From the NCBI GenBank assembly GCA_964438735.1, contig CAYTLW010000014.1, positions 19,635 through 83,634 of the forward strand: DNA of 64,000 bases, in the 5' to 3' direction. How positions within the stretch are numbered: position 1 is the first letter of the stretch; each line of letters opens with the position of its first letter. The notes under the pieces were generated by a model. It made no database searches. It was not told the origin of the DNA and saw only the letters and a list, made by a program, of their open reading frames with translations. The DNA comes from an uncultured Enterobacteriaceae bacterium. Lineage in GTDB: Bacteria; Myxococcota_A; UBA9042. Made by a program: the position numbers and the translations under genes. This document shows, in pieces, positions 1-64,000 of this stretch.

Positions 1-30
1 AGGCGGCGGGGTACGGCCACCGCAGCGCCT

Positions 31-759
31 TCATGGGGCCGTCGGGTGGGCCATGCAGCGGACCACCAGTGCGCTCACGTCGTCCGTCCACGCGGCGCGC
101 ATGACCGCGACGCCAGCGGCGCCGGCGTCAAAACAGCCCGCTACCTGGGCCGCGTTGATGCCGCCAAGGGCCAGCACGGGACCGCTGGCGGCAGCGACCA
201 GGCGGGCGAGGCCAGCCAGGCCAAGGGGCGCCACTTCAGGTTTGCTCGGCGTGGCCAGGACCGGCGACACCATCACCCAGTCCGCTCCGGCGTCGAACGC
301 CCGCCGCACGCCGGCCTCATCATGGGCCGAGCGACTCAGGGCGACGTTCGGGCATGCCATTGAATTGATTGCATTGCGCCAGATGTCGGGCGGCGCCGCG
401 CGCTCGGGCAGCTGCAAAAAGTCAGGCCTCCAGCGGGCGACCTGTTGGCAGAACGCGGCCACTTCGTCCGGCTGGTGACGAGGGCCCGGGTTGACGCCAA
501 GAACAAGGCCAGCAGCTCGAATCAGGGGGACAGCACGCTCGAGCCAGGCCGACCAGCCGACCAAATCGAGTGCCGGATCGCGCAGCAGGACGCCGATTCG
601 GCCGCCGTCGCCGCCACCGGCCCGGGCCAGGGCACCGAACTTCATGGCCAGTTGAGACGGCGAGGTTTGGGAGTCGACATGCGCGCCGAAGGCCCCGGGC
701 GTGATGGCAACCAGTCGCGGCGGCAACGGACTCGCGCTGATCGACGAGCGGCCGCTCAC
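31..759 (-). CDS. thiE: thiamine phosphate synthase family protein (ThiE/TenI-like)
   Basis: Motifs [39 protein letters not shown] start at 759 overlaps the thiG stop (GTGA). The upstream part of the 31..1086 ORF is antisense/other-frame noise. Confidence 0.8.
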
Positions 760-1550
760 GCGATGAGGCCGGACATGGGGCTGGAAGCCGACGCGTGGGC
801 GCGACGCTCGATGCGGCCGGCCAGGAAGGCCAGACGACCCGCCTCGATGCCCAAGCGCATGGCCCGCGCCATGGCGACTGGATCGCTCGCGCCGGCGATG
901 GCGGTGTTCATCAACACGGCGGCGCAGCCCAGCTCCAGAGCGATAGCGGCGTCGGATGCGGTGCCGACGCCGGCATCCACCAATACGGGCACCCCCGCCT
1001 GCTCGACGATCAGGCGCAGGTTGTGCGGGTTGCGAATGCCCAGGCCGCTGCCGATGGGCGCGCCCAGGGGCATGACTGCGGCGCATCCGGCGTCTTCGAG
1101 TTTACGACAGAGCACCAGGTCATCGGTGCAGTAGGGCAGCACGTTGAAGCCTTCGCCAACCAGGATGCGGGCGGCCGCCAGCAAGCCCTCGGCGTCCGGG
1201 TACAGGGTGCGCTCATCACCGATCACTTCCAGCTTGACCAGGTCTCCAAGGCCCAACTCGCGGGCCAGCATGGCCGTGCGCACCGCGTCATCAACCGTGT
1301 AGCAGCCGGCGGTGTTGGGCAACAGGGTGATCCGATCCCTGTCGATGGCGTCCAGGACCGCCGGACCAGCGCCGCTCAGGTCGACCCGACGCAGGGCGAC
1401 GGTGACGATCTGCGCACCGGAGGCGTCGATGGCATCGCGGGTCTGCTCCACGCTGGCGTATCGACCCGTGCCCACCAGCAGGCGGGAGTGGAAGGTCCGG
1501 CCGGCCAGCTGCCAGCCGTCGTTGAGTACGTGGGGCGCGAGCTCGGCCAT
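756..1550 (-). CDS. thiG: thiazole synthase
   Basis: [57 protein letters not shown] are all ThiG motifs. Confidence 0.97.
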
Positions 1551-1553
1551 GGG

Positions 1554-1579
1554 GTCCTCCCGTGCCGCCGCGGGAGGAC
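1554..1579 (-). promoter_or_regulatory. hairpin covering the thiG Shine-Dalgarno
   Basis: Perfect 9-bp inverted repeat gtcctcccg(1554-1562)/cgggaggac(1571-1579). On the minus strand the GGGAGG SD lies in the stem, 3 nt from the ATG. Confidence 0.55.
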
Positions 1580-1746
1580 GTGTCTACGGCCCGCGAAGCG
1601 GCCGCATACTGTGCAGCAAGGCCCGCAGATTGGCCAGACTTGGCGAGAACCACGGGCCGTTCTACGCTGTCGCCCCCCGTCGTCTCGGACGGGTCCATCG
1701 CCACCGCCCACGGGCGCGGCATCCGCCCGCAGATGCGAGGCCCCCG

Positions 1747-2964
1747 GTGTTCGACTCTCCCGCCCCCGACGCGCCCGGTAACGGGTCCTTCGATCGCAGC
1801 GTTTTCAACGGTCTGCGAGTCGCCCTGGTGCATGACTGGTTGATCACCCTGCGCGGTGGCGAACGGGTCCTGGACGGCTTCTGCGAACTCTTCCCAGACG
1901 CCACCCTGCACACCCTGGTACGCGTGCCGGGATGCGCCTCGCCGCGCATCGAGGCCATGCGCCACGCCACGTCTTTCGCCGATCGCATACCGGCGGCCCA
2001 CAAACGCCATCGCTGGCTGTTGCCCTTCTACCCGGCGGCCATCGAAGCCTTCGACCTGCGGCAATACGATCTCATCCTGTCGTCCAGCCACTGCGTCGCC
2101 AAGGGGGTCATCCCCGCACCCGGCGCGGTGCATGTCTGCTACAGCCACACGCCGGTTCGTTACGCATGGGATCGTACCGCCGACTACATCCGCGGCTCTG
2201 GCGCAGCCGTCGCCGCCGCCCGCCCGGCGCTGCAGTTGGCCGCCGCCTGGTTGCGCAACTTCGACGCCCGCACCCTGCCGCGGGTCGACCACTTCATCGC
2301 CAACAGCAAAAATACGGCGAGCAAGATCGATCGTTTCTACAAGCGCCCGGCAGAGGTCATCCCGCCGCCGGTGGAGCTCGATCTCTTTGGCGATACCCCG
2401 CAGACGGCCGGCGGTTACGACCTGGTGCTGGGTGCCCTGGTGCCCTACAAGCGGGCCGATCTGGCGATCAACGCCTTCCGCCTTCTGCCCGATCGGCGGC
2501 TGGTGGTGGTCGGCGGCGGGCCGGAATACGACCGCCTGTCGCGCGCGCTGCCCGATAACGTAGAGATGGTCGGCCGCGTCGACGAGGCCGACCTGCCAGG
2601 CTGGTACGCCGGCGCGCGGGCGCTGATCTTCCCCGGCGAAGAGGACTTCGGCATCGTTCCACTGGAGGCCCAGGCCTGCGGCACGCCGGTGATCGCCTTC
2701 GGGCGCGGCGGCGCCTTGGAGAGCGTGGTGGAAGGCCGGACCGGCATCTTCTTCCCCGAACCCACGCCAGAATCGCTGGCCGAGGCGGTCAAAGTCTTCG
2801 ACGACATGGACCTGCTCGAGGCCGATTGCCGCGCCAACGCCGCCCGATTCGGTCGCCAGGGCTTCATCGAGCGCATCGCCACCTCGGTAGGTGCCGCCCT
2901 GGCCGCCAGCCCGTCCCGGCAACGACGCCAGCGCCTGGCCGCCATCCCGCGAGGCAGTCCGTGA
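1747..2964 (+). CDS. GT4 (GT-B) glycosyltransferase
   Basis: RVALVHDWL..RGGERVL, SSSHCVAKGV, YSHTPVRYAWD, EDFGIVPLEAQACGTPVIA. Start is approximate (in-frame GTG at 1747). Confidence 0.93.
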   Translation: MFDSPAPDAPGNGSFDRSVFNGLRVALVHDWLITLRGGERVLDGFCELFPDATLHTLVRVPGCASPRIEAMRHATSFADRIPAAHKRHRWLLPFYPAAIEAFDLRQYDLILSSSHCVAKGVIPAPGAVHVCYSHTPVRYAWDRTADYIRGSGAAVAAARPALQLAAAWLRNFDARTLPRVDHFIANSKNTASKIDRFYKRPAEVIPPPVELDLFGDTPQTAGGYDLVLGALVPYKRADLAINAFRLLPDRRLVVVGGGPEYDRLSRALPDNVEMVGRVDEADLPGWYAGARALIFPGEEDFGIVPLEAQACGTPVIAFGRGGALESVVEGRTGIFFPEPTPESLAEAVKVFDDMDLLEADCRANAARFGRQGFIERIATSVGAALAASPSRQRRQRLAAIPRGSP

Positions 2965-4316
2965 CTCCCGCCGGGCTCTTCTTCTCGTCGCGCATCCGCC
3001 GCAACCTCGGCTACAAGCTGCTCGGAACGGTGGCCGAAAAGGGGCTGCGCCTGGGCCTGACCATGGTCGCGGCGCGCCTGCTGGGCACCGCCGCCTGGGG
3101 TCGATACGGCTACGCCCTGGCCCTGTCCGCGCTGCTCGTGCAGCTGAGCGATATGGGGCTGAATCTCTTTCTGGCGCGCGAGATCGCACGCGACGACCTG
3201 GACATGGAGCGCGCGGACTTCGTCGGCCAGGTCTACGCCCTGAAGGCGTTGCTCAGCGTTGGCTACCTGCTGGCCATGGGAGCGCTCTGCCTGGCGCACC
3301 TGGACGAACCGGTCGTCGCCGGCGCCATCGCCCTATGTGCCCTGGCGGCGCTTGGTAACGCCGGCGTCGAGGCCCTGCTGCACCTGTTCCGCGGCGTTCA
3401 GGACCTGGCCCTGGAGGCGCGCACCGTCACCGCCTATTCGGCCGCCCAACTGACCCTCGGCCTGGCCGCCCTGGGCACGGCGGCGCTCCTGTTCGAGCGC
3501 TCCTTCGCCGCCAGCCCCGGCGAGCCCGGTGAGGCCGCGTGCCTGCTGCTCTACTGCGCGGCCCTGGCCCTGGCGTCGGTGGTGGCCGTGGCGGTCGCCT
3601 TGCGGCTCGCCCGACGTATCGTCCGCCCCCGCTTCGCCCTGTCGGCCCCGCTGGCCCGCCGATTCGTGCGCGACGTGCTGCCGTTGGGCATCGCCATCGT
3701 GGCCTCGCTGATCTATTTCCGCATCGACGTGCCGATGATCCGCTGGCTGCGCGGCGATGTGGACACCGGTCTGTACACCGCCGGCTACAAGGTCCTCGAG
3801 TATGGCGCCCTGGCCCCGGCCATGATGATGGCCGCCACCTTTCCCGCACTCAGCGAGGCCATCGCCCGCGACCCGACCGGCGCCCGCTCGCTGCATCGCA
3901 CCGCGCTGGGCTGGCTGGTGGCTGCAGGCAGCGCAGGCACGCTGATCCTGTGGCTGGCCGCCGACCCGATCATCCTGCTGCTCTACGGCGAACGCTTCGC
4001 CGACTGTGCGCCCATCCTCCGCGCCCTGGCGCCCTGCGTGCTGCTCACCTTCGTCAACTTCCTGCTCACCCACATGCTGGTAGCCCTGGGGCTGGTCCGG
4101 CAGCAGATGGTCATCTCGCTGGGCCTGATCGGGCTCAACATCGGCCTGAACCTGTGGTGGATTCCCCTGTGGGGTGGCGTCGGCGCGGCCTGGGCCACCG
4201 CTGTGACCGAATTGGCGCTGCTGGCCTGCTGCGTGCCCCTGGTCTGGGGCGGCCTGGCGCGCGCTGAGCGACGGGGCCCGATCGAGACGCGCTCGTCGCC
4301 GCAGGTGACGCCGTGA
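2961..4316 (+). CDS. Wzx-type oligosaccharide flippase (MOP/MATE-like)
   Basis: Multi-TM protein with RLLGTAAWGRYGYA, DMGL, YFRIDVPMI, GLYTAGYKV, NLWWIPLWGGVGAAWAT. GTGA overlap with the GT stop. Confidence 0.9.
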   Translation: MTPAGLFFSSRIRRNLGYKLLGTVAEKGLRLGLTMVAARLLGTAAWGRYGYALALSALLVQLSDMGLNLFLAREIARDDLDMERADFVGQVYALKALLSVGYLLAMGALCLAHLDEPVVAGAIALCALAALGNAGVEALLHLFRGVQDLALEARTVTAYSAAQLTLGLAALGTAALLFERSFAASPGEPGEAACLLLYCAALALASVVAVAVALRLARRIVRPRFALSAPLARRFVRDVLPLGIAIVASLIYFRIDVPMIRWLRGDVDTGLYTAGYKVLEYGALAPAMMMAATFPALSEAIARDPTGARSLHRTALGWLVAAGSAGTLILWLAADPIILLLYGERFADCAPILRALAPCVLLTFVNFLLTHMLVALGLVRQQMVISLGLIGLNIGLNLWWIPLWGGVGAAWATAVTELALLACCVPLVWGGLARAERRGPIETRSSPQVTP

Positions 4317-6085
4317 ACACCGCCGCCAGCGACGACTGCCGGAACGTCGGCCTGCCGGGGAACGCGGCCGGCCTGGCCATGATGCTGCTGTGCATGTTGG
4401 CGCCGCTGGAGCTGCGCGTGGCCACCGCGTCGGCGGCCGGCCTGGCTGTCTCGGCCATAGAGGTCCTGGCGGCGTTGACGATCGGATTGGGTGGGCTGGC
4501 GGTCATGGCCCGCGCCGCCAACGAGCCCGGCACCCTTCGCTTCCTGCTGCGGCCGGCGCCGGTGGCGTTGTTTCTATGGGCAGGCGTGCACGTGGCCAGC
4601 GCTGGCTGGACGACCGGCGAGCCGATCATGGCGCTGAAGTTCGGCCTGCGGGTCACCGGCGGTGCCGCGCTCGCGATCATCGCCTGCCTGCTCGCCGATC
4701 GGCCACGATTCCGTGCACGACTGCGGTTGGGCCTGCTGGTGGGTCTGGGGCTGCTGACCGTGATCGCCGCGGCCGAGCGCCTCGTCGGCCAGCCGATGGA
4801 GCCTTTCTTGCGCCTGTTCCGGGACGAACCCACCTGGATGCTGGGCGAGCAGCGACTGTCAGCGACCTTCTACCACGCCAACACCTTTGCGGCGTATCTC
4901 GAATTGACCTTGCCATTCGTGCTGCTGCTCACCGCCGCTGGTTCAGCCACGCGGGCGAGTCGTTGGCTGCGTTGGACCTGGCTGCTGGCCTGCGGCGCCA
5001 TGCTCAGCCTGACCTACAGCCGCGCCGGGCTGGTCGCCGGCATCATCGGCGCGGTCGCCCTGTGGATCGCCGCGCGACGGCAGCCGGGGCGGCAGTCTCT
5101 GGCACGTGTGGCTGCGATCTTCGCCGTCGGCATCACCCTGGCCTACGGCGCCAATCCGGACATGCGGGCTCGCTTCGGCCTCGAGGAGCGGACATACAAG
5201 GTGCGCTACTCCTTCTTTGCCGAGTGTATCGGCCACGTCGGAGAGATGGTCCGCATCCCCATGCGGATCAGCAACATCGGTCAGTGGCCGGTGTCCAATC
5301 GCCAGGCTCCCGGCCAGCTCGCGCACGTGGTCTGGTCGGGCGAGAGCAGCCCCGAGCCCTCCGCCTTCCGCTACTACTCCCTGCCCGATCTGAACGCCGC
5401 CGAACGCCACGAACTGGACGTACACATCCGGCTGCCGGAGCGGGCCGGCCTGTACACCACCCTCTTTGACATCCGCCGCAAGGGCATCCTCTGGATCGGC
5501 AGTGCAGGCAGCCCCATCGGCCGCCTGCCATGCGAGGCGAGGCCGGCCGACGTGGACCTGGTCGGGCCCTGGGATCCCGGGCCAGACGCCGGCCTGGGCC
5601 AGGATCGTGACATCCGCTTCCAGCGCCGGCCCCTGGAACTGTCCCGGCTGCACTACTGGCAAACCGCCTTGCGCCTCTTCCAGGCCCATCCCTGGCTCGG
5701 CATCGGCGCCGACCGCTTCCGTTTTGCCTACAAAGAACAGGTCCCGCCGCGGGCCTGGGATGAGCGCGCGCGGGCCCACTCGCTGGTCATGGAGACGGCC
5801 GCCAATCTCGGTCTGCTGGGCTTGCTGGCCCTGGGCCTGTTGGCAGGTGTGGTCGGCCGCGCTCTCTTCGAACGCTTGTGGCGACGCGACCGGACCGACG
5901 ACATCGCCTTGGCGGCGAGCGCAGCGGTGCTCGCGTTCGGGCTGCACTCGCTGGTCGACTACTTCCTCGGCTATACCCAGATTCTGCTGATCGCCTGGCC
6001 GGTGATCGGCCTGGTCTGCGCCGATCTGCCGCGGCGCGCCCAGGCGACCGACAAGGAGGCTCCCGATGGCCACATCCCCGCCTGA
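4313..6085 (+). CDS. O-antigen ligase/polymerase (Wzy_C/WaaL family) with inserted soluble Ig-like domain
   Basis: TFYHANTFAAYL, LTYSRAGL, RLHYWQTALRLFQAHPWLGIG, AHSLVMETAANLGLLG, LHSLVDY. A ~120 aa hydrophilic beta-rich insert precedes the Wzy_C motif. Confidence 0.85.
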   Translation: MNTAASDDCRNVGLPGNAAGLAMMLLCMLAPLELRVATASAAGLAVSAIEVLAALTIGLGGLAVMARAANEPGTLRFLLRPAPVALFLWAGVHVASAGWTTGEPIMALKFGLRVTGGAALAIIACLLADRPRFRARLRLGLLVGLGLLTVIAAAERLVGQPMEPFLRLFRDEPTWMLGEQRLSATFYHANTFAAYLELTLPFVLLLTAAGSATRASRWLRWTWLLACGAMLSLTYSRAGLVAGIIGAVALWIAARRQPGRQSLARVAAIFAVGITLAYGANPDMRARFGLEERTYKVRYSFFAECIGHVGEMVRIPMRISNIGQWPVSNRQAPGQLAHVVWSGESSPEPSAFRYYSLPDLNAAERHELDVHIRLPERAGLYTTLFDIRRKGILWIGSAGSPIGRLPCEARPADVDLVGPWDPGPDAGLGQDRDIRFQRRPLELSRLHYWQTALRLFQAHPWLGIGADRFRFAYKEQVPPRAWDERARAHSLVMETAANLGLLGLLALGLLAGVVGRALFERLWRRDRTDDIALAASAAVLAFGLHSLVDYFLGYTQILLIAWPVIGLVCADLPRRAQATDKEAPDGHIPA

Positions 6086-6296
6086 GACGGCGACGATCGA
6101 GATCCTGGTCAACGATGCGCCGACCACCATCGCCAGGGGGGCGACCATCACCACCCTGCTGGCGGAGTTGCAGATCGAGGTTCAGCGGGTCGCGGTGGAG
6201 CGCAATCGGAGCATCGTGCGCCGCGCGAAGCATGACGAGACGGTGCTGGAGGCTGGCGATCGGATCGAGATCGTCGGCTTTGTCGGCGGCGGCTGA
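6066..6296 (+). CDS. thiS: sulfur carrier protein ThiS
   Basis: 76 aa, ILVND, VAVERNRSIV, GDRIEIVGFVGGG with C-terminal GG. Confidence 0.95.
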   Translation: MATSPPETATIEILVNDAPTTIARGATITTLLAELQIEVQRVAVERNRSIVRRAKHDETVLEAGDRIEIVGFVGGG

Positions 6297-6316
6297 AGCT
6301 GCGGACTGTGGGCTCG

Positions 6317-7354
6317 CTATGGGGACGGCAACGCGGCCCCGATGCGCCGCAGCGAGGTGGGAATCCGGTAGTCGATGCCCATGTGGCCACCCTCGAATTC
6401 TTCGAGCGTGTACTCGATGCCATGGCTGGCCAGGCGACTGGCGAAGATGCGCTGCCCCACGTCCAGGTACCACTCGTCGCGGGTGCCGGCGTCCAGGTAG
6501 ATGAGCCGCAGGCTGCGCAGGGCGTCCACATGGGCCTGGACCATGTTGACCGGATCGCAGGCCAGCCAGCGCTGCCAGACCCCATCGACGATCTCGCCCG
6601 TGTCCAGGTCGATGGGCAGGTCGGCGTGATAGATCGGCACGTCGGGATTGGGCGAATAGGCCTGCGCATAGGCGACGATCATCATCGCGCCGATGTCATC
6701 CGAACTACGTGAAGTGGTGCCGAAGAAGTGCTCGATGAACCCTTCCGGTCCGCCATGGGCGCGGAAGCGCTGAAAGGCCTTGCCCATGTCGGCCGGGCAG
6801 CACATGGGAAAGTAGCTGTCGCCGGCCGTGGAGCACATCAAGCCAAAGACCTCGGGATGGCGCATGGCCTGAATCATGGCGCCGTAGCCGCCTGAGCTCT
6901 TGCCGAATACGGCCCGGTGGTCCCGATCGGCGATGGTGCGGAAGCGGCGATCGACCGCCGGCACCAGCTCGCGCAGCAGGTAGTCCTCGTAGCGCCCGGT
7001 GGCCGGCGAGTTGCGGTACTGCGAGCCACCGAATCGGGTGAAGCAATCGGGGAAGGCGACGATCATGGGCACGATGTGCTCCGGGTCGTCCGCCGGCAGA
7101 GACATCATGCGATCGAGGGCGTCCGGGAGCGGTTCGACCCAGGCGCGGCTGGCGCGGGCCTTCATCTCTCCCCAGCCGGTGTAGCCGGCCAGCAGCCAGG
7201 CCACGGGGAAGCGACGCTCCGGGTCGTCATCGTATTGCGGTGGCAGGTAGACCGGAAAACGACGGGTCGCCGGATCGCCGAGGGGATTGTCGCGCAGGAC
7301 TTCGGATACAACGGTGATGTCGACCAGCTGATCGGGACGGGAAGGGGCTGGCAT
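6317..7354 (-). CDS. alpha/beta-hydrolase esterase (Fes/enterochelin-esterase-like)
   Basis: VYLPPQY, RFPVAWLLAG, FGKSSGGYG (GxSxG nucleophile), LIYLDAGTRDE, FEGGH. GGAG RBS precedes ATG 7354. Confidence 0.88.
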   Translation of the reverse strand: MPAPSRPDQLVDITVVSEVLRDNPLGDPATRRFPVYLPPQYDDDPERRFPVAWLLAGYTGWGEMKARASRAWVEPLPDALDRMMSLPADDPEHIVPMIVAFPDCFTRFGGSQYRNSPATGRYEDYLLRELVPAVDRRFRTIADRDHRAVFGKSSGGYGAMIQAMRHPEVFGLMCSTAGDSYFPMCCPADMGKAFQRFRAHGGPEGFIEHFFGTTSRSSDDIGAMMIVAYAQAYSPNPDVPIYHADLPIDLDTGEIVDGVWQRWLACDPVNMVQAHVDALRSLRLIYLDAGTRDEWYLDVGQRIFASRLASHGIEYTLEEFEGGHMGIDYRIPTSLRRIGAALPSP

Positions 7355-7714
7355 ACGGCACTCCTGAGGCCTGCGGTGAGATGTGGCACGACCCCTGCAC
7401 ATTCAAGGGCAGGGTCGAATCGTTCGACCGCGCCCCTTGGTCGCCGTAACCATCGGAAACTACGGGGCGTTCTTTGAAAACGACCACCGCGTTCGCGGCC
7501 TGGAGGCGACCTTAATGCCCCCGTCCCGCTGGCGCAAGCTTCATCCAGATCCGTCGGTCCGCATACTCGCTCGGACCGGTGCGCCCCACCATATGCGCAA
7601 GGAACCTGGAGGGTTGTCTGATTCCGCGCCGATCTGGGGCGGGCCGGACCCGCGTGGAGTAACGCTACTCCGGTTGCAAACGACCGAGAGCGGCAAGGTG
7701 GTCGCGAGTGTGGG

Positions 7715-9151
7715 ATGAGTGACATGGCAGAACGAGCATTGCGCGTCTGCGACATCAACAACTTCTTCTCCGCTACAGGTGGCGGCGTGCGCCGCTATCA
7801 CCTGGAGAAGTTGCGCCGTCTGGCCGGAGAGTCGGGCGTCGAGTATCACGTGATCGTGCCGAGCGATCGCGAGCAGACCGAGCGCTACAACGGCGCCACG
7901 ATCCACCATCTGCCAGCCACTGAGATCCTGGGCAGCGGCTATCGTTTCATGCTCAACCCCTTCCGCCTGCGCAGCCTGCTGCAGCGGATCCGCCCTGACG
8001 TCATCGAAGTCGGCAGCCCCTACGTGCTGCCCGACCTGGTTCGCGTGGCCGCCCGCGGCCTCGGCTGCCGCATGGTCGGCTTCTGGCATGCCCACTACCC
8101 GATCGCCTACTTCAGCCGCCCCCTGCGCCGTACCAGCGGCCTGCTGGCCAAGCTGGGCGAACGCATCGGCTGGTGGTGGGCCCGCCGCACCTACGGTCGC
8201 TTCTCGGCCACCATGGCGGCGGCGAACTGCCTGCTGGATACGCTGCGCGATCGCGGTGTCGAGCAGGTGCGCTACACGCCCCTGGGCGTCGACCTGGAGA
8301 TGTTCTCGCCGCGCCACCGCGACGACGAGCTGCGTCGCAGCTGGAACGCCGGCCCGGACGACGTGGTCATGGGCTTTCCCCATCGCTTCTGCGAGGAGAA
8401 GAATCTCAGCCCCCTGATCGCCGCCTACGAGCACATCCGGGCGACCACCGACCTCACGCCGCACCTGGTCTTCGCCGGCACCGGCCCGGGTCTGGAGCAG
8501 GTTCAGGAGCTGGTCGAGCGCTACCCCGAGGTTCACTACACCGGTTACCTGGAGCGACGTCAGGACGTCGCCGCGATGATCGCCTCGTGCGACGTCGTCG
8601 CGGCCCTGTCACCCACCGAGACCTTCGGCTTGTCGGCCGCCGAGGCCATGGCCAGCGGCACCGCGCTGATCGGCTCCGACGAATTGAGCGTCGGTGAGAT
8701 GCTGCGCGACAGCCGCTGCGGCATCGGCGTCAGCGATCGCGACAGCGCGGCCATCGCCGCGGCCTGGATCGAGCTGCTCAAGCCGGGCCGGGCGCGCCTG
8801 CTGGGCGCCCGCGGTCGGGCCTTCGCTGCCGTGCAGTTCAACTGGCAGCGGACTTTTGATCGCATCTTGCGAGTGTATCGCGAAGTGGTGCTGACCGACG
8901 GCGAGACCCTGCCGGCGCGACCGGCGCTGCCGGCACCACAGCGCGTGGCGGCGGCACCTGCGGGCTGGGGTGCCTCCATCGCCCGCCTGATCGAAGACGA
9001 CATCGCGGCTTCGCAGCCTGCTCCCGCGCCTACGTTGGCGCGCGTGCAGCCGGCCAGACGACGCACCGCACGGCTGGCGCTGGGCGCCCTCGCCGTGGCC
9101 GGGGCCGCTGGATCCGCCGGCAAAACTGGCGTGACCAGCAGAAGTGCGTAG
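7715..9151 (+). CDS. GT4 glycosyltransferase (PimA/MgtA-like)
   Basis: SATGGGVRRY, RPDVIEVGSPY, GVDLEMFSP, EEKNL, ETFGLSAAEAMASG. Low-complexity C-terminal tail. Confidence 0.9.
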   Translation: MSDMAERALRVCDINNFFSATGGGVRRYHLEKLRRLAGESGVEYHVIVPSDREQTERYNGATIHHLPATEILGSGYRFMLNPFRLRSLLQRIRPDVIEVGSPYVLPDLVRVAARGLGCRMVGFWHAHYPIAYFSRPLRRTSGLLAKLGERIGWWWARRTYGRFSATMAAANCLLDTLRDRGVEQVRYTPLGVDLEMFSPRHRDDELRRSWNAGPDDVVMGFPHRFCEEKNLSPLIAAYEHIRATTDLTPHLVFAGTGPGLEQVQELVERYPEVHYTGYLERRQDVAAMIASCDVVAALSPTETFGLSAAEAMASGTALIGSDELSVGEMLRDSRCGIGVSDRDSAAIAAAWIELLKPGRARLLGARGRAFAAVQFNWQRTFDRILRVYREVVLTDGETLPARPALPAPQRVAAAPAGWGASIARLIEDDIAASQPAPAPTLARVQPARRRTARLALGALAVAGAAGSAGKTGVTSRSA

Positions 9152-9312
9152 AACATAGGGACCATCGGTTCGTTCGGACCCGCCCCGGCGTGGCGGGCAA
9201 CCGGCTGCATGGGTTGAAAAATCGAGTGGTAAGGGCCGGTCGCACGAGGCGGCAGGTCCGATCCAAATGGAAATGGTTTGCGGCCCCTGACAGGGCCAAC
9301 AGGAGAAGGACC

Positions 9313-9894
9313 ATGAAGAAGTACTGGTGGCTCAGCGCCATCCTGGCCGTCGCCCTGGCGGCCGGCTGTGCGGACGAAGCAGATGACACACCGGCGACGG
9401 GCAACGACGCCGGCTCCACCGACACCGGCGCCAAGGACGACGCGGCCACGGGCGCCGACACCACGGCAGCCGCCGACACGGGCGGCCCCGCCTGCCTGTC
9501 TGCGCCCTACACGCCGACCTCAGTCGAGAAGGACTACTACGGCAAGGGTTGCTCCGAGCCGGCCGACCTCGGCTACCTGCAGGAGCTGGCCAAGGACACC
9601 ACCAAGGGCGACGCCCTGCGCAAGGCGATCACCGACTGCCTGCTCGCCAAGGGCTGCAGCGGCAAGGCCAGCCAGAAGGAGAAGGAGACCTGCACCAAGG
9701 ACTGCATCCTCAAGGATGCGCCCAAGGGCATCGGCGACTCCTGCGCGCTCTGCTACGCCATCAACGGCGTCTGCGGCTTCGACAAGTGCGTCGCCAAGTG
9801 CGCGGTGGACTCCGGCTCCCAGGGCTGCAAGGACTGCCTCGCATGCAACTGCGATCCGATCCTGCAGGCCTGCCAGCAGCTGCCGCAGCAGTAG
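9313..9894 (+). CDS. Cys-rich lipoprotein, unknown function
   Basis: AGGA RBS. MKKYWWLSAILAVALAAG-C lipobox, then a D/T/A-rich linker, then a 16-Cys domain. Confidence 0.8.
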   Translation: MKKYWWLSAILAVALAAGCADEADDTPATGNDAGSTDTGAKDDAATGADTTAAADTGGPACLSAPYTPTSVEKDYYGKGCSEPADLGYLQELAKDTTKGDALRKAITDCLLAKGCSGKASQKEKETCTKDCILKDAPKGIGDSCALCYAINGVCGFDKCVAKCAVDSGSQGCKDCLACNCDPILQACQQLPQQ

Positions 9895-9942
9895 ATCGTC
9901 GACGACGGATCTGTCGATTCGTTCGGACAAGTTGAACCAGCG

Positions 9943-9982
9943 GGGGCCGTCCCGGGCGACTGGGGCGGCCCCTCGCCGTTTT
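9943..9982 (+). terminator. probable intrinsic terminator
   Basis: Stem ggggccgtccc/ggggcggcccc (one G-U pair) followed by a short T run, downstream of the lipoprotein gene. Confidence 0.5.
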
Positions 9983-10061
9983 GACTTTGCCGGTGGCCGG
10001 CCCTGTGGCACACTGCGCCGCGCTCTCAAGCAATCCGCACAGAACAACCGAGGAGATGGGC

Positions 10062-11396
10062 ATGCACGCCAGGAAGATCATTGCGATGACCGCCGCTTTT
10101 GTCGGCATGATGGCCACCGGACTCGACGCCCGGGCGGGCAGCATCGAGTACCTGACCAACCTGAGCGCGGACTACATCCGCACCTTCAGTCGCAACGCCG
10201 TCACCGACGGGGTCGATGCGGCGGTCTACAACCCCGCCGGCGCCGCGTGGCTGAAGAAGGACGGCTTCTACCTGGGCCTCAGCACCCAGAGCCTGTTCGG
10301 CGAGTACTCCATCGAAGACGATGGCGTGAAGTACCCCGCCGACATCATGGTGCCGCTCGTTCCATCGCTGCACTTCGCCTGGAAGTCCGGCAATCTGGGC
10401 GTCGTGGGCGCGTTCACCGTGCCGGCCGGCGGCGGCTCGCTGGTGTACGAAAAGGGCGTGCCCTACCTCAAGCCTCTGGCCGCCTTCGCGGTCGACGACA
10501 AAGGCAACGCCAAGACCGGCACACCGCCGACCAATGGCGAGTTCTCCGGCGCCACGATCTTCTATGGCGGCACCGTCGGCCTGGCGTATCGCTACAAGAT
10601 CTTCTCCCTGTCACTGGGCGGCCGACTGGTTCTGGCGACCAAGAAGATCGCCGGCCAGGCCACCTACGACGACGTCACCGCCGAGCTGGACGCCGAGAAG
10701 TCGGCCATGGGCTTCGGCGGCATCATCGGTCTGCACATCCAGCCCATGAAGGAGCTCAACATCGGCCTGCGCTACGAGCTCGAGACCCCGCTGGAGCTGG
10801 AGACCAAGTCCACCTCCGCCGGCCTGGGCGACATGGCCAACTGGAAGGACAAGGCCCTGGAGTCCTTCGCCGACGGGGCCAAGGAAGAGCGCCCCCTGCC
10901 GGCGACCCTGGGCGCGGGCGTGGCTGTGGGTCCGTTCAAGGGCCTGACCTTGAGCGCCAGCTTCCACTACTACTTCATCAAGGATGCGGACGCCTCCGAC
11001 GACAAGGCCGGCGCGCCGGGCAGCGGCCTGGGCGGCTTCGTGCGGGGCTACGACGACGACTACGACAACGGCTGGGATCTTGGCATCAGCGCCGAGTATC
11101 AGGTCAACAAGGAGCTGCTGATCAGCGCCGGCTACATCCGCGCCAAGATCGGTGGCAACAAGAATACCTATGGTGACTTCGAGTACGTGCCGGACTCGAA
11201 CTCCATCGGCGGCGGCGCTCGCTACGAGTTCATGACCGATCTCTTCCTGACCCTGGGATTCTCGCGTTCGTTCTACGACGAGGCCACCAACGATCCGATC
11301 ACCGCGCCGGGCTTGGAGGCGCTGCTGGCGCCCAACGGCGAGACCTTCCGTAAGCGCATCTACGACCTTGCCCTCGGCGCGCAGTACAAGTTCTGA
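10062..11396 (+). CDS. FadL/OmpP1/TodX-family outer-membrane hydrophobic-compound transporter
   Basis: Signal peptide, RNAVTDGVDAAVYNPAG hatch motif, alternating beta-strands, C-terminal AQYKF. AGGAG RBS. Confidence 0.85.
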   Translation: MHARKIIAMTAAFVGMMATGLDARAGSIEYLTNLSADYIRTFSRNAVTDGVDAAVYNPAGAAWLKKDGFYLGLSTQSLFGEYSIEDDGVKYPADIMVPLVPSLHFAWKSGNLGVVGAFTVPAGGGSLVYEKGVPYLKPLAAFAVDDKGNAKTGTPPTNGEFSGATIFYGGTVGLAYRYKIFSLSLGGRLVLATKKIAGQATYDDVTAELDAEKSAMGFGGIIGLHIQPMKELNIGLRYELETPLELETKSTSAGLGDMANWKDKALESFADGAKEERPLPATLGAGVAVGPFKGLTLSASFHYYFIKDADASDDKAGAPGSGLGGFVRGYDDDYDNGWDLGISAEYQVNKELLISAGYIRAKIGGNKNTYGDFEYVPDSNSIGGGARYEFMTDLFLTLGFSRSFYDEATNDPITAPGLEALLAPNGETFRKRIYDLALGAQYKF

Positions 11397-11447
11397 TCGG
11401 TCGTTCCCACGAGCCAATAAGGCCGTGCAGTCGCCGGGCTGCAAGCC

Positions 11448-11476
11448 TTGACACACCGGATGCCCTGCCGCATTCT
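11448..11476 (+). promoter_or_regulatory. sigma70-like promoter of the tRNA pair
   Basis: TTGACA(11448-53)-N17-CATTCT(11471-76), ~30 nt before tRNA-Phe. Confidence 0.65.
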
Positions 11477-11506
11477 TCGCGCCCCGCATCGACCTGTCGG
11501 TGCGTC

Positions 11507-11579
11507 GCCCAGGTAGCTCAGTTGGTAGAGCAGGGGACTGAAAATCCCCGTGTCGGCGGTTCAAATCCGTCCCTGGGCA
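11507..11579 (+). tRNA. tRNA-Phe(GAA), CCA not encoded
   Basis: GCCCAGG/CCTGGGC acceptor stem, D arm TAGCTCAGTTGGTAGAGC, anticodon loop CTGAAAA, T loop TTCAAAT. Confidence 0.97.
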
Positions 11580-11677
11580 CTGACTTCGAGGTTCATCGGA
11601 GGTCGCCGATGCACACCGCCCGCTGGCGGAAGTTCGAAGTTCCTGCCAAGGCGCGCGGCGCGCGCGCCGAAGAAGAT

Positions 11678-11750
11678 GGGGCTGTAGCTCAGCTGGGAGA
11701 GCGCTGCGTTCGCAACGCAGAGGTCAGGGGTTCGATCCCCCTCAGCTCCA
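11678..11750 (+). tRNA. tRNA-Ala(CGC), CCA not encoded
   Basis: GGGGCTG/CAGCTCC acceptor with the G3:U70 Ala identity pair, anticodon loop TTCGCAA, TTCGATC T loop. Followed by CCT rather than CCA. Confidence 0.97.
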
Positions 11751-11757
11751 CCTGGTA

Positions 11758-11800
11758 GGGGGCCATTCGGCGACCAAGCGAATGGCTCCCTCTATGTTTT
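11758..11800 (+). terminator. terminator after tRNAs
   Basis: gggggccattcg/cgaatggctccc stem followed by tctatgtttt. Confidence 0.6.
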
Positions 11801-11851
11801 TGGTCGCGAGGCAGCCCAACGTGGGCCGGTCGACGCGTACCGGGGGTGCCC

Positions 11852-13309
<1,458 letters not shown>

Positions 13310-13473
13310 CGACCCCTGGCGATCCGTTGGCTTTGTGCACAATCGCCGTTGATTAATTCAACACCGCACTGTTGAACGAGCCCGCCAAGCCGGCGCGGAC
13401 AGCGTCGAAAATCGTCTATTTTCATTCTTTGTTACAGGCTGTTGTGAGTTTCTTTCCAGCGTGGCACGGGGGC

Positions 13474-13489
13474 TGGCATGGAACCTGCT
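13474..13489 (+). promoter_or_regulatory. sigma54 -24/-12 promoter (candidate)
   Basis: TGGCATGGAACCTGCT has GG-N10-GC spacing, 65 nt before ATG 13555. Palindromes lie upstream at 13333-13342 and 13357-13376. Confidence 0.6.
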
Positions 13490-13554
13490 CTATAGCCGGT
13501 CGAAGCCGACGCCCATCACAGGGAACCGTTCGGCGCCACGGCAAGGAGAACACC

Positions 13555-14847
13555 ATGAAGACCCCCCTCGCGATCGCAGCAGCAGCCCTGCTCGCGCTGA
13601 CCACCTGGACCACGGACGCCGCGGCGCTCGACTTCTGCCCCGACGGCGGCGGCTGCAAGTCCGGCGACGTATGCCACGGCGGCCTCTGCCTGCCAGCGGG
13701 CCTGATCTGCACCAGCGATGCCGGTTGCGCCAGCTACGAGAAGTGCGACTTCAGCTGCCCCCATGGTGGCGGCATCAACGTCACCTCCGTCGACGTGCCG
13801 CCGAGCTCGGGCAGCTCCGAGCCGGCCGAGCAGGGTGGCGGCTCCGACGGCGAGGATTCCTCCAGCTTCAAGGCCGAGGACGACAAGGACGACAGCAACG
13901 ACAAGGAGCAGTCGGACCCGCCCGAGGGCAACGCCAAGAAGAAGCCCGGCTCGGGCGCCCCCGCTCAGCCACCGCAGAATACCTGCCCCAAGGCCAAGGG
14001 CGTCTGCGTGGCCGTGCCGGCCAAGACCAAGGCCAGCGCCGCGTGCAAGTCCTTCTGCGCCGCGGTCACCAAGTGCAGCTTCGGCAGCAAGACCGGCAAG
14101 GCGGTCTCCGGCAGTGGCAGCTCCACGCCCGGCAAGGCGCCCAAGCCCACCACGCCCGCCAAGGAGCCCCAGGAAGATGACAAGGGCGACCAGGACAGCG
14201 GCGGCAGCGACTTCGCGCCCTCTGATGGCGACAGCGATGACGAGCCCTCTGGCGGCAGCGACGGTTCCGACGGTGACGAGGGCGCACCCGCGCCCCCCGA
14301 CGAGCCCGACGATGACGAAGAAGGCCCGAATACCGAGCCGCCTGGTGACAAGGACAACTCCGGTAAGAAGGCCCCGCCGAAGGATGAGCTCAACGTCGAG
14401 ATCGACGCTTCCGGCTGCGAGTTCGCCTGCGCCCTCTGGGAGAACAAGAAGATCGCCGTGACGGAGACCGCCGCCGCGATGCAGTGCCTGGACAAGAACA
14501 AGGCCATGACCTGCGATGACCTGGGCAAGGCGTGTGAGTCCGAAGCCGAGGCGCTCGAGAAGGCGCTGGACAAGGACGACAGCTGGAAGCTGGCCATGGG
14601 CGGTGGCTGGGGCGCCTCCGCGCTGACCAAGTCCTCGAGCGACGACAACTCGGGCAACCCCGAGTCGCCCAATGCGGCCGGCACAGGCGGCGACGGCCAG
14701 GCCGAACTGGGTGCCCCGGCGCACAACCTCGGCAGCTCCGGCGGCTGCACGGCCAGCGCTTCGCCAATGGGCAACAGCGGCGGCGCGGCCTTCATCATCT
14801 TCCTCCTCGCTGGCGCCCTGATGCTCCGTCGTCGACTGACGGCGTGA
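13555..14847 (+). CDS. secreted Cys-containing acidic protein with MYXO-CTERM-type sorting signal
   Basis: AAGGAG RBS, signal peptide, Cys modules alternating with D/E/S/G/P-rich linkers, C-terminus SSGGC-TASA...AAFIIFLLAGALML-RRR. Confidence 0.85.
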   Translation: MKTPLAIAAAALLALTTWTTDAAALDFCPDGGGCKSGDVCHGGLCLPAGLICTSDAGCASYEKCDFSCPHGGGINVTSVDVPPSSGSSEPAEQGGGSDGEDSSSFKAEDDKDDSNDKEQSDPPEGNAKKKPGSGAPAQPPQNTCPKAKGVCVAVPAKTKASAACKSFCAAVTKCSFGSKTGKAVSGSGSSTPGKAPKPTTPAKEPQEDDKGDQDSGGSDFAPSDGDSDDEPSGGSDGSDGDEGAPAPPDEPDDDEEGPNTEPPGDKDNSGKKAPPKDELNVEIDASGCEFACALWENKKIAVTETAAAMQCLDKNKAMTCDDLGKACESEAEALEKALDKDDSWKLAMGGGWGASALTKSSSDDNSGNPESPNAAGTGGDGQAELGAPAHNLGSSGGCTASASPMGNSGGAAFIIFLLAGALMLRRRLTA

Positions 14848-14914
14848 CGGGTTGATCCCCCGCAGCGGTCGTTTCGTCTCCACTGCAGCAACAGGAAGGA
14901 AACGAAACGAGAGA

Positions 14915-14955
14915 CCGGCCGGGCAGCTGCTGTGCTGCCCGGCCGGGATGTTTTT
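14915..14955. terminator. terminator hairpin between convergent genes
   Basis: Perfect 13-bp stem ccggccgggcagc/gctgcccggccgg (14915-14946) followed by gatgttttt. Confidence 0.75.
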
Positions 14956-14971
14956 GGTTGGGGGCCGGGGC

Positions 14972-16105
14972 TCAGCCCGGCGGTTCGGCCGCGGCTCCGG
15001 CGAGTTGGCCGCAGGCGGCGCCGATGTCCTGGCCTTTGGATTCGCGCAGGCTGATGGAGGCGCCCGCCGAAGCGACGGCGCGGGCGAAGCGGTCTACCAC
15101 CTCGCGGGCGGGCCGGCTGTAGGGCGCGCCAGGCCAGGCGTTGAATGGGATCGCGTTGACGTGCGCGTCCAGGCGGCGGGCGATGGCCGCCAGACGACCC
15201 GCGTCGTCCAGGCTGTCGTTGACCCCGTCCAGCAACGCGTACTCCAGCGTCAACTTGCGGCTGCCGCGCTCGGGCAGGTCGGCCAGAGCGGCGATCATGC
15301 GCTCGATGGTCACGCCACGGCCGACTGGCATCAGGCGACGTCGGGTCTCTTCATCGGTCGCTGTCAGCGACCAGGCCAGGTTCACCGCCGGGTGTGCCGC
15401 CGCCAGGTCGGGCAGCCGCTTGGCCAGCCCGGCGGTCGACACGGTGATGCGCCTCGGCGAGAAGCCGTAGCCGTTCGGATCGGTCAGGATCGACAGCGCA
15501 TCGATCACCGCCGCCGCGTTGTCCAACGGCTCGCCCATGCCCATGAAGACCAGATTGTGCGGTCGCGCCGCCAACGGGCCGCGCTCGCCGCCGGAGACAC
15601 CGCCCCGAACCGCGCCGTCAGCCGCCAGCAGGCGGCAGGCGATGGCCACCTGCTCGACGATCTCGGCCGCGCTCAGATCCGCACGCGTGGGAATCTTCGC
15701 GGTGGCGCAGAAGTCGCAACCCATGCGGCAGCCCACCTGCGAGGACAGACATTGGGTGATGCGCCCGCCGCCCATGGGCATGATCACGGTCTCGATCGCC
15801 GTTCCGCTGATGGTGCCCAGCACCAGTTTTCGTGAGCCATCCAGGGCCGAACGGGCGTCGCGGAGAACGGGCAGCGCTGGCAGCGGTGCGCTCCGCTGCA
15901 GCCGGGCCCGCAGCGCCTTGCCCAGGTCGGTCATGGCCGCCCAGTCGCGCTCCATGCGAACGTGCAACCAGCGAAAGAGCTGATCGGCGCGAAACGCTCG
16001 CTCGCCGGCGCTGAGCAGCAACTCGCGCAGGCGCTGCCGCGGCAAGGAGGCGAGGTCGGCGTCGAAGAGCGGATCGTCGGGCGGGGGTTGGGGGGCGTCG
16101 GCCAT
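14972..16105 (-). CDS. rlmN: 23S rRNA (A2503-C2) methyltransferase RlmN
   Basis: CLSSQVGCRMGCDFC radical-SAM motif, VFMGMGEPL, RITVSTAG, EYALL.GVNDS, GQDIGAACGQL. Confidence 0.95.
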   Translation of the reverse strand: MADAPQPPPDDPLFDADLASLPRQRLRELLLSAGERAFRADQLFRWLHVRMERDWAAMTDLGKALRARLQRSAPLPALPVLRDARSALDGSRKLVLGTISGTAIETVIMPMGGGRITQCLSSQVGCRMGCDFCATAKIPTRADLSAAEIVEQVAIACRLLAADGAVRGGVSGGERGPLAARPHNLVFMGMGEPLDNAAAVIDALSILTDPNGYGFSPRRITVSTAGLAKRLPDLAAAHPAVNLAWSLTATDEETRRRLMPVGRGVTIERMIAALADLPERGSRKLTLEYALLDGVNDSLDDAGRLAAIARRLDAHVNAIPFNAWPGAPYSRPAREVVDRFARAVASAGASISLRESKGQDIGAACGQLAGAAAEPPG

Positions 16106-16211
16106 GGGCGCGCAGGGTAGCCGACGACCGGCCGCCGGTCACCTCGGCGGTCGGCCACGGCGGGGCTGTCTGTCGTTTGACCGCCCCCCACCTTTGCGGC
16201 ACGCTCGCTCC

Positions 16212-17684
16212 ATGCACAGCGCTCGCCCCTTGCCGCTGACGACCGCCTTGACCTGCGCGGTGTTCGCGTTGGCGCTGTGGACACCCACGAACTCGCATGG
16301 GCAAGCCGGGGCCAAGAAGGCCGCTGCCGCGAAGAAGACAGCGCCCAAGAAGGCCGCCACCGCCAGGAAGCCAGCGCCCAAGAAGGCCGAAGTTGCTGCC
16401 CCTGCGAAGGCTGCGCCGATCGCTGATCCCGGCACCGCCATCGCCGCAGCCATCGTTGATCGCAAGGCCGGCCGCTTCGATCGCGCGTTCGCCACCCTCA
16501 AGTCGGTCGTCGAGGCGGACGCTCGCAATGCCCGCGGACATCACGAGCTGGCCACGCTCTACGCCATCCACGGCCAGTTCACCGAGGCGGCGCGCCACTT
16601 CCAGATCGCCTTGTCCGTGGACGCCAACCTGGTCGCCGCACGCCGCAACCTGGCCGAAGTGCTGCGCGCGGACGGTCGACATGCCGACGCCCTGGGTCAC
16701 TATCGCAAGCTCGAGCATGACATCGATGGCCGCGTCTCCGCCTTGCGCGGAATTGCGCTATGCGAGGAGGCCCTGGGTCGCCCGGATGCCGCCCGCGCGC
16801 CGCTGCGCACGCTGAGCACGGATTACAAGGAGACGGAAGCGGGGCGCTGGGCTGCTGGTCACCTGGTATATCTCGATCAGCAGCGGGCCAGCGGCGACGT
16901 ATCGCCGGCGGTGGCCGATCAGCAGGGCAAGCGCCTGTTCGACGAGGGCCGACATGCCGAGGCCGTGTCCTGGTTCGGCTATGCCATGAACGTCGCGCCG
17001 AACGCCGACCGTGCGTTCCGGCTGGGGGTCGCCCGCATGGCGGCGCGCGATCACCTGGGCGCCGTTGCCGCGCTGCAGCATGCCCTGCGCCTTGATCGCG
17101 GTCACAAGGCCGCCATGAGCGCCTATCCCACGGCCCTGCGGAAGCTGCGCAGCGTCGGCGTGGGCGGCCAGGATGTGGCCCTGACCAGCACTGTCGGCGG
17201 CACGCCTGGCGCGCGGGCTGCGGCGGCGTTGCTTCGCGGTGACCTGTTGCTGGCCGAGCAGATCGCCAAAGCGGGTAACAAGGGCCGCTACAAGGGCATC
17301 ACGCTGCTGCTGATCGCCGCCGAAGCGGCGCTGCGGGCCGGGCGACTTCACCAGGCCGACAAGAACCTGCGAGCCGTATTGAAGCGACAGCCGAGGCACC
17401 CCACCGCCATCGCAGCGATGGCCGAGACCAGCTACCGCCGCGGTCGTCACACCGACGCCCGACGCCTGGCTGGTCTGGCCCATCCGCCGCGCGATCCGAG
17501 CGCCCGCGGCCTTCCGGTGGCCGATCTGGAGCAATACGTGCGCTGGCGCCGCGATTACGTCGATCGGCAGCTGGCCATGGCCGTCGATCCGCTGCGCAAG
17601 CCGCCCATGCCCTTCCAGCTGGTCGAGGGCATCGATCCGGAATCGCGCCTGCCGGCGAAAAAGGCCGCGTCCCCAAAGCCCTGA
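16212..17684 (+). CDS. TPR-repeat exported protein
   Basis: Signal-like N-terminus, K/A/P-rich linker, repeated TPR-like helical pairs (ARGHHELATLYAIHGQFTEAARHFQIALSVD). Confidence 0.8.
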   Translation: MHSARPLPLTTALTCAVFALALWTPTNSHGQAGAKKAAAAKKTAPKKAATARKPAPKKAEVAAPAKAAPIADPGTAIAAAIVDRKAGRFDRAFATLKSVVEADARNARGHHELATLYAIHGQFTEAARHFQIALSVDANLVAARRNLAEVLRADGRHADALGHYRKLEHDIDGRVSALRGIALCEEALGRPDAARAPLRTLSTDYKETEAGRWAAGHLVYLDQQRASGDVSPAVADQQGKRLFDEGRHAEAVSWFGYAMNVAPNADRAFRLGVARMAARDHLGAVAALQHALRLDRGHKAAMSAYPTALRKLRSVGVGGQDVALTSTVGGTPGARAAAALLRGDLLLAEQIAKAGNKGRYKGITLLLIAAEAALRAGRLHQADKNLRAVLKRQPRHPTAIAAMAETSYRRGRHTDARRLAGLAHPPRDPSARGLPVADLEQYVRWRRDYVDRQLAMAVDPLRKPPMPFQLVEGIDPESRLPAKKAASPKP

Positions 17685-17743
17685 CTCGCGCCCGATGTCA
17701 GTGGGCGAGGGGCGGGCTCTGCAGCCTCCATTCGCCGGGCTGA

Positions 17744-18049
17744 TCAGTCTTGAAGATTGCCCAGCTCGCGCGCCTTCTCGGGACCGGTCTCGAGGACTTC
17801 CGCCCCTTCATCGAGCTTGAGGAATTGGCGACAGGCCTGGTCGAGCAGTTCGCCTGAAGCCGGATCGCCGAGATTGAGACGATACTCGTTGATGATCTTC
17901 AACTGCGTCTCCAGCCAGACACCCCAGCAACCGCTACCGACGCGCGCTTTGATCTCGCCGCGCGTGGGCTCGCCGAATGGAATGCGAGCGCTGATCGGCT
18001 CCTCTTGCTGACCACAGCAGGCACAGGTCACGTTTTCAGGCTGGCTCAT
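17744..18049 (-). CDS. YggX-family Fe(II)-trafficking / oxidative damage protection protein
   Basis: VTCACCG...PF...CWGVWLETQLKIINEYRL...FL matches the YggX pattern. GGAGG RBS. Confidence 0.8.
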   Translation of the reverse strand: MSQPENVTCACCGQQEEPISARIPFGEPTRGEIKARVGSGCWGVWLETQLKIINEYRLNLGDPASGELLDQACRQFLKLDEGAEVLETGPEKARELGNLQD

Positions 18050-18299
18050 GTTGCCTCCAGGCCGCTCTTGGGCGGAAGGCCTGCGGGTGTATCCGGCTGC
18101 GCGCAGGGTGGCAAGTCCAGCCGCCCGGATGCCCGAATTCGGACGCAAACCGCGGGCAAAGTGCAAGCCTCCGCGAACGGTCCGAAAACGCCCAGGACGC
18201 CCGATTTTGCCTATCGCACTGCTTGACTCCCGGCAACCACGGCACAACACTCCGCCGTCCACGGACCCGCCGGGTCCCGCATCGCCACGGAGCGGAACG

Positions 18300-19565
18300 A
18301 TGAGCGACAACAAAAAGGTCATCCTCGCCTACTCAGGCGGACTCGATACGTCGGCCATGTTGCACTGGCTGCGTTACGAACAGGGCTACGAAGTCATCTG
18401 CATGACGGCGGATGTCGGCCAGGGCGAAGAGTTGAGCGGACTGCGCGAGAAGGCGCTCAACAGCGGCGCCAGCGACATCCACATCATCGACGTGCGCGAG
18501 GAGTTCGTGCGCGACTTCGTCTTCCCGGCGATTCAGGCCAACGCGGTCTATGAGGGCTACTACCTGCTGGGCACCGCCCTGGCGCGACCGGTGATCGCCA
18601 AGGCCATGGTCGACATCGCCAACGAGGTCGGCGCCAACGCCATCGCCCACGGCGCCACCGGCAAGGGCAACGATCAGGTTCGTTTCGAGTTGACCGCCTA
18701 TGCGCTCAAGCCCGAGATCGAATGCATCGCCCCCTGGCGCAGCTGGCCCTACAGCGGCCGTGAGGACCTGATCGCCTACTGCAAGCAGCATGGCATCCCA
18801 TACGGCAGCGCCGAAAAACCCTACTCATCCGATCGCAATCTGCTGCACATCAGCTTCGAGGGCGGCGTACTCGAGGATCCGTGGTACGAGCCGGACAAGG
18901 AGATGTTCCTGCTCTCGGTGGATCCCTTGGACGCCCCGGACGAGCCGGAATCGGTCGAGATCCAGTTCGTCGACGGCATCCCCGTGGCGGTCAATGGCGA
19001 GACCCTGGGCCCCGCAGACCTGCTCGCCCGCTGCAATGAGCTGGGCGGTCGTCATGGCGTCGGCCGGATCGACATCGTCGAGAACCGCTACGTCGGCATC
19101 AAGTCGCGCGGCGTCTACGAGACACCCGGCGGCACCCTGCTCTACCACGCCCACCGCGCCGTGGAGCAGATCGTGCTCGACCGCGAGGTCATGGCCCTGC
19201 GCGACAGCCTCGTGCCGCAGTTCACTCGCCTGGTCTACAACGGCTACTGGCACTCGCCTGAGATGCGCCACCTGCTGACGTTCATGCAGGCGACCCAGAA
19301 GGGCGTCTCCGGCGTCGGCCGTCTGCGCCTGTACAAGGGCAGCTGTGTGATCACCGGCCGCAAGGCCCGCAACTCACTGTACAACCCCGAGTACTCCACT
19401 TTCGAGAAGGACTCGGTCTACAACCAGGCCGACGCCGAAGGTTTCATCCGCCTCAACGCGCTGCGCCTGAAGCTCAACACGTACCGAGATCGCGCGGCGC
19501 TGGTCGATCCGACCGACCAGGTGCTGCAGGCGCTGAGCAAGATGAAGGATGGCTACATCGAGTAG
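18300..19565 (+). CDS. argG: argininosuccinate synthase
   Basis: KVILAYSGGLDTS, AHGATGKGNDQVRFE, YSSDRNLLHISFEGG, IVENRYVGIKSRGVYETPGG. Confidence 0.98.
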   Translation: MSDNKKVILAYSGGLDTSAMLHWLRYEQGYEVICMTADVGQGEELSGLREKALNSGASDIHIIDVREEFVRDFVFPAIQANAVYEGYYLLGTALARPVIAKAMVDIANEVGANAIAHGATGKGNDQVRFELTAYALKPEIECIAPWRSWPYSGREDLIAYCKQHGIPYGSAEKPYSSDRNLLHISFEGGVLEDPWYEPDKEMFLLSVDPLDAPDEPESVEIQFVDGIPVAVNGETLGPADLLARCNELGGRHGVGRIDIVENRYVGIKSRGVYETPGGTLLYHAHRAVEQIVLDREVMALRDSLVPQFTRLVYNGYWHSPEMRHLLTFMQATQKGVSGVGRLRLYKGSCVITGRKARNSLYNPEYSTFEKDSVYNQADAEGFIRLNALRLKLNTYRDRAALVDPTDQVLQALSKMKDGYIE

Positions 19566-19613
19566 TCCCGCAGCAGCAGCTCAGGGTTGACGTCAGGTGC
19601 AGGGGAGGTGCGC

Positions 19614-20555
19614 ATGAACGCCAGACTCAAGGTCTTCGCAGGGCGCAGCCATCAGGCCCTGACGACGTCGATCTGCGACTCACTCGACCTGCCGCTCGGG
19701 CAGAGCGAAGTGGTGGAGTTCTCCAACGAGAACATCATGGTCCGCATCCTGGAGAACGTGCGCGAGTGCGACGTCTTCTACGTGCAGACCTCGGCCACGC
19801 CGGTCAACGATCACCTGGTCGAGACCCTGATCGCCATCGATGCGCTGAAGTCCGCCTCCGCGGCGCGCGTCACCGCCGTGCTGCCCTACTTTCCGTACGC
19901 GCGGTCGGACAAGAAGGATCAGCCGCGAATCAGCATCTCGGCACGCCTGGTGGCCGACCTGCTCGAAACCGCAGGCGCTGATCGGGTGCTGACCATGGAC
20001 CTGCACTCGCCGCAGATCCAGGGCTTCTTCCGCCGGCCGGTGGACCAGTTGGTGGCGGCGCCGATCATCTGCGATCACCTGCGTACCTGGGACCTGGACA
20101 ACACGGTCCTGGTCGCCGGCGACGCCGGAGAAGCCAAGGAGCTGGGCCGCTACGCCAACCGTCTGCACCTGCCCATGGCAGTGGTGGACAAACGACGCCT
20201 GGGCAACGATGACAAGGCCGTAGCCACGAACCTGATCGGCGATGTCTCGGGCAAGCGAGCGATCATCGTCGACGACGAGATCGCCACCGGCGGCACCATC
20301 GTCGAGGCCGCCAGATTCCTGTGTGATCGCGGCGCCACTTCGGTGTCGGTAGCGGCGACCCATGGCGTGCTCAGCGGGCCCGCCATGACCCGGATCGACG
20401 GCCCCGAATCGCCCTTCGAGCGGGTGGTCATCACCGACACGGTGCCGCTGGGCAAGAAGGCATCTCCGCGCCTCACCGTGCTCTCGGTGGCGCCCTTCTT
20501 CGCCAAGGCGATCCGTCGCATTCACGACGGAGACTCGGTAAGCGATTTGTTCTGA
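19614..20555 (+). CDS. prs: ribose-phosphate pyrophosphokinase
   Basis: PYFPYARSDKK, MDLHSPQIQGFF, VVDKRR, IIVDDEIATGGT, ATHGVLSG. Confidence 0.97.
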   Translation: MNARLKVFAGRSHQALTTSICDSLDLPLGQSEVVEFSNENIMVRILENVRECDVFYVQTSATPVNDHLVETLIAIDALKSASAARVTAVLPYFPYARSDKKDQPRISISARLVADLLETAGADRVLTMDLHSPQIQGFFRRPVDQLVAAPIICDHLRTWDLDNTVLVAGDAGEAKELGRYANRLHLPMAVVDKRRLGNDDKAVATNLIGDVSGKRAIIVDDEIATGGTIVEAARFLCDRGATSVSVAATHGVLSGPAMTRIDGPESPFERVVITDTVPLGKKASPRLTVLSVAPFFAKAIRRIHDGDSVSDLF

Positions 20556-20701
20556 TTTCAGTGGCATCCGTCGTGGAGCACGCTCATTGCTCGCCCCTCG
20601 GGCGACGTGCGTGGAATGCCGCCAACCGCCGAATCGTTGGGGCCTTGTGGTCTCCGGGGCGATAGAGACTTTGGCCTCCGGTAGGCCTCGTCTGCTAATC
20701 T

Positions 20702-21898
20702 ATGGGGGTGGAGGCACCGGCCATCGACAAGCTGCGCACCACCGTTCGGATCAGTTTTGCCGCCGTCGCTGGGGCGGCCATGGCTTGGTGGTTGCTGGCC
20801 GGTCTGGCCTGGGTGATCGAGCGCGATCGGCCCAATCCGGCGGTGCAAGCGGCCAAGCAACGGCAAGCTGCGCGCGCCCACCAGGGCAAGCGGGCGCGTC
20901 GACTGACCGCCGTGGTGTTGCACAGGCCCAAGGCCAACAAGACCACGCAGCTCGTAGCGGCGGCGAAGAAAAAGAAGAAGAAGCCCAAGCCTGTGGAGAA
21001 GCTGGACGGCCAGGTGGTCGAGACCGCCCGACCCGAGCGCGAAGAGCGGGCGGCGGTGGCCAAGTACCTGGGCCGCTGGGATATGAAGGTCGAGCGCGAG
21101 CAGAAGAGCCGCGGCCAGAAGCGAAAGTCGCAGCAGCTGGGCAAGGTCCGCATCGACAAGCCGTCTCGCCTGCAGAGCCCGGACTCCAAGAGCAAGGCCC
21201 CGACCCGCATCGCGTCCCGGCAGCAACGGCGCAAGAAGCGCGTGCCCAAGGGCAACAAGCTCAAGTCCACCAAGGCGGAGGCGAAGAGTCCGGGAGAGGG
21301 CGCTCTGGCCAAGGCGGGGGTGGCCAAAGATGGGCCCGGCATTCGGCGCGGCGGCGGACAGGACAAGCCTACCCCCAAACAGCCCTCGGTCATCCGCGGG
21401 GCCCACAGCGACATGCTGCTGCCGGCTACCTCACCGGGCAACATCCTGCACAACATCCAAGCGCTCGCCGGCAGCCCGGGCAGCGACGACTACCTGCCCC
21501 AGGTGCTCGACGAAGGCGACACCAACCTGCTGAACACGCGCAAGTTCCGCTATTGGGACTTCTTCCAGCGGGTCAAGGATCGCGTGCGCTCAGAGTGGAA
21601 TCCGGCCAGCGTCTGGCGTTCTCGCGATCCGACTGGCAAGCGATACGGTGTGCGCGATCGGCTGACGGTGGTGAGGGTGACACTGGACCCCGATGGCGCG
21701 CTCAAAGCCATCCGCGTAGCCCAGCGATCCGGCCTGCCCTTCCTTGACGACGAGGCGCGACGTGCCTTCACTGCTGCTGGCCCGTATCCGAATCCGCCGC
21801 GGGGGCTGATGAATGGCCAAGGCGTCGTCGAGTTCAAGTTTGGCTTCATGTTCGAAATCTCCTCGGCCCGCTTCCGCTTCTACCGCATGGGGCAATGA
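20702..21898 (+). CDS. TonB C-terminal-domain protein (energy-transducer TonB family)
   Basis: N-terminal TM, long K/R/P-rich linker, C-terminal FFQRVKDRVRSEW...VTLDPDG...SG..FLDDEARRAF..AGPYPNPP. Confidence 0.85.
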   Translation: MGVEAPAIDKLRTTVRISFAAVAGAAMAWWLLAGLAWVIERDRPNPAVQAAKQRQAARAHQGKRARRLTAVVLHRPKANKTTQLVAAAKKKKKKPKPVEKLDGQVVETARPEREERAAVAKYLGRWDMKVEREQKSRGQKRKSQQLGKVRIDKPSRLQSPDSKSKAPTRIASRQQRRKKRVPKGNKLKSTKAEAKSPGEGALAKAGVAKDGPGIRRGGGQDKPTPKQPSVIRGAHSDMLLPATSPGNILHNIQALAGSPGSDDYLPQVLDEGDTNLLNTRKFRYWDFFQRVKDRVRSEWNPASVWRSRDPTGKRYGVRDRLTVVRVTLDPDGALKAIRVAQRSGLPFLDDEARRAFTAAGPYPNPPRGLMNGQGVVEFKFGFMFEISSARFRFYRMGQ

Positions 21899-21908
21899 GC
21901 GCCCCCGT

Positions 21909-23015
21909 ATGAAGCGCCGCCTGTCGTCAGGTGCCCTGTTGTTGTTGGCGGCGTTCTTCTTCGCGACCCCCTCGCTACAGGCCAAGACAGCAGCCTCCAG
22001 TCCGGGGCTGACGCTGCATATCCAGCTACACGACCTGGATGCCCGCCGCCGTCCGCCCCTGGAACGCCTGACGCGGCGCGCCCTGCGCGATGTGGAGAGC
22101 GTGCTGCACGCCCGACTGGAGGGCGACCTGCACGTGGACTTTGTGGGCAGCGACACGGCCTTCCGCAAGGTGGTCAAGGCCAATGGCGGCGGCGCCGGAC
22201 ATTCCGAACCGTGGATCGCCGGCCTGGCGATGCTGCATTCCGACCGCGTGATCGTTCGCCTGGGCGGCCACGGGCTGCTGCGCACCTCGGAGGTCACCCG
22301 TCACGAGATCGCCCACGTGGCCATCCACGCCCTGGCGGGACAGCGCTGGCTGCCCCGCTGGTACCACGAGGGGGTGTCCATGCTGGTCGCGGGCGAGGCC
22401 ACCTTCGATCGTCTCAAGGAAGGGATCGGCGCCGCCGCATTTGGCCAGTTGGATGACCTCGGCAACCTCGATCGTGGCTTCCAGGGCAACCGCATCGCAG
22501 CGGAACGGGCCTACGCGGTCTCAGCCGGCTTCCTGCGCTTCGCCGTGCGCCGCACCGGGAAATCTTCGGCGCTGGCGGATATGCACCGCCGCATGGCGCT
22601 GGGTCTCGACTTCGGGCCTGCCTTTATCGCTACGTTTGGTCTGTCACCAGACTCCCTGTTCGAGATCTACAGCCACTACATCAGCACCTCGTCCAACCGC
22701 TGGACGGCGATGCTGACGGAGTCGGCGATCTGGTCCCTGCTCTCGGTCCTGTTCATGTTCGCCATGTTGCTGGGCTGGCTGCGACGGCCAAGCATGGAGC
22801 CCGACGAACCCATGGACCTGGCAGCCATCGCACACGCCGGCGAGGCGGCCATGCGCAGCGGTCGTTTGTGGCAACCGCCGCCGGTGGAAAGCGACGCTGA
22901 GGCCGATCCGACACCGCCCCAGGCGCCCGCTGAAGGCATGCGGGCCCAGCGTCCGGGACCGGGCGCCATGCGGGTATCCCACGACGATCCGGAAGAGTCT
23001 TTCGAGATCCATTGA
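21909..23015 (+). CDS. peptidase MA-family zinc metalloprotein (exported, C-terminal TM)
   Basis: Signal peptide, HEIAH (HExxH), PRWYHEGVS, TM near the C-terminus. Confidence 0.8.
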   Translation: MKRRLSSGALLLLAAFFFATPSLQAKTAASSPGLTLHIQLHDLDARRRPPLERLTRRALRDVESVLHARLEGDLHVDFVGSDTAFRKVVKANGGGAGHSEPWIAGLAMLHSDRVIVRLGGHGLLRTSEVTRHEIAHVAIHALAGQRWLPRWYHEGVSMLVAGEATFDRLKEGIGAAAFGQLDDLGNLDRGFQGNRIAAERAYAVSAGFLRFAVRRTGKSSALADMHRRMALGLDFGPAFIATFGLSPDSLFEIYSHYISTSSNRWTAMLTESAIWSLLSVLFMFAMLLGWLRRPSMEPDEPMDLAAIAHAGEAAMRSGRLWQPPPVESDAEADPTPPQAPAEGMRAQRPGPGAMRVSHDDPEESFEIH

Positions 23016-23069
23016 GTTGCCCACCCATCGGCCGCTTGATCGCCATCGATCCGCCCGTCCGAAAACCCG

Positions 23070-23099
23070 TTGACAGCCCGATCCACCGCTGCCTATAAG
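23070..23099 (+). promoter_or_regulatory. sigma70-like promoter
   Basis: TTGACA-N18-TATAAG upstream of 23180. Confidence 0.6.
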
Positions 23100-23179
23100 C
23101 GAGCGCAACAGCCCCGAGCCCCGGCCCGATCCCATCGCCGGCGCGTCCCTGCAGCCACCTCAATCGCCGCGCGCCGACC

Positions 23180-24412
23180 ATGACCCCAAGCCCCATCCGC
23201 CTGCGCCCTCACCTGCTCCGCCGCATTCACCTGCGCGCGTTGCTGACGGCCATGGACGGGGTGCAGGATCGCCTCAACCAGGCCGATGTACTCGAAGCCG
23301 CCGGGCGGTTCTTCGATCGTCGCTTCGAGGACGGTGAAGAGCTGTCACGCTGGCTGCGCGAGCGCGAGGCGCACACGCAGTTCCATCCGTGGCTGCTTTG
23401 GGACGCCCGCCTGGCCACTGGCCGCATGGGCGCCCGCTTGCTGCGTAGCCAATTGGCCAGCGGCGGCGCCGATCGCGAGGTCGCCGAGGCCCTGCTCGCC
23501 ACCGAGGCGACGGTCTACCAGGTGATCGGCACCAACGAACACAGCACGGTGGTCGAGCGTGTCGCGGACGGCCGCTGCCTGGCCCTGGATGAGCCTGTGC
23601 TGCAGGCGGTGTCGACCCAGGGCGAGCTCCTGGTAGCGCGAATCCTGGATCTGGGCGATTGCCACCTGCTGGACGCAGTGCACGCCTGCCTGCCGCCGGC
23701 GGGCCGACCCGCCATGGTGCGGGCGGCCCGCAAGGTGACGACCCTGCCGGCTGAAGATCGCCTGCCCAAGTTGCTGGCCGCGGCCTCACGTGCCATGCGC
23801 CGGCTGGTGGACGACCTGTCGCCCCTGACCGGACCGGAGGGAGAGCCGCTGGTGCGCGCCACCCTGGTCTTCGAGGGCACCGACCGCGAGACGGTCGACC
23901 GGTTGATGGGCGCTGCCGCCCAACGTGGCGACCTGCTGCGACGCCGGCCCGGCCACTACGTGATCGCGCGGCAGAGTTTCGGCCACGTGGGCGCCAGCCT
24001 GCGCACCGTGGGCCGACGCCTGCACGTGACCACCAGTTCGGTGAGCCGCCTGGAGCGTATCCGCACCGATCTGGAGGCAGCCCTGCCCGAGCTGCGCTAC
24101 CGCCTGACCCTGCTGCGTGACCTGAACGCCCTGCTGGGCGCCGACCTCGAAGAAGGGCGCGGCCACGAGGAGCTGGCCCGCCTGACCCAGGAATGGGTCG
24201 AGGAATATCTCAGCCGGTTCCAGGACACGCCGCAGCGCACATTGGACGATATGACGCCGCGCGAGGCCGTCCGCACGCGCCGCGGTCGCGACAAGGTGCT
24301 GGCCATGTTGCGGTCAGTGGAGCGCGTATCCGAGACCGTCGGCGCCGACTGCCGCTCGCAGATGGACACGATCCTCAACGAGTTGGGCCGCCGCGCCGGC
24401 CGCGAGAGCTGA
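23180..24412 (+). CDS. hypothetical protein
   Basis: Long ORF with host-like codon use and a good promoter. C-terminal W...DTP...LDDMTPREA motif. Confidence 0.7.
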   Translation: MTPSPIRLRPHLLRRIHLRALLTAMDGVQDRLNQADVLEAAGRFFDRRFEDGEELSRWLREREAHTQFHPWLLWDARLATGRMGARLLRSQLASGGADREVAEALLATEATVYQVIGTNEHSTVVERVADGRCLALDEPVLQAVSTQGELLVARILDLGDCHLLDAVHACLPPAGRPAMVRAARKVTTLPAEDRLPKLLAAASRAMRRLVDDLSPLTGPEGEPLVRATLVFEGTDRETVDRLMGAAAQRGDLLRRRPGHYVIARQSFGHVGASLRTVGRRLHVTTSSVSRLERIRTDLEAALPELRYRLTLLRDLNALLGADLEEGRGHEELARLTQEWVEEYLSRFQDTPQRTLDDMTPREAVRTRRGRDKVLAMLRSVERVSETVGADCRSQMDTILNELGRRAGRES

Positions 24413-24450
24413 GCTCGGCAGCGCAACAAGCGGCAGACGGTGCCCCGCCC

Positions 24451-24711
24451 TCAGTGACCAATCGGCTCGAAGGCCTTGCAGAAGAGCGGCATCCCCGTGT
24501 CGTCGAGGATCTCGATCGGCTCCCGAAGCAGGAAGTCGTTCGGCCAGCCCTGGCTGCACTCGCCGCTGGGCAATTCAAAGCTGCAATCCGGACATCGCCA
24601 CTGCAAACCCATGGCCTCAGCCTCGGCGCGAAACTCTGCGTTGAGGCGATCGCGCACCTTCCCTGTGCCGAAGCGAGGCATGAAGGGAACCTTCAGGCGC
24701 GGTCGGTTCAT
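24451..24711 (-). CDS. small Cys-motif protein (CPDC..C..C)
   Basis: 86 aa. ATGA overlap with the stop of the upstream gene at 24708-24710. Confidence 0.65.
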   Translation of the reverse strand: MNRPRLKVPFMPRFGTGKVRDRLNAEFRAEAEAMGLQWRCPDCSFELPSGECSQGWPNDFLLREPIEILDDTGMPLFCKAFEPIGH

Positions 24712-25484
24712 CTGCGGGCCGCCAGCCAGCGCTTGAACTGAGCGATCAGGGCGCGTTCTTCGGCGGTCGCCGAGCGCTCGGCAGCTGCCAGATGGGCGAC
24801 TCGTTGGCCGCCGCTGCTGGCCAGGGCGCGCAGCATCGCCGCCCTCGCGCCGCCCCCCTTGTCGCCGACCAACCACAGTTGATCGCGCAGCGCGGCGCCC
24901 TTCTGCATTCGGATCAGGGCCAGGGCCACGCGCAGCTTGGACTCCTTGCCCGCCAGGGCGGCTTGGGCCACGAACCGTTCCGCCACCGCCGGCTGCCCGG
25001 CCCGCACGCAACCGTCCACGGCCAGGTCCCGTAGAGCGGGCGCCGGCGCAAATACCTCACCCGCGGTGATCAACAGCGGGCGCGCGCCGCGCACATAACG
25101 CTTCAGGAATCGATCGATGGCCCGCGTATCGGCCCCCTGCCGCACGGGCCCATAGAAGAGCTTCGCGGCCTTGCGCATCAAGCCGACGCGCAGGCGCTCG
25201 GCCCCCTTGCACAGCCCAGACCAGCGCCCCTTGCGATGCGACCTGGCCAGCGGCCGCAATTCGACCCGTTCGCGCGTCGCTCCCGGCAGGGGATGCAGCG
25301 GTTGCCACTGGTGCAACAGGTCCCCGTCGGGCAGCGCTTTCGGCGACTGTGACGGCGTCGGTGGCGGAGCCGCTGGGGCGGGCTCGGCGGTCAACACGAT
25401 CAAGCCGATCAACGCCAGCGCGGCGGCCAACTGACCGAACGGCTGTCGAATCACTCCCTTCGGGCCAAGGCGAGCGTGCTTCAT
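24708..25484 (-). CDS. hypothetical exported protein
   Basis: Hydrophobic signal segment (LAAALALIGLIVLTAEPAPA), coupled to the downstream small ORF. Confidence 0.65.
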   Translation of the reverse strand: MKHARLGPKGVIRQPFGQLAAALALIGLIVLTAEPAPAAPPPTPSQSPKALPDGDLLHQWQPLHPLPGATRERVELRPLARSHRKGRWSGLCKGAERLRVGLMRKAAKLFYGPVRQGADTRAIDRFLKRYVRGARPLLITAGEVFAPAPALRDLAVDGCVRAGQPAVAERFVAQAALAGKESKLRVALALIRMQKGAALRDQLWLVGDKGGGARAAMLRALASSGGQRVAHLAAAERSATAEERALIAQFKRWLAARR

Positions 25485-25538
25485 CCCGTAGTCACCGTGC
25501 GCCAGATCGACGCCTCAATGGGCCCCTGGGCTGCCGTC

Positions 25539-25566
25539 TTGACACCCTCGCGCACCATCCTAACCT
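25539..25566 (+). promoter_or_regulatory. sigma70-like promoter of the ABC/Gld operon
   Basis: TTGACA-N16-TAACCT. Confidence 0.55.
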
Positions 25567-25792
25567 GCGGCCGGCCAACGCGACACCCCCCGCAACGGGC
25601 CATCGCAACGCGATCCCGTGGGGGCGAGTCGCAAACCAGGACCGATCGCACCTGGGAATGCCACGGCGACCCGGGGTGTTGGCTCGGCCCGAAAGGCATC
25701 TTAGATGCCCGTCATGGTCGGCCGTCGGTGGCCAGATGGTCCAACACCATCGCTACGGACAGCGGCTCATCCAGTTAGAAAAGGAGCACCAG

Positions 25793-26755
25793 ATGGCAGC
25801 ACAGCCCGTCATCAAGGTCGGCAACCTGAAGAAGATGTACGGCGACTTCGCCGCGCTCAAAGGCATCTCTTTCGAGGTTCAAGGCGGCCAGATTCTCGGC
25901 CTGCTGGGCCCCAACGGCGCCGGCAAATCCACAGCCATGAAGATCCTGACCAGCTTCATCTCGGCCACCGAGGGCGAGGTGGAGATCGATGGCATCGACC
26001 TGTTCTCCGATCCCATCGAGATCCGTCGACGCATCGGCTACCTGCCCGAAACCACGCCGCTGTATACCGACATGTTGGTCTACGACTACCTGCAATACGC
26101 CGGTGAGATGCGCGGCATCTCCAAGGATGAGTGCAGCAAGAAGATCCACGACCTGGCCCGCAAGATCGGCTTCGTCGAGAAGATCGGAATGCCCATCAGC
26201 ACGCTGTCCAAGGGCTACCGGCAGCGCATCGGGCTGGCCCAGGCGTTGCTGCACAATCCCAAGATCCTGATCCTGGACGAGCCCACCTCGGGCCTGGACC
26301 CCAACCAGATCGTCGAGATCCGCAAGCTGATCAAAGAGCTGGGCAAAGATCACACGATCATCTTGTCGACCCACATCCTGCCCGAGGTGCGCGCCACCTG
26401 CGATCGCATCGTGATCGTGCACCACGGCGAAGTGGTGGCCGACGGCTCCATCGAAGAGCTGGACGGCCGCGTCACCGATACGCACGTGATGATCGTGTCG
26501 GTGGCCGATAAGGATGGCATCGAGACGGACGCCGTCACCGCTGAACTGGCCGCCCTGGACGGTGTGATTGGCGCCCGCGTCAGCGGCTTCGGCAACGCGC
26601 CGGTGCCCCACCACGACTTCGAGGTCGACGCCAAGGCGGACCTGCGCACCGCGCTATTCGACTGGGCCCGCAACGGCGGCCATACGCTCCTGGAGCTGCG
26701 CCGCAAGGGCATGGATCTCGAGAGCATCTTCCAACGGCTCACGCAAGAGGCATGA
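25793..26755 (+). CDS. ABC transporter ATP-binding protein (GldA-like)
   Basis: GPNGAGKST Walker A, LSKGYRQR signature, ILILDEPTSGLDPNQ, STHIL. AAGGAG RBS. Confidence 0.95.
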   Translation: MAAQPVIKVGNLKKMYGDFAALKGISFEVQGGQILGLLGPNGAGKSTAMKILTSFISATEGEVEIDGIDLFSDPIEIRRRIGYLPETTPLYTDMLVYDYLQYAGEMRGISKDECSKKIHDLARKIGFVEKIGMPISTLSKGYRQRIGLAQALLHNPKILILDEPTSGLDPNQIVEIRKLIKELGKDHTIILSTHILPEVRATCDRIVIVHHGEVVADGSIEELDGRVTDTHVMIVSVADKDGIETDAVTAELAALDGVIGARVSGFGNAPVPHHDFEVDAKADLRTALFDWARNGGHTLLELRRKGMDLESIFQRLTQEA

Positions 26756-26768
26756 GGAGGACCCGACG

Positions 26769-27500
26769 ATGAAGCAGATCTGGATCATCGCGAAACGGGA
26801 GACGGCGGCGACCTTTGACTCGCCCATCGCCTACATCGCGGCCACTGTCTTTCTGATCGCCACTGGCCTGATGTTCTTCTTTGGCATCGACGGCTCGGCG
26901 GACTTCTTCGAATCGCGGCAGGCAACGCTCCGGCCGCTCTTCGACTCGGCGCCATGGGTGCTGGCGGTCATCCTGCCGGCGGTCACCATGCGACTGGTCA
27001 GCGAGGAGCGCAAAGCCGGCACATTGGAGCTGCTGGTCACCCTGCCAGTGAGCGATTTGACCATCGTGCTGGGCAAACTGCTCGGCTCCATCGGCTTCCT
27101 GGTGGTGGCTTTGGGGCTGACGCTGGTCTTCCCCCTGCTGGTGATCATCGTCGGCGATCCGGACGTGGGCGCCATCATCGGCGGCTACATCGGCCTGCTG
27201 CTGATCGGCATCACGTTCCTGGCCTTGGGCCTGATGACCTCGACCCTGACAGAGAACCAGATCGTGGCCTTCATCCTGGGGCTGCTGCTCTGCGTCTTCT
27301 TCTGGACCGCCACGGACGCGCTCATCAAGCTCGCCTTCGAGCGCCCACCCACCGCCCTGCTGCTGCTCACCTTCAAAAACCAGTTCAACGCCTTCGCCAA
27401 GGGCGTCGTCGACATGCGCAACGTCATCTATTTCGGCTCGGTCACCGCCGTGGCCGTCATCGCATCGACGTACTCGCTCAAGTCGCGCAACTGGAAGTAG
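26769..27500 (+). CDS. ABC transporter permease (GldF-like)
   Basis: IAKRE...FDSPIAY, TMRLVSEERKAGTLELLVTLP, STLTENQIVA, six TM segments. Confidence 0.93.
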   Translation: MKQIWIIAKRETAATFDSPIAYIAATVFLIATGLMFFFGIDGSADFFESRQATLRPLFDSAPWVLAVILPAVTMRLVSEERKAGTLELLVTLPVSDLTIVLGKLLGSIGFLVVALGLTLVFPLLVIIVGDPDVGAIIGGYIGLLLIGITFLALGLMTSTLTENQIVAFILGLLLCVFFWTATDALIKLAFERPPTALLLLTFKNQFNAFAKGVVDMRNVIYFGSVTAVAVIASTYSLKSRNWK

Positions 27501-27513
27501 TCGGAGGCCACCC

Positions 27514-29973
27514 ATGAAAAGCAAGCATAAGCTCCGCATCCGCACCGACGCCCTGGTCCTGCTGGTCGCTTCCATCGGCGTCGCCATCGTGCTCAACGCC
27601 CTGGTGCTGCGCGTACCGGCGCGCCTGGACCTGACCCGCAACAAGGTGCACACCCTGTCCGACGCCAGCGTCGAGGCGACCCGCGCGCTCGAAGGCGTGA
27701 CCGTCATCGCCTACATCAGCAAGAAGCTGCCGGAGACCATCCCGACCCAGTTCGGCAAGATCTCGGTCAAAGGCATCGACCGGGCCTTCCGTGACAAGCT
27801 CGAAGAGTACGCTGCCGCATCCGAAGGCAAGATCCGGCTGGTCTACGCCGACGTGGACAACCCCGGCCAGGGCACCATCGAGGAGCAGGCTGAGGCGGCC
27901 AAACTGGACATGTTCTCGTCCACTGAAGCCGCCGTGGAGGGCAACCAGCTCAAGTTCGCCCGCTACGCCATGGGCGCGACCCTGCACTACAAGTCGGTGC
28001 GTGAGGTCTTTCCCAAGGCGCTGGAGCCGGGCTTCTTCGAGTTCGAGCTCACCAAGCGCCTGCTCCGCCTCAAGGAGAAGTACGACCAGGGCCTGCTGAT
28101 GAAGGACCTGCTCGCCGACGGCAAAAAGGTCTTCGAGGCGGTCGACAAGTGCAACAAGAAGGTCCAGGAGATCGGCAAGGTCGAGGAGAAGAAGGACGCC
28201 ACTGGCGGGTTGTCGCTGGCGGCGACCAAGGTGGACCCGGCCCAGAAGCGGGTCAAAGCGCTCCAGGGAGCCAAAACCGATCTGGAGGCCGCCTGCGGCC
28301 CAGCGATCAACGGCCTGGCGTCCGCCGAGGCATCGCTCAAGGGCCGCAACCCCTTCGTCGACAACCTGCTGGCGACGGCAGGGCAGTTCAAGAGCGTCTA
28401 TGCCGAGATGAACAAGTACCTGGCCGGTCAGGGACAGGGCAAAGGCCAGGTGCCCACCCACATGGCCGTAGCCCAGCTCATGGGACTGCTCGAACAGCTC
28501 GCCGGCGAGGTCGACAAACGGCACACAACCCTGACCGACAGCCCGGGCCAGAAGAAGATCGGCTTCCTCTGCGGCCACGGCGAGTTCTGTCCCTTCGCCG
28601 AGAAGGATCAGCTGGTCGATGCGCAGCTCGGCATGATGTTGCAGAACAACCCGATGATGAAGAACATCGTCGACACCGCCAAGCAGATGTCCACGGCCAT
28701 CGACCAGACCAACTCGCGCATCGGCGACGGCTTGTTCGGCAAGGCCGGCTTCGCCATCACCAAGGTGGCCTCGGGTTCGCCGATTTCGGACGACGTCAGC
28801 GCGTTGATCATCTACGCCCCGCGGCTCAAGATCCCGGAATATGATCGCTACCAGATCGACCAGTTCCTGATCAGCGGTCGGCCCGTGGCCGTGCTCGCCC
28901 AGCAATGGGAAGTGGCCGTCAACAACCTCAAGGCGCCGACCGAGATCGGCCAGGACATGCTGGTCAACTACAGCGGCATGAGCCGCACTGACAGCAACAT
29001 CGGCGACATCCTCAAAGGCTACGGCATCGAGTTGGGCAACGACATCGTGCTCGACAGCGAGCACGTCGACACCCTGCGGGTCATGGAGTACCAGAATCGC
29101 GGCGGCCTGACCTTCCAGACCCAGCGCGACTTCCCCTACGCGATGATCCCGGTCGCCAGCGACTTCTCCCAGGAACACGCCCTGACGCGCTCCATCCACT
29201 CCCTGTCCATCCCCTTCGTCACCAGCGTGAAGGCCTCCGACGCCCTCAAGGCGGACAAGACCTTCGAAGTCTTCGACCTGATCAAGACGTCGGATACTTC
29301 GCTGGCACGCCCGGGCACCTTCGAGGTCAACCCCATCGGATTGCGCGACGAAGTGGTCACGCTCAAGCCCAACGGCCCGCACACCGTGGCCGTGCTGGTG
29401 CGCGGACCCTTCAAGTCTGCTTTCGCCGGCAAAGAGATCCCCAAGCGCCCCAAGAAAAAGAAGAAGGCCTCCCCCTTCCCCATGCCCGACGAAGAAAAGG
29501 ACGAGACCGAGACCGATCGCGAGCTCGCCAAGCGCCGATTCAAGGGCCAGGGCGCCGGCCAACTGCTGGTGGTGGCCTCCAACCTCGGCATCGAGGGCCT
29601 GACCCGCGAGACGGTGCTGGCCGGCTTCACCGCCACCAAGGTGGCCAAGTTCTCGGTCGAGGCCCTCAAGTCCTACCAGGAGTGGCAGGCCAACTTCCAG
29701 AACTGGCAGATCCGCATCGGCCAGGTCTCGCACCTGCTGCAGGATAACCTGCGCTTCATCAGCAACATCATGGACTGGTCCACCGCCCACGAGGCGCTGG
29801 TGGACATCCGCAGCAAGGGCGACACGCGCCGCCCCATGCGCGAGGTGAAGCCGGACGAGGCGCGCAATATGCGCCTGGCCGCCATCCTCGGCGCGCCGCT
29901 CCTGCTGCTGCTTTTCGGCTTCCTGCGCCTGCAGATGCGCCGGCGCCGCTCCGAGCGGCTGCAGAAGGGTTGA
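27514..29973 (+). CDS. GldG-family ABC auxiliary protein with large helical insertion
   Basis: RLDLTRNKVHTLSDAS, KKIGFLCGHGE, YQIDQFLISG, C-terminal TM + RRRR. Confidence 0.88.
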   Translation: MKSKHKLRIRTDALVLLVASIGVAIVLNALVLRVPARLDLTRNKVHTLSDASVEATRALEGVTVIAYISKKLPETIPTQFGKISVKGIDRAFRDKLEEYAAASEGKIRLVYADVDNPGQGTIEEQAEAAKLDMFSSTEAAVEGNQLKFARYAMGATLHYKSVREVFPKALEPGFFEFELTKRLLRLKEKYDQGLLMKDLLADGKKVFEAVDKCNKKVQEIGKVEEKKDATGGLSLAATKVDPAQKRVKALQGAKTDLEAACGPAINGLASAEASLKGRNPFVDNLLATAGQFKSVYAEMNKYLAGQGQGKGQVPTHMAVAQLMGLLEQLAGEVDKRHTTLTDSPGQKKIGFLCGHGEFCPFAEKDQLVDAQLGMMLQNNPMMKNIVDTAKQMSTAIDQTNSRIGDGLFGKAGFAITKVASGSPISDDVSALIIYAPRLKIPEYDRYQIDQFLISGRPVAVLAQQWEVAVNNLKAPTEIGQDMLVNYSGMSRTDSNIGDILKGYGIELGNDIVLDSEHVDTLRVMEYQNRGGLTFQTQRDFPYAMIPVASDFSQEHALTRSIHSLSIPFVTSVKASDALKADKTFEVFDLIKTSDTSLARPGTFEVNPIGLRDEVVTLKPNGPHTVAVLVRGPFKSAFAGKEIPKRPKKKKKASPFPMPDEEKDETETDRELAKRRFKGQGAGQLLVVASNLGIEGLTRETVLAGFTATKVAKFSVEALKSYQEWQANFQNWQIRIGQVSHLLQDNLRFISNIMDWSTAHEALVDIRSKGDTRRPMREVKPDEARNMRLAAILGAPLLLLLFGFLRLQMRRRRSERLQKG

Positions 29974-30039
29974 TCACAGGGCCACGATCAGATCGATTGG
30001 CGACGTCCAGGCGACGTCGACTTTGAGAAGGAAGGTGTC

Positions 30040-31998
30040 ATGAACCGTTCGACGCTCATCATGTTGGTGCTCTTCGTCGTGCTGCTCGGTGCCTGGTTGA
30101 TCTCCCAGCGGCCGGCGACGAGCGAAGGTCCGCCGCCCCTGGCTGTGGAGGGCTTCGTCGAGGGGGTCTCGTTCCAGGACATCAAGATCCTGAACAAGGA
30201 CGAGGACTCGCCATATACGAAGTTCATCGTGGAGCGGCAGGGCAGCAAGGTGGTCATGGAGCTGCAGCCGGGGCAGGAGAAGGTCAAAGCTGGCGAAAAG
30301 AAGTGGAAGGCCGTGCACACCGACGCCGACGGGGAAAAACTCGAGACCTGGGGCCAGGCCTACCGGGTGCGCCTGTGGAACCAGGCGCTGGCGTTGAGCT
30401 TCCGCTCCTCCTATTCCTTCGAAGCCACCGACGCCGAGCTCGCCGAGTACGGCCTGGCGCCGGACAATGCCGTGACGTTCATCGCCGAGGGCGCCGGACG
30501 CACGGTCAAGCTCACGGTCGGCAAGGTCGACAAGACCGGCGAGGGCGACACCGACGCCACCACCTGGGTCATGAACCCGGAGGTGCCCAAGGTGGTCTAT
30601 CAGGTGGCCGGACGCGACCTGCGCACCGAGTTGGCAGCGCCGTGGAAGGACATTCGCGAGCGCAAGCTCTTCGAGTGGAAGCTGCCCGAGGTCGACCGCA
30701 TCGAGCTGGTCAATCCCAAAGATACGCGCACCGCCAAGGTCGTCATGACCCGGCCGCCGCTGACCGCGGAGCAGAAGAAGAAGCTGGCCGAGGGCCCCAA
30801 AGACAAGGACGCCAAGGACGCCAAAGACCCCAAGGACCCCAAGGCCGACAAGGATGACAAGGAGATCCGCAAGGCCAGCGAGGGCTGGATGATCGCCGAG
30901 CCGACCGGCTATCCGCCCGGCGATATCGGCGACTGGCTGGAGTCCCTGGAGCGCATGCAGGCGACGGATTACAGGCCCTTCAAGGATGGCAAGCTGCCGC
31001 CGGATTCAGGGCTGGGCAAAGACAAGGGCGTGCGCGTGACCGTGAGCGGCGGCGGCAAGAGCGACACCTTCATCATCGGCGGCAAAGGCGACAACAAGGA
31101 CGGCGACGTCTGGGTGCAGGTGGAAGGACGCACAGAACTCTACCTGGTCGCCTCCTGGTCGACCGATCAGTGCATCAAGAGCCTGGATGGGGTGCGCGAT
31201 CTACGGCTGCTGGGTGCAGGCAAGTCGTCCAAGTCCAGCTACCTGATCGCCAACGGCGTCAAGGGAAGCCTGAAGATGACCCGCAAAGACGGCAAGTGGG
31301 ACGCCGGCAAGGCCGAGATCGACGCCAAGAAGATCGACGACTTCTTCAGCGACCTCGACGGCGTCCGGGTCGAGTACGACAGCGCCAGGACGCGCGCCGC
31401 AGCTGGACTGGACAAGCCCGAGTACACCTACGAATTCGAGGTCGAGGGCAAGGCGACTCGCCTACAGGTCGGCGCCAAGCAGGGCGAGGATACCTATGGC
31501 GCGCTTGGCGATGGCGACGTATTCAAGTTCCAGAGTTGGAATGCGGATCGCCTGCGCAAGGGCCCGAATGACTTCGCCGACAAGCACCTGGTCGAGTTCG
31601 ATAAGGGCGAGGTGAAGGGCCTGAGCATCGAGCCGCCGGACGGCAAACCCGTGCCCATGAACAAGGGACCGGATGGCAAATGGCAGGTCACGGGCAAGCC
31701 GGACATCAAGCTCAAGGACCCCGCGCTGGAGGGCATCCTCGCAGCCGTGGTCGAGATCAACTACGACGCCAAGATTCCCAGCCGCAAACTGGCGGAATTC
31801 GGCCTCGACAAAGGCTATCACAGCATCACCTTCAATCTGAACCTGGGTCGCAAGGTGCAAGTTCGCGTTTCCGCAAAGGAACAAGACGGAAAGCCCTACG
31901 TCTCCGTGCATAAACAGGGCAAACTGGTCCAGATTGGCGTGATCGCCTCGATGAATGCCGGATCTCTGAAGAAAACGCTTGATGACTTGAAGGGTTGA
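30040..31998 (+). CDS. DUF4340 multi-domain protein
   Basis: N-terminal TM. Recurring LAEYGL/LPPDSGL/AAAGLDKP/LAEFGLD + 'L.VG' units, in the typical position after gldG. Confidence 0.8.
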   Translation: MNRSTLIMLVLFVVLLGAWLISQRPATSEGPPPLAVEGFVEGVSFQDIKILNKDEDSPYTKFIVERQGSKVVMELQPGQEKVKAGEKKWKAVHTDADGEKLETWGQAYRVRLWNQALALSFRSSYSFEATDAELAEYGLAPDNAVTFIAEGAGRTVKLTVGKVDKTGEGDTDATTWVMNPEVPKVVYQVAGRDLRTELAAPWKDIRERKLFEWKLPEVDRIELVNPKDTRTAKVVMTRPPLTAEQKKKLAEGPKDKDAKDAKDPKDPKADKDDKEIRKASEGWMIAEPTGYPPGDIGDWLESLERMQATDYRPFKDGKLPPDSGLGKDKGVRVTVSGGGKSDTFIIGGKGDNKDGDVWVQVEGRTELYLVASWSTDQCIKSLDGVRDLRLLGAGKSSKSSYLIANGVKGSLKMTRKDGKWDAGKAEIDAKKIDDFFSDLDGVRVEYDSARTRAAAGLDKPEYTYEFEVEGKATRLQVGAKQGEDTYGALGDGDVFKFQSWNADRLRKGPNDFADKHLVEFDKGEVKGLSIEPPDGKPVPMNKGPDGKWQVTGKPDIKLKDPALEGILAAVVEINYDAKIPSRKLAEFGLDKGYHSITFNLNLGRKVQVRVSAKEQDGKPYVSVHKQGKLVQIGVIASMNAGSLKKTLDDLKG

Positions 31999-32347
31999 CG
32001 GCCGAACATGGGGCGTGCGCCAGCACGCAATCGCGCGCCTTGAGGGCTGCATAGCACGGGTCGTTGCCGGCCATTTTTCACACTCAACCTGTTGATACGA
32101 CACCGCTACCTCTCGCGATTGCACAGGTTCAGGCTTGTGTTGGGCGCCGAATCCGATCTATCTTGCTCGGCAAGGGCCGAGACCGACCGCAAGCGCGGCC
32201 AGTTTGGTTCGAACATGTGCGGATTAGCGGAGTTTTTGCCGATTCGCGCCGTGGGCTGGAGCGTTGCGTCCGGCGGGACTTCGACCGATCGAAAGATCGG
32301 GTTCAGGACATCCAAACGACTTTCTTCCCGACAGTGTGGAGTTCAAC

Positions 32348-33184
32348 ATGCGAATGCATTTCGAGACGGGTGAACTGCGCCTGACATGGAGCGCAGACGG
32401 CGGCGCTGTCGTCCAGTTGGGCGGCGCTGCCCAGGCGCTTGATGGGGCGCAGATTCGGGCGCTTTGCGAGGCGCTGGACGTGACAACTCGTCTGTCCGGC
32501 ATCGGCGCGGTGACGGCAGCACCCGCGGTTGCCATCAGCCCTGCCACCAGCCCGGCACCCGTGGCCGTCGAAGCCAAGACGGCGCCACCCGTCGAAGTGC
32601 CCGCCGCAGCCGCGGCACCCGCTGCGCCAGCGACCGGCGCCAGCCCCGCATTTGGCACCAGTCATCGGGACGCCGGCCTGCTCCTGCTCGATGGCGAGGC
32701 CGTCAAGCGCGGCCCCAAAGCGACAGCAGAGCGAGCCGGTCCACGCAAGGGCCGGCGGCGCGGTCGCCCGCCGGGTAAGGGCCGAGCCACCAACAAGTCG
32801 GCCGCCACCGGCACGACGACGCCAGCAGCGGCGGCCAGCCCAAAGACCGCCACACCCAAGCCGCGGGGCCCGCTTCCCGCCGCCAATCGGCGCGGTCGGG
32901 GACGACCGCGCGGCGGCCGAAGCGGACGCAGCCGCAAGCCGATCGTCGACTCCATGGCCACCTGGATGCGCAACAACTCCGGCGCCCACGGCATCGACGC
33001 GCTGGTCAACGCTGCCGAAGATGGCGGTTGGACGGCGGCCAAAGAGGTCGCGCCCGCGATCCGCGCCGCGCTCAGCCGCAACGCTGACCTGTTCGCAAGG
33101 CAGGGCGACGGCAGCTTCGTACTGCGCGCCACCTTGCCGCCGGGCAAGGTCGTGCGCCGTCGCCGTAAGTCCCGAAGCGAATAG
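32348..33184 (+). CDS. putative DNA-binding protein: AT-hook-like RGRP motifs + C-terminal winged-helix (HARE-HTH-like)
   Basis: RRGRPP and RGRGRPR motifs. C-terminal IDALVNAA...AIRAALSRNADLFARQGDGSFVLR. Confidence 0.65.
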   Translation: MRMHFETGELRLTWSADGGAVVQLGGAAQALDGAQIRALCEALDVTTRLSGIGAVTAAPAVAISPATSPAPVAVEAKTAPPVEVPAAAAAPAAPATGASPAFGTSHRDAGLLLLDGEAVKRGPKATAERAGPRKGRRRGRPPGKGRATNKSAATGTTTPAAAASPKTATPKPRGPLPAANRRGRGRPRGGRSGRSRKPIVDSMATWMRNNSGAHGIDALVNAAEDGGWTAAKEVAPAIRAALSRNADLFARQGDGSFVLRATLPPGKVVRRRRKSRSE

Positions 33185-33220
33185 GGCTCACCGCCGTCAG
33201 CGGCGGACCTGCACTGGCAG

Positions 33221-33841
33221 TCAGTCGCCGATTCGTCTGGCGAGGTTGGACGCCCGTGCAGCGAAGACCCATTGCACGATGCGCGCTTCATCGGCCGAAG
33301 CCAGGTCGATGAATTCACAGGCCAGGGCGCCATTGGCCTCACCGCCCTGGCCCCGAACCACACGCGCCAGCGCCCGCACCGGCGCCTCTGCACCGGCCAG
33401 GCCGATCGCGACCTGAATCTCGGCGTCGGGTTCCAACGTCGGGCCACCGACAACGCGAAAGCCAGATGCAGACAAGTCGACCGGCCCGGCGAGCGCGGTC
33501 GCCTCGTCGCCGGGACCCTGAATCGTGATCTCCAGCTGCACACCGGCCCGAACGAACTCACGCCGTTGACCGGCGCCCGGCTCCGATAAGGAGACCAGAT
33601 AGTAGCTCGACGGCATGACCGCTTCAATCCGCATGGGCCAGCGCAACAGGCGATCACCATGTGCGAACAGGACGGTCGCTTCGACGCCGGCGGCAGCGAT
33701 CGGGTCGACGTTGTTGGCGGTACGATCTGCGATGATTCCGCTGCTACCCAGGCGACCGACGGTGGTCACATCGCTGAAGGGAATGCCCTCCACCTGGAAC
33801 AGCACCGTGATCCGGTCACCCGGATTGGGACGGAGCGCCAT
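33221..33841 (-). CDS. PilZ-domain (c-di-GMP-binding) protein
   Basis: QRREFVR (RxxxR) and DLSASG (DxSxxG). Confidence 0.88.
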   Translation of the reverse strand: MALRPNPGDRITVLFQVEGIPFSDVTTVGRLGSSGIIADRTANNVDPIAAAGVEATVLFAHGDRLLRWPMRIEAVMPSSYYLVSLSEPGAGQRREFVRAGVQLEITIQGPGDEATALAGPVDLSASGFRVVGGPTLEPDAEIQVAIGLAGAEAPVRALARVVRGQGGEANGALACEFIDLASADEARIVQWVFAARASNLARRIGD

Positions 33842-33846
33842 CGCCC

Positions 33847-35949
33847 TCAGCTCAACTGACCGCGCAGGCTGCGAACCAGGCGCTTGAGTTCTGCGTTGCG
33901 ACCGCTGCAGGCGTCCAGGCTCTCCTGCATCAATTCCATGCCCTCGGAACGCTCGTCGGCATCGTCACTGCGAATCTGCTCGAACGCGTCGGACAGCTGC
34001 ATGAAGTCGTTTCGGAAGCTCGACACCGCGCCGTTCAGGTCGCCGACCATCTGCGAAAGCTCGGTCAGGTCTGCGCCGCCGGCATCGCCACCGCTGGCCT
34101 GGGCCGCAGTCAGGGACTCTTCGGCGCGGGCAAGCTGACCCTTCAGGGCATCCAACTCGCCGCGAAGGGCGTCTTCAGCGGCGCCATTGTCGCCTGCCGA
34201 ACCGCGTGCATCTGCGGCATCCTTGCGGGCGTCGTCCAGGTCCTTGAGCAGCTTCTTGATGCGCTTCATGTTGGCGCTTTGTGCGGCCTCCAGGTCCTCG
34301 CGATCGGCGTTGGCGGCCTTGAGGTCCTTGCGCGCCTTTTCGAGCTCGGCGGGGTCGGCGGCCGGGGCATCGCTCGCCTCAGCGACCTGCGCCTGCAGCG
34401 CTGTCACTTGATCGCGCAGCTTGGCCAGCTCCGCCGTATCCGCTTCGTTGGACTGACCGGCGGCGGCCTTGGCGGCCTTCAGTTCGCCTTCCAGTTCGGC
34501 GATTCGCGCCACGCTGGCGGCGTCGGCCTCGGCGGACTCTCCGGCGGCGGCTGCTGCCGACTCGGCGGTCTCGGCACGCTTGTTGGCGGCGGCCAGATCA
34601 CCCTGCACCTGGGCCAACTCAGACTTCAGGGAATCGACCTCGGCTTTGGCCGCCTCCACGGCCGCGGCCTGGGCGTCGTAATCCGCCTGCGAGACCGACG
34701 GGCCCTTGGCAGAGGCCTCAGCAGCGGTGGACTTGAGCTGCGCGACCTGGTCCTCGAGCGCCTTGCGACTGGCCTGGGTGGCTTCGTTCTGCGAGCGAAG
34801 CATGCCGGCCAACTCCTCGGCGTTGCGGCGACCTGCGCGGGCTTCCTCGTACTTCTCCTGGGCATGCTCGAGATCGTGCTTGGCGGTATCGAGTTGCGAT
34901 TGGATTTCGGTCAGCGCCGCCTCGTCGACCTGGCCGCCGGCAGGTGCGGCCGCCAGCTGCTCGCGCAGCGAGTCGAGTTCCGTCGCCGACGCCTGCACCT
35001 GCGCCTCGTTTTCTGTGGCCTTGGCCTGGGCTTCGTCCAGCTGGCCCTTGAGCTCGTCGACCTCCGCCAACGCCTTGTCGGCCTCGTCGCGCGCGCTGTC
35101 GGCGTCCTCACAGGCCTTCTCAAACTCTTCGCGCAACTGGCCGACCTCGCCGGCGGCTACGCGCAGCTGCTCGACCTCTGCCTGCAGGGCGTTGAGCTTC
35201 TCTTCGCCGCCAGCGCCGTCTTCCATGCGCTTGCTTAGCGACTCGAGTTCGATCTCCAGGCCCTGAATCTTCGCGTCTCGCTGCTCGAGATCACCGGCCA
35301 GGCGCTCCACATCGCCGCGTAGACTTTCGATCACTTCGGCGTCCGCTTCGGCCAGCGGCGGATCATCCGGCAGCGGCTCGAAGTCGTCCACGTAGTCGTC
35401 CACCTCGGGCTCGTCGAAGTCGGCCATCGGCGGCGGCGGGATCGGATCGGCGGCCGGCGGAGGTGGGATGTCCGCGCCACCGGGGGGCGGTGGAATGTCG
35501 TCCATAGGGGCCGGCTCTTCCCAGCCGCCCGCATCGGCAAATCGCGTCGCTTCGACGTCTTCGTCGCCGTAGTCGATCACCTCGTCGATGGTGTCCTCAT
35601 AGCCTTCGGGCGCGCCGCCCTGGGCCCGGCGCAGATCTTCTTCGTCCAGATCGAAGCGCATCTCGAAGTTGCCGCACATGAAGAACTCGCCGTCATCGAG
35701 CGAGACCGGATCCTGCGGCGACAGGCGGTTGTTCTGGTAGTACGTGCCGTTGGACGAACCATTGTCCTGCAACCAGTAGCTCTCGCCGTCGAAGAAGACG
35801 CGGGCATGCTGGCGCGAGACGCTCTGGGTAGAGGTCCGGATCCCGCACGATCGATGTCGACCGACCATGACCTCGGGATTGTCCTCACCGACGACCATCT
35901 CAAGAGGTTCACCACTGTCACCGATGTAGCTGATGCGTGCCACAGGCAT
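33847..35949 (-). CDS. FHA-domain protein with long coiled coil
   Basis: VGRHRSC...VSRQHA...LQDNGSSNGTYY FHA motifs, acidic/Pro linker, long heptad-rich region. GGAGG RBS. Confidence 0.9.
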   Translation of the reverse strand: MPVARISYIGDSGEPLEMVVGEDNPEVMVGRHRSCGIRTSTQSVSRQHARVFFDGESYWLQDNGSSNGTYYQNNRLSPQDPVSLDDGEFFMCGNFEMRFDLDEEDLRRAQGGAPEGYEDTIDEVIDYGDEDVEATRFADAGGWEEPAPMDDIPPPPGGADIPPPPAADPIPPPPMADFDEPEVDDYVDDFEPLPDDPPLAEADAEVIESLRGDVERLAGDLEQRDAKIQGLEIELESLSKRMEDGAGGEEKLNALQAEVEQLRVAAGEVGQLREEFEKACEDADSARDEADKALAEVDELKGQLDEAQAKATENEAQVQASATELDSLREQLAAAPAGGQVDEAALTEIQSQLDTAKHDLEHAQEKYEEARAGRRNAEELAGMLRSQNEATQASRKALEDQVAQLKSTAAEASAKGPSVSQADYDAQAAAVEAAKAEVDSLKSELAQVQGDLAAANKRAETAESAAAAAGESAEADAASVARIAELEGELKAAKAAAGQSNEADTAELAKLRDQVTALQAQVAEASDAPAADPAELEKARKDLKAANADREDLEAAQSANMKRIKKLLKDLDDARKDAADARGSAGDNGAAEDALRGELDALKGQLARAEESLTAAQASGGDAGGADLTELSQMVGDLNGAVSSFRNDFMQLSDAFEQIRSDDADERSEGMELMQESLDACSGRNAELKRLVRSLRGQLS

Positions 35950-36155
35950 CCCTCCTGGGCGGCGGCCCTGCCACCGCTGCGGCTCCCTTGACGCTTTCGC
36001 GAGCAGCCGACGACGGCGCATGAACCGGAATTCCGCTCCCGGTCTTGCGTCCGGTGCGCGAAACTAGCAAACGACAGGGCGCCGTTCAATGCCTCGGCAT
36101 GGCCTTGTTTGCAGGTGGTTTTTCGTCCGAGGCCCGGGTTTTTCCTCGCTGGACC

Positions 36156-36183
36156 TTGACAGCATGCCCCCCCAACCTAACTT
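36156..36183 (+). promoter_or_regulatory. candidate dnaK promoter
   Basis: TTGACA-N16-TAACTT, ~135 nt upstream of dnaK. Confidence 0.5.
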
Positions 36184-36318
36184 GCGATTGCGAGGCGGCC
36201 CAGAATAGGCCTGTAATCTCGCATATGTATGGCAAGATCGGGGGCAAATCGCGCCCGCTCGAAGCGCCGCATCCCCAGGCTGGCAGGTCGCCACCGGGCG
36301 ACCCAGCGGGAGACGAAC

Positions 36319-38241
36319 ATGGGAAAGATTATCGGAATCGACCTCGGAACCACCAACTCGGTCGTCGCGGTCATGGAAGGTGGCAAGCCGAAGGTCATCG
36401 CCAACCAGGAAGGCAATCGCACGACACCCTCCGTGGTGGCGTGGAATGACAAGGGAGAGGTCCTTGTCGGGCAGATCGCGCTGCGCCAGGCGGTCGTGAA
36501 TCCGGAGAACACGGTGTTCTCGGCCAAGCGCCTCATCGGTCGCAAGTTCGTCGAGATCGCCGACGATCGCAGCCACCTGCCCTACGAGGTCAAGGCTGCC
36601 GACAATGGCGACGCGCACGTGGAAGTGAGCGGCCGCCTGATGTCGCCGCCCGAGGTCTCCTCGAAGGTGCTGGCCAAACTCAAGGAGGCCGCAGAGGCCT
36701 ACCTGGGTGAGACGGTCACCGAGGCCGTGATCACGGTGCCGGCCTACTTCAATGACTCGCAGCGAAGCGCCACCAAGGACTCCGGACGGATCGCCGGCCT
36801 GGACGTCAAGCGCATCGTCAACGAGCCCACCGCAGCGGCGCTGGCCTACGGGCTGGAGCAGGTTGAGGAGAAGACCATCGCGGTCTTCGATCTCGGCGGC
36901 GGCACGTTCGACATCTCGATCCTCGAGGTCTCGGATAACGTGGTCGAGGTCAAAGCGACCAACGGCGACACCCGCCTGGGCGGCGACGACATCGACGTGG
37001 CCTTGATCCAATTCCTGGTGCGCGAGTTCAAGAAGGACCAGGGAATCGATCTGGGCAACGACAAGATGGCCATGCAGCGCCTGAAGGAGGCCGCCGAGAA
37101 GGCCAAGCGCGAGCTGTCGACGACCACGGAGACCGAGGTCAACCTGGCCTTCATCACCATGGACGCCAGCGGCCCCAAGCACCTGCAGCAGCGAATCTCC
37201 CGGGCCACCCTGGAGCAGCTCTGCGAGGATATCTTCACGCGCATCCACGAGCCCTGCCGCAAGGCATTGGCCGACGCCGGGCGCAATACCAAGCAGATCG
37301 ACGAGGTCCTGTTGGTGGGCGGCTCGACCCGCATCCCGCGCGTGCGCGACATCGTCAAGGAGATCTTCGGCAAGGAGCCCAACCAGTCGGTCAACCCCGA
37401 CGAGGTGGTGGCCCTGGGCGCCGCTGTTCAGGCGGGTGTGCTCGCGGGCGACGTCAAGGACATGCTCCTGCTCGACGTCACGCCCCTGTCGCTGGGTGTG
37501 GAGACCATGGGCGGCATCATGACCGTGCTGGTCAAGCGCAATACGACCATCCCCCACCGCAAGGCCGAGATCTTCTCGACCGCCGAAGATGGCCAGCATG
37601 CGGTCACGATCAAGGTCCTCCAGGGCGAGCGTGAGATGGCCCGCGCCAACAAGTTGCTGGGTCAGTTCAACCTCGAGGGCATCCCGCCGGCGCCGCGCGG
37701 CGTGCCACAGGTCGAGGTCACCTTCGACATCGACGCCAACGGCATCCTGCACGTGTCGGCCAAGGATAAGGCCACGGGCAAGGAGCAGAAGATCACCGTG
37801 CAGGGCGGCAGCGGCCTGAGCGAAGAAGAGGTCCAGGACCTGGTCAAGGAAGCCGAGAAGCACGCCGACGAGGACAAGGCGGCAAAGGAGCGCGCCGAGA
37901 CGCGCAACCAGGCCGACGCCACCGTCTACCAGATGGAGAAGATGCTCACGGAGCATGGCGACAAGCTGCCCGAGGGCGACAAGGGCACGGTGGAAGCCGC
38001 GCTCGAGAAGGCCCGCGAAGCCCTCAAGGGCGATGACGTCGAGGCCATCAAGGCCAGCCAGGAAGAGCTGAAGCAGGCGGCCTACAAGCTGTCCGAGGTC
38101 ATGTACGCCCAGCAGGGCGGCGAGCCCGAGGGTGGCGCGCCCGGCCCCGACGGCCCGACCCCGCCGCCAGCAGGCGACGCCAAGGTCGATGATTCCAAGG
38201 GCGGCGACGACGTCGTCGACGCCGAGTTCGAGGTGAACTAG
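36319..38241 (+). CDS. dnaK: molecular chaperone DnaK
   Basis: [38 protein letters not shown]-terminal DAEFEVN. Confidence 0.99.
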
Positions 38242-38410
38242 ATGTCCGAGGCGCAAGTGGTGAGCCGGTCAGGGCGGCGAGGTGCAAGCCAGGTGGCTAG
38301 GGCAGACCGAAGGAATAGCCGAGCTATTTCGAGAGGCTGCCGGAGCCGCATGGCGCAGTCAGATCGTCGTCTTGGACGGATTGCCATCTCAGCCGAGGAC
38401 ATCTAGCTTC

Positions 38411-39343
<933 letters not shown>

Positions 39344-39454
39344 CTCTCCCGTTGTCCCAGCGCGTGCACGCTGCCGACCGCGCTTGACAGGGGCGGTCCG
39401 GGGCAGGACATTGCGTGCGCCCAAATCGCGCCGTGCGCGCTTTTCCGGAGCATC

Positions 39455-40288
39455 ATGATGAACAAGATCGCCGTCGCTCTCGCCAGTTTCGTCGCCATCG
39501 CCATGCTGGCGACCGCGGCCCTGGCCGCCGACCCGGTCAAGAAGATCAAGCTCAGCGATCCCGCGGGTGACGACAAGGGGCCGGGAACCTACATCTACCC
39601 GTCCAACTCGGTCTACACCGCCGGCAGCTTCGACCTGCGCGGCCTGCAGGTCATCGACAAGGGCTCCACGATCGAGTTCCGCGTCGAGGTGGGCACCCGG
39701 GTCAAGGATCCCTGGAACTCCAAGGAGTGGGATGGCAACGGCTTCTCGCTCCAATTCGTACAGATCTACATCGACACCGATCACAAGGCGGGCTCGGGCT
39801 TCACCAGCACCCTGCCTGGGCTGGGCAAGCTCAGCCTGGCCGCCGACCAGGCCTGGGATAAGGTCGTACTGATCTCACCGCAGGGTAAGCAGCGCCTCAA
39901 GTCCGAGGTGCGCTACAAGGCCGGCAAGATGGCCAAGGCAGCCGTGATCCCGAAGACGACGCGGGCCCGGGGCAAGAAGTTGATCGCCGTGGTCAAGAAG
40001 TCCGACCTCGGCCAGCCCACCAAGGCCTGGGGACTGCAGGCTGTGATGCAATCCAACGAAGGCTTCCCCAAGGGCAAGGACATCCTCACGCGGCCGGTCA
40101 ACGAGGTTCGCGGCGAGCATCGCTTCGGCGGCGGACACGACACGAGTTGCGATCCGCAGGTGATCGACATCTTCGCCGGCAAGGCTGCCGGCTCGGCCTC
40201 AGAGGTCGCCGCTCAGAAGAGCGCGCTGGCCTGGAAGTGCGGCAGCAAGGTGGCCACCCTGCCGATGATCTACCCGTTCGCTCGCTGA
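39455..40288 (+). CDS. exported glucodextranase-C / DOMON-like domain protein
   Basis: Signal peptide, SDPAGDDKGPGTYIYP...FDL...DPWN...GFSLQ.VQIYID. Confidence 0.85.
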   Translation: MMNKIAVALASFVAIAMLATAALAADPVKKIKLSDPAGDDKGPGTYIYPSNSVYTAGSFDLRGLQVIDKGSTIEFRVEVGTRVKDPWNSKEWDGNGFSLQFVQIYIDTDHKAGSGFTSTLPGLGKLSLAADQAWDKVVLISPQGKQRLKSEVRYKAGKMAKAAVIPKTTRARGKKLIAVVKKSDLGQPTKAWGLQAVMQSNEGFPKGKDILTRPVNEVRGEHRFGGGHDTSCDPQVIDIFAGKAAGSASEVAAQKSALAWKCGSKVATLPMIYPFAR

Positions 40289-40307
40289 CGCGACACCGAG
40301 GGCACCC

Positions 40308-42260
40308 ATGGCTCGACCCCGGCAAGGCCTGGTTGCGATCGCACTGTCTGCAGGCCTGTTGATGGCCAGCGGACAGGCGCACGCCGACCTGAGCAAGTTC
40401 GACATCTCGGCCCGCATCTATACCAAGCACCTGTACACCAATGACGACACGCAGGGCTTGCTGTGGTTGGGCAATCCGTTCTGGAATGACCAGATCGCCG
40501 GCGGCAACGGCGTCGGCAGCGAGTTCGAGCTGACCTTCAAAGGTCGGGTCAGCGATTTTGTCGCCGCGGGCGCCCGCCTGTCGTCCCGTTTCGGCGAGCG
40601 CTGGCAGGACTACTGGGAGAGCGGCAACCGGATGTATGGCGACGTGGAGAACACCTCGGGTGACTCCGCTGGCATGAATCGCGCCGCGTACATGAAGTTG
40701 CGCGGCACATGGATTCAACTGCAGCCCAAGATCCCCTACGTCGACTGGGTGCGCGTGGGCTCCTCCGATCTCGCCATGTTCAACCCATGGACCATCGGCA
40801 AGCTGCGCTACATCGATCGCGACAACGGCAAGGGCTACTTCATGCGCGGCTGGCTCGGTGCCGACCGGCAGGCCACCTGGCTGCTGGCCGCCGTGGCCCT
40901 GCCCAAGCTCTGGGTGGGCCCCTGGTGGTCCACGGGATTGGGCGATCCGGCACTGGAGAACCCATTCTGGGCGCGAGATTGGGCTTACGCCGCCACCTTC
41001 CGCTGGCAGGCCGCCGAGGGCTCGGTGATACGCCTGGTCGGCGACATCACGCAGGATCTGGAGGTGGATCCGGCCGACCCCGACGCGGTGGGGTCCGCCA
41101 ACCCCAACTGCACGGACAAGCTGGGGCATGCAATCCCCGGTTGCCAGGCGGATCATGCCGTCGACTTCTACAACCGTTACAACTCGGTCAACGCCACCGC
41201 GCAGCTGGACCAGGAGTTGGGTGAAGCCGGCAGACTGGACGCCCTTGTTGGCTACAGCAGGCAGCGGATCGACGCCAGCCGCACGGCCAACGGCGTGGCC
41301 CTGAATCAGGGCATCTCGCCCATCGCCTACCAGGATAGCGATGCCTTCGCCGCCCGCTTACGCCTGCTTTCAGATGACCCATTCGAGACCGGCGTCTCGT
41401 TCAAGGCCGAGTACTTCAACATCGGCCAGGACTGGAACGCCATCTTCGGCGCCCGCCGCGAAGCCGACGTCCTGCTGACCGACGGAGTGCTCGGCGGCGG
41501 GCAGCTGCCCACGCTCAACCTGGCCAACGAGTTCATCGACTTCGGCGAGGGCTGGGTCGAGTCCTGCGTGGGCTGGCATGGGGGCACCGCGATCGTCGAA
41601 TACAACAACGATGACGGCGACCTGAAGCTGCTCGCAGAGTTCACGATGCTGTTCTACAACACCGACGCGCAGGACCGCGATACGGACACGATCTACCCGG
41701 ACTTCCTGCACAGCGATGGCTACACGGACATCGGGCTGTATGACTACGCCAACACCAGCGATCGCGGCCGCGACCCGCGATCGGTCTACCACGACAACCA
41801 GTGGCGCCGGACTCGGATCAGCGTACTGCGGGGCGTCAAGACGTTCGACGTCGGCCGCGATCTGGAGCTGCACTTCAAGGCCAAGTACGTGTTTGATGAG
41901 GACTTTCGGTGCACGGACACGACTCGATGCGGCGAGGGTGCGCTGGGCGATGACTACACCGGTCACATCTTGATCGGTCGCGTGAAACTGGCCATGCCCG
42001 TCAGTGATGGATTGAAAATTGCAGTAGGTGGACGGGTGGACCGCTGGTACGAAGACAATCGGCGCGGCACCTTGGAGTTGGGGTACGGCGACGACGAAAC
42101 CAGGCGACATGCCGGCTTCCTCGAAGCGGGCTACCAATTCGGTGGATTGCGGGCAGCCTGGCATGTGGAGTACGTTCACAAGGACCAACAGCGCGAGCGC
42201 GAGAGCGACCAGCTGTGGGCGGTGTGGCGATCGAAGGCCACGGTAGAGGTTGCCTGGTAG
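40308..42260 (+). CDS. probable outer-membrane beta-barrel protein, unknown family
   Basis: Signal peptide (AHA-D), aromatic/Asp-rich amphipathic strands, C-terminal KATVEVAW beta-signal. Confidence 0.7.
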   Translation: MARPRQGLVAIALSAGLLMASGQAHADLSKFDISARIYTKHLYTNDDTQGLLWLGNPFWNDQIAGGNGVGSEFELTFKGRVSDFVAAGARLSSRFGERWQDYWESGNRMYGDVENTSGDSAGMNRAAYMKLRGTWIQLQPKIPYVDWVRVGSSDLAMFNPWTIGKLRYIDRDNGKGYFMRGWLGADRQATWLLAAVALPKLWVGPWWSTGLGDPALENPFWARDWAYAATFRWQAAEGSVIRLVGDITQDLEVDPADPDAVGSANPNCTDKLGHAIPGCQADHAVDFYNRYNSVNATAQLDQELGEAGRLDALVGYSRQRIDASRTANGVALNQGISPIAYQDSDAFAARLRLLSDDPFETGVSFKAEYFNIGQDWNAIFGARREADVLLTDGVLGGGQLPTLNLANEFIDFGEGWVESCVGWHGGTAIVEYNNDDGDLKLLAEFTMLFYNTDAQDRDTDTIYPDFLHSDGYTDIGLYDYANTSDRGRDPRSVYHDNQWRRTRISVLRGVKTFDVGRDLELHFKAKYVFDEDFRCTDTTRCGEGALGDDYTGHILIGRVKLAMPVSDGLKIAVGGRVDRWYEDNRRGTLELGYGDDETRRHAGFLEAGYQFGGLRAAWHVEYVHKDQQRERESDQLWAVWRSKATVEVAW

Positions 42261-42275
42261 GCAAGGGGGCACTGG

Positions 42276-43358
42276 ATGAGCAAGTTCTCGGAGTCAATCG
42301 ACAAAGCCAAGAACAAAGTCAAAAAGGCCACCGATGACGCGGCCAAAGACCTGAAGAAGGCACGCGAAGACGGCGAAAAGAAGATCGACGAGGCGAAGAA
42401 GACCGCCGACAAGAAGATCGACGACAGCGGTCTGCCGGATCCGGTCAAAAAGGCTGCCAAAGACGCGACCAAGGCCGGCCACAAGGCCGCCAAGAAGGCC
42501 GTCGACGAGGGCAAGAAGAAGGCCAAGGAAGCTGTCGAAGAGGCTGAGAAGAAGGCCCACGAGGCGATCAAGGAAGCCGAGAAGAAGGCTGACGAGGCCA
42601 TCGCCGAGGCCGAGAAGTTCGCCAAGAACGAGGTCAAGAAGGCCAGCGATAAGCTCAAGGACATCATCGACGACTCCAACCTGCCCGGGCCCTTGAAGGA
42701 CCTGGCCAAGAAGGGTGTCGACGAGCTCAAGAAGCTGGCCGACAAGGGCATCGACGACCTCAAGAAGGAAGCGTCGGGCATGGTCGACGACCTCAAGAAG
42801 GACGCCGACGAGATGGCCTCACACCTCAAGGACAAGGCCCTGGAGGTGCTCGGCTTCGAGAAGGAGAAGCCGGCCGTCAAGCCGCCCAAGCCGCCAGCGG
42901 TCAAGCCGCCAGCGACCACCAATACGTCGCGAAAGTTCGATCACCAGGGCGTATTCCGCTTCAAGGTACAGCTTGGCAGCATCCAGGCCGGCGCGTTCAC
43001 CGCGGTGGACGGCCTGACCGCCGAGATCGAGCCCATCGAGTACCAGGGCGGCATGGACATGTACTCGCGCCAGATCCCCGGTCGGCCGAAGGTCTCGCCG
43101 GTGGTGCTCAAGAAGGGTTGGATCAACACCGCCCTGCTCTGGGACTGGATGCGCAAGACCATGGAGGGCGAGCTGAAGTTCGAGAACATCAGCCTGACCC
43201 TGGTGGCCGACGACAATCAGACCGAGCTGGTGCAGTACGACTGCCTGGACGCCTGGCCGTCACGCTGGAATGGCTTCCAGCTCGACGCCTCGAGCAGCAA
43301 CGCCATGCTCGAAGAGCTGGAGCTGCAGGTCCGCGAGGTCAAGCGCATCAAGGGCTGA
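42276..43358 (+). CDS. fusion: N-terminal 11-mer K/A/D/E helical repeats + C-terminal T4 gp19-like / eCIS tail-tube domain
   Basis: C-terminal FRFKVQL...F..VDGL..EIEPIEY.GG......IPG.PK...VVLKKGW.....LWDW......AWPSRWNG..LDA......EELEL matches the gp19/Afp1-type tube pattern. Confidence 0.88.
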   Translation: MSKFSESIDKAKNKVKKATDDAAKDLKKAREDGEKKIDEAKKTADKKIDDSGLPDPVKKAAKDATKAGHKAAKKAVDEGKKKAKEAVEEAEKKAHEAIKEAEKKADEAIAEAEKFAKNEVKKASDKLKDIIDDSNLPGPLKDLAKKGVDELKKLADKGIDDLKKEASGMVDDLKKDADEMASHLKDKALEVLGFEKEKPAVKPPKPPAVKPPATTNTSRKFDHQGVFRFKVQLGSIQAGAFTAVDGLTAEIEPIEYQGGMDMYSRQIPGRPKVSPVVLKKGWINTALLWDWMRKTMEGELKFENISLTLVADDNQTELVQYDCLDAWPSRWNGFQLDASSSNAMLEELELQVREVKRIKG

Positions 43359-43384
43359 GCGCCAGCACATCGACGACGACGCGC

Positions 43385-43425
43385 GACGCCGACAGGGGTT
43401 CAGACTCCTGGCGGCGTTGCCTTTT
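43385..43425. terminator. terminator hairpin after the tube gene
   Basis: gacgccgacagggg/ctcctggcggcgtt stem followed by gcctttt, between convergent genes. Confidence 0.6.
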
Positions 43426-45025
43426 GGGGCAGAGGCGCGACCGGCTCATCCAGTTCGCGGCCCATTTCGGCGGCGTGGAAGCGCACGTCGTGCACGATGA
43501 CGCCATCGACGATGACCAACGTGGGCACGGGCGCTTTGCCGCCGGCCTCCCAGGCTCGATTCCAGAGCACGATGTCGGCGGGTGCGCCGACCGCGAGCCG
43601 GCGCGCATGGCCTCGATGGTCGGCGCTCATGCGCGCCATCGCGCGGGCCGGAGAGATCACGCTCGTCAGCGAGGTGAAGAATCGCCACGGACGGCTTGAA
43701 CCGGCGGGCAGGGCCGAGCCGACGACCACGGTGCACTCCCGGGCCAGGCCGACGGTCAGCCACGACGCGCGGTCCGAGGGTGGTTGGATCGACGCGATCG
43801 CGCGCTGCCGACATAGCGGCAACACGGTCGCCACATCAGACGGTCGCTCGATGCGCAGCGGTGGCGCGCCTGGCGAGCGGCGGGCGGCTCGCAGGACTCG
43901 GGAGACCCGCTTGGCGGCGTCATCGCCCTCCAGGTGCACGGCCAGCTGCAGACCGGCATCGTCCGCCTGGCGAAGTCGCTCCGCCAGCGCACGATCCAGC
44001 GCGGCGGCATCGGCCGACGCCCCGCCAGGTTCCAGCCAGAGTTCCAATCCCGCCAGGGTCACCAGCCGGGATCGCCAGGCCCCGGGTGCCAGACCTCCCG
44101 CTTCGCGTTTGGGTGCGCGCTCGCGCTTGCGCGTGGCCAGCGCGCGGCCGGTCGACGGGTGCAGGGCGTCGAGGTAGATCACGCAGCGCACATCGAGTCG
44201 CCGATCTCGCTCGAGGTCGACGAGGATGCGCCAGATGTCGGCCGTCGCGCCCATGATGTGGATGGTGGTGATGCCGCGATCGCGCAGTCCGCTGAGGGTC
44301 TGAACCAGCAGCGGCTTGAGGCGTCCGCTACGAGGCGCAGGCAGCGCCCGCCACACGCTGCGCAGCAGGCCACCGGCGAGTCTGCCACGGTGCTTTCGCG
44401 CCGGACCCTGGAGCCTCGGCGGAAGGGCGGAGAGCAGGCTACGACTCAACAACGCCTTGCGACCATCGGCCGTGCTCAGGAGGATCGGCAATCCGGGTGC
44501 CAGTCGGGCCAGGTCGTCTGCGCTCAAGCCGTCGAGCAATGACCCACGCAGCCCCCAGCCCCAGGCCCAGTCGTCGCCACGAAGCTGTTCGCTGCGAACC
44601 TTCAGGCGTTGGCGCAAGGCGGCCTGATCGGTGACCTGTCGCATGTCGATGGCGTCTCGTCGCAGGGCCGCCGCGTCCAGACGGACGTGACCGTCCACGA
44701 GCCCGGCGCCAGCATGCGCGTTGCGTCCATCGATCAGGCGGGTGGTGGGGCCGCGGATTTCGCGTAACTCGGGCAGGCTGCCAACGCCGGCGATTGCACC
44801 GTTGCGCATGGCGACGGCCTGCCTGCGCCCATCGATTTGCACACCGTCGACGATCAACGAGGCGTAGCGGGCGATGGCGCGGCGCGTGGCGGCGGCTTCG
44901 TTGGTCTCTGGAGGGATCAGGAAGTCGCGGATGGACTGGCATCCAACCGTCAGCGTCAGCGCAGCCGTGATGGTGAGGGCGACCAGCAGGTTGCGGCCTG
45001 GTCGGGTCGGGCCGGCGATGGGCAT
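43400..45025 (-). CDS. YtcJ-like amidohydrolase-3 family lipoprotein, apparently catalytically degenerate
   Basis: LTVG-C lipobox, AMRNGAIAGVGS...TRLID..GLVDGH, GITTIH, QLAVH, RLAVGAPADIVLW. Confidence 0.75.
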   Translation of the reverse strand: MPIAGPTRPGRNLLVALTITAALTLTVGCQSIRDFLIPPETNEAAATRRAIARYASLIVDGVQIDGRRQAVAMRNGAIAGVGSLPELREIRGPTTRLIDGRNAHAGAGLVDGHVRLDAAALRRDAIDMRQVTDQAALRQRLKVRSEQLRGDDWAWGWGLRGSLLDGLSADDLARLAPGLPILLSTADGRKALLSRSLLSALPPRLQGPARKHRGRLAGGLLRSVWRALPAPRSGRLKPLLVQTLSGLRDRGITTIHIMGATADIWRILVDLERDRRLDVRCVIYLDALHPSTGRALATRKRERAPKREAGGLAPGAWRSRLVTLAGLELWLEPGGASADAAALDRALAERLRQADDAGLQLAVHLEGDDAAKRVSRVLRAARRSPGAPPLRIERPSDVATVLPLCRQRAIASIQPPSDRASWLTVGLARECTVVVGSALPAGSSRPWRFFTSLTSVISPARAMARMSADHRGHARRLAVGAPADIVLWNRAWEAGGKAPVPTLVIVDGVIVHDVRFHAAEMGRELDEPVAPLPQKATPPGV

Positions 45026-45038
45026 GAAGGCTCCGGGC

Positions 45039-45542
45039 TCAAGGTTGGTCTGAGATGGGTTGAAGCCGGAGTCGCTCGGGATCACCGGGCCATGCAGTCA
45101 GTTGCCAGGCGCCGCCTTCCCGTTTGCTGACCTCGCGCAACAGGGCGGCACGATCGATCATGGCCGGCACACCCCAGGAACGAATCCGCTCCAGCAGTCG
45201 CGGCCAGGCGTGCACCATCTCCGCTTCCTTCAGCAGCACCTTGCCCCCCTGCACGCCGCGATCGAGGGCGTAGGGGCAATCATCTGCGAGAAAGCCCATG
45301 GGTGCAGCCAGGTCGGCGTGATGACACCAGGGCGCCTTCTCGAAACGGTCGGCGTAGACGGTGCAATTGAACTTGCCGTCCGGCTCGGCGCGCAGAAATC
45401 GGCAGTGCAGGCCCGGCACGACGATGGGCCGGTCGTCCATGGGCACGGCCAGGTGGCAGCTGACACCACAGCGTCGACAGCGGCCCTCGTGGGCGGCATC
45501 CGCGCGGCCGGGACGGCCAGGGAGGATTGGGATGTCGGACAT
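45039..45542 (-). CDS. Cys-cluster protein (YkgJ/CxxCxxCC-like)
   Basis: CRRCGVSCH ... HCRFL ... NCTVYADR ... WC ... DCPY. Confidence 0.7.
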   Translation of the reverse strand: MSDIPILPGRPGRADAAHEGRCRRCGVSCHLAVPMDDRPIVVPGLHCRFLRAEPDGKFNCTVYADRFEKAPWCHHADLAAPMGFLADDCPYALDRGVQGGKVLLKEAEMVHAWPRLLERIRSWGVPAMIDRAALLREVSKREGGAWQLTAWPGDPERLRLQPISDQP

Positions 45543-45569
45543 GGTGATAAATGGGCGCCGTTGGCCCGA

Positions 45570-46718
45570 TCAATGGCGGTCGAAGGCCGACTGCGTCGCG
45601 CCGGGGGCGGCCGCTGGCAGTGGCCAGCCAGCCAGCGCCGGTGCGTGCGTCGCCGCGCTGCTGCTATCGGCGGCCGGCTTGCGCACGAAGAAGAGGTAGC
45701 TGACGGTGCTGACGGCCAGGCCGCTGACCAGGTACAGAGCGCCGCCCCAGTGCTTGTTGGTGTCGATGCCGCCCTCGGGCACCATGCCGTTGATCAGGTC
45801 GGCGGCGGTGGCGTTCTTCAGGTTATCGTCGGCCTGCGAGGCGTCGGAGAAGTAGCTGGCGATGCCCCACACGCCGTATCCGGCCACGGCCACACCGGTG
45901 GCGAGGCCGCCCCAACCCAATACGGTCCGACCGAGCTTGCTCGGCGCGAGCTCGTCGCAGGCCACGGCGACGGTCTTGCTCAATTCGACCTTGATCACCT
46001 TGGCATCACGGAACTTGCCGCGCGCACAGATGATCTCGTGGGCGCCCACGGAGGTTCGGATCGAGGTCATATCCCCCGCCCTGGCGCCGTCATCGATGTC
46101 GATCTGCTTGCCGTCCAGGCGCACGATGACGCCTTTGAGGCCACCGGGCACCTGCAAACGAATCGTGCCCGCCGCCGCCCGCAGCTTGACCTTGATCTCG
46201 CGCATTTCGCCGGCCATCAGCGTCGCCTGGCGGACCGCAGCCTGGTGCAGGTCGGCGCCCAGCTCCATGCGGACTTTGCCAGCGGGGAACCATCGATCCA
46301 CCGTGCCTTTGTAGGTCTTGCCTTCGATCACGATCACGGCCTCTGCGGGTTTGACCGTCACCTTCAAGTGACCGTGGGACTTGAGCAGCTTGTCCAGCTT
46401 GCCCTGCTCCTCGGCCAGCACCGCTCGCAGGCTGCGCTTGAGCTTCGAAGGGTTGATCTCCTTCAAAGCGGCCGCCGCATGATCCAGACGCCACAACTTC
46501 CGCAGCGACCGCACCTTGAGCAGGCTCACGGTCGGGTGCTTCATGTGGCGTTCCACCTCGGCGATGGACTCCAGGGCGCCCTTGAAGTTGCCCGTACGAG
46601 CGCGCTCGCGGGCTTCTGCGAAGGCGGCCTTGGCCTTTTCGATATTGCCCGCAGACGCCGGCCGCGGAGCGACGAAGGCCAGGAGCAGCAGCGCGATGGC
46701 GAGGAGACGAATCCGCAT
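45570..46718 (-). CDS. exported TPR-like + PEGA domain protein (myxobacterial type)
   Basis: Signal peptide, helical N-domain, LKVTVKPAEAVIVIEG PEGA-like repeats, C-terminal TM hairpin. Confidence 0.75.
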   Translation of the reverse strand: MRIRLLAIALLLLAFVAPRPASAGNIEKAKAAFAEARERARTGNFKGALESIAEVERHMKHPTVSLLKVRSLRKLWRLDHAAAALKEINPSKLKRSLRAVLAEEQGKLDKLLKSHGHLKVTVKPAEAVIVIEGKTYKGTVDRWFPAGKVRMELGADLHQAAVRQATLMAGEMREIKVKLRAAAGTIRLQVPGGLKGVIVRLDGKQIDIDDGARAGDMTSIRTSVGAHEIICARGKFRDAKVIKVELSKTVAVACDELAPSKLGRTVLGWGGLATGVAVAGYGVWGIASYFSDASQADDNLKNATAADLINGMVPEGGIDTNKHWGGALYLVSGLAVSTVSYLFFVRKPAADSSSAATHAPALAGWPLPAAAPGATQSAFDRH

Positions 46719-46789
46719 ACCGGGCATCCTAAACGTCCGCCGTGGTCCCGGTCAAAGGGTGACGACGCGGGCCTGTGCAGGAAGGTGGA

Positions 46790-48550
46790 TCAGTCGATGC
46801 CGCCAAATGGATCGTCGTTCTTCTTCTTCTTCGGCTTTGGCTTTGGCTTCGGCTTCGGCGCGGCTTTCTTTTTCAGGGGCGCAGTGATCTTCGGGATGCG
46901 ATTGGCGACCAGCACCTTGGGCTCGAACTTCAGCTCCAGGTCTTCGTACCCATCCAACTTGACCACGTACACGGCGTCCGGATCTTTGACCGTGAGCTGT
47001 TTTTCGTAAGGCGTGGTGCCCAACTCCATGTTGTTGAAGAAGATGCGGGCGCCGGGCGGGGTCGACTCGATGACGACCTTGTGCTTCTCAGCGGCCTTCT
47101 TGCGGGCGTCCTCCGCGGCGGCCTTCTTGCGCTCGGCTTCGATGGCTTTGCGGGCGGCTTCAGCGGCTTCCTTGCGGATGCGTTCGTGGTCGACCTTGGG
47201 CTCGGGTGCCTTGGGTACGGCCGCGATGGCGGTCTTGGGCGTCGACTCGCCGCCACCGTTCTGCATGGCCACGGCCACGACCGCACCGACGGCCAACACG
47301 GCCAGGATCAGCAGCACGATCAGCGTCTGGTTCGAGCCACTCTCCTGCGGCGGAGCCTGAGGCGGCGGCGGCGCTGGCCTTGCGGCAGGACTCGGCGGAC
47401 GCAGCACGGTCGCCGCATCGAGCGTATCCAGCGCAACCGTGGCTTCGCTGGCCACGGCGGCGGCCCGGGCAGCGCCCGTATCCATGGCCACAGTGGCTTC
47501 CGCTTCCGTTGCCGGCACCGGGACGTCGCCAACGTGATCGATGGCTACCGTCTTTTCGGGTTCGCTGTCGTCGGTAGAGATGGACTCCATGGCCCGGGTG
47601 GCCTCTTCGGAGGCCGGCGGGATGGTCGACGGGCGAGCTGGCGTCATGGCCGCCGCGGGCGTGTAATTGCCCGCTCGGGTCGCGCCCTGCAGGCCCAACA
47701 TCGCCTCGTCGATCGACATGACGACCGCCTCGGCGTTCTGGTGTCGATTCTCCGGGCGCTTCTGGAGCAGCTTGAAGATCAGGGCGTCGACAGCCTCCGG
47801 CACGACGATATCGGGCGCCACCTCGTCCAACGCCGGCGGCTCCTCCTGGACGTGCTTGATGGCCACGGCAATGGGCTCGTCGGCGGTGAAGGGCGGCCGC
47901 CCGGTCACGCACTCGAACAGGATCACGCCGAGCGAGTACAGGTCGGAGCGATTGTCCAGCCGCTTGCCCTGCGCCTGTTCGGGCGAGAGGTAACGCGGGG
48001 TGCCGAACATCTTGCCGGCCTGGGTGAGATTGGCGTTCTCATCTTCGAGAAACTTGGCGATGCCGAAGTCGATGACCTTGACGAAGTCCTTTTCGCCATA
48101 GATCTCGCAAACGAAGATGTTGTCCGGCTTCAGGTCACGGTGCACGATGCCCTTGGAGTGGGCTTCGGCCAGGGACTTACAGACCTGGCGCATGATGTAG
48201 AGCGCCCGCTCCACGTCGACCCGTCCGCGACGCAGGATGGCGGTCAGGTCTTCGCCGGTGAGGAACTCGATCACCATGAAGATGTGACCGGCCGGATCGC
48301 GGCCGAAGTCGAGTACCGAGATGGTGTTGGGATGGCGCAGCTGGTTGGCAGCGCGGGCCTCCTGCTCGAAGCGGATGACCTGCTTTTCGTCGGAGACCAG
48401 GTGCGGCGCCAGGACCTTGACGGCGACCACGCGCTCGCTCATCTGCGAGTCGGTGGCCCGATACACGGTGCCCATGCCGCCCTGGCCCAAAAGCGCGCCG
48501 AGCTCGTAGCGGCCCGCGAGGGTCTTGCCGACCAGGTTGACTTGATCCAT
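46790..48550 (-). CDS. Hanks-type Ser/Thr protein kinase with TM and extracellular PEGA domain
   Basis: LGQGGMGTVY, VAVKVL, HRDLKPDN, DFGIAK, GTPRYLSPEQ, TM, VVIESTPPGARIF...LGTTP. Confidence 0.97.
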   Translation of the reverse strand: MDQVNLVGKTLAGRYELGALLGQGGMGTVYRATDSQMSERVVAVKVLAPHLVSDEKQVIRFEQEARAANQLRHPNTISVLDFGRDPAGHIFMVIEFLTGEDLTAILRRGRVDVERALYIMRQVCKSLAEAHSKGIVHRDLKPDNIFVCEIYGEKDFVKVIDFGIAKFLEDENANLTQAGKMFGTPRYLSPEQAQGKRLDNRSDLYSLGVILFECVTGRPPFTADEPIAVAIKHVQEEPPALDEVAPDIVVPEAVDALIFKLLQKRPENRHQNAEAVVMSIDEAMLGLQGATRAGNYTPAAAMTPARPSTIPPASEEATRAMESISTDDSEPEKTVAIDHVGDVPVPATEAEATVAMDTGAARAAAVASEATVALDTLDAATVLRPPSPAARPAPPPPQAPPQESGSNQTLIVLLILAVLAVGAVVAVAMQNGGGESTPKTAIAAVPKAPEPKVDHERIRKEAAEAARKAIEAERKKAAAEDARKKAAEKHKVVIESTPPGARIFFNNMELGTTPYEKQLTVKDPDAVYVVKLDGYEDLELKFEPKVLVANRIPKITAPLKKKAAPKPKPKPKPKKKKNDDPFGGID

Positions 48551-48790
48551 GGAGCCGCCTGTAACGGGAACGTCGGACCGCGCCGCCCTACCCCGTTTAC
48601 CGGTTTGGCGCCAAGCCCGGGGGCCTCGCGAGGTGCAGTATAGTACAGGGTCGGACGACCCTGGCAAACGGTCCGCTGGGGCCCGTCTTCCACTGTCGAC
48701 GGACCTGGGCTAGGATGGCGTCCGCTGTTTCGGCCCGCTGCGCCGACTGCGTGGGCCGGGCGCAGCAACGTTCTCCAGGAGGCCGTATCC

Positions 48791-49351
48791 ATGACGAGTC
48801 CCGGCACCCTCCGTGTGATGTGCGCGCGCAGTTTGATTGTGCTCCTGGCGGTTGGGCTGGCGGCCAGCGTGACCGCCTGCAACAAGGGCACCAGCATTGG
48901 CGGCTCCCGCGGCAAGCCCAGCGGGGGCGACAAAGACGACAATGAAGACACCCTCAGCGCCAAACAGATCCTTCAAAAGGGCGGTCTCTGCGCGGACGAT
49001 CGAGAGGTCACCGAAGCGGAGAAGGGCACCGACGAGTGGCTGATCCTGCGCATCTACCAGCTGGCGCTCGGTCCCAATACCGACGAGGCCTTTGTCGAGT
49101 TCCGTGCCCTCTTTCCCGATGCGCGCAACACCAGGCAGCTCAAGGAGATGTACTGGCCGCGCATCCGCAAGAACGTGCATAAATACATGAATGAGCCCGG
49201 CGAGGCGGGGTATACGATCTGCCGGACAATGGCGACCGATCGCGGTCGCAAGTTCTACATCAAGACAAACGATCCGAGACAGCATCCGCCACCGATCGAG
49301 ATCGGCGAACGCGACGGTGAAAAGAAGATCCTGGCGTTCACGCCCTTCTGA
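48791..49351 (+). CDS. lipoprotein, unknown function
   Basis: GGAGG RBS, LAASVTA-C lipobox. Confidence 0.75.
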   Translation: MTSPGTLRVMCARSLIVLLAVGLAASVTACNKGTSIGGSRGKPSGGDKDDNEDTLSAKQILQKGGLCADDREVTEAEKGTDEWLILRIYQLALGPNTDEAFVEFRALFPDARNTRQLKEMYWPRIRKNVHKYMNEPGEAGYTICRTMATDRGRKFYIKTNDPRQHPPPIEIGERDGEKKILAFTPF

Positions 49352-49432
49352 TGGCTGTGCGTTGATGCCGGTGCGCCGAGCATACGATTCCGCCGGTCGC
49401 CACGACAGGCAACCCGGCAAGTGGAGCCCACG

Positions 49433-51214
49433 ATGAACTCCTATCGCGCCCCAAGGCAAGAGCTGCGCGCGCTGACCGCTGTGATGGCCTGCCTGGTCCT
49501 CTCCGCCTGCGCCGTTGCCGACGTCGAGCCGGTTGGCGACGGCCCCCTGGGCCTGTCCATCCGCGCCCTTTCGAGCACCTGCAGCGGCACGCCCAACGCC
49601 AATCCCTTCCAGGACGTCAAGAACATCGCCATCAGCGTGCGGGCCGAGGATATCGAGGCTTTCGGCCAGAGCGTCACGCTGAAGGGCAAGTCGATCAAGG
49701 TCGCTGAAGTGCCGGCCGGCAGTGGCCGCGAAATCACCCTCCTGGGCAAGAACGCAGCCGGCAAGAAGCTCTGGTTTGGCCGCAAATCTGGGGTCAAAGT
49801 GGTCAAGAATACGACCACGAACCTCGACATCACCTTGATGGCCCTGGACGCCTTTACCTGTGTCAGCCCGGTCTCGGCCAAAGCCAGCAGCGTGATCTTC
49901 CCGTCGGTGACCCGCTTCGCCAACGGCAAGGTGCTCATCACCGGCGGTTTCGCCCTGGCCAAGACCAGCGGCAAGAACCTGCTGCTCACCCAGCCGCTGG
50001 ATCGGGCGTACATCTTCGACGCCAACACCGGCAAGATGCGCGAGCTGAAGAACCAGGAGCGCATGAACGAGGGCCGTGGCGGACATAGTGCGGTCTACCT
50101 GCCGGCCAGCAATCGGGTGCTCATCGTCGGCGGCGCCAGGGAGATGACAGCGCCCACCAACAAGTCGGGTCCGCCGACCTGGCAGCCGGCCAAGGCGACG
50201 AACATCACCTACGAGATCTTCGACGTGGCGACCGAGAAATTCCTCAAGCCCTTCGACGCCTCGTTGGGCCACTCGGTCAAGCGGGTCTTCCCCAACTTGA
50301 TGGCCCTGGCGGGCGACTATGTGGTCTCTTTGGGTGGCGCCCAGTGGCCGACCAGCCTGACCGCCGATCAACAGACGTACCTGAACTCGGACCTCTACGA
50401 TCCGCAGGCGCCTTTCGATCCCACGCTCAACAGCAAGGACGAGCGGCTGGGTGCCTTCGTGAAGAATGGCGCCGCCCTGCCGTTGACCGAGGTGCGCGCG
50501 GGCGCGGCGCTGGCGTTCGTCGGTACCACGGCGCTCGGTGTCAGCAAGTACCTGATCTGGGGTGGCGGCGGCACGGTGGCCGAGGTGTTCACCGAATCAT
50601 CCAGCCCCGGCGACGGCACCTTCGACAACACCTACGTCATCGAGGGCGACATCATCAAGAAGAAGGGCAGCCTCTACTTCTCCAGCCTGACCTCGTTGGG
50701 CGCTTCGGCCGGCAATGACGGGCGCTTCCTGTCCATCGGCGGCATCCGCCACGACGGCAAGAAGTGGCTCGCTCCCAGCGCCGACGACGCCTACCTGGTG
50801 GTGCTGACCACGCCCGACAAGGGCAAGAAGCGGATCAATACCATCAGGATCTCGGGCCTCGGCGCCGGCATCTACATGCACCAGGCCAGCCTCACCGACG
50901 ACAATCACGTCCTGGTCAGCGGCGGCTTCAACAAGTTCGGACAGCCCTCGTCCGTGACCATGCGGACCTTCGACATCAGCCCCATTCAAGACAAGGCGAA
51001 CATGGACAAGGCCGCCGCCGGCAAGCTGAAGCTGAGCCTGAAGGAGCCCGCCTCGGCGAAAGCCTTCGTCAAGCGCGGCGGTCATGGCGCCGTGCGCCTG
51101 AACAACGATTGCATCCTGGCATTCGGCGGGGTCACCGACCTCGTCGACCTGCTCAAGACCGGCGAGGCGGCAAGCGACATTTACTGCCCGCAACACCTGG
51201 ATCCGGATCTGTAG
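49433..51214 (+). CDS. kelch/beta-propeller lipoprotein
   Basis: VLSA-C lipobox. Repeated blades LITGGF, LIVGG, LIWGG, LSIGG, LVSGG, LAFGG. Confidence 0.82.
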   Translation: MNSYRAPRQELRALTAVMACLVLSACAVADVEPVGDGPLGLSIRALSSTCSGTPNANPFQDVKNIAISVRAEDIEAFGQSVTLKGKSIKVAEVPAGSGREITLLGKNAAGKKLWFGRKSGVKVVKNTTTNLDITLMALDAFTCVSPVSAKASSVIFPSVTRFANGKVLITGGFALAKTSGKNLLLTQPLDRAYIFDANTGKMRELKNQERMNEGRGGHSAVYLPASNRVLIVGGAREMTAPTNKSGPPTWQPAKATNITYEIFDVATEKFLKPFDASLGHSVKRVFPNLMALAGDYVVSLGGAQWPTSLTADQQTYLNSDLYDPQAPFDPTLNSKDERLGAFVKNGAALPLTEVRAGAALAFVGTTALGVSKYLIWGGGGTVAEVFTESSSPGDGTFDNTYVIEGDIIKKKGSLYFSSLTSLGASAGNDGRFLSIGGIRHDGKKWLAPSADDAYLVVLTTPDKGKKRINTIRISGLGAGIYMHQASLTDDNHVLVSGGFNKFGQPSSVTMRTFDISPIQDKANMDKAAAGKLKLSLKEPASAKAFVKRGGHGAVRLNNDCILAFGGVTDLVDLLKTGEAASDIYCPQHLDPDL

Positions 51215-51250
51215 AGCAGATTCGCGGAACTCCGTCCCGGAGGACACGTC

Positions 51251-52666
51251 ATGAGCCATAAGGAGCGCGCCAAGGGTGGCCGAGGGGGTCGCCGACCGAG
51301 TCGCACGACCCGGTTCCTGGCAGCGATCTGCGCCATCGCCCTGCTGCAGGTGCACTGGGTCGGCCTGGTGCAACACGGCCCCTGGATCGCCGAGGTGAAA
51401 GCCCAGGCGATCGTGACCAACACCATGGCCGTGCTCGTGGTTCCGCCGAACCGGCGCAACGTCAAGCGAGCCATCGCCCTGGAGCGCCTGCTGGGCAGCT
51501 ACGTGCCGCGCCTGGAGCAGGTGGTGGCGTTCGAGCTGTCGCCGGTCGAGGGCGTAGAGCAGGAAGGCAAGATCGCCGAGCTGGTGGAGCAGTCCCTGCG
51601 CGCGCTCCTGCTGCGCACACCGCAGCGGGCAAGCGACCGACTCAAGGCCGCCAAGAAGCTGCTCAACAAGTACCCGAGCGCCGGCGATGTGCGCCTGTAT
51701 GCGCGCTTCTTCAAGGCGCTGTCGCTGGTCGCCCTGGCCCGGCAGAAGCTGGTCGAATCCCGCAACGCGATGCTCAAGTCGGTGGTGCTCTTCCCGAGCC
51801 AGGCCGAAGAGGAGTACGTCGCCTACGGCTCGCTGGCGCGCGACCTCTTCCGCACGGTCAAGACCACCTATGAGGGCGCGCCCACCGGCGACCTGCTCAT
51901 CGGCAGCAAGCCAAAGTCTGCTCAGCTCTGGGTGGACGGCACCTACCGCGGCACCACCCCGCTCAAGGTCTCCGACCTTCCCATCGGCGATCATCGCCTC
52001 ACGGTGCGAGCGCCGGGCATGACGGCCGAGCGTCGCTTCGTCACGGTGAACGCTGCCAAGCCGGTCAGGGTCAAGGTCGCCTTGAAGCCCGCCCCCTTCC
52101 ACGAGGATTTGCGCCAGGGTCGCTCGGTGTTGATCGCCAACTTCAACCAGCCGACGGTGATCGAGGATCGCATCCGCGAGCTGCGCAACGAGCTGGGCAC
52201 CGATCAGATCATGGTGGTGCGGGCCGGCTTCACCCGTCAGCAGACCGAGATGAAGGGCTACTTCCTGGGCGCCGATGGCGCCTTCAAGAAGGTCCAGGCG
52301 GTGATCCCCAAGGACGAGAACTACCTGACCGCCAACGCCAAGTTCGTCGCTGAATCGGCCGGTGCCAAGTTGCTGCCAGACCCGGGCAAGCAGCCACTGG
52401 ACCATCGTAAGAGCGTCGTCGTGGCGTCCAAGAAGATCGCCAGCTCGGCGGCCGACGCGGCCATCGACCCCAACGCGCCCCTGTTCCAGTCCGACAAAGA
52501 GGTCGAGGAGCCCATCACCGGCAAGTGGTGGTTCTGGGCCGGCGTGGGTGGCGGTGTGCTGCTCCTGACGGGCGGTGCCTTGTTGCTTCTCGGCGGCAAA
52601 ACCGAGGGGCCGGGCAAGGCCACCGGCACGTTGCAGATCGGCCTGCACAAGCCCTCGGACGGCTGA
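51251..52666 (+). CDS. PEGA-domain membrane-anchored protein
   Basis: LLIGSKPKSAQLWVDGTYRGTTPLKVSDLPIGDHRLTVRAPG. C-terminal PITGKWWFWAGVGGGVLL. Confidence 0.85.
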   Translation: MSHKERAKGGRGGRRPSRTTRFLAAICAIALLQVHWVGLVQHGPWIAEVKAQAIVTNTMAVLVVPPNRRNVKRAIALERLLGSYVPRLEQVVAFELSPVEGVEQEGKIAELVEQSLRALLLRTPQRASDRLKAAKKLLNKYPSAGDVRLYARFFKALSLVALARQKLVESRNAMLKSVVLFPSQAEEEYVAYGSLARDLFRTVKTTYEGAPTGDLLIGSKPKSAQLWVDGTYRGTTPLKVSDLPIGDHRLTVRAPGMTAERRFVTVNAAKPVRVKVALKPAPFHEDLRQGRSVLIANFNQPTVIEDRIRELRNELGTDQIMVVRAGFTRQQTEMKGYFLGADGAFKKVQAVIPKDENYLTANAKFVAESAGAKLLPDPGKQPLDHRKSVVVASKKIASSAADAAIDPNAPLFQSDKEVEEPITGKWWFWAGVGGGVLLLTGGALLLLGGKTEGPGKATGTLQIGLHKPSDG

Positions 52667-52669
52667 TCC

Positions 52670-53470
52670 GTGGCGCATTTCGCGACACAGCACCCGATTC
52701 GAAGCTGCCTGATCGCGGCGCTGATCATCGGCTTGTTGCCGCTGGAGGCGGCGGCGGCGGATAGCTGGATGAAGCTGCGCCGCAAGGGCGTCAAAGCTGT
52801 GCTCGAGGCGTCGAAGAAGGCCGCTTCCGCGGAACCGTGGCGCGCGACCTGGCGGATTGACGACGCCAAGGCAGGTGCCCTGAAAGGTCTGCAGGTCTCC
52901 CTGCGGGTGGCCAGGGTCGCGGCGGATAAGAGCAAGCCCGAGCGGTTGGCCACGGTCATCAAGCTGTCGGGGATGCCCGCCCTGGCAGGTGTCGGCGTGG
53001 CCACTGTGGGCGACGAGGTCTGGCTCCGATCACCGGGCACCGCCAAGCCGCTCAGGGCCACGGCGAAGGCCCTCTTCCAGCCCTTGCCCGGCGTCGACGT
53101 GCCGCCCGGACTGCTGGCCGTGGCCGGCCTGGCCGGACACTACGACGGTAGCCTGGCCGGCGAATTCGGTGGCAGCGCCGTGATCGTTCTGCAGCCGCGC
53201 TACACCGGCGGCAAGGGTTGGGCGCGCATGAAGATCGGCATCTCCAAGCGCACGCTGATGCCGACCATGGGCGAATACAACGACCGCAACGGCAAGGCGC
53301 TGGGCCGCTGGCTGTGGCTGCAGACGCGCATGAAGGGTGAGTTGATGGTCGCCGGCAGACTCCGAATTCGCACCATGAAGCGTGAAAAGCCCATCGACCT
53401 GGAGTTGGTGAGCCTCGAACGCGGGCCTGCGATCGGGCGCTTGCCGGTCGCGCTCAAGGCGCTCGAGTAG
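52670..53470 (+). CDS. LolA-like outer-membrane lipoprotein-sorting protein
   Basis: Signal peptide. DEVWLRSPG, IVLQPR, ISKRTLMP..GEYNDRNGK pattern. Confidence 0.6.
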   Translation: MAHFATQHPIRSCLIAALIIGLLPLEAAAADSWMKLRRKGVKAVLEASKKAASAEPWRATWRIDDAKAGALKGLQVSLRVARVAADKSKPERLATVIKLSGMPALAGVGVATVGDEVWLRSPGTAKPLRATAKALFQPLPGVDVPPGLLAVAGLAGHYDGSLAGEFGGSAVIVLQPRYTGGKGWARMKIGISKRTLMPTMGEYNDRNGKALGRWLWLQTRMKGELMVAGRLRIRTMKREKPIDLELVSLERGPAIGRLPVALKALE

Positions 53471-53584
53471 CCGTCTTGCCGGGGCGCCGGCACGCGGCTA
53501 TTCTCTGGCCACTCGGCCGCAGTTCTTGTCGCGCTGCAGCCGCAGGGAGCCCCGGCAACGGCCGGGCCGAGTCGAGGGAGATCC

Positions 53585-54922
53585 ATGGCAGGCAGATCGC
53601 GCTCATTGCGGATGCTCACCGTCGTCGTTGTGCTGGCAGGCCTGGGCCTGTCGCCGCAGATGGCCGAAGCCGCCGAAGTCACGGACGTGCTGGACGCCTT
53701 CGACTTCGAAAACAACAACCCGTATGACCTGAGCATGCGCCTGCGCTTCGGCCAGGACACGCGCAGCGCGGTCATCGCCCGCGAGATGCGCTGCCTGAGT
53801 GCTGATCAGATCGGCGCCAATTATTGCGCCGACGGCTCGCGAACGATCTTCGCCCGAGAGCTCGCCTACTCGCGCACTCGTCAGACCATGTTCATCGACA
53901 CCCGCGTCGGTCTGCACAAGGACGTGGAGCTCTATGCAACCTTCCCGATCGTGATCAGCGACTCGTGGGAGCACGGCTATGTGGACGGCGTCGGGCCGGG
54001 CAACTCGACGATTCACCCAGCCAGCGACCAGGCGGCCATCTTCGCCGGCGACTACAAGAGCACCGACCGCGGTGGCTTCGGTGACCTCTCTGTCGGCCTG
54101 AAGTGGTCGCCCATCAACTACTACCGCGACCCCGCGACCGCGACCTGGGTCCTGGGCGTGGAGTACATGGCGCCCACGGGCACGCCCATGGAGGCGAGCA
54201 ATGATGGCGTCGGCCTGGGCATCCACGAGCTGCGCTTCTACACCACGATTTCGCGCCGGGCGCTGGGCATCATCGAGCCCTTCTTCAACCTGCACGGCAA
54301 CCTGCGCTTCGGCGCCAACGACAGCCTCTTCGTCAGCCACGGGGCGACCCAGACCCGGTCGACGCCGGGCAGCTCCATCGGCACCCAGTTCGGCACCGAG
54401 ATCATCCCCTGGGAGGACCTGAAGCAGGACGCCCGGGTCGAGCTCGAGTTCGGCTTCCGCATGGACTACATATTCCGCGGCCGCGAATACACCGAGATCT
54501 GGGAGGCGCTGGCCTCGGCCGACAACCCCTGCCAGCCGGAGAAGGGGTGCATCAACACGCTCCATCACAAGAGCGAGGTCGACAAGGCCACGCAGCAGCA
54601 CACGCGCACCGATGGCGTGACCGACGTGGAGCAGTACGGCCAGTTCACCGGCTGGGCATCGCTGCACTACCAGCCGATCCGCCAGTTCCAGCTGAGCGCT
54701 TCGTTCGCCTACGCTGTGGACACCCCGCACTTCATCACTTTCGGCGACTACGGCAAGGATCTCGACGGCAAGAGTGGCGTGCAGCCGGCGAACTCCGAGG
54801 ATCCGCCCAAGAACGAGTACAGCCCGACGTTCCTGCCAGCGTTGGACAATCCAGGCAACCGCCTCCGCCTGCAGGATGCGGCGACCTGGACGTTGATGCT
54901 CTCCGTTTCCGGCAAGCTGTAG
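53585..54922 (+). CDS. probable outer-membrane beta-barrel protein
   Basis: Signal peptide (AEA-AEV), GGFGDLSVGLKW, amphipathic strands, C-terminal LMLSVSGKL. Confidence 0.7.
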   Translation: MAGRSRSLRMLTVVVVLAGLGLSPQMAEAAEVTDVLDAFDFENNNPYDLSMRLRFGQDTRSAVIAREMRCLSADQIGANYCADGSRTIFARELAYSRTRQTMFIDTRVGLHKDVELYATFPIVISDSWEHGYVDGVGPGNSTIHPASDQAAIFAGDYKSTDRGGFGDLSVGLKWSPINYYRDPATATWVLGVEYMAPTGTPMEASNDGVGLGIHELRFYTTISRRALGIIEPFFNLHGNLRFGANDSLFVSHGATQTRSTPGSSIGTQFGTEIIPWEDLKQDARVELEFGFRMDYIFRGREYTEIWEALASADNPCQPEKGCINTLHHKSEVDKATQQHTRTDGVTDVEQYGQFTGWASLHYQPIRQFQLSASFAYAVDTPHFITFGDYGKDLDGKSGVQPANSEDPPKNEYSPTFLPALDNPGNRLRLQDAATWTLMLSVSGKL

Positions 54923-55090
54923 CGCCTCAAACCCCAACCCAGGCCCCTCGATGCGTGCCGGCATGACCGGTGGCGCCACAATCTTCCATTGAATCGTGAG
55001 CCGGCAGCGTCTATCGTGCGGCGGCCTCGCGCAGGGGCGACGCGCGGGGGGGAGCGCGCGCGTCGCGCGCAACGAGGGCGAGGAGGGGCG

Positions 55091-57214
55091 ATGTCGAGGC
55101 CCGGATTGTTGAGAATGACCGGCATCTTTGGCGACATTCGAGGCCAACTGATGGTCGCGTGTCTGGCTGCCATGGTCGCCGGCTGCAGCGGCACCTCCGG
55201 CACGGCGCCAGCTCAGTTGCAGCCATGCTCGGTCCCCGGTGATTGCCCGGCCGGCCTGACGTGCACCGACGGCGCCTGCGTGGCGGAGTCGAATAACGGC
55301 GGCGGCGGAGCCAAGTTCGGTGAAGATGGCGGCGCCACCACCGGCGGCCTGACAGACGGATCGGGGACGGCGGAGAGCTGCAATGCCGACGCCGACTGCA
55401 ACGACAACCTCGCCTGCACCAAAGACACCTGCGTCGCCGGCAACTGCCAGCACGATGGCGCTGATACCTGCTGCAAGGTGCCTGCCGACTGCGTCTACAA
55501 GGGCGCCGATCCCCAGTGCCGGGACGCGGCTTGCGTGACCGGACTCTGCGTCTTCGCGGTCAAGAATATCGAGGGCTGCGGCTGCTTCTCGCCGACCGAT
55601 TGCGACGATGGAAACTCCTGCTCCGTCGACGGCTGCCTGCTCAACGAGTGCAGCTACGACGTCTACCAGAACCCGACCAACCCGGCCGACAACAGCGACC
55701 CCTCCGATCCGACCAGCAAGTGCTGCGCGGCCGATGTCGATTGCGATGACGGCGACGAGGGCACCTGGGAGAGCTGCGTATCGTTCCGCTGCGTGGTGGA
55801 GAAGCTGATCTTGTGCTCGGCCGACAAAGATTGCGACGACGGCGATGCCTGCACCAACGGTTCATGCCACGACGGCAAATGCGTCTTCGCGCCCAAACCG
55901 GGCTGCTGCAAGGACACCGCCGACTGTTACGACGGCAGCGCGTGCAGCATCGACACCTGCAAAGATGGCGCCTGTGCCTGGTTCCCCAGCACCGCCGAGG
56001 GCTGCTGCAAGGCCGACGTGGACTGCGACGATGGCGTGCCCTGCACCAAGGACGGCTGCAACGCCAAGTACAACTGCGAGAACGCTCCGCAAGCCGGCTG
56101 CTGCATCAGCGCTGGCGAGTGCGACGACGGCAACACCTGCACGCTGGATTATTGCGACAAGGGCGAGTGCAAGCACAGCAAGCCGCCCGAGGGCTGCTGC
56201 AAGACCGATGGCGATTGCGTCTCCAGCGATCCCTGCGCCAAGGGCACCTGCAGCAACGGCGACTGCAGCTTCAGCAAGATCGCCAACTGCTGCGTCAGCG
56301 CGGCCGACTGCGACGACGGCGTGGGCTGCACCGTGGACAGCTGCATCGCCGGCCAGTGCAAGCACGAGTCCGGTGGCCAGAAGTGCTGCAGCGTCAACCT
56401 GGAGTGCGACGACAGCAACTCCTGTACTGACGACATGTGCAACGGCGGCGTATGCGTCAATACGCCCAAGCCGGGTTGCCAGACCAACAAGTGCGGCGAT
56501 GGCAAGTGCGACGCCAACGAGTCGGCGCTGACCTGCCCGCAAGATTGCGGCTCGTCGGGCAACGACTCCTGCCTGGGCAAGTGCGATAAGTTCGACCCCC
56601 TGGCCAAGTGCTCCTGTTCGCAGTACTGCACGCTGCTGAACAACTGCTGCCCCGACTACAAGCAGGTCTGTGGCGGCGGAGGCGGCACACCCAACAAGAC
56701 GTGCAAGGGCAAGTGTGGTGGCCAGGGCACCGGCGGCTGCTGGTGTGACAGCACGTGCAGCCAGAGCGGCGATTGCTGCCCCGACTTCAAACAGGAGTGC
56801 GGTGGCGGCGGCACGCCGACCAAGACCTGCCAGGGCAAGTGCGGCGGCGAGGGCACCGGCGGCTGCTGGTGCGACGCCAAGTGCTCCAGCTACGGCAACT
56901 GCTGCCCCGACTATCAGCAGGTCTGTGGCGGCGGCACCGGCGGCGCGGATTCATGTGCCGGAAAGTGTGGCAAATACGACGGATCGGCCAAGTGCCAATG
57001 CGACACGGGCTGCAAGAACTACAAGGATTGCTGCGCCGATTATGACAAGCAGTGCGGCGGCGGCGGCGGCGGCAACAACCAGTGCGGCGCCAATCCCGCC
57101 TCCACCTGCAAGGGCAAATGCGGCAAGTTCTCCGCCGGGGCCTCGTGCCAGTGCGACTCCAGTTGTCAGCAATTCAAAGACTGTTGCCCTGACATCGGCC
57201 CCTGCTGCCCCTGA
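55091..57214 (+). CDS. Cys-rich lipoprotein: ~11 CDDGNxCTxDxC repeats + five somatomedin-B-like domains
   Basis: AGGAGG RBS, MVAG-C lipobox, repeats read directly from the translation. Confidence 0.88.
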   Translation: MSRPGLLRMTGIFGDIRGQLMVACLAAMVAGCSGTSGTAPAQLQPCSVPGDCPAGLTCTDGACVAESNNGGGGAKFGEDGGATTGGLTDGSGTAESCNADADCNDNLACTKDTCVAGNCQHDGADTCCKVPADCVYKGADPQCRDAACVTGLCVFAVKNIEGCGCFSPTDCDDGNSCSVDGCLLNECSYDVYQNPTNPADNSDPSDPTSKCCAADVDCDDGDEGTWESCVSFRCVVEKLILCSADKDCDDGDACTNGSCHDGKCVFAPKPGCCKDTADCYDGSACSIDTCKDGACAWFPSTAEGCCKADVDCDDGVPCTKDGCNAKYNCENAPQAGCCISAGECDDGNTCTLDYCDKGECKHSKPPEGCCKTDGDCVSSDPCAKGTCSNGDCSFSKIANCCVSAADCDDGVGCTVDSCIAGQCKHESGGQKCCSVNLECDDSNSCTDDMCNGGVCVNTPKPGCQTNKCGDGKCDANESALTCPQDCGSSGNDSCLGKCDKFDPLAKCSCSQYCTLLNNCCPDYKQVCGGGGGTPNKTCKGKCGGQGTGGCWCDSTCSQSGDCCPDFKQECGGGGTPTKTCQGKCGGEGTGGCWCDAKCSSYGNCCPDYQQVCGGGTGGADSCAGKCGKYDGSAKCQCDTGCKNYKDCCADYDKQCGGGGGGNNQCGANPASTCKGKCGKFSAGASCQCDSSCQQFKDCCPDIGPCCP

Positions 57215-57222
57215 TAGCTTCG

Positions 57223-58776
57223 ATGCAAGAGCACTTGAGGACGGCGCTGCTGATCGCGCTCGTGGGCGGGGCTCTGTGCTGCCGCGAGCCGCCGCCCGAT
57301 GAAAAGCCGGGCGCCTTTTGCGTCGATCGAAGCGACTGCTCCGACGGCCAGACCTGTCGCAACAGCGCCTGCGGGCCGTGCACGAACTCCAATGAGTGCG
57401 ACGGCTATCTCTGCCTGGACGGCCAGTGCCAGCAAGGCGTCGGCTGCAGCTGCGCGCCGGGTGCGCGCTGCACCAACGCCAGCGCCTACTGCAAGGACGC
57501 CGGCGGCTACGACGTGGCGGAAGAAGTGTGTACCGACCGCTACGACTGCGATGACGGCAACCCGTGCACAGCGGATGAGTGCGGCAGCAGCGGCAAATGC
57601 ACCCACGGCACGGAGACCAATCCGCCGCCCGGTGCCCCGCAATGTTGCGCCAAGGTGAGCGATTGCGACGATGGCCACCCCTGCACCGAGGACGGCTGCC
57701 TCGACCACCAATGCAAAAACCTGCCCGAGCCGGGCTGCTGCGTGGCCCACATGGAGTGCCTGGACGACGATCCCTGCACCACGGACTCCTGCGTCGATAA
57801 CAGCTGCAAACACAGCCACCACGGCCTGCCCTGCTGCAAGGAAGCGCTGGACTGCATCGATGACGATCCGTGCACCTTGGAGGCCTGCGCTGGCGGCGCC
57901 TGCGTCGCGCCGCGCAAGCCCGACGCCAAAGTATGCCCGTGTTGGAACCTGGATGACTGCGACGATGGCAATCCCTGCACACTCGATACCTGCGTGGCGG
58001 GCAAGTGCCTGTACACCGTCGATCCGCAGGCGCTCAACACCAACCCATCCTGCTGCGATGAGCACCTGGACTGCGCCGATGGCAGCGCGTTGACCTCCGA
58101 TCGATGTGTGCTCAATCGATGCAGCCGCAGCGTAGCCAAGGTCTGCAAAGCCAAAGCGGAGTGCGACGACGACAACACCTGCACCAAGGACGCGTGCGTG
58201 GGCGGTGTCTGCGCCAACTCGCTCATCGTCGGCTGTTGCACAGACAACCTGCAATGCAGCGATGGCAACCTGTGTACCGATGATAAATGCAAGGGTGGCA
58301 AATGCAGTCACAGCGCCAAGCTGGCCAAGGGCTGCTGCACTTCGTCCACCCAGTGCAATGACGGGGTCAAGTGCACCAAGGATTCCTGTGCCTCGTTCAA
58401 CTGCGTGCACAAACCCACCGCAGCCGACTGCTGCGGTAGCGACAAACATTGCGATGACGGGGAGTGGTGCACGGACGACTACTGTGAAGGCGGCAAGTGC
58501 AAGCACTACAAGGCCGCCAAGAGCTGCTGCATCAAGAACTCTGAATGCAACGACGGCAACGCCTGCACCATCGACGTCTGCCTGGCCGGTCAGTGTTCCG
58601 CGAGCTGGATCAGCGATTGTTGCACCTCCGCTGCCATGTGCGACGACGGCAACAAGTGCACCAAGGATGCGTGCAGCCCGGCCAAGGCGTGCGTCAACAC
58701 CGTGATCGCCGGCTGCTGTTTTCACAATGGCAACTGCAAGCCGCCCAAGAAGTGCAAGAAGGGCAAGTGCGGCTAG
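57223..58776 (+). CDS. exported Cys-rich protein with ~12 CDDGNxCTxDxC repeats
   Basis: Signal/lipobox-like N-terminus, ~31-aa Cys repeats, 8 nt after the previous gene. Confidence 0.88.
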   Translation: MQEHLRTALLIALVGGALCCREPPPDEKPGAFCVDRSDCSDGQTCRNSACGPCTNSNECDGYLCLDGQCQQGVGCSCAPGARCTNASAYCKDAGGYDVAEEVCTDRYDCDDGNPCTADECGSSGKCTHGTETNPPPGAPQCCAKVSDCDDGHPCTEDGCLDHQCKNLPEPGCCVAHMECLDDDPCTTDSCVDNSCKHSHHGLPCCKEALDCIDDDPCTLEACAGGACVAPRKPDAKVCPCWNLDDCDDGNPCTLDTCVAGKCLYTVDPQALNTNPSCCDEHLDCADGSALTSDRCVLNRCSRSVAKVCKAKAECDDDNTCTKDACVGGVCANSLIVGCCTDNLQCSDGNLCTDDKCKGGKCSHSAKLAKGCCTSSTQCNDGVKCTKDSCASFNCVHKPTAADCCGSDKHCDDGEWCTDDYCEGGKCKHYKAAKSCCIKNSECNDGNACTIDVCLAGQCSASWISDCCTSAAMCDDGNKCTKDACSPAKACVNTVIAGCCFHNGNCKPPKKCKKGKCG

Positions 58777-58831
58777 ACGCCAAGCCGGCCGCCAGATGCA
58801 GTCTCGGGTGGCTTTTGCCGCCTTTTGCCGT

Positions 58832-58860
58832 TTGACAGGTCCGGATCGGCCGCCAACAAT
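58832..58860 (+). promoter_or_regulatory. sigma70-like promoter
   Basis: TTGACA-N17-AACAAT upstream of the 58897-def-fmt run. Confidence 0.55.
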
Positions 58861-58896
58861 GGCCGCGCTCGCGTTCACGTGGCCATGGAGACAACG

Positions 58897-59424
58897 ATGA
58901 TCGACAACCTCAAGAACATCGCAGCACGTCGTCTGGGCAAGGTCCTGGCCTCGGACGTCACGCTCAAGGTGCTGTCCAATCGGCAGGTGCAGGGCGCCAT
59001 GTTGCGCGCGATCAATGTACGTGCCGAGGCGCGCGACCTGGTGGAGAGCCGGCTGCAGGGGGTGGCGACGGCCCTGGACCTGGTGACGCACGAAGACGTG
59101 GCCTCGCTCAAGCGCACGATTCGCGACATGGAAGACCAGATTGACGAGCTGCGCGACGAGCTCGACAAGGAGCGCGCCCCGGAAGCGGCCCCTGTTGCGG
59201 CACCGGCGCCGGCTGCGGCACCGGCCCCAGCGGCGGAAGCCGCGCCAGCACCGGCTGAAGAAACCGCCGTCGAGGCGCCGGCCCCCAAACCCAAAGCCAA
59301 ACGCAAGCGCAAGCCAGCCGCCAAGAAGGCCAAAGCCGCGCCCAAGAAGAAGACCGGTGGCAAGAAGGCCGCCGCGGCCAAGGGCACGCGCGCCAAGAAG
59401 GGCGCCGCGGCCAAGAAGGCGTAG
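58897..59424 (+). CDS. coiled-coil protein with A/P linker and K/A-rich histone-H1-like tail (PhaF/HBHA-like architecture)
   Basis: GGAG RBS, DLVTHEDVASLKRTIRDMEDQIDEL, PAAKKAKAAPKKK tail. Confidence 0.75.
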   Translation: MIDNLKNIAARRLGKVLASDVTLKVLSNRQVQGAMLRAINVRAEARDLVESRLQGVATALDLVTHEDVASLKRTIRDMEDQIDELRDELDKERAPEAAPVAAPAPAAAPAPAAEAAPAPAEETAVEAPAPKPKAKRKRKPAAKKAKAAPKKKTGGKKAAAAKGTRAKKGAAAKKA

Positions 59425-59426
59425 TC

Positions 59427-59984
59427 GTGGCCCGTCGTCCCATCGTGACCTGGCCCGCGCCGGTGCTGAAGCGCCCCTGCGAGCCCGTGGAGCAGTTCGA
59501 CGAGGAGCTGACCACGCTGCTGGACGACATGCGGCAGACCATGGCCGACGCGGACGGGCTGGGCCTGGCGGCCAACCAGGTGGGCGTGTCGACGCGACTG
59601 TTCATCATGGGCATCCCCCAGGAAGAAGAGGGCGAGATCGAGCTCATCGAGGTCATCAACCCGGTGATCGAGGCCCGCCGCGGCGAGATCAAGTACGAAG
59701 AGGGCTGCCTGAGTTTTCCCGAGGTCTACCAGCAGGTCCTGCGCGCCGCCGAGATCGACGTCACGTACGCCGATCGCGAGGGACAGACGCAGGCCAGGAC
59801 GTTCAACGGCCTGGCGTCGGTGTGTTTTCAGCACGAACTCGACCACCTGGACGGGGTCGTCTTTCTCGACCGGCTGTCGCCCTTGAAGCGTCGACTGGCA
59901 CTGCGCGCCTATACCCGCAGCCAGCGCAACAAGGCAGAGGAAGAGCGCGAGGCCCACATCTCCGGGATGCGCGGGCCCCGCTGA
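59427..59984 (+). CDS. def: peptide deformylase
   Basis: GLGLAANQVG, EEGCLS, QHELDHLDG. Confidence 0.97.
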   Translation: MARRPIVTWPAPVLKRPCEPVEQFDEELTTLLDDMRQTMADADGLGLAANQVGVSTRLFIMGIPQEEEGEIELIEVINPVIEARRGEIKYEEGCLSFPEVYQQVLRAAEIDVTYADREGQTQARTFNGLASVCFQHELDHLDGVVFLDRLSPLKRRLALRAYTRSQRNKAEEEREAHISGMRGPR

Positions 59985-60054
59985 ACAGCTGACGCCGGGG
60001 CCGCCGGCGCACCCACATCGGAGAGCGGCTGTGGCCGCGCGGGATGGCATCGCC

Positions 60055-61041
60055 ATGGGTCGACGCGTCGCCTTCATGGGCAGTCCGGACTTTGCGGTCG
60101 CAGCGTTGCGGGCGTTGATCGCCTCCGATGTGGAGGTGGTTGGCGTGGTGACCCAGCCCGACCGGCCGGCCGGACGTGGGCGATCGCTGCGACCGCCACC
60201 GGTGAAAGTGGCCGCGTTGGCCCACGACCTCGAGGTGCACCAGCCCCGTAAAATCCGCCGCGGGCGGCTGGCCGTCTGGCTGCAGGAGCGCGAAGTCGAC
60301 CTGGCCGTGGTCGCCGCCTATGGCCGCCTGCTCCCCGACGATGTGCTGGCGGCGCCCACTTATGGCTGCGTCAACCTGCATGCGTCACTGCTGCCTCGCT
60401 GGCGCGGCGCGTCGCCCATCCACCGGGCCATCGCCGCCGGCGACAGCGAGACCGGTGTGAGCCTGATGCGCGTGGTCAAGGAGCTGGATGCGGGCCCGGT
60501 GATGGCGACCATCGAGGTGCCCATCAGCGACGTGGACACCTCGGCGACCCTGCATGACAAGCTCGCCGAGGCGGGCGCGGTGTTGTTGCGCCGGCACTTG
60601 AACGAGCTGCTCGCAGGTCAGCTGGCGGAGGTGCCCCAGGACCATGAAGTGGCCACGTTTGCGCCGCCGCTGGACAAGATGGAGGGCGCGGTGGACTGGC
60701 GCCTGCCGGCCCGCCGGATTCACGCCCACATCCGGGCCATGACGCCCTGGCCGGGTGCCTGGACCCGCTGGCAGGACAGCGACGAGCGTTGGAAGATCTT
60801 CGCCGATGACGCCCAGGTGATGCCGGGCGCTGGCGAAGCCGGTACGCTGTTGCGGCTGGAGGGCGCGGGCGCCGTGATCGCTTGCGGACACGATGCGCTC
60901 AAGGTCGCCATCCTGCAGCGACCGGGCAAGCGGAGAATGGGCGCGGCCGACGCGCTCAGAGGCGCACGCCGGGAGCCGGGTCAGCGGTTGGAGTGCATCG
61001 CGGCGCGCTCGGCCGAAGCCGCAGCTGGAGACGGGAGTTGA
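60055..61041 (+). CDS. fmt: methionyl-tRNA formyltransferase
   Basis: FMGSPDFA, VVTQPDRPAGRG, VVAAYG, NLHASLLPRWRGASPI, ELDAG. Confidence 0.97.
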   Translation: MGRRVAFMGSPDFAVAALRALIASDVEVVGVVTQPDRPAGRGRSLRPPPVKVAALAHDLEVHQPRKIRRGRLAVWLQEREVDLAVVAAYGRLLPDDVLAAPTYGCVNLHASLLPRWRGASPIHRAIAAGDSETGVSLMRVVKELDAGPVMATIEVPISDVDTSATLHDKLAEAGAVLLRRHLNELLAGQLAEVPQDHEVATFAPPLDKMEGAVDWRLPARRIHAHIRAMTPWPGAWTRWQDSDERWKIFADDAQVMPGAGEAGTLLRLEGAGAVIACGHDALKVAILQRPGKRRMGAADALRGARREPGQRLECIAARSAEAAAGDGS

Positions 61042-61045
61042 ATCC

Positions 61046-61642
61046 ATGACCGGAACTCGGTGCCCGGCGGCGCATAACAGTCACAAGCTGGCAGGTCCGG
61101 CCTGGCTCGGTTTGATCCTGAGCGCCTGCTTGTGGGTCGGCTGCGGCCCCAAACAGGGCAATGAGGTCCCCGGGGGCGGCGCCGTGCAGAGCCAGCCCGT
61201 GACCGCGCAGCCAGCAGACTCGCCGAAGACCGCTGCGGTGGACAAGGCCCAGGGATTCGCCCTGCTGGTGGTGGAGGATCGGGCGGGCCAACTGGCCGTC
61301 GCTTCGGGTCACTTGGGCCAGCTGGCACGCCTCGGGGTCAAGGAGCGACGCGGCGTGCTGGCCGCCTGGCAGCAGCCGGCTCCCGCCACGCGAAGGGCCG
61401 GCGAGTACTGCGGCCGCCTGCTCGACTCCGCGCGCCGGCAGGCCGCCCTGCGCTGCGTACGACCGCGCAATACCGCCCACCTGGCGCCGCGGACCGCAGG
61501 CGCTCCGCCCACCGACAAACCGCTGAACACGGTGGCGTTCTCCTTGCGACTGCCATGGCCGGCCACGGCCACCGGCAGCGGCTGGACGCTGGAGATCGGA
61601 GCGCCCGACGGCCGCACCGCCACCTGGCGACCACGGGAGTAG
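61046..61642 (+). CDS. lipoprotein, unknown function
   Basis: LWVG-C lipobox. Sits between fmt and the M64 gene with 2-4 nt gaps. Confidence 0.65.
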   Translation: MTGTRCPAAHNSHKLAGPAWLGLILSACLWVGCGPKQGNEVPGGGAVQSQPVTAQPADSPKTAAVDKAQGFALLVVEDRAGQLAVASGHLGQLARLGVKERRGVLAAWQQPAPATRRAGEYCGRLLDSARRQAALRCVRPRNTAHLAPRTAGAPPTDKPLNTVAFSLRLPWPATATGSGWTLEIGAPDGRTATWRPRE

Positions 61643-61644
61643 GG

Positions 61645-62982
61645 ATGTCCGTGCCCGCCGCTCGTTTCCGGTTCGTCGTCCTGGCGGTCTTCATCGTCAC
61701 GTCGAGTTGGACCGATGCGACCGCGGCGCCATTCGACATTCCGGTGCACGACGACCTGACGACCCTGCAGGCGGCCGCGGCGCTGGCCGATGCCTACGAC
61801 ATCGTCTTTGTGGGGGACGGCTATACCGAAGCCCAGCGCAATGAATTCCTCGCCGACGCCAAGGCCGTCTCGACCGGTCTGCTGGAGTTCGGCCCTTATG
61901 CCGACAGCCGCTGGCTGATCAACAGCCACGCGCTCTTCGCTGCTTCCAAAGAGAGCGGCGCCGACCACCCCGGTCAGGAGATCGACGTCGACACCGCGTT
62001 CGACGCCACCTACGAATCCTTCGGCATCGCCTACCTGATCACCGCGAGCACGGCCAAGATCCTGACCGCGGTGGGGTCGATCATGCCCGCCTACGACCAG
62101 GTGATCTTGATCGTCAACGATGACGACTACGGCGGGTCGGGCGGCGAGGTCTCCATCGTATCGACGGCTCCGGCGTCGCTGGCCATCTTGCGCCACGAGG
62201 TCGCCCACAGCATCGGCGGGCTGGCAGACGAATACGAACATCCCAATCCCAACGCCAAGTTCGAGGATCCCGAACCCAACGTGGCCAGCGTGGACCACCT
62301 GACGCCGTTGAAGTGGGGCCACTGGCTCGAGCCCGGCACCCCGATCCCGACCCCCCTGGCCGACGCGACGGGCGACTATGCCCCGGTCGGGGCCTACGAG
62401 GGGGCGCGCTACCTGAGCAAGGACATGTTCCGGCCTTCGCCCGAGTGCATCATGCGCAGCCTGGACAAGTTGTTCTGCTCAGTCTGCGGCGAGGTGATGA
62501 TCCTGCGCCTGGCGAGCGAATCGACCATGCTGCGCGAGCGCTCGCCGACCCAGACGGACGTGGATTGCACTCTGGATCAATGCCCCGCCTTCACCGTCCA
62601 GGTGGCCCCGCTCGCCGATCTGCGGGTGCGCTGGCTGCGCGACGCCGAGATGGTCGGCGAGGGCCTGTCCTGGCAGCCCGGCGTGGCGGCGTTGGGAGAT
62701 GGCCAGCTCATCGCCGAGATCCGACACGAATCGCCCCGCGTACGACTGGACGCCAAGGGGGTGCTGATCGAAGAGGTGACCTGGCAGCTGAACGTCCGAC
62801 CGAACGCCGTCGGAAGCGTCGATGCCGGCGGCAACGACGTGAGCGTGCCGGGCGATCCAACCTTACCTATGGGCTGCACGGGCACGATCACGGGGCCTGG
62901 GACTCCGGCGGCGGGCTGGGGCCTGCTGGCGTTGGCCCTGGCGCTGCTCTGGCGGCGGCGACGATGGCGGCAGATCCGATGA
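61645..62982 (+). CDS. M64 (IgA-peptidase-family) metallopeptidase with MYXO-CTERM-type anchor
   Basis: DIVFVGDGYT, HEVAHSIGGLADEY, GAYEGA...FRP...CIMR...FC.VC, C-terminal GC...WGLLALALALLWRRRR. Confidence 0.9.
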   Translation: MSVPAARFRFVVLAVFIVTSSWTDATAAPFDIPVHDDLTTLQAAAALADAYDIVFVGDGYTEAQRNEFLADAKAVSTGLLEFGPYADSRWLINSHALFAASKESGADHPGQEIDVDTAFDATYESFGIAYLITASTAKILTAVGSIMPAYDQVILIVNDDDYGGSGGEVSIVSTAPASLAILRHEVAHSIGGLADEYEHPNPNAKFEDPEPNVASVDHLTPLKWGHWLEPGTPIPTPLADATGDYAPVGAYEGARYLSKDMFRPSPECIMRSLDKLFCSVCGEVMILRLASESTMLRERSPTQTDVDCTLDQCPAFTVQVAPLADLRVRWLRDAEMVGEGLSWQPGVAALGDGQLIAEIRHESPRVRLDAKGVLIEEVTWQLNVRPNAVGSVDAGGNDVSVPGDPTLPMGCTGTITGPGTPAAGWGLLALALALLWRRRRWRQIR

Positions 62983-62998
62983 AGCGGAGGCAATTGCG

Positions 62999-63799
62999 AT
63001 GAAGCTGGGCATCCTGGGCTGCGGCAACATGGCCGGCGCCATGGTCGGACGCTGGCTGGCGTCCGGCACGGTCGATCCGGCGGACGTGGTCGCGGTCACG
63101 CGCACCGAAGACGAGGCGGCGACCGTGCGCCGGACCCTGGGCATCGCCTGCGGCACCGACGTGCAGGCCGCGATCAGGGGCCGCGACGTGGTGCTGCTCG
63201 GCATCAAGCCACAGCAGGCGGCCGAGTTCCTGCCGGCGCTGGCGGCGCAAGCACCGCCTGGCCAGGTGTGGCTGTCGATCCTGGCCGGGCTGTCCCGACA
63301 GAAGGTGGCCAGGCTGCTGAACGACCGCGTCGAGGTGGTGCGATTGATGCCCAACACGCCGGCGCGCATCGGTCTGGGTGCCACGGCGGTGTGTTTTGGC
63401 CCGGCGACGGCCGAGCCCGATCGCCAGCGGGTGCTGCGGCTGCTGAGCGCGCTGGGCCAGGTCCTGGAGATCCCCGAATCGAGCATGGACGTCTTCACGG
63501 CCATCGCCGGATCCGGGCCTGCATACGTCTTCCTGTTCATGGAGGCCCTGGCCGAGGCCGGACAGGCGCTGGGCCTGGAGATAGACGTGGCCCGGGCGCT
63601 GGCCAGCCAGATGGTGCAGGGCGCGGCCGGGCTTGCAGTCGCCGACGGACGGGCGCCGGGTGAATTGCGCCGCGAGGTCACGAGCCCCGGCGGCACCACC
63701 GAGGCGGCCTTGAAGGTCCTGGTCGAGCGCGACTGGCCAGCTCATGTGCGCGAGGCCGTGACCGCGGCGGCGCGTCGAAGCGCCGAGATGGCGGGATGA
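62999..63799 (+). CDS. proC: pyrroline-5-carboxylate reductase
   Basis: GILGCGNMA, VVRLMPNTPA, TAIAGSGPAY, VTSPGGTT. Confidence 0.97.
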   Translation: MKLGILGCGNMAGAMVGRWLASGTVDPADVVAVTRTEDEAATVRRTLGIACGTDVQAAIRGRDVVLLGIKPQQAAEFLPALAAQAPPGQVWLSILAGLSRQKVARLLNDRVEVVRLMPNTPARIGLGATAVCFGPATAEPDRQRVLRLLSALGQVLEIPESSMDVFTAIAGSGPAYVFLFMEALAEAGQALGLEIDVARALASQMVQGAAGLAVADGRAPGELRREVTSPGGTTEAALKVLVERDWPAHVREAVTAAARRSAEMAG

Positions 63800-63809
63800 T
63801 CTGTTGACG

Positions 63810-64000
63810 ATGCACGTGCGCCAGACCCGTCGACTTGTGCTGTTGCTGGTGGCGATGCCACTGGCAGCCGGATGCGGCAAGGGGCCGGATGCGGCGGCCG
63901 CCGACACCGTGGCGGACGTGCAGGGCTCTGACGTGGTCGACGTGGCCACACACGACACGCCGCCGCCCGCCGACAGCGCGCCCATAGACACCGGCGCGAC
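63810..64000 (+). CDS. lipoprotein, 5' part only (runs off the window)
   Basis: MHVRQTRRLVLLLVAMPLAAG-C lipobox followed by a D/T/A linker. Confidence 0.6.
   Translation, partial: MHVRQTRRLVLLLVAMPLAAGCGKGPDAAAADTVADVQGSDVVDVATHDTPPPADSAPIDTGA

Follow-up and report, generated by a model that had tools for sequence, protein, structure and literature searches.

The 64,000-nucleotide stretch of DNA analysed here (the window) encodes a 360-aa protein in which a gp19 / eCIS-type tube domain is genuinely fused to a region of 11-mer amphipathic helices, as had been proposed in the initial annotation. In this protein the working part is the tube domain, while the N-terminal extension can be regarded as a tail that is specific to the lineage, can be replaced and would stick out from the ring. 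Based on homology, the tube domain most likely assembles as Hcp-like hexameric rings, which might be stacked into a polymer. The tube proteins of CIS and phages are known from injection machines driven by a sheath, and their genes share operons with those of their partners. The occurrence, in an uncultured water-column myxobacterium, of a strongly conserved stand-alone tube copy among housekeeping genes suggests a tail part in new use, and a domesticated, autonomous role of a CIS tube-family protein (T4 gp19 / Afp1 / Pvc1 fold) is favoured here at about even confidence.

The open reading frame is complete, as was claimed from the outset (Table 1), and its ATG lies 15 nt past the stop codon (42258-42260) of the upstream gene for a 650-aa protein, a spacing that makes co-transcription of the two genes likely. 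The 360-aa product is small and soluble-looking. Its unusual architecture, though nothing else, could point to an assembly artefact, a frameshifted two-gene fusion or a decaying prophage remnant; nevertheless, such an origin is extremely improbable. The identical protein is present on 12 contigs from separate JGI, ENA and Logan assemblies, which rules out mis-assembly, and at least 22 homologues, the most distant of them at 57% identity, retain the same fused frame. The mis-assembly or frameshift at the junction, against which a check had been advised, is thereby refuted. Furthermore, no ATG, GTG or TTG codon occurs at residues 192-228, in agreement with the earlier remark that no in-frame ATG precedes the tube domain; purifying selection acts on both parts of the protein, and synteny is conserved. 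A 248-aa antisense ORF (42176-42922) was rejected as an incidental product of the repetitive, high-GC coding sequence, conservation and purifying selection being found in the sense frame.

Table 1. Coordinates of the tube gene, its parts and its upstream neighbours in the window.
Feature	Position	Strand	Remarks
dnaK	36319..38241	+	true DnaK equivalogue; heads the co-oriented gene string
Short dnaJ	38411..39343	+	co-oriented with dnaK and the tube gene
Glucodextran_C (SLH-like binding module) protein	39455..40288	+	277 aa; signal peptide judged by eye
650-aa protein	40308..42260	+	no known family; signal peptide and C-terminal alternating-hydrophobic ...TVEVAW end judged by eye
Shine-Dalgarno-like AAGGGGG	42263..42269	+	6 nt 5' of the ATG
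Complete ORF	42276..43358	+	uninterrupted; 360 aa, 39.8 kDa, pI 8.45; N-terminal helical extension, linker and tube domain
Predicted helix 1	42279..42425	+	residues 2-50; 11-residue register; AF2
Turn motif 1, DDSGLPDP	42420..42443	+	residues 49-56; separates helix 1 from helix 2
Predicted helix 2	42438..42671	+	residues 55-132; clearest hendecads, EAEKKAxEAIx; AF2
Turn motif 2, DDSNLPGP	42669..42692	+	residues 132-139; L136 and P137 invariant
Predicted helix 3	42687..42848	+	residues 138-191; hendecads xDxLKKxAxxxI/V; AF2
L-G-F motif	42849..42857	+	residues 192-194; invariant; caps helix 3
Pro/Lys-rich linker	42858..42935	+	residues 195-220
gp19 / eCIS-type tube domain	42936..43355	+	residues 221-360; N-arm SRxFDHQG conserved

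Assignment of the C-terminal region to the tube family, as initially annotated, is borne out by profile searches, in which both Phage_T4_gp19 (Pfam PF06841; E = 6.6e-26, 91.2 bits against a cut-off of 28.2, residues 227-355) and TIGR02241 (76.4 bits against 62.4) were matched above their curated thresholds. Sequence matches in the PDB comprise Pvc1, Afp1, AlgoCIS and the tubes of Anabaena and Streptomyces (best E ~5e-9). Similarly, the best Foldseek matches are Pvc1, Afp1, Alg1 (AlgoCIS) and the tCIS and Streptomyces tubes (probability 1.00), with TMt of 0.60-0.66 and E of 3e-8 to 5e-6. Viral tail tubes are matched at TMt up to 0.69, and the structural match to Hcp is weaker (TMt 0.44-0.58); the 360-aa protein gave no sequence-profile match to the Hcp family. 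The motifs of the family (IEYQGG, RQIPGRPK, LKKG, WPSRW and EELELQxR) and the N-terminal arm are all kept, and thus the tube domain is most likely still ring-forming. With regard to the NCBIfam equivalogue models for the inner tube (CIS1) and the inner tube adaptor (CIS5), CIS1_fam (NF053769, cut-off 220 bits) was not matched by the window protein and gave 30 bits with its paralogue P0028, and CIS5_fam (NF053770, cut-off 260 bits) gave 64.3 bits with the window protein, far under its cut-off.

In the N-terminal extension, AF2 predicts three long helices of 11-residue repeats (residues 2-191), and residues 200-225 are predicted to be disordered (pLDDT < 50). The 11-residue periodicity reported in the initial annotation is confirmed by the identity at lag 11 (0.378, z = 10.6 against shuffles; z = 5.0 at lag 22) and by 33-bp tandem repeats in the DNA at 42489-42617 (3.9 copies, helix 2) and 42702-42767 (2 copies, helix 3). 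The KPPKPP linker noted at the same time is present and is encoded by a 9-bp repeat (42878-42895), and the internal duplication had been correctly recognised, its copies (IDDSGLPDP / IDDSNLPGP) being nearly invariant in the family (S51, L53 and P54 of the first turn among them). Most other extension types likewise end in L(L/F)GG or LGF motifs. The helices are amphipathic, with a hendecad a/d/e/h pattern and an alanine-rich face. Profile searches detected no toxin or enzymatic domain in the extension. KfrA_N (PF11740) was matched above its cut-off (31.3 against 26.1 bits), but solely through profile positions 45-111 of 113, i.e. the helical tail, and this match was rejected as coiled-coil or compositional; in KfrA_N, a winged-helix part that binds DNA stands at the N-terminus, ahead of a coiled coil. 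The matches of the region to ATP-synt_B, DivIVA, Scy and tape-measure profiles were likewise judged to reflect coiled coils or composition. Among the tape-measure PHROGs, phrog_1533 was matched at E = 3e-6 (residues 59-215) and the others at E >= 0.016, all of these being matches to helical sequence of low complexity. The tube gene does not occupy the place of a tape measure gene, which lies between those for tube and baseplate.

The clade of the window protein is seen only in uncultured Myxococcota MAGs (38 loci in 34 GTDB assemblies) and is sharply bounded, with 13 representatives at E <= 1e-30 among 1.84 billion proteins and the next relatives at most 41% identical. Three fixed orphan contexts occur (after dnaK-dnaJ, beside clpXP and before ecsC-lexA); one MAG can carry two of the three, and several paralogues are present per genome. 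The two nearest outgroup relatives checked (~150 aa, 37-38% identity) are also orphans, and no prior description of an orphan or stand-alone tube protein was found in the literature, including that on TIGR02241 and UBA796. Among orthologues at the locus of the window gene (locus A), the extension measures 6-10 aa or 42 aa (S/G/A) or, in its longer forms, ~215 aa (hendecads), ~235 aa (G/K/H repeats) or ~190-227 aa (TTAG repeats), and a paralogue carries LysM instead. Since the extension is thus absent or swapped at one and the same locus, the tube domain constitutes the core and the helical region the replaceable tail. Across lineages, the tube domain is 56-74% identical and DnaJ 51-67%, the values for the comparison neighbours being 28-37% (amidohydrolase) and 40-49% (Kelch protein); the tube domain is conserved about as strongly as DnaJ. 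In close pairs, dN/dS amounts to 0.00-0.03 for the tube domain against 0.18-0.28 for the extension, with 0.2-0.57 for the linker.

These observations bear on the proposal of a lipid-, membrane- or granule-binding protein, in which the function would lie in the 11-mer helices (LEA-3/apolipoprotein/perilipin/phasin-like), with the tube domain serving just to multimerise them. Besides the real periodicity in an amphipathic register, this proposal can draw on weak similarity to the Apolipoprotein (PF01442; E = 4.4e-5), Phasin and ATP-synt_B (E = 5e-4) profiles, on matches to apolipoprotein A-I chains in the PDB (only at E ~0.15), and on the moderate purifying selection acting on the extension within its own sub-lineage. 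However, the profile matches remain below the curated cut-offs (23.7 against 90 bits for Apolipoprotein, 13 against 28.8 for Phasin, and ATP-synt_B likewise), and LEA_4 (PF02987) was not matched at E <= 1 despite the 11-residue periodicity. Alanine makes up most of the narrow apolar face, charged residues account for 51%, and the mean hydrophobicity lies below zero. Furthermore, same-locus orthologues have non-helical G/K/H or T/G/A repeats, or none, next to a nearly unchanged tube domain; as the extension is swapped or lost while the tube domain is kept, the conserved function cannot reside in the helices. The helical region thus belongs to neither the LEA nor the apolipoprotein family. The suggestion of the initial annotation that it forms a defined module for lipid binding, of the kind found in LEA proteins, apolipoproteins or perilipins, finds no support in a replaceable region with such matches, and lipid binding is improbable as the function of the protein.

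A recent phage origin was rejected as well: the viral contigs scanned contained no relatives of the clade, and deposited phage tubes are at most 26% identical to the window protein. The latter value also concerns a possible anti-phage decoy or tail-assembly poison, whereby a host tube subunit with a bulky tail would co-assemble with myophage tubes and block the completion of phage tails. A tube domain with an obstructive, fast-changing tail would make a plausible dominant-negative subunit, and an arms race could lie behind the variation of the N-termini. Nevertheless, at this identity the phage tubes are too distant for co-assembly by mimicry, some orthologues are tail-less, the purifying selection on the tube domain is extreme, and the gene occupies a conserved housekeeping position and no defence island. 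As PADLOC-DB 2.0 gave no match for the protein, five neighbours and two paralogues, the defence reading was set aside as very improbable.

The tube gene follows a string of co-oriented genes, and in some lineages it stands directly after dnaJ. The Glucodextran_C gene is linked to it in most context-A loci, and the 650-aa protein is probably an outer-membrane barrel, judging from the signal peptide and C-terminal end read by eye. Gene order is conserved on a large scale in this lineage, ABC_transp_aux, DUF4340, PilZ, DnaK and DnaJ being, for example, common to the window and a second locus (L019), and the dnaK-dnaJ adjacency may therefore be historical rather than functional. In addition, the trio of Glucodextran_C, 655-aa protein and tube genes is kept without dnaK-dnaJ at one locus (P0049), and other lineages keep dnaJ and the tube gene without partners of the Glucodextran_C and 650-aa types. 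A functional link to dnaK-dnaJ was down-weighted on both grounds. No CIRCE heat-shock operator was found in the window at up to three mismatches, which leaves no HrcA-type link to dnaK. A scan for sigma-70 promoters and intrinsic terminators (35900-43700) gave nothing above shuffle expectation, and the operon structure was therefore judged from spacing alone.

The statement of the initial annotation that the 64 kb contain no CIS gene holds for the ORFs scanned. No sheath, baseplate, spike or phage gene occurs among the ~30 long ORFs outside the central 20 kb or the called genes inside it, the outer scan covering ORFs from ~200 aa upwards, such that a small gene (for example, a gp25-like one) could be missed. 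T6SS genes are likewise absent from the window among the ORFs scanned, and no immunity-like gene lies beside the tube gene. Beyond the window, no CIS or phage gene was found within ±10 kb of the ~60 related loci examined, which comprise loci with precomputed gene tables and the 38 GTDB loci, where the neighbours were the same housekeeping markers or were spot-checked. A known variant would, according to the initial annotation, have shown itself by numerous homologues that carry this extension within typical eCIS operons; the situation found is the opposite.

The absence of CIS genes at all of these loci weighs against an accessory subunit that would act in trans, in a CIS whose genes lie at another place in the genome, comparable to the orphan hcp genes of T6SS. 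Such a subunit might form one or a few rings in the tube of another subunit, for example at its cap-facing end, with the tail placed in the lumen or serving as cargo, plug or length-related element. In its favour, family motifs and N-terminal arm persist in the tube domain, phrog_1533 and other tape-measure profiles are weakly matched, and the several paralogues per genome with differing N-termini recall polymorphic Hcp, VgrG and PAAR carriers. The tape-measure matches are, however, those of low-complexity coiled-coil regions, the curated CIS1 and CIS5 models are missed or matched far below cut-off, no toxin or enzyme domain is found in the extensions, and some orthologues do without an extension. 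Moreover, the gene behaves as a core gene, with strong synteny and very low dN/dS, while surveys of 2019 (Chen) and 2021 (Geller) reportedly found eCIS loci to be patchy and often horizontally transferred. From the literature, the contact of the last SalCIS tube ring with the cap through its N-terminus (PMC13266070) and the resemblance of variable hydrophilic or disordered N-termini to eCIS cargo-loading sequences (bioRxiv 10.64898/2026.05.27.728243) count for an accessory subunit. So do the eCIS clusters with very highly expressed gp19 genes in uncultured marine Myxococcota MAGs, which in the related UBA796 count against an autonomous role (PMC11937823). On balance, an accessory subunit is considered rather unlikely.

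The size of the extensions provides a further constraint. The inner diameter of eCIS tubes is 40 angstroms. Together with a ring rise of 39.2 angstroms (PMC13266070), this yields a lumen of ~49,000 cubic angstroms per ring against 173,000 for six extensions. As six tails would thus take up ~3.5 times the volume of the lumen, and as the sheath fits too closely around the tube to accommodate them, this estimate argues against the protein as the main building block of a homopolymeric tube inside a sheath. For the same reason, and given an extension that is N-terminal and devoid of toxin or enzyme domains, the idea of a cargo-bearing subunit like extended Hcp, one branch of the initial interpretation, has gained no positive support. 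Its other branch, a domesticated tube, fits the Myxococcota-only clade, the housekeeping loci, the dN/dS of the tube domain and the orphan outgroups.

According to the favoured reading of a domesticated tube, a vertically inherited member of the CIS tube family would have become a fixed chromosomal gene in uncultured, mostly planktonic Myxococcota. Its C-terminal 140 residues would form a ring, and possibly a stacked polymer, from which the 200-residue K/A/D/E tail would project on the flexible Pro/Lys linker. The protein could act alone, as a ring or polymer scaffold on which variable tails are displayed, or could contribute a minor or terminal subunit to a larger assembly. It is tentatively proposed, as a possibility and no firmer than that, that the clade has been exapted into a sheath-independent structure, i.e. 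a ring or tubular polymer that would assemble by itself and bear fast-evolving tails (hendecads, IDR repeats, LysM) on its surface. Such a structure may work with the secreted Glucodextran_C and 650-aa putative outer-membrane proteins, or with the proteostasis genes that neighbour the paralogues (DnaK/DnaJ and ClpXP). If true, no earlier case would exist of a phage-tail tube domesticated into an independent element of the cytoskeleton or envelope instead of a part of an injection device.

More broadly, the pattern of the clade (several paralogues per genome, chaperone-like conservation, housekeeping loci, no CIS genes near the relatives examined, and interchangeable tails) points either to a class of CIS components that is distributed over the genomes of Myxococcota and has gone unrecognised, or to a tube fold turned to some different task in the cell. 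[quoted passage not shown]

Among known systems, the eCIS inner tubes Afp1, Pvc1, Alg1 and Cis1 (PF06841; TIGR02241) share the sequence family, the fold and the ~140-aa domain with the window protein, which in alignment with Pvc1 retains equivalents of IEY..G, PG....LKKG, WP and EE.EL. In contrast to these tubes, the window gene lacks sheath, baseplate, spike and ATPase partners among the ORFs scanned and occupies a core chromosomal position under very strong constraint, and its 360-aa product carries a 220-residue N-terminal extension and falls in a separate clade, whose identity to the rest of the family does not exceed 41%. Orphan and extended Hcp proteins (T6SS hcp islands, Hcp-ET) are likewise tube-fold subunits located away from the main machine, sometimes with added domains and with paralogues per genome. 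The extensions of Hcp-ET are C-terminal toxin domains with adjacent immunity genes, whereas the window protein belongs to a different sequence family and its extension is N-terminal, low-complexity or helical, and free of enzymatic domains. The dimerisation domain of ATP synthase subunit b, apolipoprotein A-I and group 3 LEA proteins share with the extension the 11-residue periodicity, the apolar a/d/e/h positions and the alanine-rich face, a likeness which is compositional and periodic, not homologous, in a region that is not conserved among the orthologues of the window protein. Lastly, bactofilins and the variable region of flagellin, although of unrelated fold and without homology to the window protein, for which polymerisation is presumed, offer a functional analogy in that a conserved assembly domain is combined with fast-evolving, low-complexity tails, as is the case here.

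The key new finding on the tube gene is that its N-terminal extension is replaceable, while its tube core is not. As proposed in the initial annotation, the gene is a single uninterrupted ORF whose C-terminal 140 residues constitute a T4 gp19/contractile injection system (CIS) tube domain. Residues 227-355 match Pfam PF06841 (E = 6.6e-26; 91 bits against a cut-off of 28), the product exceeds the TIGR02241 cut-off, and its top sequence matches among solved structures are the tube subunits of extracellular CIS (eCIS), namely Pvc1, Afp1 and those of AlgoCIS, Anabaena CIS and Streptomyces CIS. In an AlphaFold2 model (mean pLDDT 81; input of 29 family sequences), this domain superposes on eCIS tube subunits (Foldseek probability 1.00, TMt 0.60-0.66), with T4 gp19 and Hcp ranked below them; comparison with viral tail tubes gave the same picture. 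The product genuinely belongs to the CIS tube fold family. The earlier remark that no in-frame ATG precedes the tube domain extends to GTG and TTG (residues 192-228), so that no linker start can yield the domain on its own. The antisense ORF (see table) is most likely no gene but a side effect of the sense frame, which is GC-rich and repetitive.

Features of the tube gene and its surroundings (positions in the window)
Feature	Position	Strand	Remark
Glucodextran_C protein, secreted	39455-40288	+	upstream of 650-aa gene
650-aa protein, family undescribed	40308-42260	+	directly upstream of tube gene
Antisense ORF, 248 aa	42176-42922	-	GC3 0.87; overlaps repeat-coding part of tube gene
Ribosome-binding site AAGGGGG	42263-42269	+	good; upstream of tube gene
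Tube gene	42276-43358	+	uninterrupted frame, 360 codons
33-bp tandem DNA repeats	42489-42617	+	within extension-coding part
33-bp tandem DNA repeats	42702-42767	+	within extension-coding part
Two large proteins with eukaryote-typical domains	54923-57211, 57193-58773	+	Somatomedin_B, CTDC repeat
Peptidase_M64 gene	61165-62979		adjoins the two large proteins

The N-terminal 196 residues are rich in charge (51%; composition K 25%, A 16%, D 14%, E 11%), and the 11-residue periodicity reported for them is confirmed and well above chance level (identity 0.378 at lag 11, z = 10.6; z = 5.0 at lag 22). Three long helices are predicted by AlphaFold2 (residues 2-50, 55-132 and 138-191; pLDDT mostly 85-96), and both predicted breaks coincide exactly with the duplicated DDSxLPxP motifs, nearly invariant across the family, which bear out the internal duplication noticed earlier. 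A single 11-residue register runs through all three helices, with apolar residues at positions 2, 6, 9 and 10 (the hendecad a/d/e/h pattern) and a narrow face rich in alanine; the region could form straight helical bundles or a hydrophilic spacer. A Pro/Lys-rich linker follows (residues 200-225 predicted disordered); L192, G193 and F194 are invariant in the subfamily of the window protein. Such periodicity is common to ATP synthase b, apolipoproteins and LEA-3 proteins, of which families the extension is not a member (Pfam), and nothing in the analysis shows lipid binding. The reading of an orphan, probably domesticated tube is retained, while that of a specific lipid-binding display domain is not, given the replaceable extension and the lack of LEA or apolipoprotein membership.

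An assembly artefact at the junction, raised earlier as a possible mis-assembly or frameshift, is ruled out by the occurrence of the same 360-aa protein (100% identical) on 12 contigs in assemblies from JGI, ENA and Logan, by retention of the fused frame in at least 22 homologues (356-364 aa; identity down to 57%) and by purifying selection, which acts on both tube domain and extension. For close orthologue pairs, in which synonymous change is unsaturated, dN/dS is 0.00-0.03 for the tube domain, 0.18-0.28 for the extension and 0.2-0.57 for the linker.

The window is ordinary chromosome (thiG, glycosyltransferases, wzy, pepA, rlmN, argG, prs, tonB, ABC transporters, dnaK, dnaJ, def, fmt and proC). 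In agreement with the initial annotation, the ORFs scanned in these 64 kb (the called genes of the central 20 kb and, outside it, long ORFs of about 200 aa or more) include no sheath, baseplate, spike, CIS ATPase or phage gene. The tube gene is the last of a co-oriented string comprising dnaK (a true equivalogue, 987 bits), a short dnaJ, the Glucodextran_C gene and the 650-aa gene, whose stop lies 15 nt before the tube gene start; a convergent amidohydrolase gene follows. The 650-aa protein has no match in Pfam, NCBIfam, PADLOC or PDB sequences, is 55-72% conserved across the lineage and nearly always follows the secreted Glucodextran_C protein. As judged by eye, its N-terminus is signal-peptide-like and its C-terminus alternating-hydrophobic (ending ...TVEVAW); a large barrel in the outer membrane, of a family not yet described, is therefore its probable identity. 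A syntenic block of ~20 kb (window 33221-53400; relative loci L008, L010, L016, L020 and L022-L039) comprises PilZ, an FHA and SMC-like coiled-coil protein (700 aa), DnaK, short DnaJ, Glucodextran_C, the 650-aa protein and the tube gene, then amidohydrolase, two unknowns, a Ser/Thr kinase with PEGA, a Kelch beta-propeller and a PEGA protein. The block may amount to one envelope/signalling supercluster or to no more than conserved gene order. Elsewhere in the window, the eukaryote-typical domains of two large proteins are four Somatomedin_B domains (E = 6.5e-25) and a CTDC repeat of Dictyostelium type (E = 1.2e-12).

When sorted by mapping of marker proteins and by ORF calls, the clade loci fall into three conserved contexts, all non-CIS, and at the loci examined the same extension was not seen inside ordinary eCIS operons. 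In context A, a divergent PilZ and FHA/coiled-coil pair precedes dnaK, dnaJ, usually the Glucodextran_C and 650-aa genes, and the tube gene, with the convergent amidohydrolase and Ser/Thr kinase-PEGA genes downstream. In context B (P0027, P0028, P0037; L012 10001-10768, L014 10001-10774, L040, L041, L043), the tube gene is invariably flanked by a divergent Trypsin_2 protease gene on one side and by convergent clpX-clpP-tig on the other; its product, without signal peptide, bears a marginal N-terminal LysM (21.7-23.5 bits against a cut-off of 20.9) and a 60-residue Pro/Lys (TonB-like) linker, a domain content that recalls the baseplate hub proteins Afp7 and Pvc7, but in reverse order. Context C paralogues (284-341 aa, A/K-rich helical extension; L038 9923-12793, L044, L045, L048, L049, L051, L052, L057) are invariably followed by ecsC and lexA; the EcsC protein has a weak PADLOC match, to candidate system PDC-S29 (E = 4.3e-9). 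Copies A and B can co-occur within single MAGs (e.g., CAYURO: L036, L040; JBMOIG: L033, L041; CAJBNH: L035, L043).

Orthologues at locus A differ in the segment before the conserved SRxFDHQG arm, which takes several forms: a mere 6-10 residues (in proteins of 150-177 aa whose start is closely preceded by in-frame stops), a 42-residue S/G/A tract, the window-type K/A/D/E hendecad helices (~215 residues), G/K/H/D tandem repeats (~235 residues) and "TKDNTG...TTAGK / LELPEY" repeats (~190-227 residues). A hydrophobic motif, L(L/F)GG or LGF, ends most extended forms just ahead of the linker. In none of the forms, those of contexts B and C included, did Pfam detect anything besides gp19 and the marginal LysM of context B. 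Across lineages, the tube domain retains 56-74% identity (DnaJ 51-67%, DnaK 72-84%, amidohydrolase 28-37%, Kelch protein 40-49%), and 35 alignment columns are invariant over contexts A, B and C. The tube gene is encoded alone and vertically inherited, with a strongly constrained tube domain and a lineage-specific tail. The 177-aa orthologues (L053-L059, P0042, P0048), almost devoid of N-terminal extension, carry ~25 residues after the tube domain (...SGYDATHLRRAAAASPPESGGKRG).

An exhaustive HMMER search of 1.84 billion protein representatives with the tube domain recovered 2488 family members, only 13 at E <= 1e-30, beyond which identity falls to <= 41%; the clade is therefore sharply bounded. 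Among genomes representing 185,579 species, it occurs at 38 loci in 34 assemblies, all uncultured Myxococcota-type MAGs, many of lake origin; none was found in the viral-contig scan, and deposited phage tubes are <= 26% identical. Several public MAG records (L025, L030, L031, L034, L036 and L040) bear the title "uncultured Enterobacteriaceae bacterium" or "Klebsiella pneumoniae" and are evidently mislabelled, as they show the high-GC Myxococcota-type synteny of the other loci. The nearest ~150-aa non-clade relatives looked up (P0064 and P0054; 37-38% identity) are lone genes amid metabolic genes. P0049 (43% identical) lies with FHA, PilZ, Glucodextran_C and a 655-aa protein, without dnaK-dnaJ, and in some other lineages the tube gene lies directly 3' of dnaJ, without the Glucodextran_C and 650-aa genes. 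The more distant P0051 (335 aa) and P0053 (409 aa) hold two tandem gp19 domains per chain; if the signal-peptide-like N-terminus of P0051 (MRYRQWLVAVGAATLVVSLALGSALA) is genuine, it would be a secreted double-tube protein.

Since motifs shared with Pvc1 in the alignment and the conserved N-terminal arm are kept, the tube domain has probably retained assembly into hexameric rings of the Hcp type, perhaps in stacks. The inner diameter of eCIS tubes is 40 angstroms. In one solved CIS (SalCIS), where the tube ring rise is 39.2 angstroms, the N-terminus of the last ring changes conformation on contact with the cap, which places it at the stacking face (PMC13266070). With these dimensions, six 23.9-kDa extensions need ~173,000 cubic angstroms against a lumen of ~49,000 per ring, and outside the tube there would be no room at the tube-sheath interface, which argues that a sheathed tube cannot have this protein as its major subunit. 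Less likely than the autonomous role given below, though a real alternative, is a part as minority or terminal subunit in a CIS whose genes lie elsewhere: uncultured marine Myxococcota do harbour eCIS clusters in which gp19 genes are expressed at very high levels, a PF06841 gene, "often" linked to a sheath gene, being the single top-expressed gene in two uncultured UBA796 MAGs (PMC11937823; ISME Commun 2025), but core-gene behaviour, several paralogues at housekeeping loci, the orphan outgroups checked and the lack of a toxin-like module speak against it. The same observations favour, at about an even chance, an autonomous ring or polymer scaffold, from which the variable tails would project outward; some of the published PF06841 expression signals might stem from orphan tube genes of this kind.

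The searchable literature yielded no earlier account of gp19-family clades that stand alone and vary at their N-termini, and an orphan tube gene with a replaceable tail would surprise CIS specialists. The product belongs to the gp19/CIS tube family by sequence and fold and falls below the curated CIS1 and CIS5 equivalogue thresholds; the usual setting of that family is a sheath/baseplate operon, whereas the tube gene lies outside any such operon. Likeness to orphan or extended Hcp is by analogy only, as the sequence family differs, and the Hcp extension is C-terminal, whereas that of the tube gene product is N-terminal and carries no toxin.

Follow-up and report, generated by a model that had tools for sequence, protein, structure and literature searches.

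A conserved Myxococcota lipoprotein carrying five tandem somatomedin-B domains behind a cysteine-repeat stalk

Somatomedin-B (SMB) domains are best known from the extracellular proteins of animals and are treated as a domain of the animal extracellular matrix and serum, with PAI-1, uPAR and integrins as known ligands. The bacterial units described here share with those of vitronectin, ENPP1-3 and ENDOU/PP11 the Pfam family, the eight-cysteine spacing and the CC-x-D-[FY] motif. They are arranged in tandem, as are those of ENPP and ENDOU, and the fusion of SMB to hydrolases seen in those two animal proteins recurs in other prokaryotic SMB proteins. In contrast to the animal domains, they belong to a bacterium, number five on poly-Gly hinges and are borne by a carrier with a predicted N-terminal lipid; units 2 and 3 are of a CWCD type and the last unit is a ten-cysteine variant without the aromatic residue. 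Furthermore, PAI-1, uPAR and integrins do not exist in the bacterial setting.

Partial likenesses are also found among bacterial envelope proteins. TraA of Myxococcus xanthus is anchored at its C-terminus by MYXO-CTERM and has its polymorphic, PA14-like head towards the N-terminus (PMC3325183). Like the protein reported here, it is a myxobacterial envelope protein that combines a Cys-rich repeat stalk and a distal binding domain with an adjacent outer-membrane protein gene, whereas our protein has a putative N-terminal lipid anchor, a conserved C-terminal SMB head and repeats of the Dicty_CTDC type. The M. xanthus gliding adhesins CglB and CglD are outer-membrane lipoproteins with VWA or integrin-like domains (PMC9946355; bioRxiv 10.1101/2023.10.19.562135). 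They too are Myxococcota lipoproteins with domains of the animal-ECM type, and they set a precedent for barrel-aided display of Cys-rich lipoproteins; however, the SMB protein has no VWA domain and no Glt genes adjoin its locus, and membership of the CglB type was rejected. Finally, proteins with Dicty_CTDC (PF00526) repeats include the teneurin-like lipoproteins of Myxococcota, in which they serve as display modules at the N-terminus (bioRxiv 10.1101/2025.11.11.687626). A Cys/Asp repeat of 23-24 residues used as an extracellular spacer is common to both, but the 707-aa protein scores 25.2 bits with this Pfam model, just below the gathering score of 27.

Layout of the gene and its product

The window, i.e. 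the whole stretch of 64 kb analyzed, contains an open reading frame at 54989-57214 (frame +1, 741 aa) in which all five SMB units are in frame. In public assemblies the gene starts at ATG 55091, a call recorded in three assemblies. The 707-aa product of 55091-57214 (+ strand) starts with a lipoprotein signal, continues with 11 Dicty_CTDC-like Cys repeats and ends in five SMB domains. The features of the locus are as follows.

53585..54922, + strand: conserved gene for a 12-stranded outer-membrane beta-barrel, 168 bp upstream of the SMB gene
55091..55186, + strand: predicted signal peptide ending at the lipobox MVAG/C (Cys32), with Ser at +2; MSRPGLLRMTGIFGDIRGQLMVACLAAMVAGC, by the lipobox rule
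55187..55378, + strand: N-terminal tether (aa 33-96) that begins with a small 4-Cys motif and continues as a low-complexity linker rich in Gly, Ser and Thr; from the translation
55379..56455, + strand: stalk (aa 97-455) of 11 Dicty_CTDC-like Cys repeats, 10 found by regex and one degenerate
56456..56563, + strand: connector (aa 456-491) with one CGDGKC-x8-C-P-x-DCG mini-module; from the translation
56564-57211, + strand: SMB head of five units; stop codon at 57212-57214
56564-56677, + strand: SMB unit 1, DSCLGKCDKFDPLAKCSCSQYCTLLNNCCPDYKQVCGG; Pfam stretch 526-562 of the 741-aa frame, PS00524 match
56696-56806, + strand: SMB unit 2, CWCD type; PS00524 match
56822-56932, + strand: SMB unit 3, lineage-specific duplicate of unit 2; by identity to unit 2 and TRF
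56948-57061, + strand: SMB unit 4, CQCD type, the unit modelled; PS00524 match
57062..57211, + strand: terminal ten-Cys SMB cap that includes unit 5 (poly-Gly, an extra upstream Cys in QCGANPAS, SMB core, C-terminus CCPDIGPCCP)
57101-57211, + strand: SMB unit 5, with the sequence CCPDIGPCC in which Ile takes the place of F/Y
57223..58776, + strand: paralogous Cys-repeat protein of 517 aa with 12 repeats and no SMB, 8 bp downstream; by Pfam and repeat map

For the export signal, we used the lipobox rule of PROSITE PS51257: a basic n-region, an uncharged stretch and [LVI..][ASTG..][AGS]-C no later than residue 35. The N-terminus conforms to it, with R3 and R8 followed by VACLAAMVAG-C32, and the orthologues carry LVGC, MAGC, LTAC, LSAC or TAGC at the equivalent site. 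The initial annotation had described a bacterial lipoprotein, and the presence and conservation of the lipobox support this description, lipidation itself being predicted. The mature chain would have about 676 residues and 115 Cys, i.e. the putatively lipid-bearing Cys32 and an even number, 114, of further ones. A metallothionein-like role in metal binding was also considered and rejected, the protein being exported, its Cys count even and its family matches those of disulfide knots.

A regex map of the stalk gave the repeat form (C)C-x5-DC-DDGN-x-C-T-x-D-x-C-x3-C. The downstream paralogue passes the Dicty_CTDC threshold (48.1 bits against 27), and a precomputed PF00526 tag is present on the orthologue P0002, as it is on most of those listed from the 328 homologues found. 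Judged by these profile scores, the stalk repeats are borderline, divergent Dicty_CTDC members. The PF00526 homologues listed among the 328 bear many different head domains; in the searches run, the stalk and SMB heads were combined only in a small group of orthologues (P0002, P0005, P0050 and P0127). The connector mini-module is present in 4-5 copies in the orthologues L026, L027 and L029. The SMB array forms the C-terminal end, beyond the Cys-repeat stalk and most distant from the anchor; the repeat map thus bears out the earlier placement of the units at the tip behind such a stalk, and the poly-Gly linkers reported between them are seen in the translation.

Identity and conservation of the SMB units

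The Pfam model Somatomedin_B (PF01033) matched at 88 bits (gathering score 23.1; E = 4.8e-25) in five stretches, a profile match that lies far beyond chance. For the PROSITE entry PS00524, we used the regular expression C-x-C-x3-C-x5-C-C-x-[DN]-[FY]-x3-C as the SMB signature. Exactly four units matched it, and translation of the whole 64-kb window in all six frames gave no match elsewhere. Unit 5 departs from the pattern by Ile in place of F/Y and by CC at its end. The initial annotation had read four exact signatures and a fifth with Ile, as the regex does, and the Pfam and PROSITE scans by which it proposed to check the SMB assignment both matched. The wider eight-Cys spacing C-x3-C-x7-9-C-x-C-x3-C-x5-CC-x6-C was found in all five units, and the Cys columns were invariant across a 17-unit alignment. 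About 35 columns of the units can be aligned and 9 of these do not vary, which is too little to resolve a phylogeny of bacterial, protist and animal units.

When compared by phmmer with solved SMB domains, the protein matched ENDOU (2.5e-10), ENPP1 (9e-7), ENPP2/3 and vitronectin (1.5e-3). Identity to the solved domains was 33-44%, and the predicted fold lay within 0.9-1.6 Å of them. The AF2 model of unit 4 (pLDDT 84.5) had as its best Foldseek match the vitronectin SMB domain 1oc0_B (TM 0.78/0.86, rmsd 0.9 Å, 44% identity), and all of the top 50 PDB folds were SMB domains. The structure prediction that had likewise been proposed as a check therefore gives an SMB fold for the modelled unit. 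This model may lean on SMB structures from the training set. Profile, similarity to solved domains and predicted fold agree with the initial assignment, and this conserved lipoprotein of bacteria almost certainly bears genuine SMB domains. In vitronectin, Asp22, Leu24, Tyr27 and Tyr28 form the hot spot for PAI-1 and uPAR; compared by eye, unit 4 (CQCDTGCKNYKDCC) appears to retain only the Asp and a single Tyr of these, Leu24 and Tyr27 being absent.

The units are not equally related to each other. No two of them are more alike than units 2 and 3 (79% identity in DNA, 73% in protein); all other pairs share 56-67% of their DNA sequence. TRF reported a 126-bp period with 2.3 copies and 76% matches. 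They had been called near-duplicates; they are indeed the closest pair, but at 79% DNA identity the term is overstated. Unit 2 has unit 2 as its best match in five of the six orthologues compared (55-76%), as has unit 3 (again five of six); in the three-unit orthologue L037, the best match of unit 2 is the last unit. Units 2 and 3 are, on these identities, a lineage-specific duplication.

Between genomes, unit 1 matches unit 1 and the last unit matches the last unit, as orthologous units. Unit 1 is the most conserved: in every orthologue compared, its counterpart shares 62-79% identity with it. At the other end, all orthologues examined finish with the pattern (L/Q)CG..P..(S/T)C.G.CG...C.CD..C.....DCC.D....CC(G)P-end or with a variant ending CGCF. 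The Ile at the Tyr/Phe site of unit 5 belongs to this conserved ten-Cys C-terminal cap. In the four closest orthologues, identity reaches 76-79% for unit 1 and 70-78% for unit 2, which three of the four retain; for the stalk it is 46-52% in all four. The N-terminal tether (3-36% identity to orthologues) is among the least conserved regions and comparable in this respect to the signal peptide. By these comparisons, units 1-2 and the terminal cap are the best conserved parts of the protein.

This pattern bears on the suggestion, made in the initial annotation, that the head may bind kin cells. By analogy with TraA, a polymorphic SMB head would pair sibling cells homotypically, with the neighbouring barrel as a TraB-like partner. 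The likeness to TraA (PMC3325183), which lies in the Cys-rich stalk, the distal domain and the neighbouring gene for an outer-membrane protein, is superficial: the protein has no PA14 domain and stops at ...CCP without a MYXO-CTERM tail, while the barrel lacks an OmpA domain and has a FapF/COG4313-like predicted fold. The head is the most conserved part and not the most variable one. Since 70-79% identity in units 1-2 against 46-52% in the stalk is the opposite of what a polymorphic recognition head would show, kin recognition is disfavoured and we hold it to be very improbable.

Native origin and neighbourhood of the gene

The SMB gene lies on a 97.7-kb bacterial contig, flanked by housekeeping genes, and its GC3 (0.85) falls within the range of its neighbours (0.80-0.89). 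At least 10 Myxococcota metagenome loci have a positional orthologue upstream of def-fmt, each with 2-4 SMB units. A word-indexed search with the head alone returned a single match, a eukaryote-like poly-Gly SMB protein adjoining XendoU fragments; bacterial homologues were taken instead from an exhaustive search and a genome scan. That sole match would fit an artefact, be it contamination with eukaryotic DNA, a chimera of the assembly or an animal gene imported very recently. However, the gene was assembled independently in several samples, its GC3 resembles that of the host, the lipobox is bacterial, and both the synteny and the unit-level orthology persist across genomes whose def proteins share only 52-61% identity. 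On this comparative evidence, an artefact is effectively refuted, its probability being close to nil. The gene sequence occurred in runs of DNA metagenomes only and in no RNA run.

Upstream, the barrel protein is 64-69% identical in the closest syntenic loci and 54-55% identical in L031, L032 and L034. Its AF2 model (pLDDT 91.2) has FapF and a COG4313 channel as best folds, with TMq of about 0.4. In Pfam, it gave only a weak Phenol_MetA_deg match (17.4 bits) and no match to OmpA or DUF560 domains. Cargo lipoproteins of type 11 secretion (Slam) have an adjacent outer-membrane protein of the DUF560 family (bioRxiv 10.1101/2024.09.26.615229), and a role as Slam cargo was rejected on this absence of DUF560 and on the FapF and COG4313 folds. 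Distant barrel homologues have unrelated neighbours and occur without the lipoprotein, and one SMB-lipoprotein lineage has no adjoining barrel. The link is therefore one of clade-level synteny, and the comparison of loci ties both the barrel and the LolA-like gene to the lipoprotein only at this level. Searches of PDB sequences gave nothing useful for the barrel or the LolA-like protein, and NCBIfam had no model for the seven locus proteins, save two weak matches far below cut-off on the small gene at 58897-59424. Scanning the surroundings of the SMB gene for promoters and terminators gave nothing informative.

Downstream, the paralogue at 57223..58776 is probably co-transcribed with the SMB gene. 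It is missing from the syntenic orthologous loci; in L026, L027, L029 and L037, the small gene directly follows the SMB gene. A second repeat protein without SMB, in tandem with the first, would suit a structural role, in which the chain of Cys repeats and SMB units is a building block of a cross-linked extracellular matrix, sheath or coat and not a receptor for a foreign target. In Dictyostelium, matrix proteins built of Dicty_CTDC repeats offer a parallel, and some homologues with matching repeats bear the name 'extracellular matrix protein' at NCBI. The extreme contents of Cys (17%), Gly and Asp point the same way, as does the core-genome site by def-fmt in many genomes, which suggests a housekeeping role in the envelope. 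However, an N-terminal lipid anchor and a single-copy stalk plus head resemble a tethered receptor and not a polymerising subunit. Furthermore, the head is better conserved than the stalk, and the mature protein leaves no free odd Cys for intermolecular cross-links. We rate a structural role as unlikely, albeit as the most serious competitor of a tethered receptor.

SMB domains in prokaryotes and the proposed function

Genomes were scanned for SMB loci with a four-unit alignment as seed. SMB domains were found in about 35 species-level prokaryotic genomes, mostly of Myxococcota, and the CWCD form of units 2-3 predominated among the units inspected. The domains are often fused to others, namely to C25, trypsin (twice), S8 and PAD_porph (peptidyl-arginine deiminase) domains and to an archaeal S-layer-like protein; many unrelated secreted enzymes bear SMB as a terminal tag that is joined to them by a Pro/Thr or Gly linker. 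At least 10 SMB-tagged genes are present in one metagenome-assembled genome, Mix_mud12. Lipoproteins with one SMB domain occur in Sorangium (WP_437670230.1, WP_437806396.1); none of the orthologues of the 707-aa protein comes from a cultured strain. The initial annotation had asked whether multi-SMB lipoproteins were already catalogued as common in Myxococcota. SMB is indeed fairly widespread in metagenome genomes of this group and carries automatic PF01033 tags, but the proteins are all named 'hypothetical' and our literature search found no paper that describes them.

By analogy with animal ENPP and ENDOU, the occurrence of SMB on secreted enzymes is the pattern of a putative targeting or binding module. 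The target might be the producer itself: SMB would then bind the cell's own envelope or exopolysaccharide and keep the tagged enzymes on the cell, the five-SMB lipoprotein stapling this component to the outer membrane. Terminal tags on so many unrelated secreted enzymes in similar genomes, their number in Mix_mud12 and a conserved head suited to a conserved self ligand all favour such retention. However, no candidate gene for the ligand was found, and targeting to prey or substrate predicts an equal pattern. Retention on the producer's surface is, in our opinion, improbable.

We regard as somewhat probable that, in this marine and uncultured member of the Myxococcota, the gene product is a secreted, lipid-anchored, disulfide-rich and stalked multivalent binding module, i.e. 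an adhesin or receptor, for a conserved ligand. The chances that the SMB head is itself the part that binds or adheres seem to us evenly balanced. SMB domains are compact protein-binding knots and units 1-2 and the cap are best conserved, which makes a binding module likely, with a conserved rather than a strain-specific ligand. For such an adhesin or receptor, the protein would be exported by Sec, then cleaved and lipidated at Cys32. Oxidation in the periplasm would pair the 114 further Cys, which are enough for 57 disulfides. Outward from the membrane, presumably the outer membrane at the cell surface, a flexible Gly-rich tether would be followed by the stalk of 11 Dicty_CTDC-type repeats and by the five SMB domains on their poly-Gly hinges. 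The stalk is rich in Asp and may be stiffened by Ca2+. To be exposed on the surface, a chain with 57 disulfides would have to pass through the outer membrane in its folded state, for instance by a type II secretion route; genes for such a route were not found within the window, which counts against surface exposure.

More speculatively, and we think this doubtful, SMB could be a surface-targeting module of long standing in prokaryotes and at home in Myxococcota, used on secreted enzymes and on the conserved stalked receptor next to def. In that case, eukaryotes would owe the SMB domains of vitronectin, ENPP and ENDOU to bacteria, as proposed for teneurins, and the ten-Cys cap would be a distinct, unrecognised subtype with a binding role of its own.

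The conserved multi-SMB lipoprotein family of Myxococcota lengthens the list of 'metazoan' adhesion modules (VWA, integrin-like, teneurin) in social and predatory bacteria. SMB tags on bacterial proteases, on a deiminase and on an archaeal S-layer-like protein widen the range of the domain and invite a new look at where it arose. Bacteria offer a system without glycosylation or serum factors in which to ask what the SMB knot binds by default, and the family is a source of small disulfide-stabilised binding scaffolds. For an uncultured marine and freshwater clade of myxobacteria, the protein provides a candidate adhesin.

Identity of the array and architecture of its carrier

On translation of 56567-57214, five somatomedin-B (SMB) units separated by poly-Gly linkers were observed, as proposed in the initial annotation. 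The PROSITE SMB pattern matched four of them and gave no match elsewhere in a six-frame translation of the 64-kb window; the fifth (CCPDIGPCC) carries Ile in place of Tyr/Phe, the deviation that had been noticed earlier. The genes and units concerned are the following.

53585-54922, + strand: upstream gene, predicted barrel
55091-57214, + strand: SMB lipoprotein (target gene)
56564-56677, + strand: SMB unit 1
56696-56806, + strand: SMB unit 2
56822-56932, + strand: SMB unit 3
56948-57061, + strand: SMB unit 4
57101-57211, + strand: SMB unit 5
57223-58776, + strand: downstream paralogue

The Pfam Somatomedin_B profile (PF01033) recognized five stretches with 88 bits (gathering score 23.1, E = 4.8e-25). 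When the five-unit head was compared with PDB sequences by phmmer, only SMB-bearing proteins were matched (ENDOU, 2.5e-10; ENPP1, 9e-7; the isolated vitronectin SMB domain, 1.5e-3; also ENPP2/3), and the alignments ran Cys-to-Cys. An AlphaFold2 model of unit 4, computed from a 17-unit alignment of this protein and relatives, had the SMB fold with a mean pLDDT of 84.5, a result to which SMB structures used in training may have contributed. All of its best 50 Foldseek matches in the PDB were SMB domains, the top one being vitronectin SMB 1oc0_B (TM 0.78 by query and 0.86 by target, rmsd 0.9 A, 36 columns, 44% identity). The units thus belong to the SMB family by every criterion that could be tested here. 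Units 2 and 3, previously called near-duplicates, are indeed the closest pair, but the term was somewhat overstated: they share 79% of DNA and 73% of protein positions, whereas DNA identity among the remaining pairs is 56-67%. TRF reported a 126-bp period with 76% matches.

The head lies within a long + strand ORF (54989-57214), for which the start in public assemblies is ATG 55091, giving 707 aa. An identical protein is encoded on a 97.7-kb ENA metagenome contig, another ENA contig and one Logan contig; that the target is an artefact is excluded. Residues 1-32 comprise Arg3/Arg8, an uncharged stretch and the lipobox MVAG-C, with Ser at +2, and orthologues possess lipoboxes of equivalent kind. 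The mature chain (676 aa; 14.6% Gly, 11.7% Asp) contains 115 Cys, of which 114, besides the lipid-bearing one, could form 57 disulfides. After the anchor, a poorly conserved Gly-rich tether leads to the Cys-repeat stalk already recognized in the annotation, which consists of 11 repeats (aa 97-455) of the form CC-x5-DC-DDGN-x-CT-x-D-x-C-x3-C. Pfam Dicty_CTDC scored 25.2 bits on the target, just under the threshold of 27, and is precomputed for the orthologue P0002. A single CGDGKC...CPQDCG mini-module connects stalk and head. In the orthologues L026, L027 and L029, the mini-module, CG(D/N)GxC-x7-9-C-x2-DCG-x-C, occurs in 4-5 tandem copies and is without Pfam assignment. As had been claimed, the array forms the extreme C-terminus, most distant from the lipid anchor.

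Conservation of the head and origin of the gene

The units were compared with those of six orthologues.

Closest counterparts of the window units in orthologues (counterpart; identity)
Unit 1: unit 1 in every orthologue; 62-79%
Units 2 and 3: unit 2 in 5/6 orthologues, with one exception each; 45-76%
Unit 4: unit 3 of P0002 and P0127; 59-68%
Unit 5: final unit in 5/6 orthologues; 53-65%

Most likely, the ancestral array had four units and unit 2 was then duplicated in the lineage of the window. The Ile of unit 5 is not decay: all orthologues examined end in the same special unit. About nine residues upstream, this terminal unit carries an additional Cys, in (L/Q)CG..P..(S/T)C, and it closes with a doubled Cys, either as ...CC(G)P-COOH or, in a variant, as CGCF; its aromatic position is aliphatic or basic in most orthologues, with Tyr in L031-L034 and Phe in the CGCF variants. 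A fifth disulfide would staple the extension to the C-terminus.

In MAFFT alignments with the four closest orthologues, unit 1 was 76-79% identical and unit 2 70-78% (in the three retaining it), and the stalk 46-52% in all four. When Cys columns were left out, the values were 62-73% for units 1 and 2 versus 35-42% for the stalk. The head is therefore the constrained part, and the stalk keeps little except its framework.

The GC3 of the target gene (0.85) falls among those of its neighbours (0.80-0.89), and the window is an ordinary bacterial chromosome (argG, prs, dnaK, dnaJ, pepA, rlmN, def, fmt, a Ser/Thr kinase); the sequence occurs in DNA metagenome runs of marine or seawater origin. When one genome for each GTDB species was scanned with a pattern, 59 loci encoding SMB were recovered from about 35 genomes, mostly labelled Myxococcota, Myxococcales or Deltaproteobacteria and including two complete Sorangium genomes. 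Eight of the 59 are syntenic with the window, in the order PEGA, LolA-like, barrel, Cys-repeat and SMB lipoprotein, small gene, def, fmt, with identities to the window of 41-47% (lipoprotein), 54-69% (barrel) and 52-61% (def). In three further loci, found through protein matches, the orthologous gene lies upstream of def-fmt-proC. Matching GC3, chromosomal context and conserved synteny rule out contamination or recent acquisition; the gene has thus long been part of this clade's core neighbourhood and passed on by vertical descent. The labels of L022, L028, L031, L044, L049, L054 and L060 ("uncultured Enterobacteriaceae" or "Klebsiella pneumoniae") look wrong: these records have 58-72% GC, and L031 holds a full Myxococcota-type locus (barrel, SMB lipoprotein, def, fmt).

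The barrel gene encodes a well-conserved 445-aa protein with 79 homologues, every named one of which is a Myxococcota MAG protein. It had neither a Pfam match above threshold nor an NCBIfam match. Its AlphaFold2 model is a 12-stranded barrel of the outer-membrane kind (pLDDT 91.2); among PDB folds it comes closest to the amyloid-secretion channel FapF and to the COG4313 channel, at a low TM of about 0.4 by query, and its one weak match, to Phenol_MetA_deg, is consistent with these folds. A DUF560/Slam barrel was rejected, and an OmpA domain is also absent. One SMB-lipoprotein lineage has no adjoining barrel, PEGA or Kelch genes, and the neighbours of barrel homologues at 38% and 27% identity are unrelated; the adjacency of the barrel and LolA-like genes is therefore treated as clade-level synteny, not as evidence of a dedicated export system.

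The paralogue, 8 bp downstream of the target, encodes 517 aa with 12 Dicty_CTDC repeats (48.1 bits) and lacks SMB; it is missing from the syntenic orthologous loci and is therefore a lineage-specific extra copy. Its signal ends atypically, in "ALCC", and its C-terminus is basic. Upstream of the barrel, Kelch-repeat, PEGA-domain and weak LolA-like genes form a tight co-directional run (49433-53470, +), preceded by a divergent Ser/Thr kinase gene with a PEGA domain (46790-48709, -); synteny of the entire block extends to several related MAGs. A small conserved gene (58897-59424, +), kept in position in all syntenic loci, separates the lipoprotein locus from def; the N-terminal half of its product is a coiled coil, and the tail, rich in Ala, Pro and Lys, is histone-H1-like; a sigma-70-like site (58832-58860) lies just upstream. 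Elsewhere in the window, an ORF at 42261-43358 (+), with a Phage_T4_gp19 tail-tube domain (91 bits) and a long N-terminal coiled-coil or apolipoprotein-like region, adjoins a Glucodextran_C protein (39344-40288) and an unassigned 663-aa ORF; it could belong to an element of the contractile-injection or tailocin type. ABC-2 permease, ABC_transp_aux and DUF4340 genes stand in a row at 26568-31998 (+), an arrangement which we take to resemble GldF/GldG-type gliding-associated ABC transporter clusters.

SMB domains in other proteins

Above the Pfam threshold, SMB was also found in a Peptidase_C25 with propeptide, a PAD_porph deiminase, two trypsin-family proteases, a subtilase fragment, a 4xSMB lipoprotein and Sorangium lipoproteins of about 190 aa. 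A Woesearchaeota protein (archaeal, 38% GC; L013:4693-6123) combines S_layer_C with one C-terminal SMB, so the domain is not limited to bacteria and eukaryotes. In these prokaryotic proteins, SMB is usually terminal, after Pro/Thr or Gly linkers. The "Myxococcota" MAG Mix_mud12 (~50% GC) has at least 10 genes with SMB tags after Pro/Thr linkers, usually C-terminal (L006, L008-L011, L016, L017, L019, L021, L024), one encoding a gingipain-like Peptidase_C25; SMB as a tag of secreted enzymes seems to have expanded specifically in this lineage. Proteins with at least two SMB units are encoded on short contigs of very high coverage (L004, L005, L012, L018; 540-770x) that were binned as a Desulfobacterales MAG and whose membership in that genome is doubtful; in L005 the units follow an N-terminal region that is beta-helix-like by eye and without Pfam match.

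An exhaustive phmmer search of 1.84 billion cluster representatives with the head returned 778 proteins at E <= 1e-3 (191 at <= 1e-10). Among the best 150 of the 778, proteins with bacterial lipoprotein signals are mixed with clearly eukaryotic ones; one bacterial protein, P0122, has 18 SMB units. The eukaryotic matches combine SMB with thrombospondin-type repeats, EndoU or a CUB/zona-pellucida-like architecture, the latter judged by eye from sequence. The sole word-indexed match to the head, L068 (P0001), is a eukaryote-like transcript fragment that has three SMB units with poly-Gly linkers and adjoins XendoU fragments; this linker style is either convergent or shared with the bacterial array.

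The initial annotation had allowed for multi-SMB lipoproteins being already catalogued as common in Myxococcota. SMB proteins are catalogued implicitly, in that some carry precomputed PF01033 tags, but they are not described and are "hypothetical protein" wherever named, RefSeq Sorangium included. A full-text literature search found no paper tying somatomedin B to Myxococcota or describing prokaryotic SMB domains.

Proposed function and significance

The analysis establishes which domains are present, their predicted fold, the lipobox, the arrangement of the parts and how conservation is distributed; the most likely reading is that a lipid-anchored, disulfide-rigid stalk presents a flexible pentavalent SMB head, which would bind a conserved ligand. 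The precursor would be processed by Sec, Lgt and Lsp, oxidized in the periplasm and located at the outer membrane or surface. Crossing of the outer membrane would need folded-protein export, for example by the type II route, which serves other myxobacterial surface proteins. That many secreted hydrolases carry SMB as a terminal tag supports a role in targeting or binding, and is paralleled by the SMB-hydrolase combination of animal ENPP and ENDOU. Two rival readings are that SMB is a module retaining proteins on the producer's own surface, and that the target is a structural matrix protein. A TraA-like kin receptor is disfavoured by the conservation of the head and by the lack of PA14, MYXO-CTERM and TraB features (PMC3325183).

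By function, the SMB lipoprotein has its closest precedents in TraA and in CglB and CglD, myxobacterial adhesins that are lipoproteins with animal-type domains (PMC9946355; 10.1101/2023.10.19.562135). Elsewhere, Dicty_CTDC-type stalks are reported to serve lipoproteins of Myxococcota as a display module (bioRxiv 10.1101/2025.11.11.687626). Several features make the carrier new: its N-terminal lipid anchor, Dicty_CTDC-type stalk, pentavalent head and conserved 10-Cys terminal cap. In Myxococcota, SMB is a real and ancient domain with a fairly wide distribution, which is of note to specialists in matrix-domain evolution. The lipoprotein, whose function we infer, is in line with an established trend, the occurrence of "metazoan" extracellular modules in this phylum.
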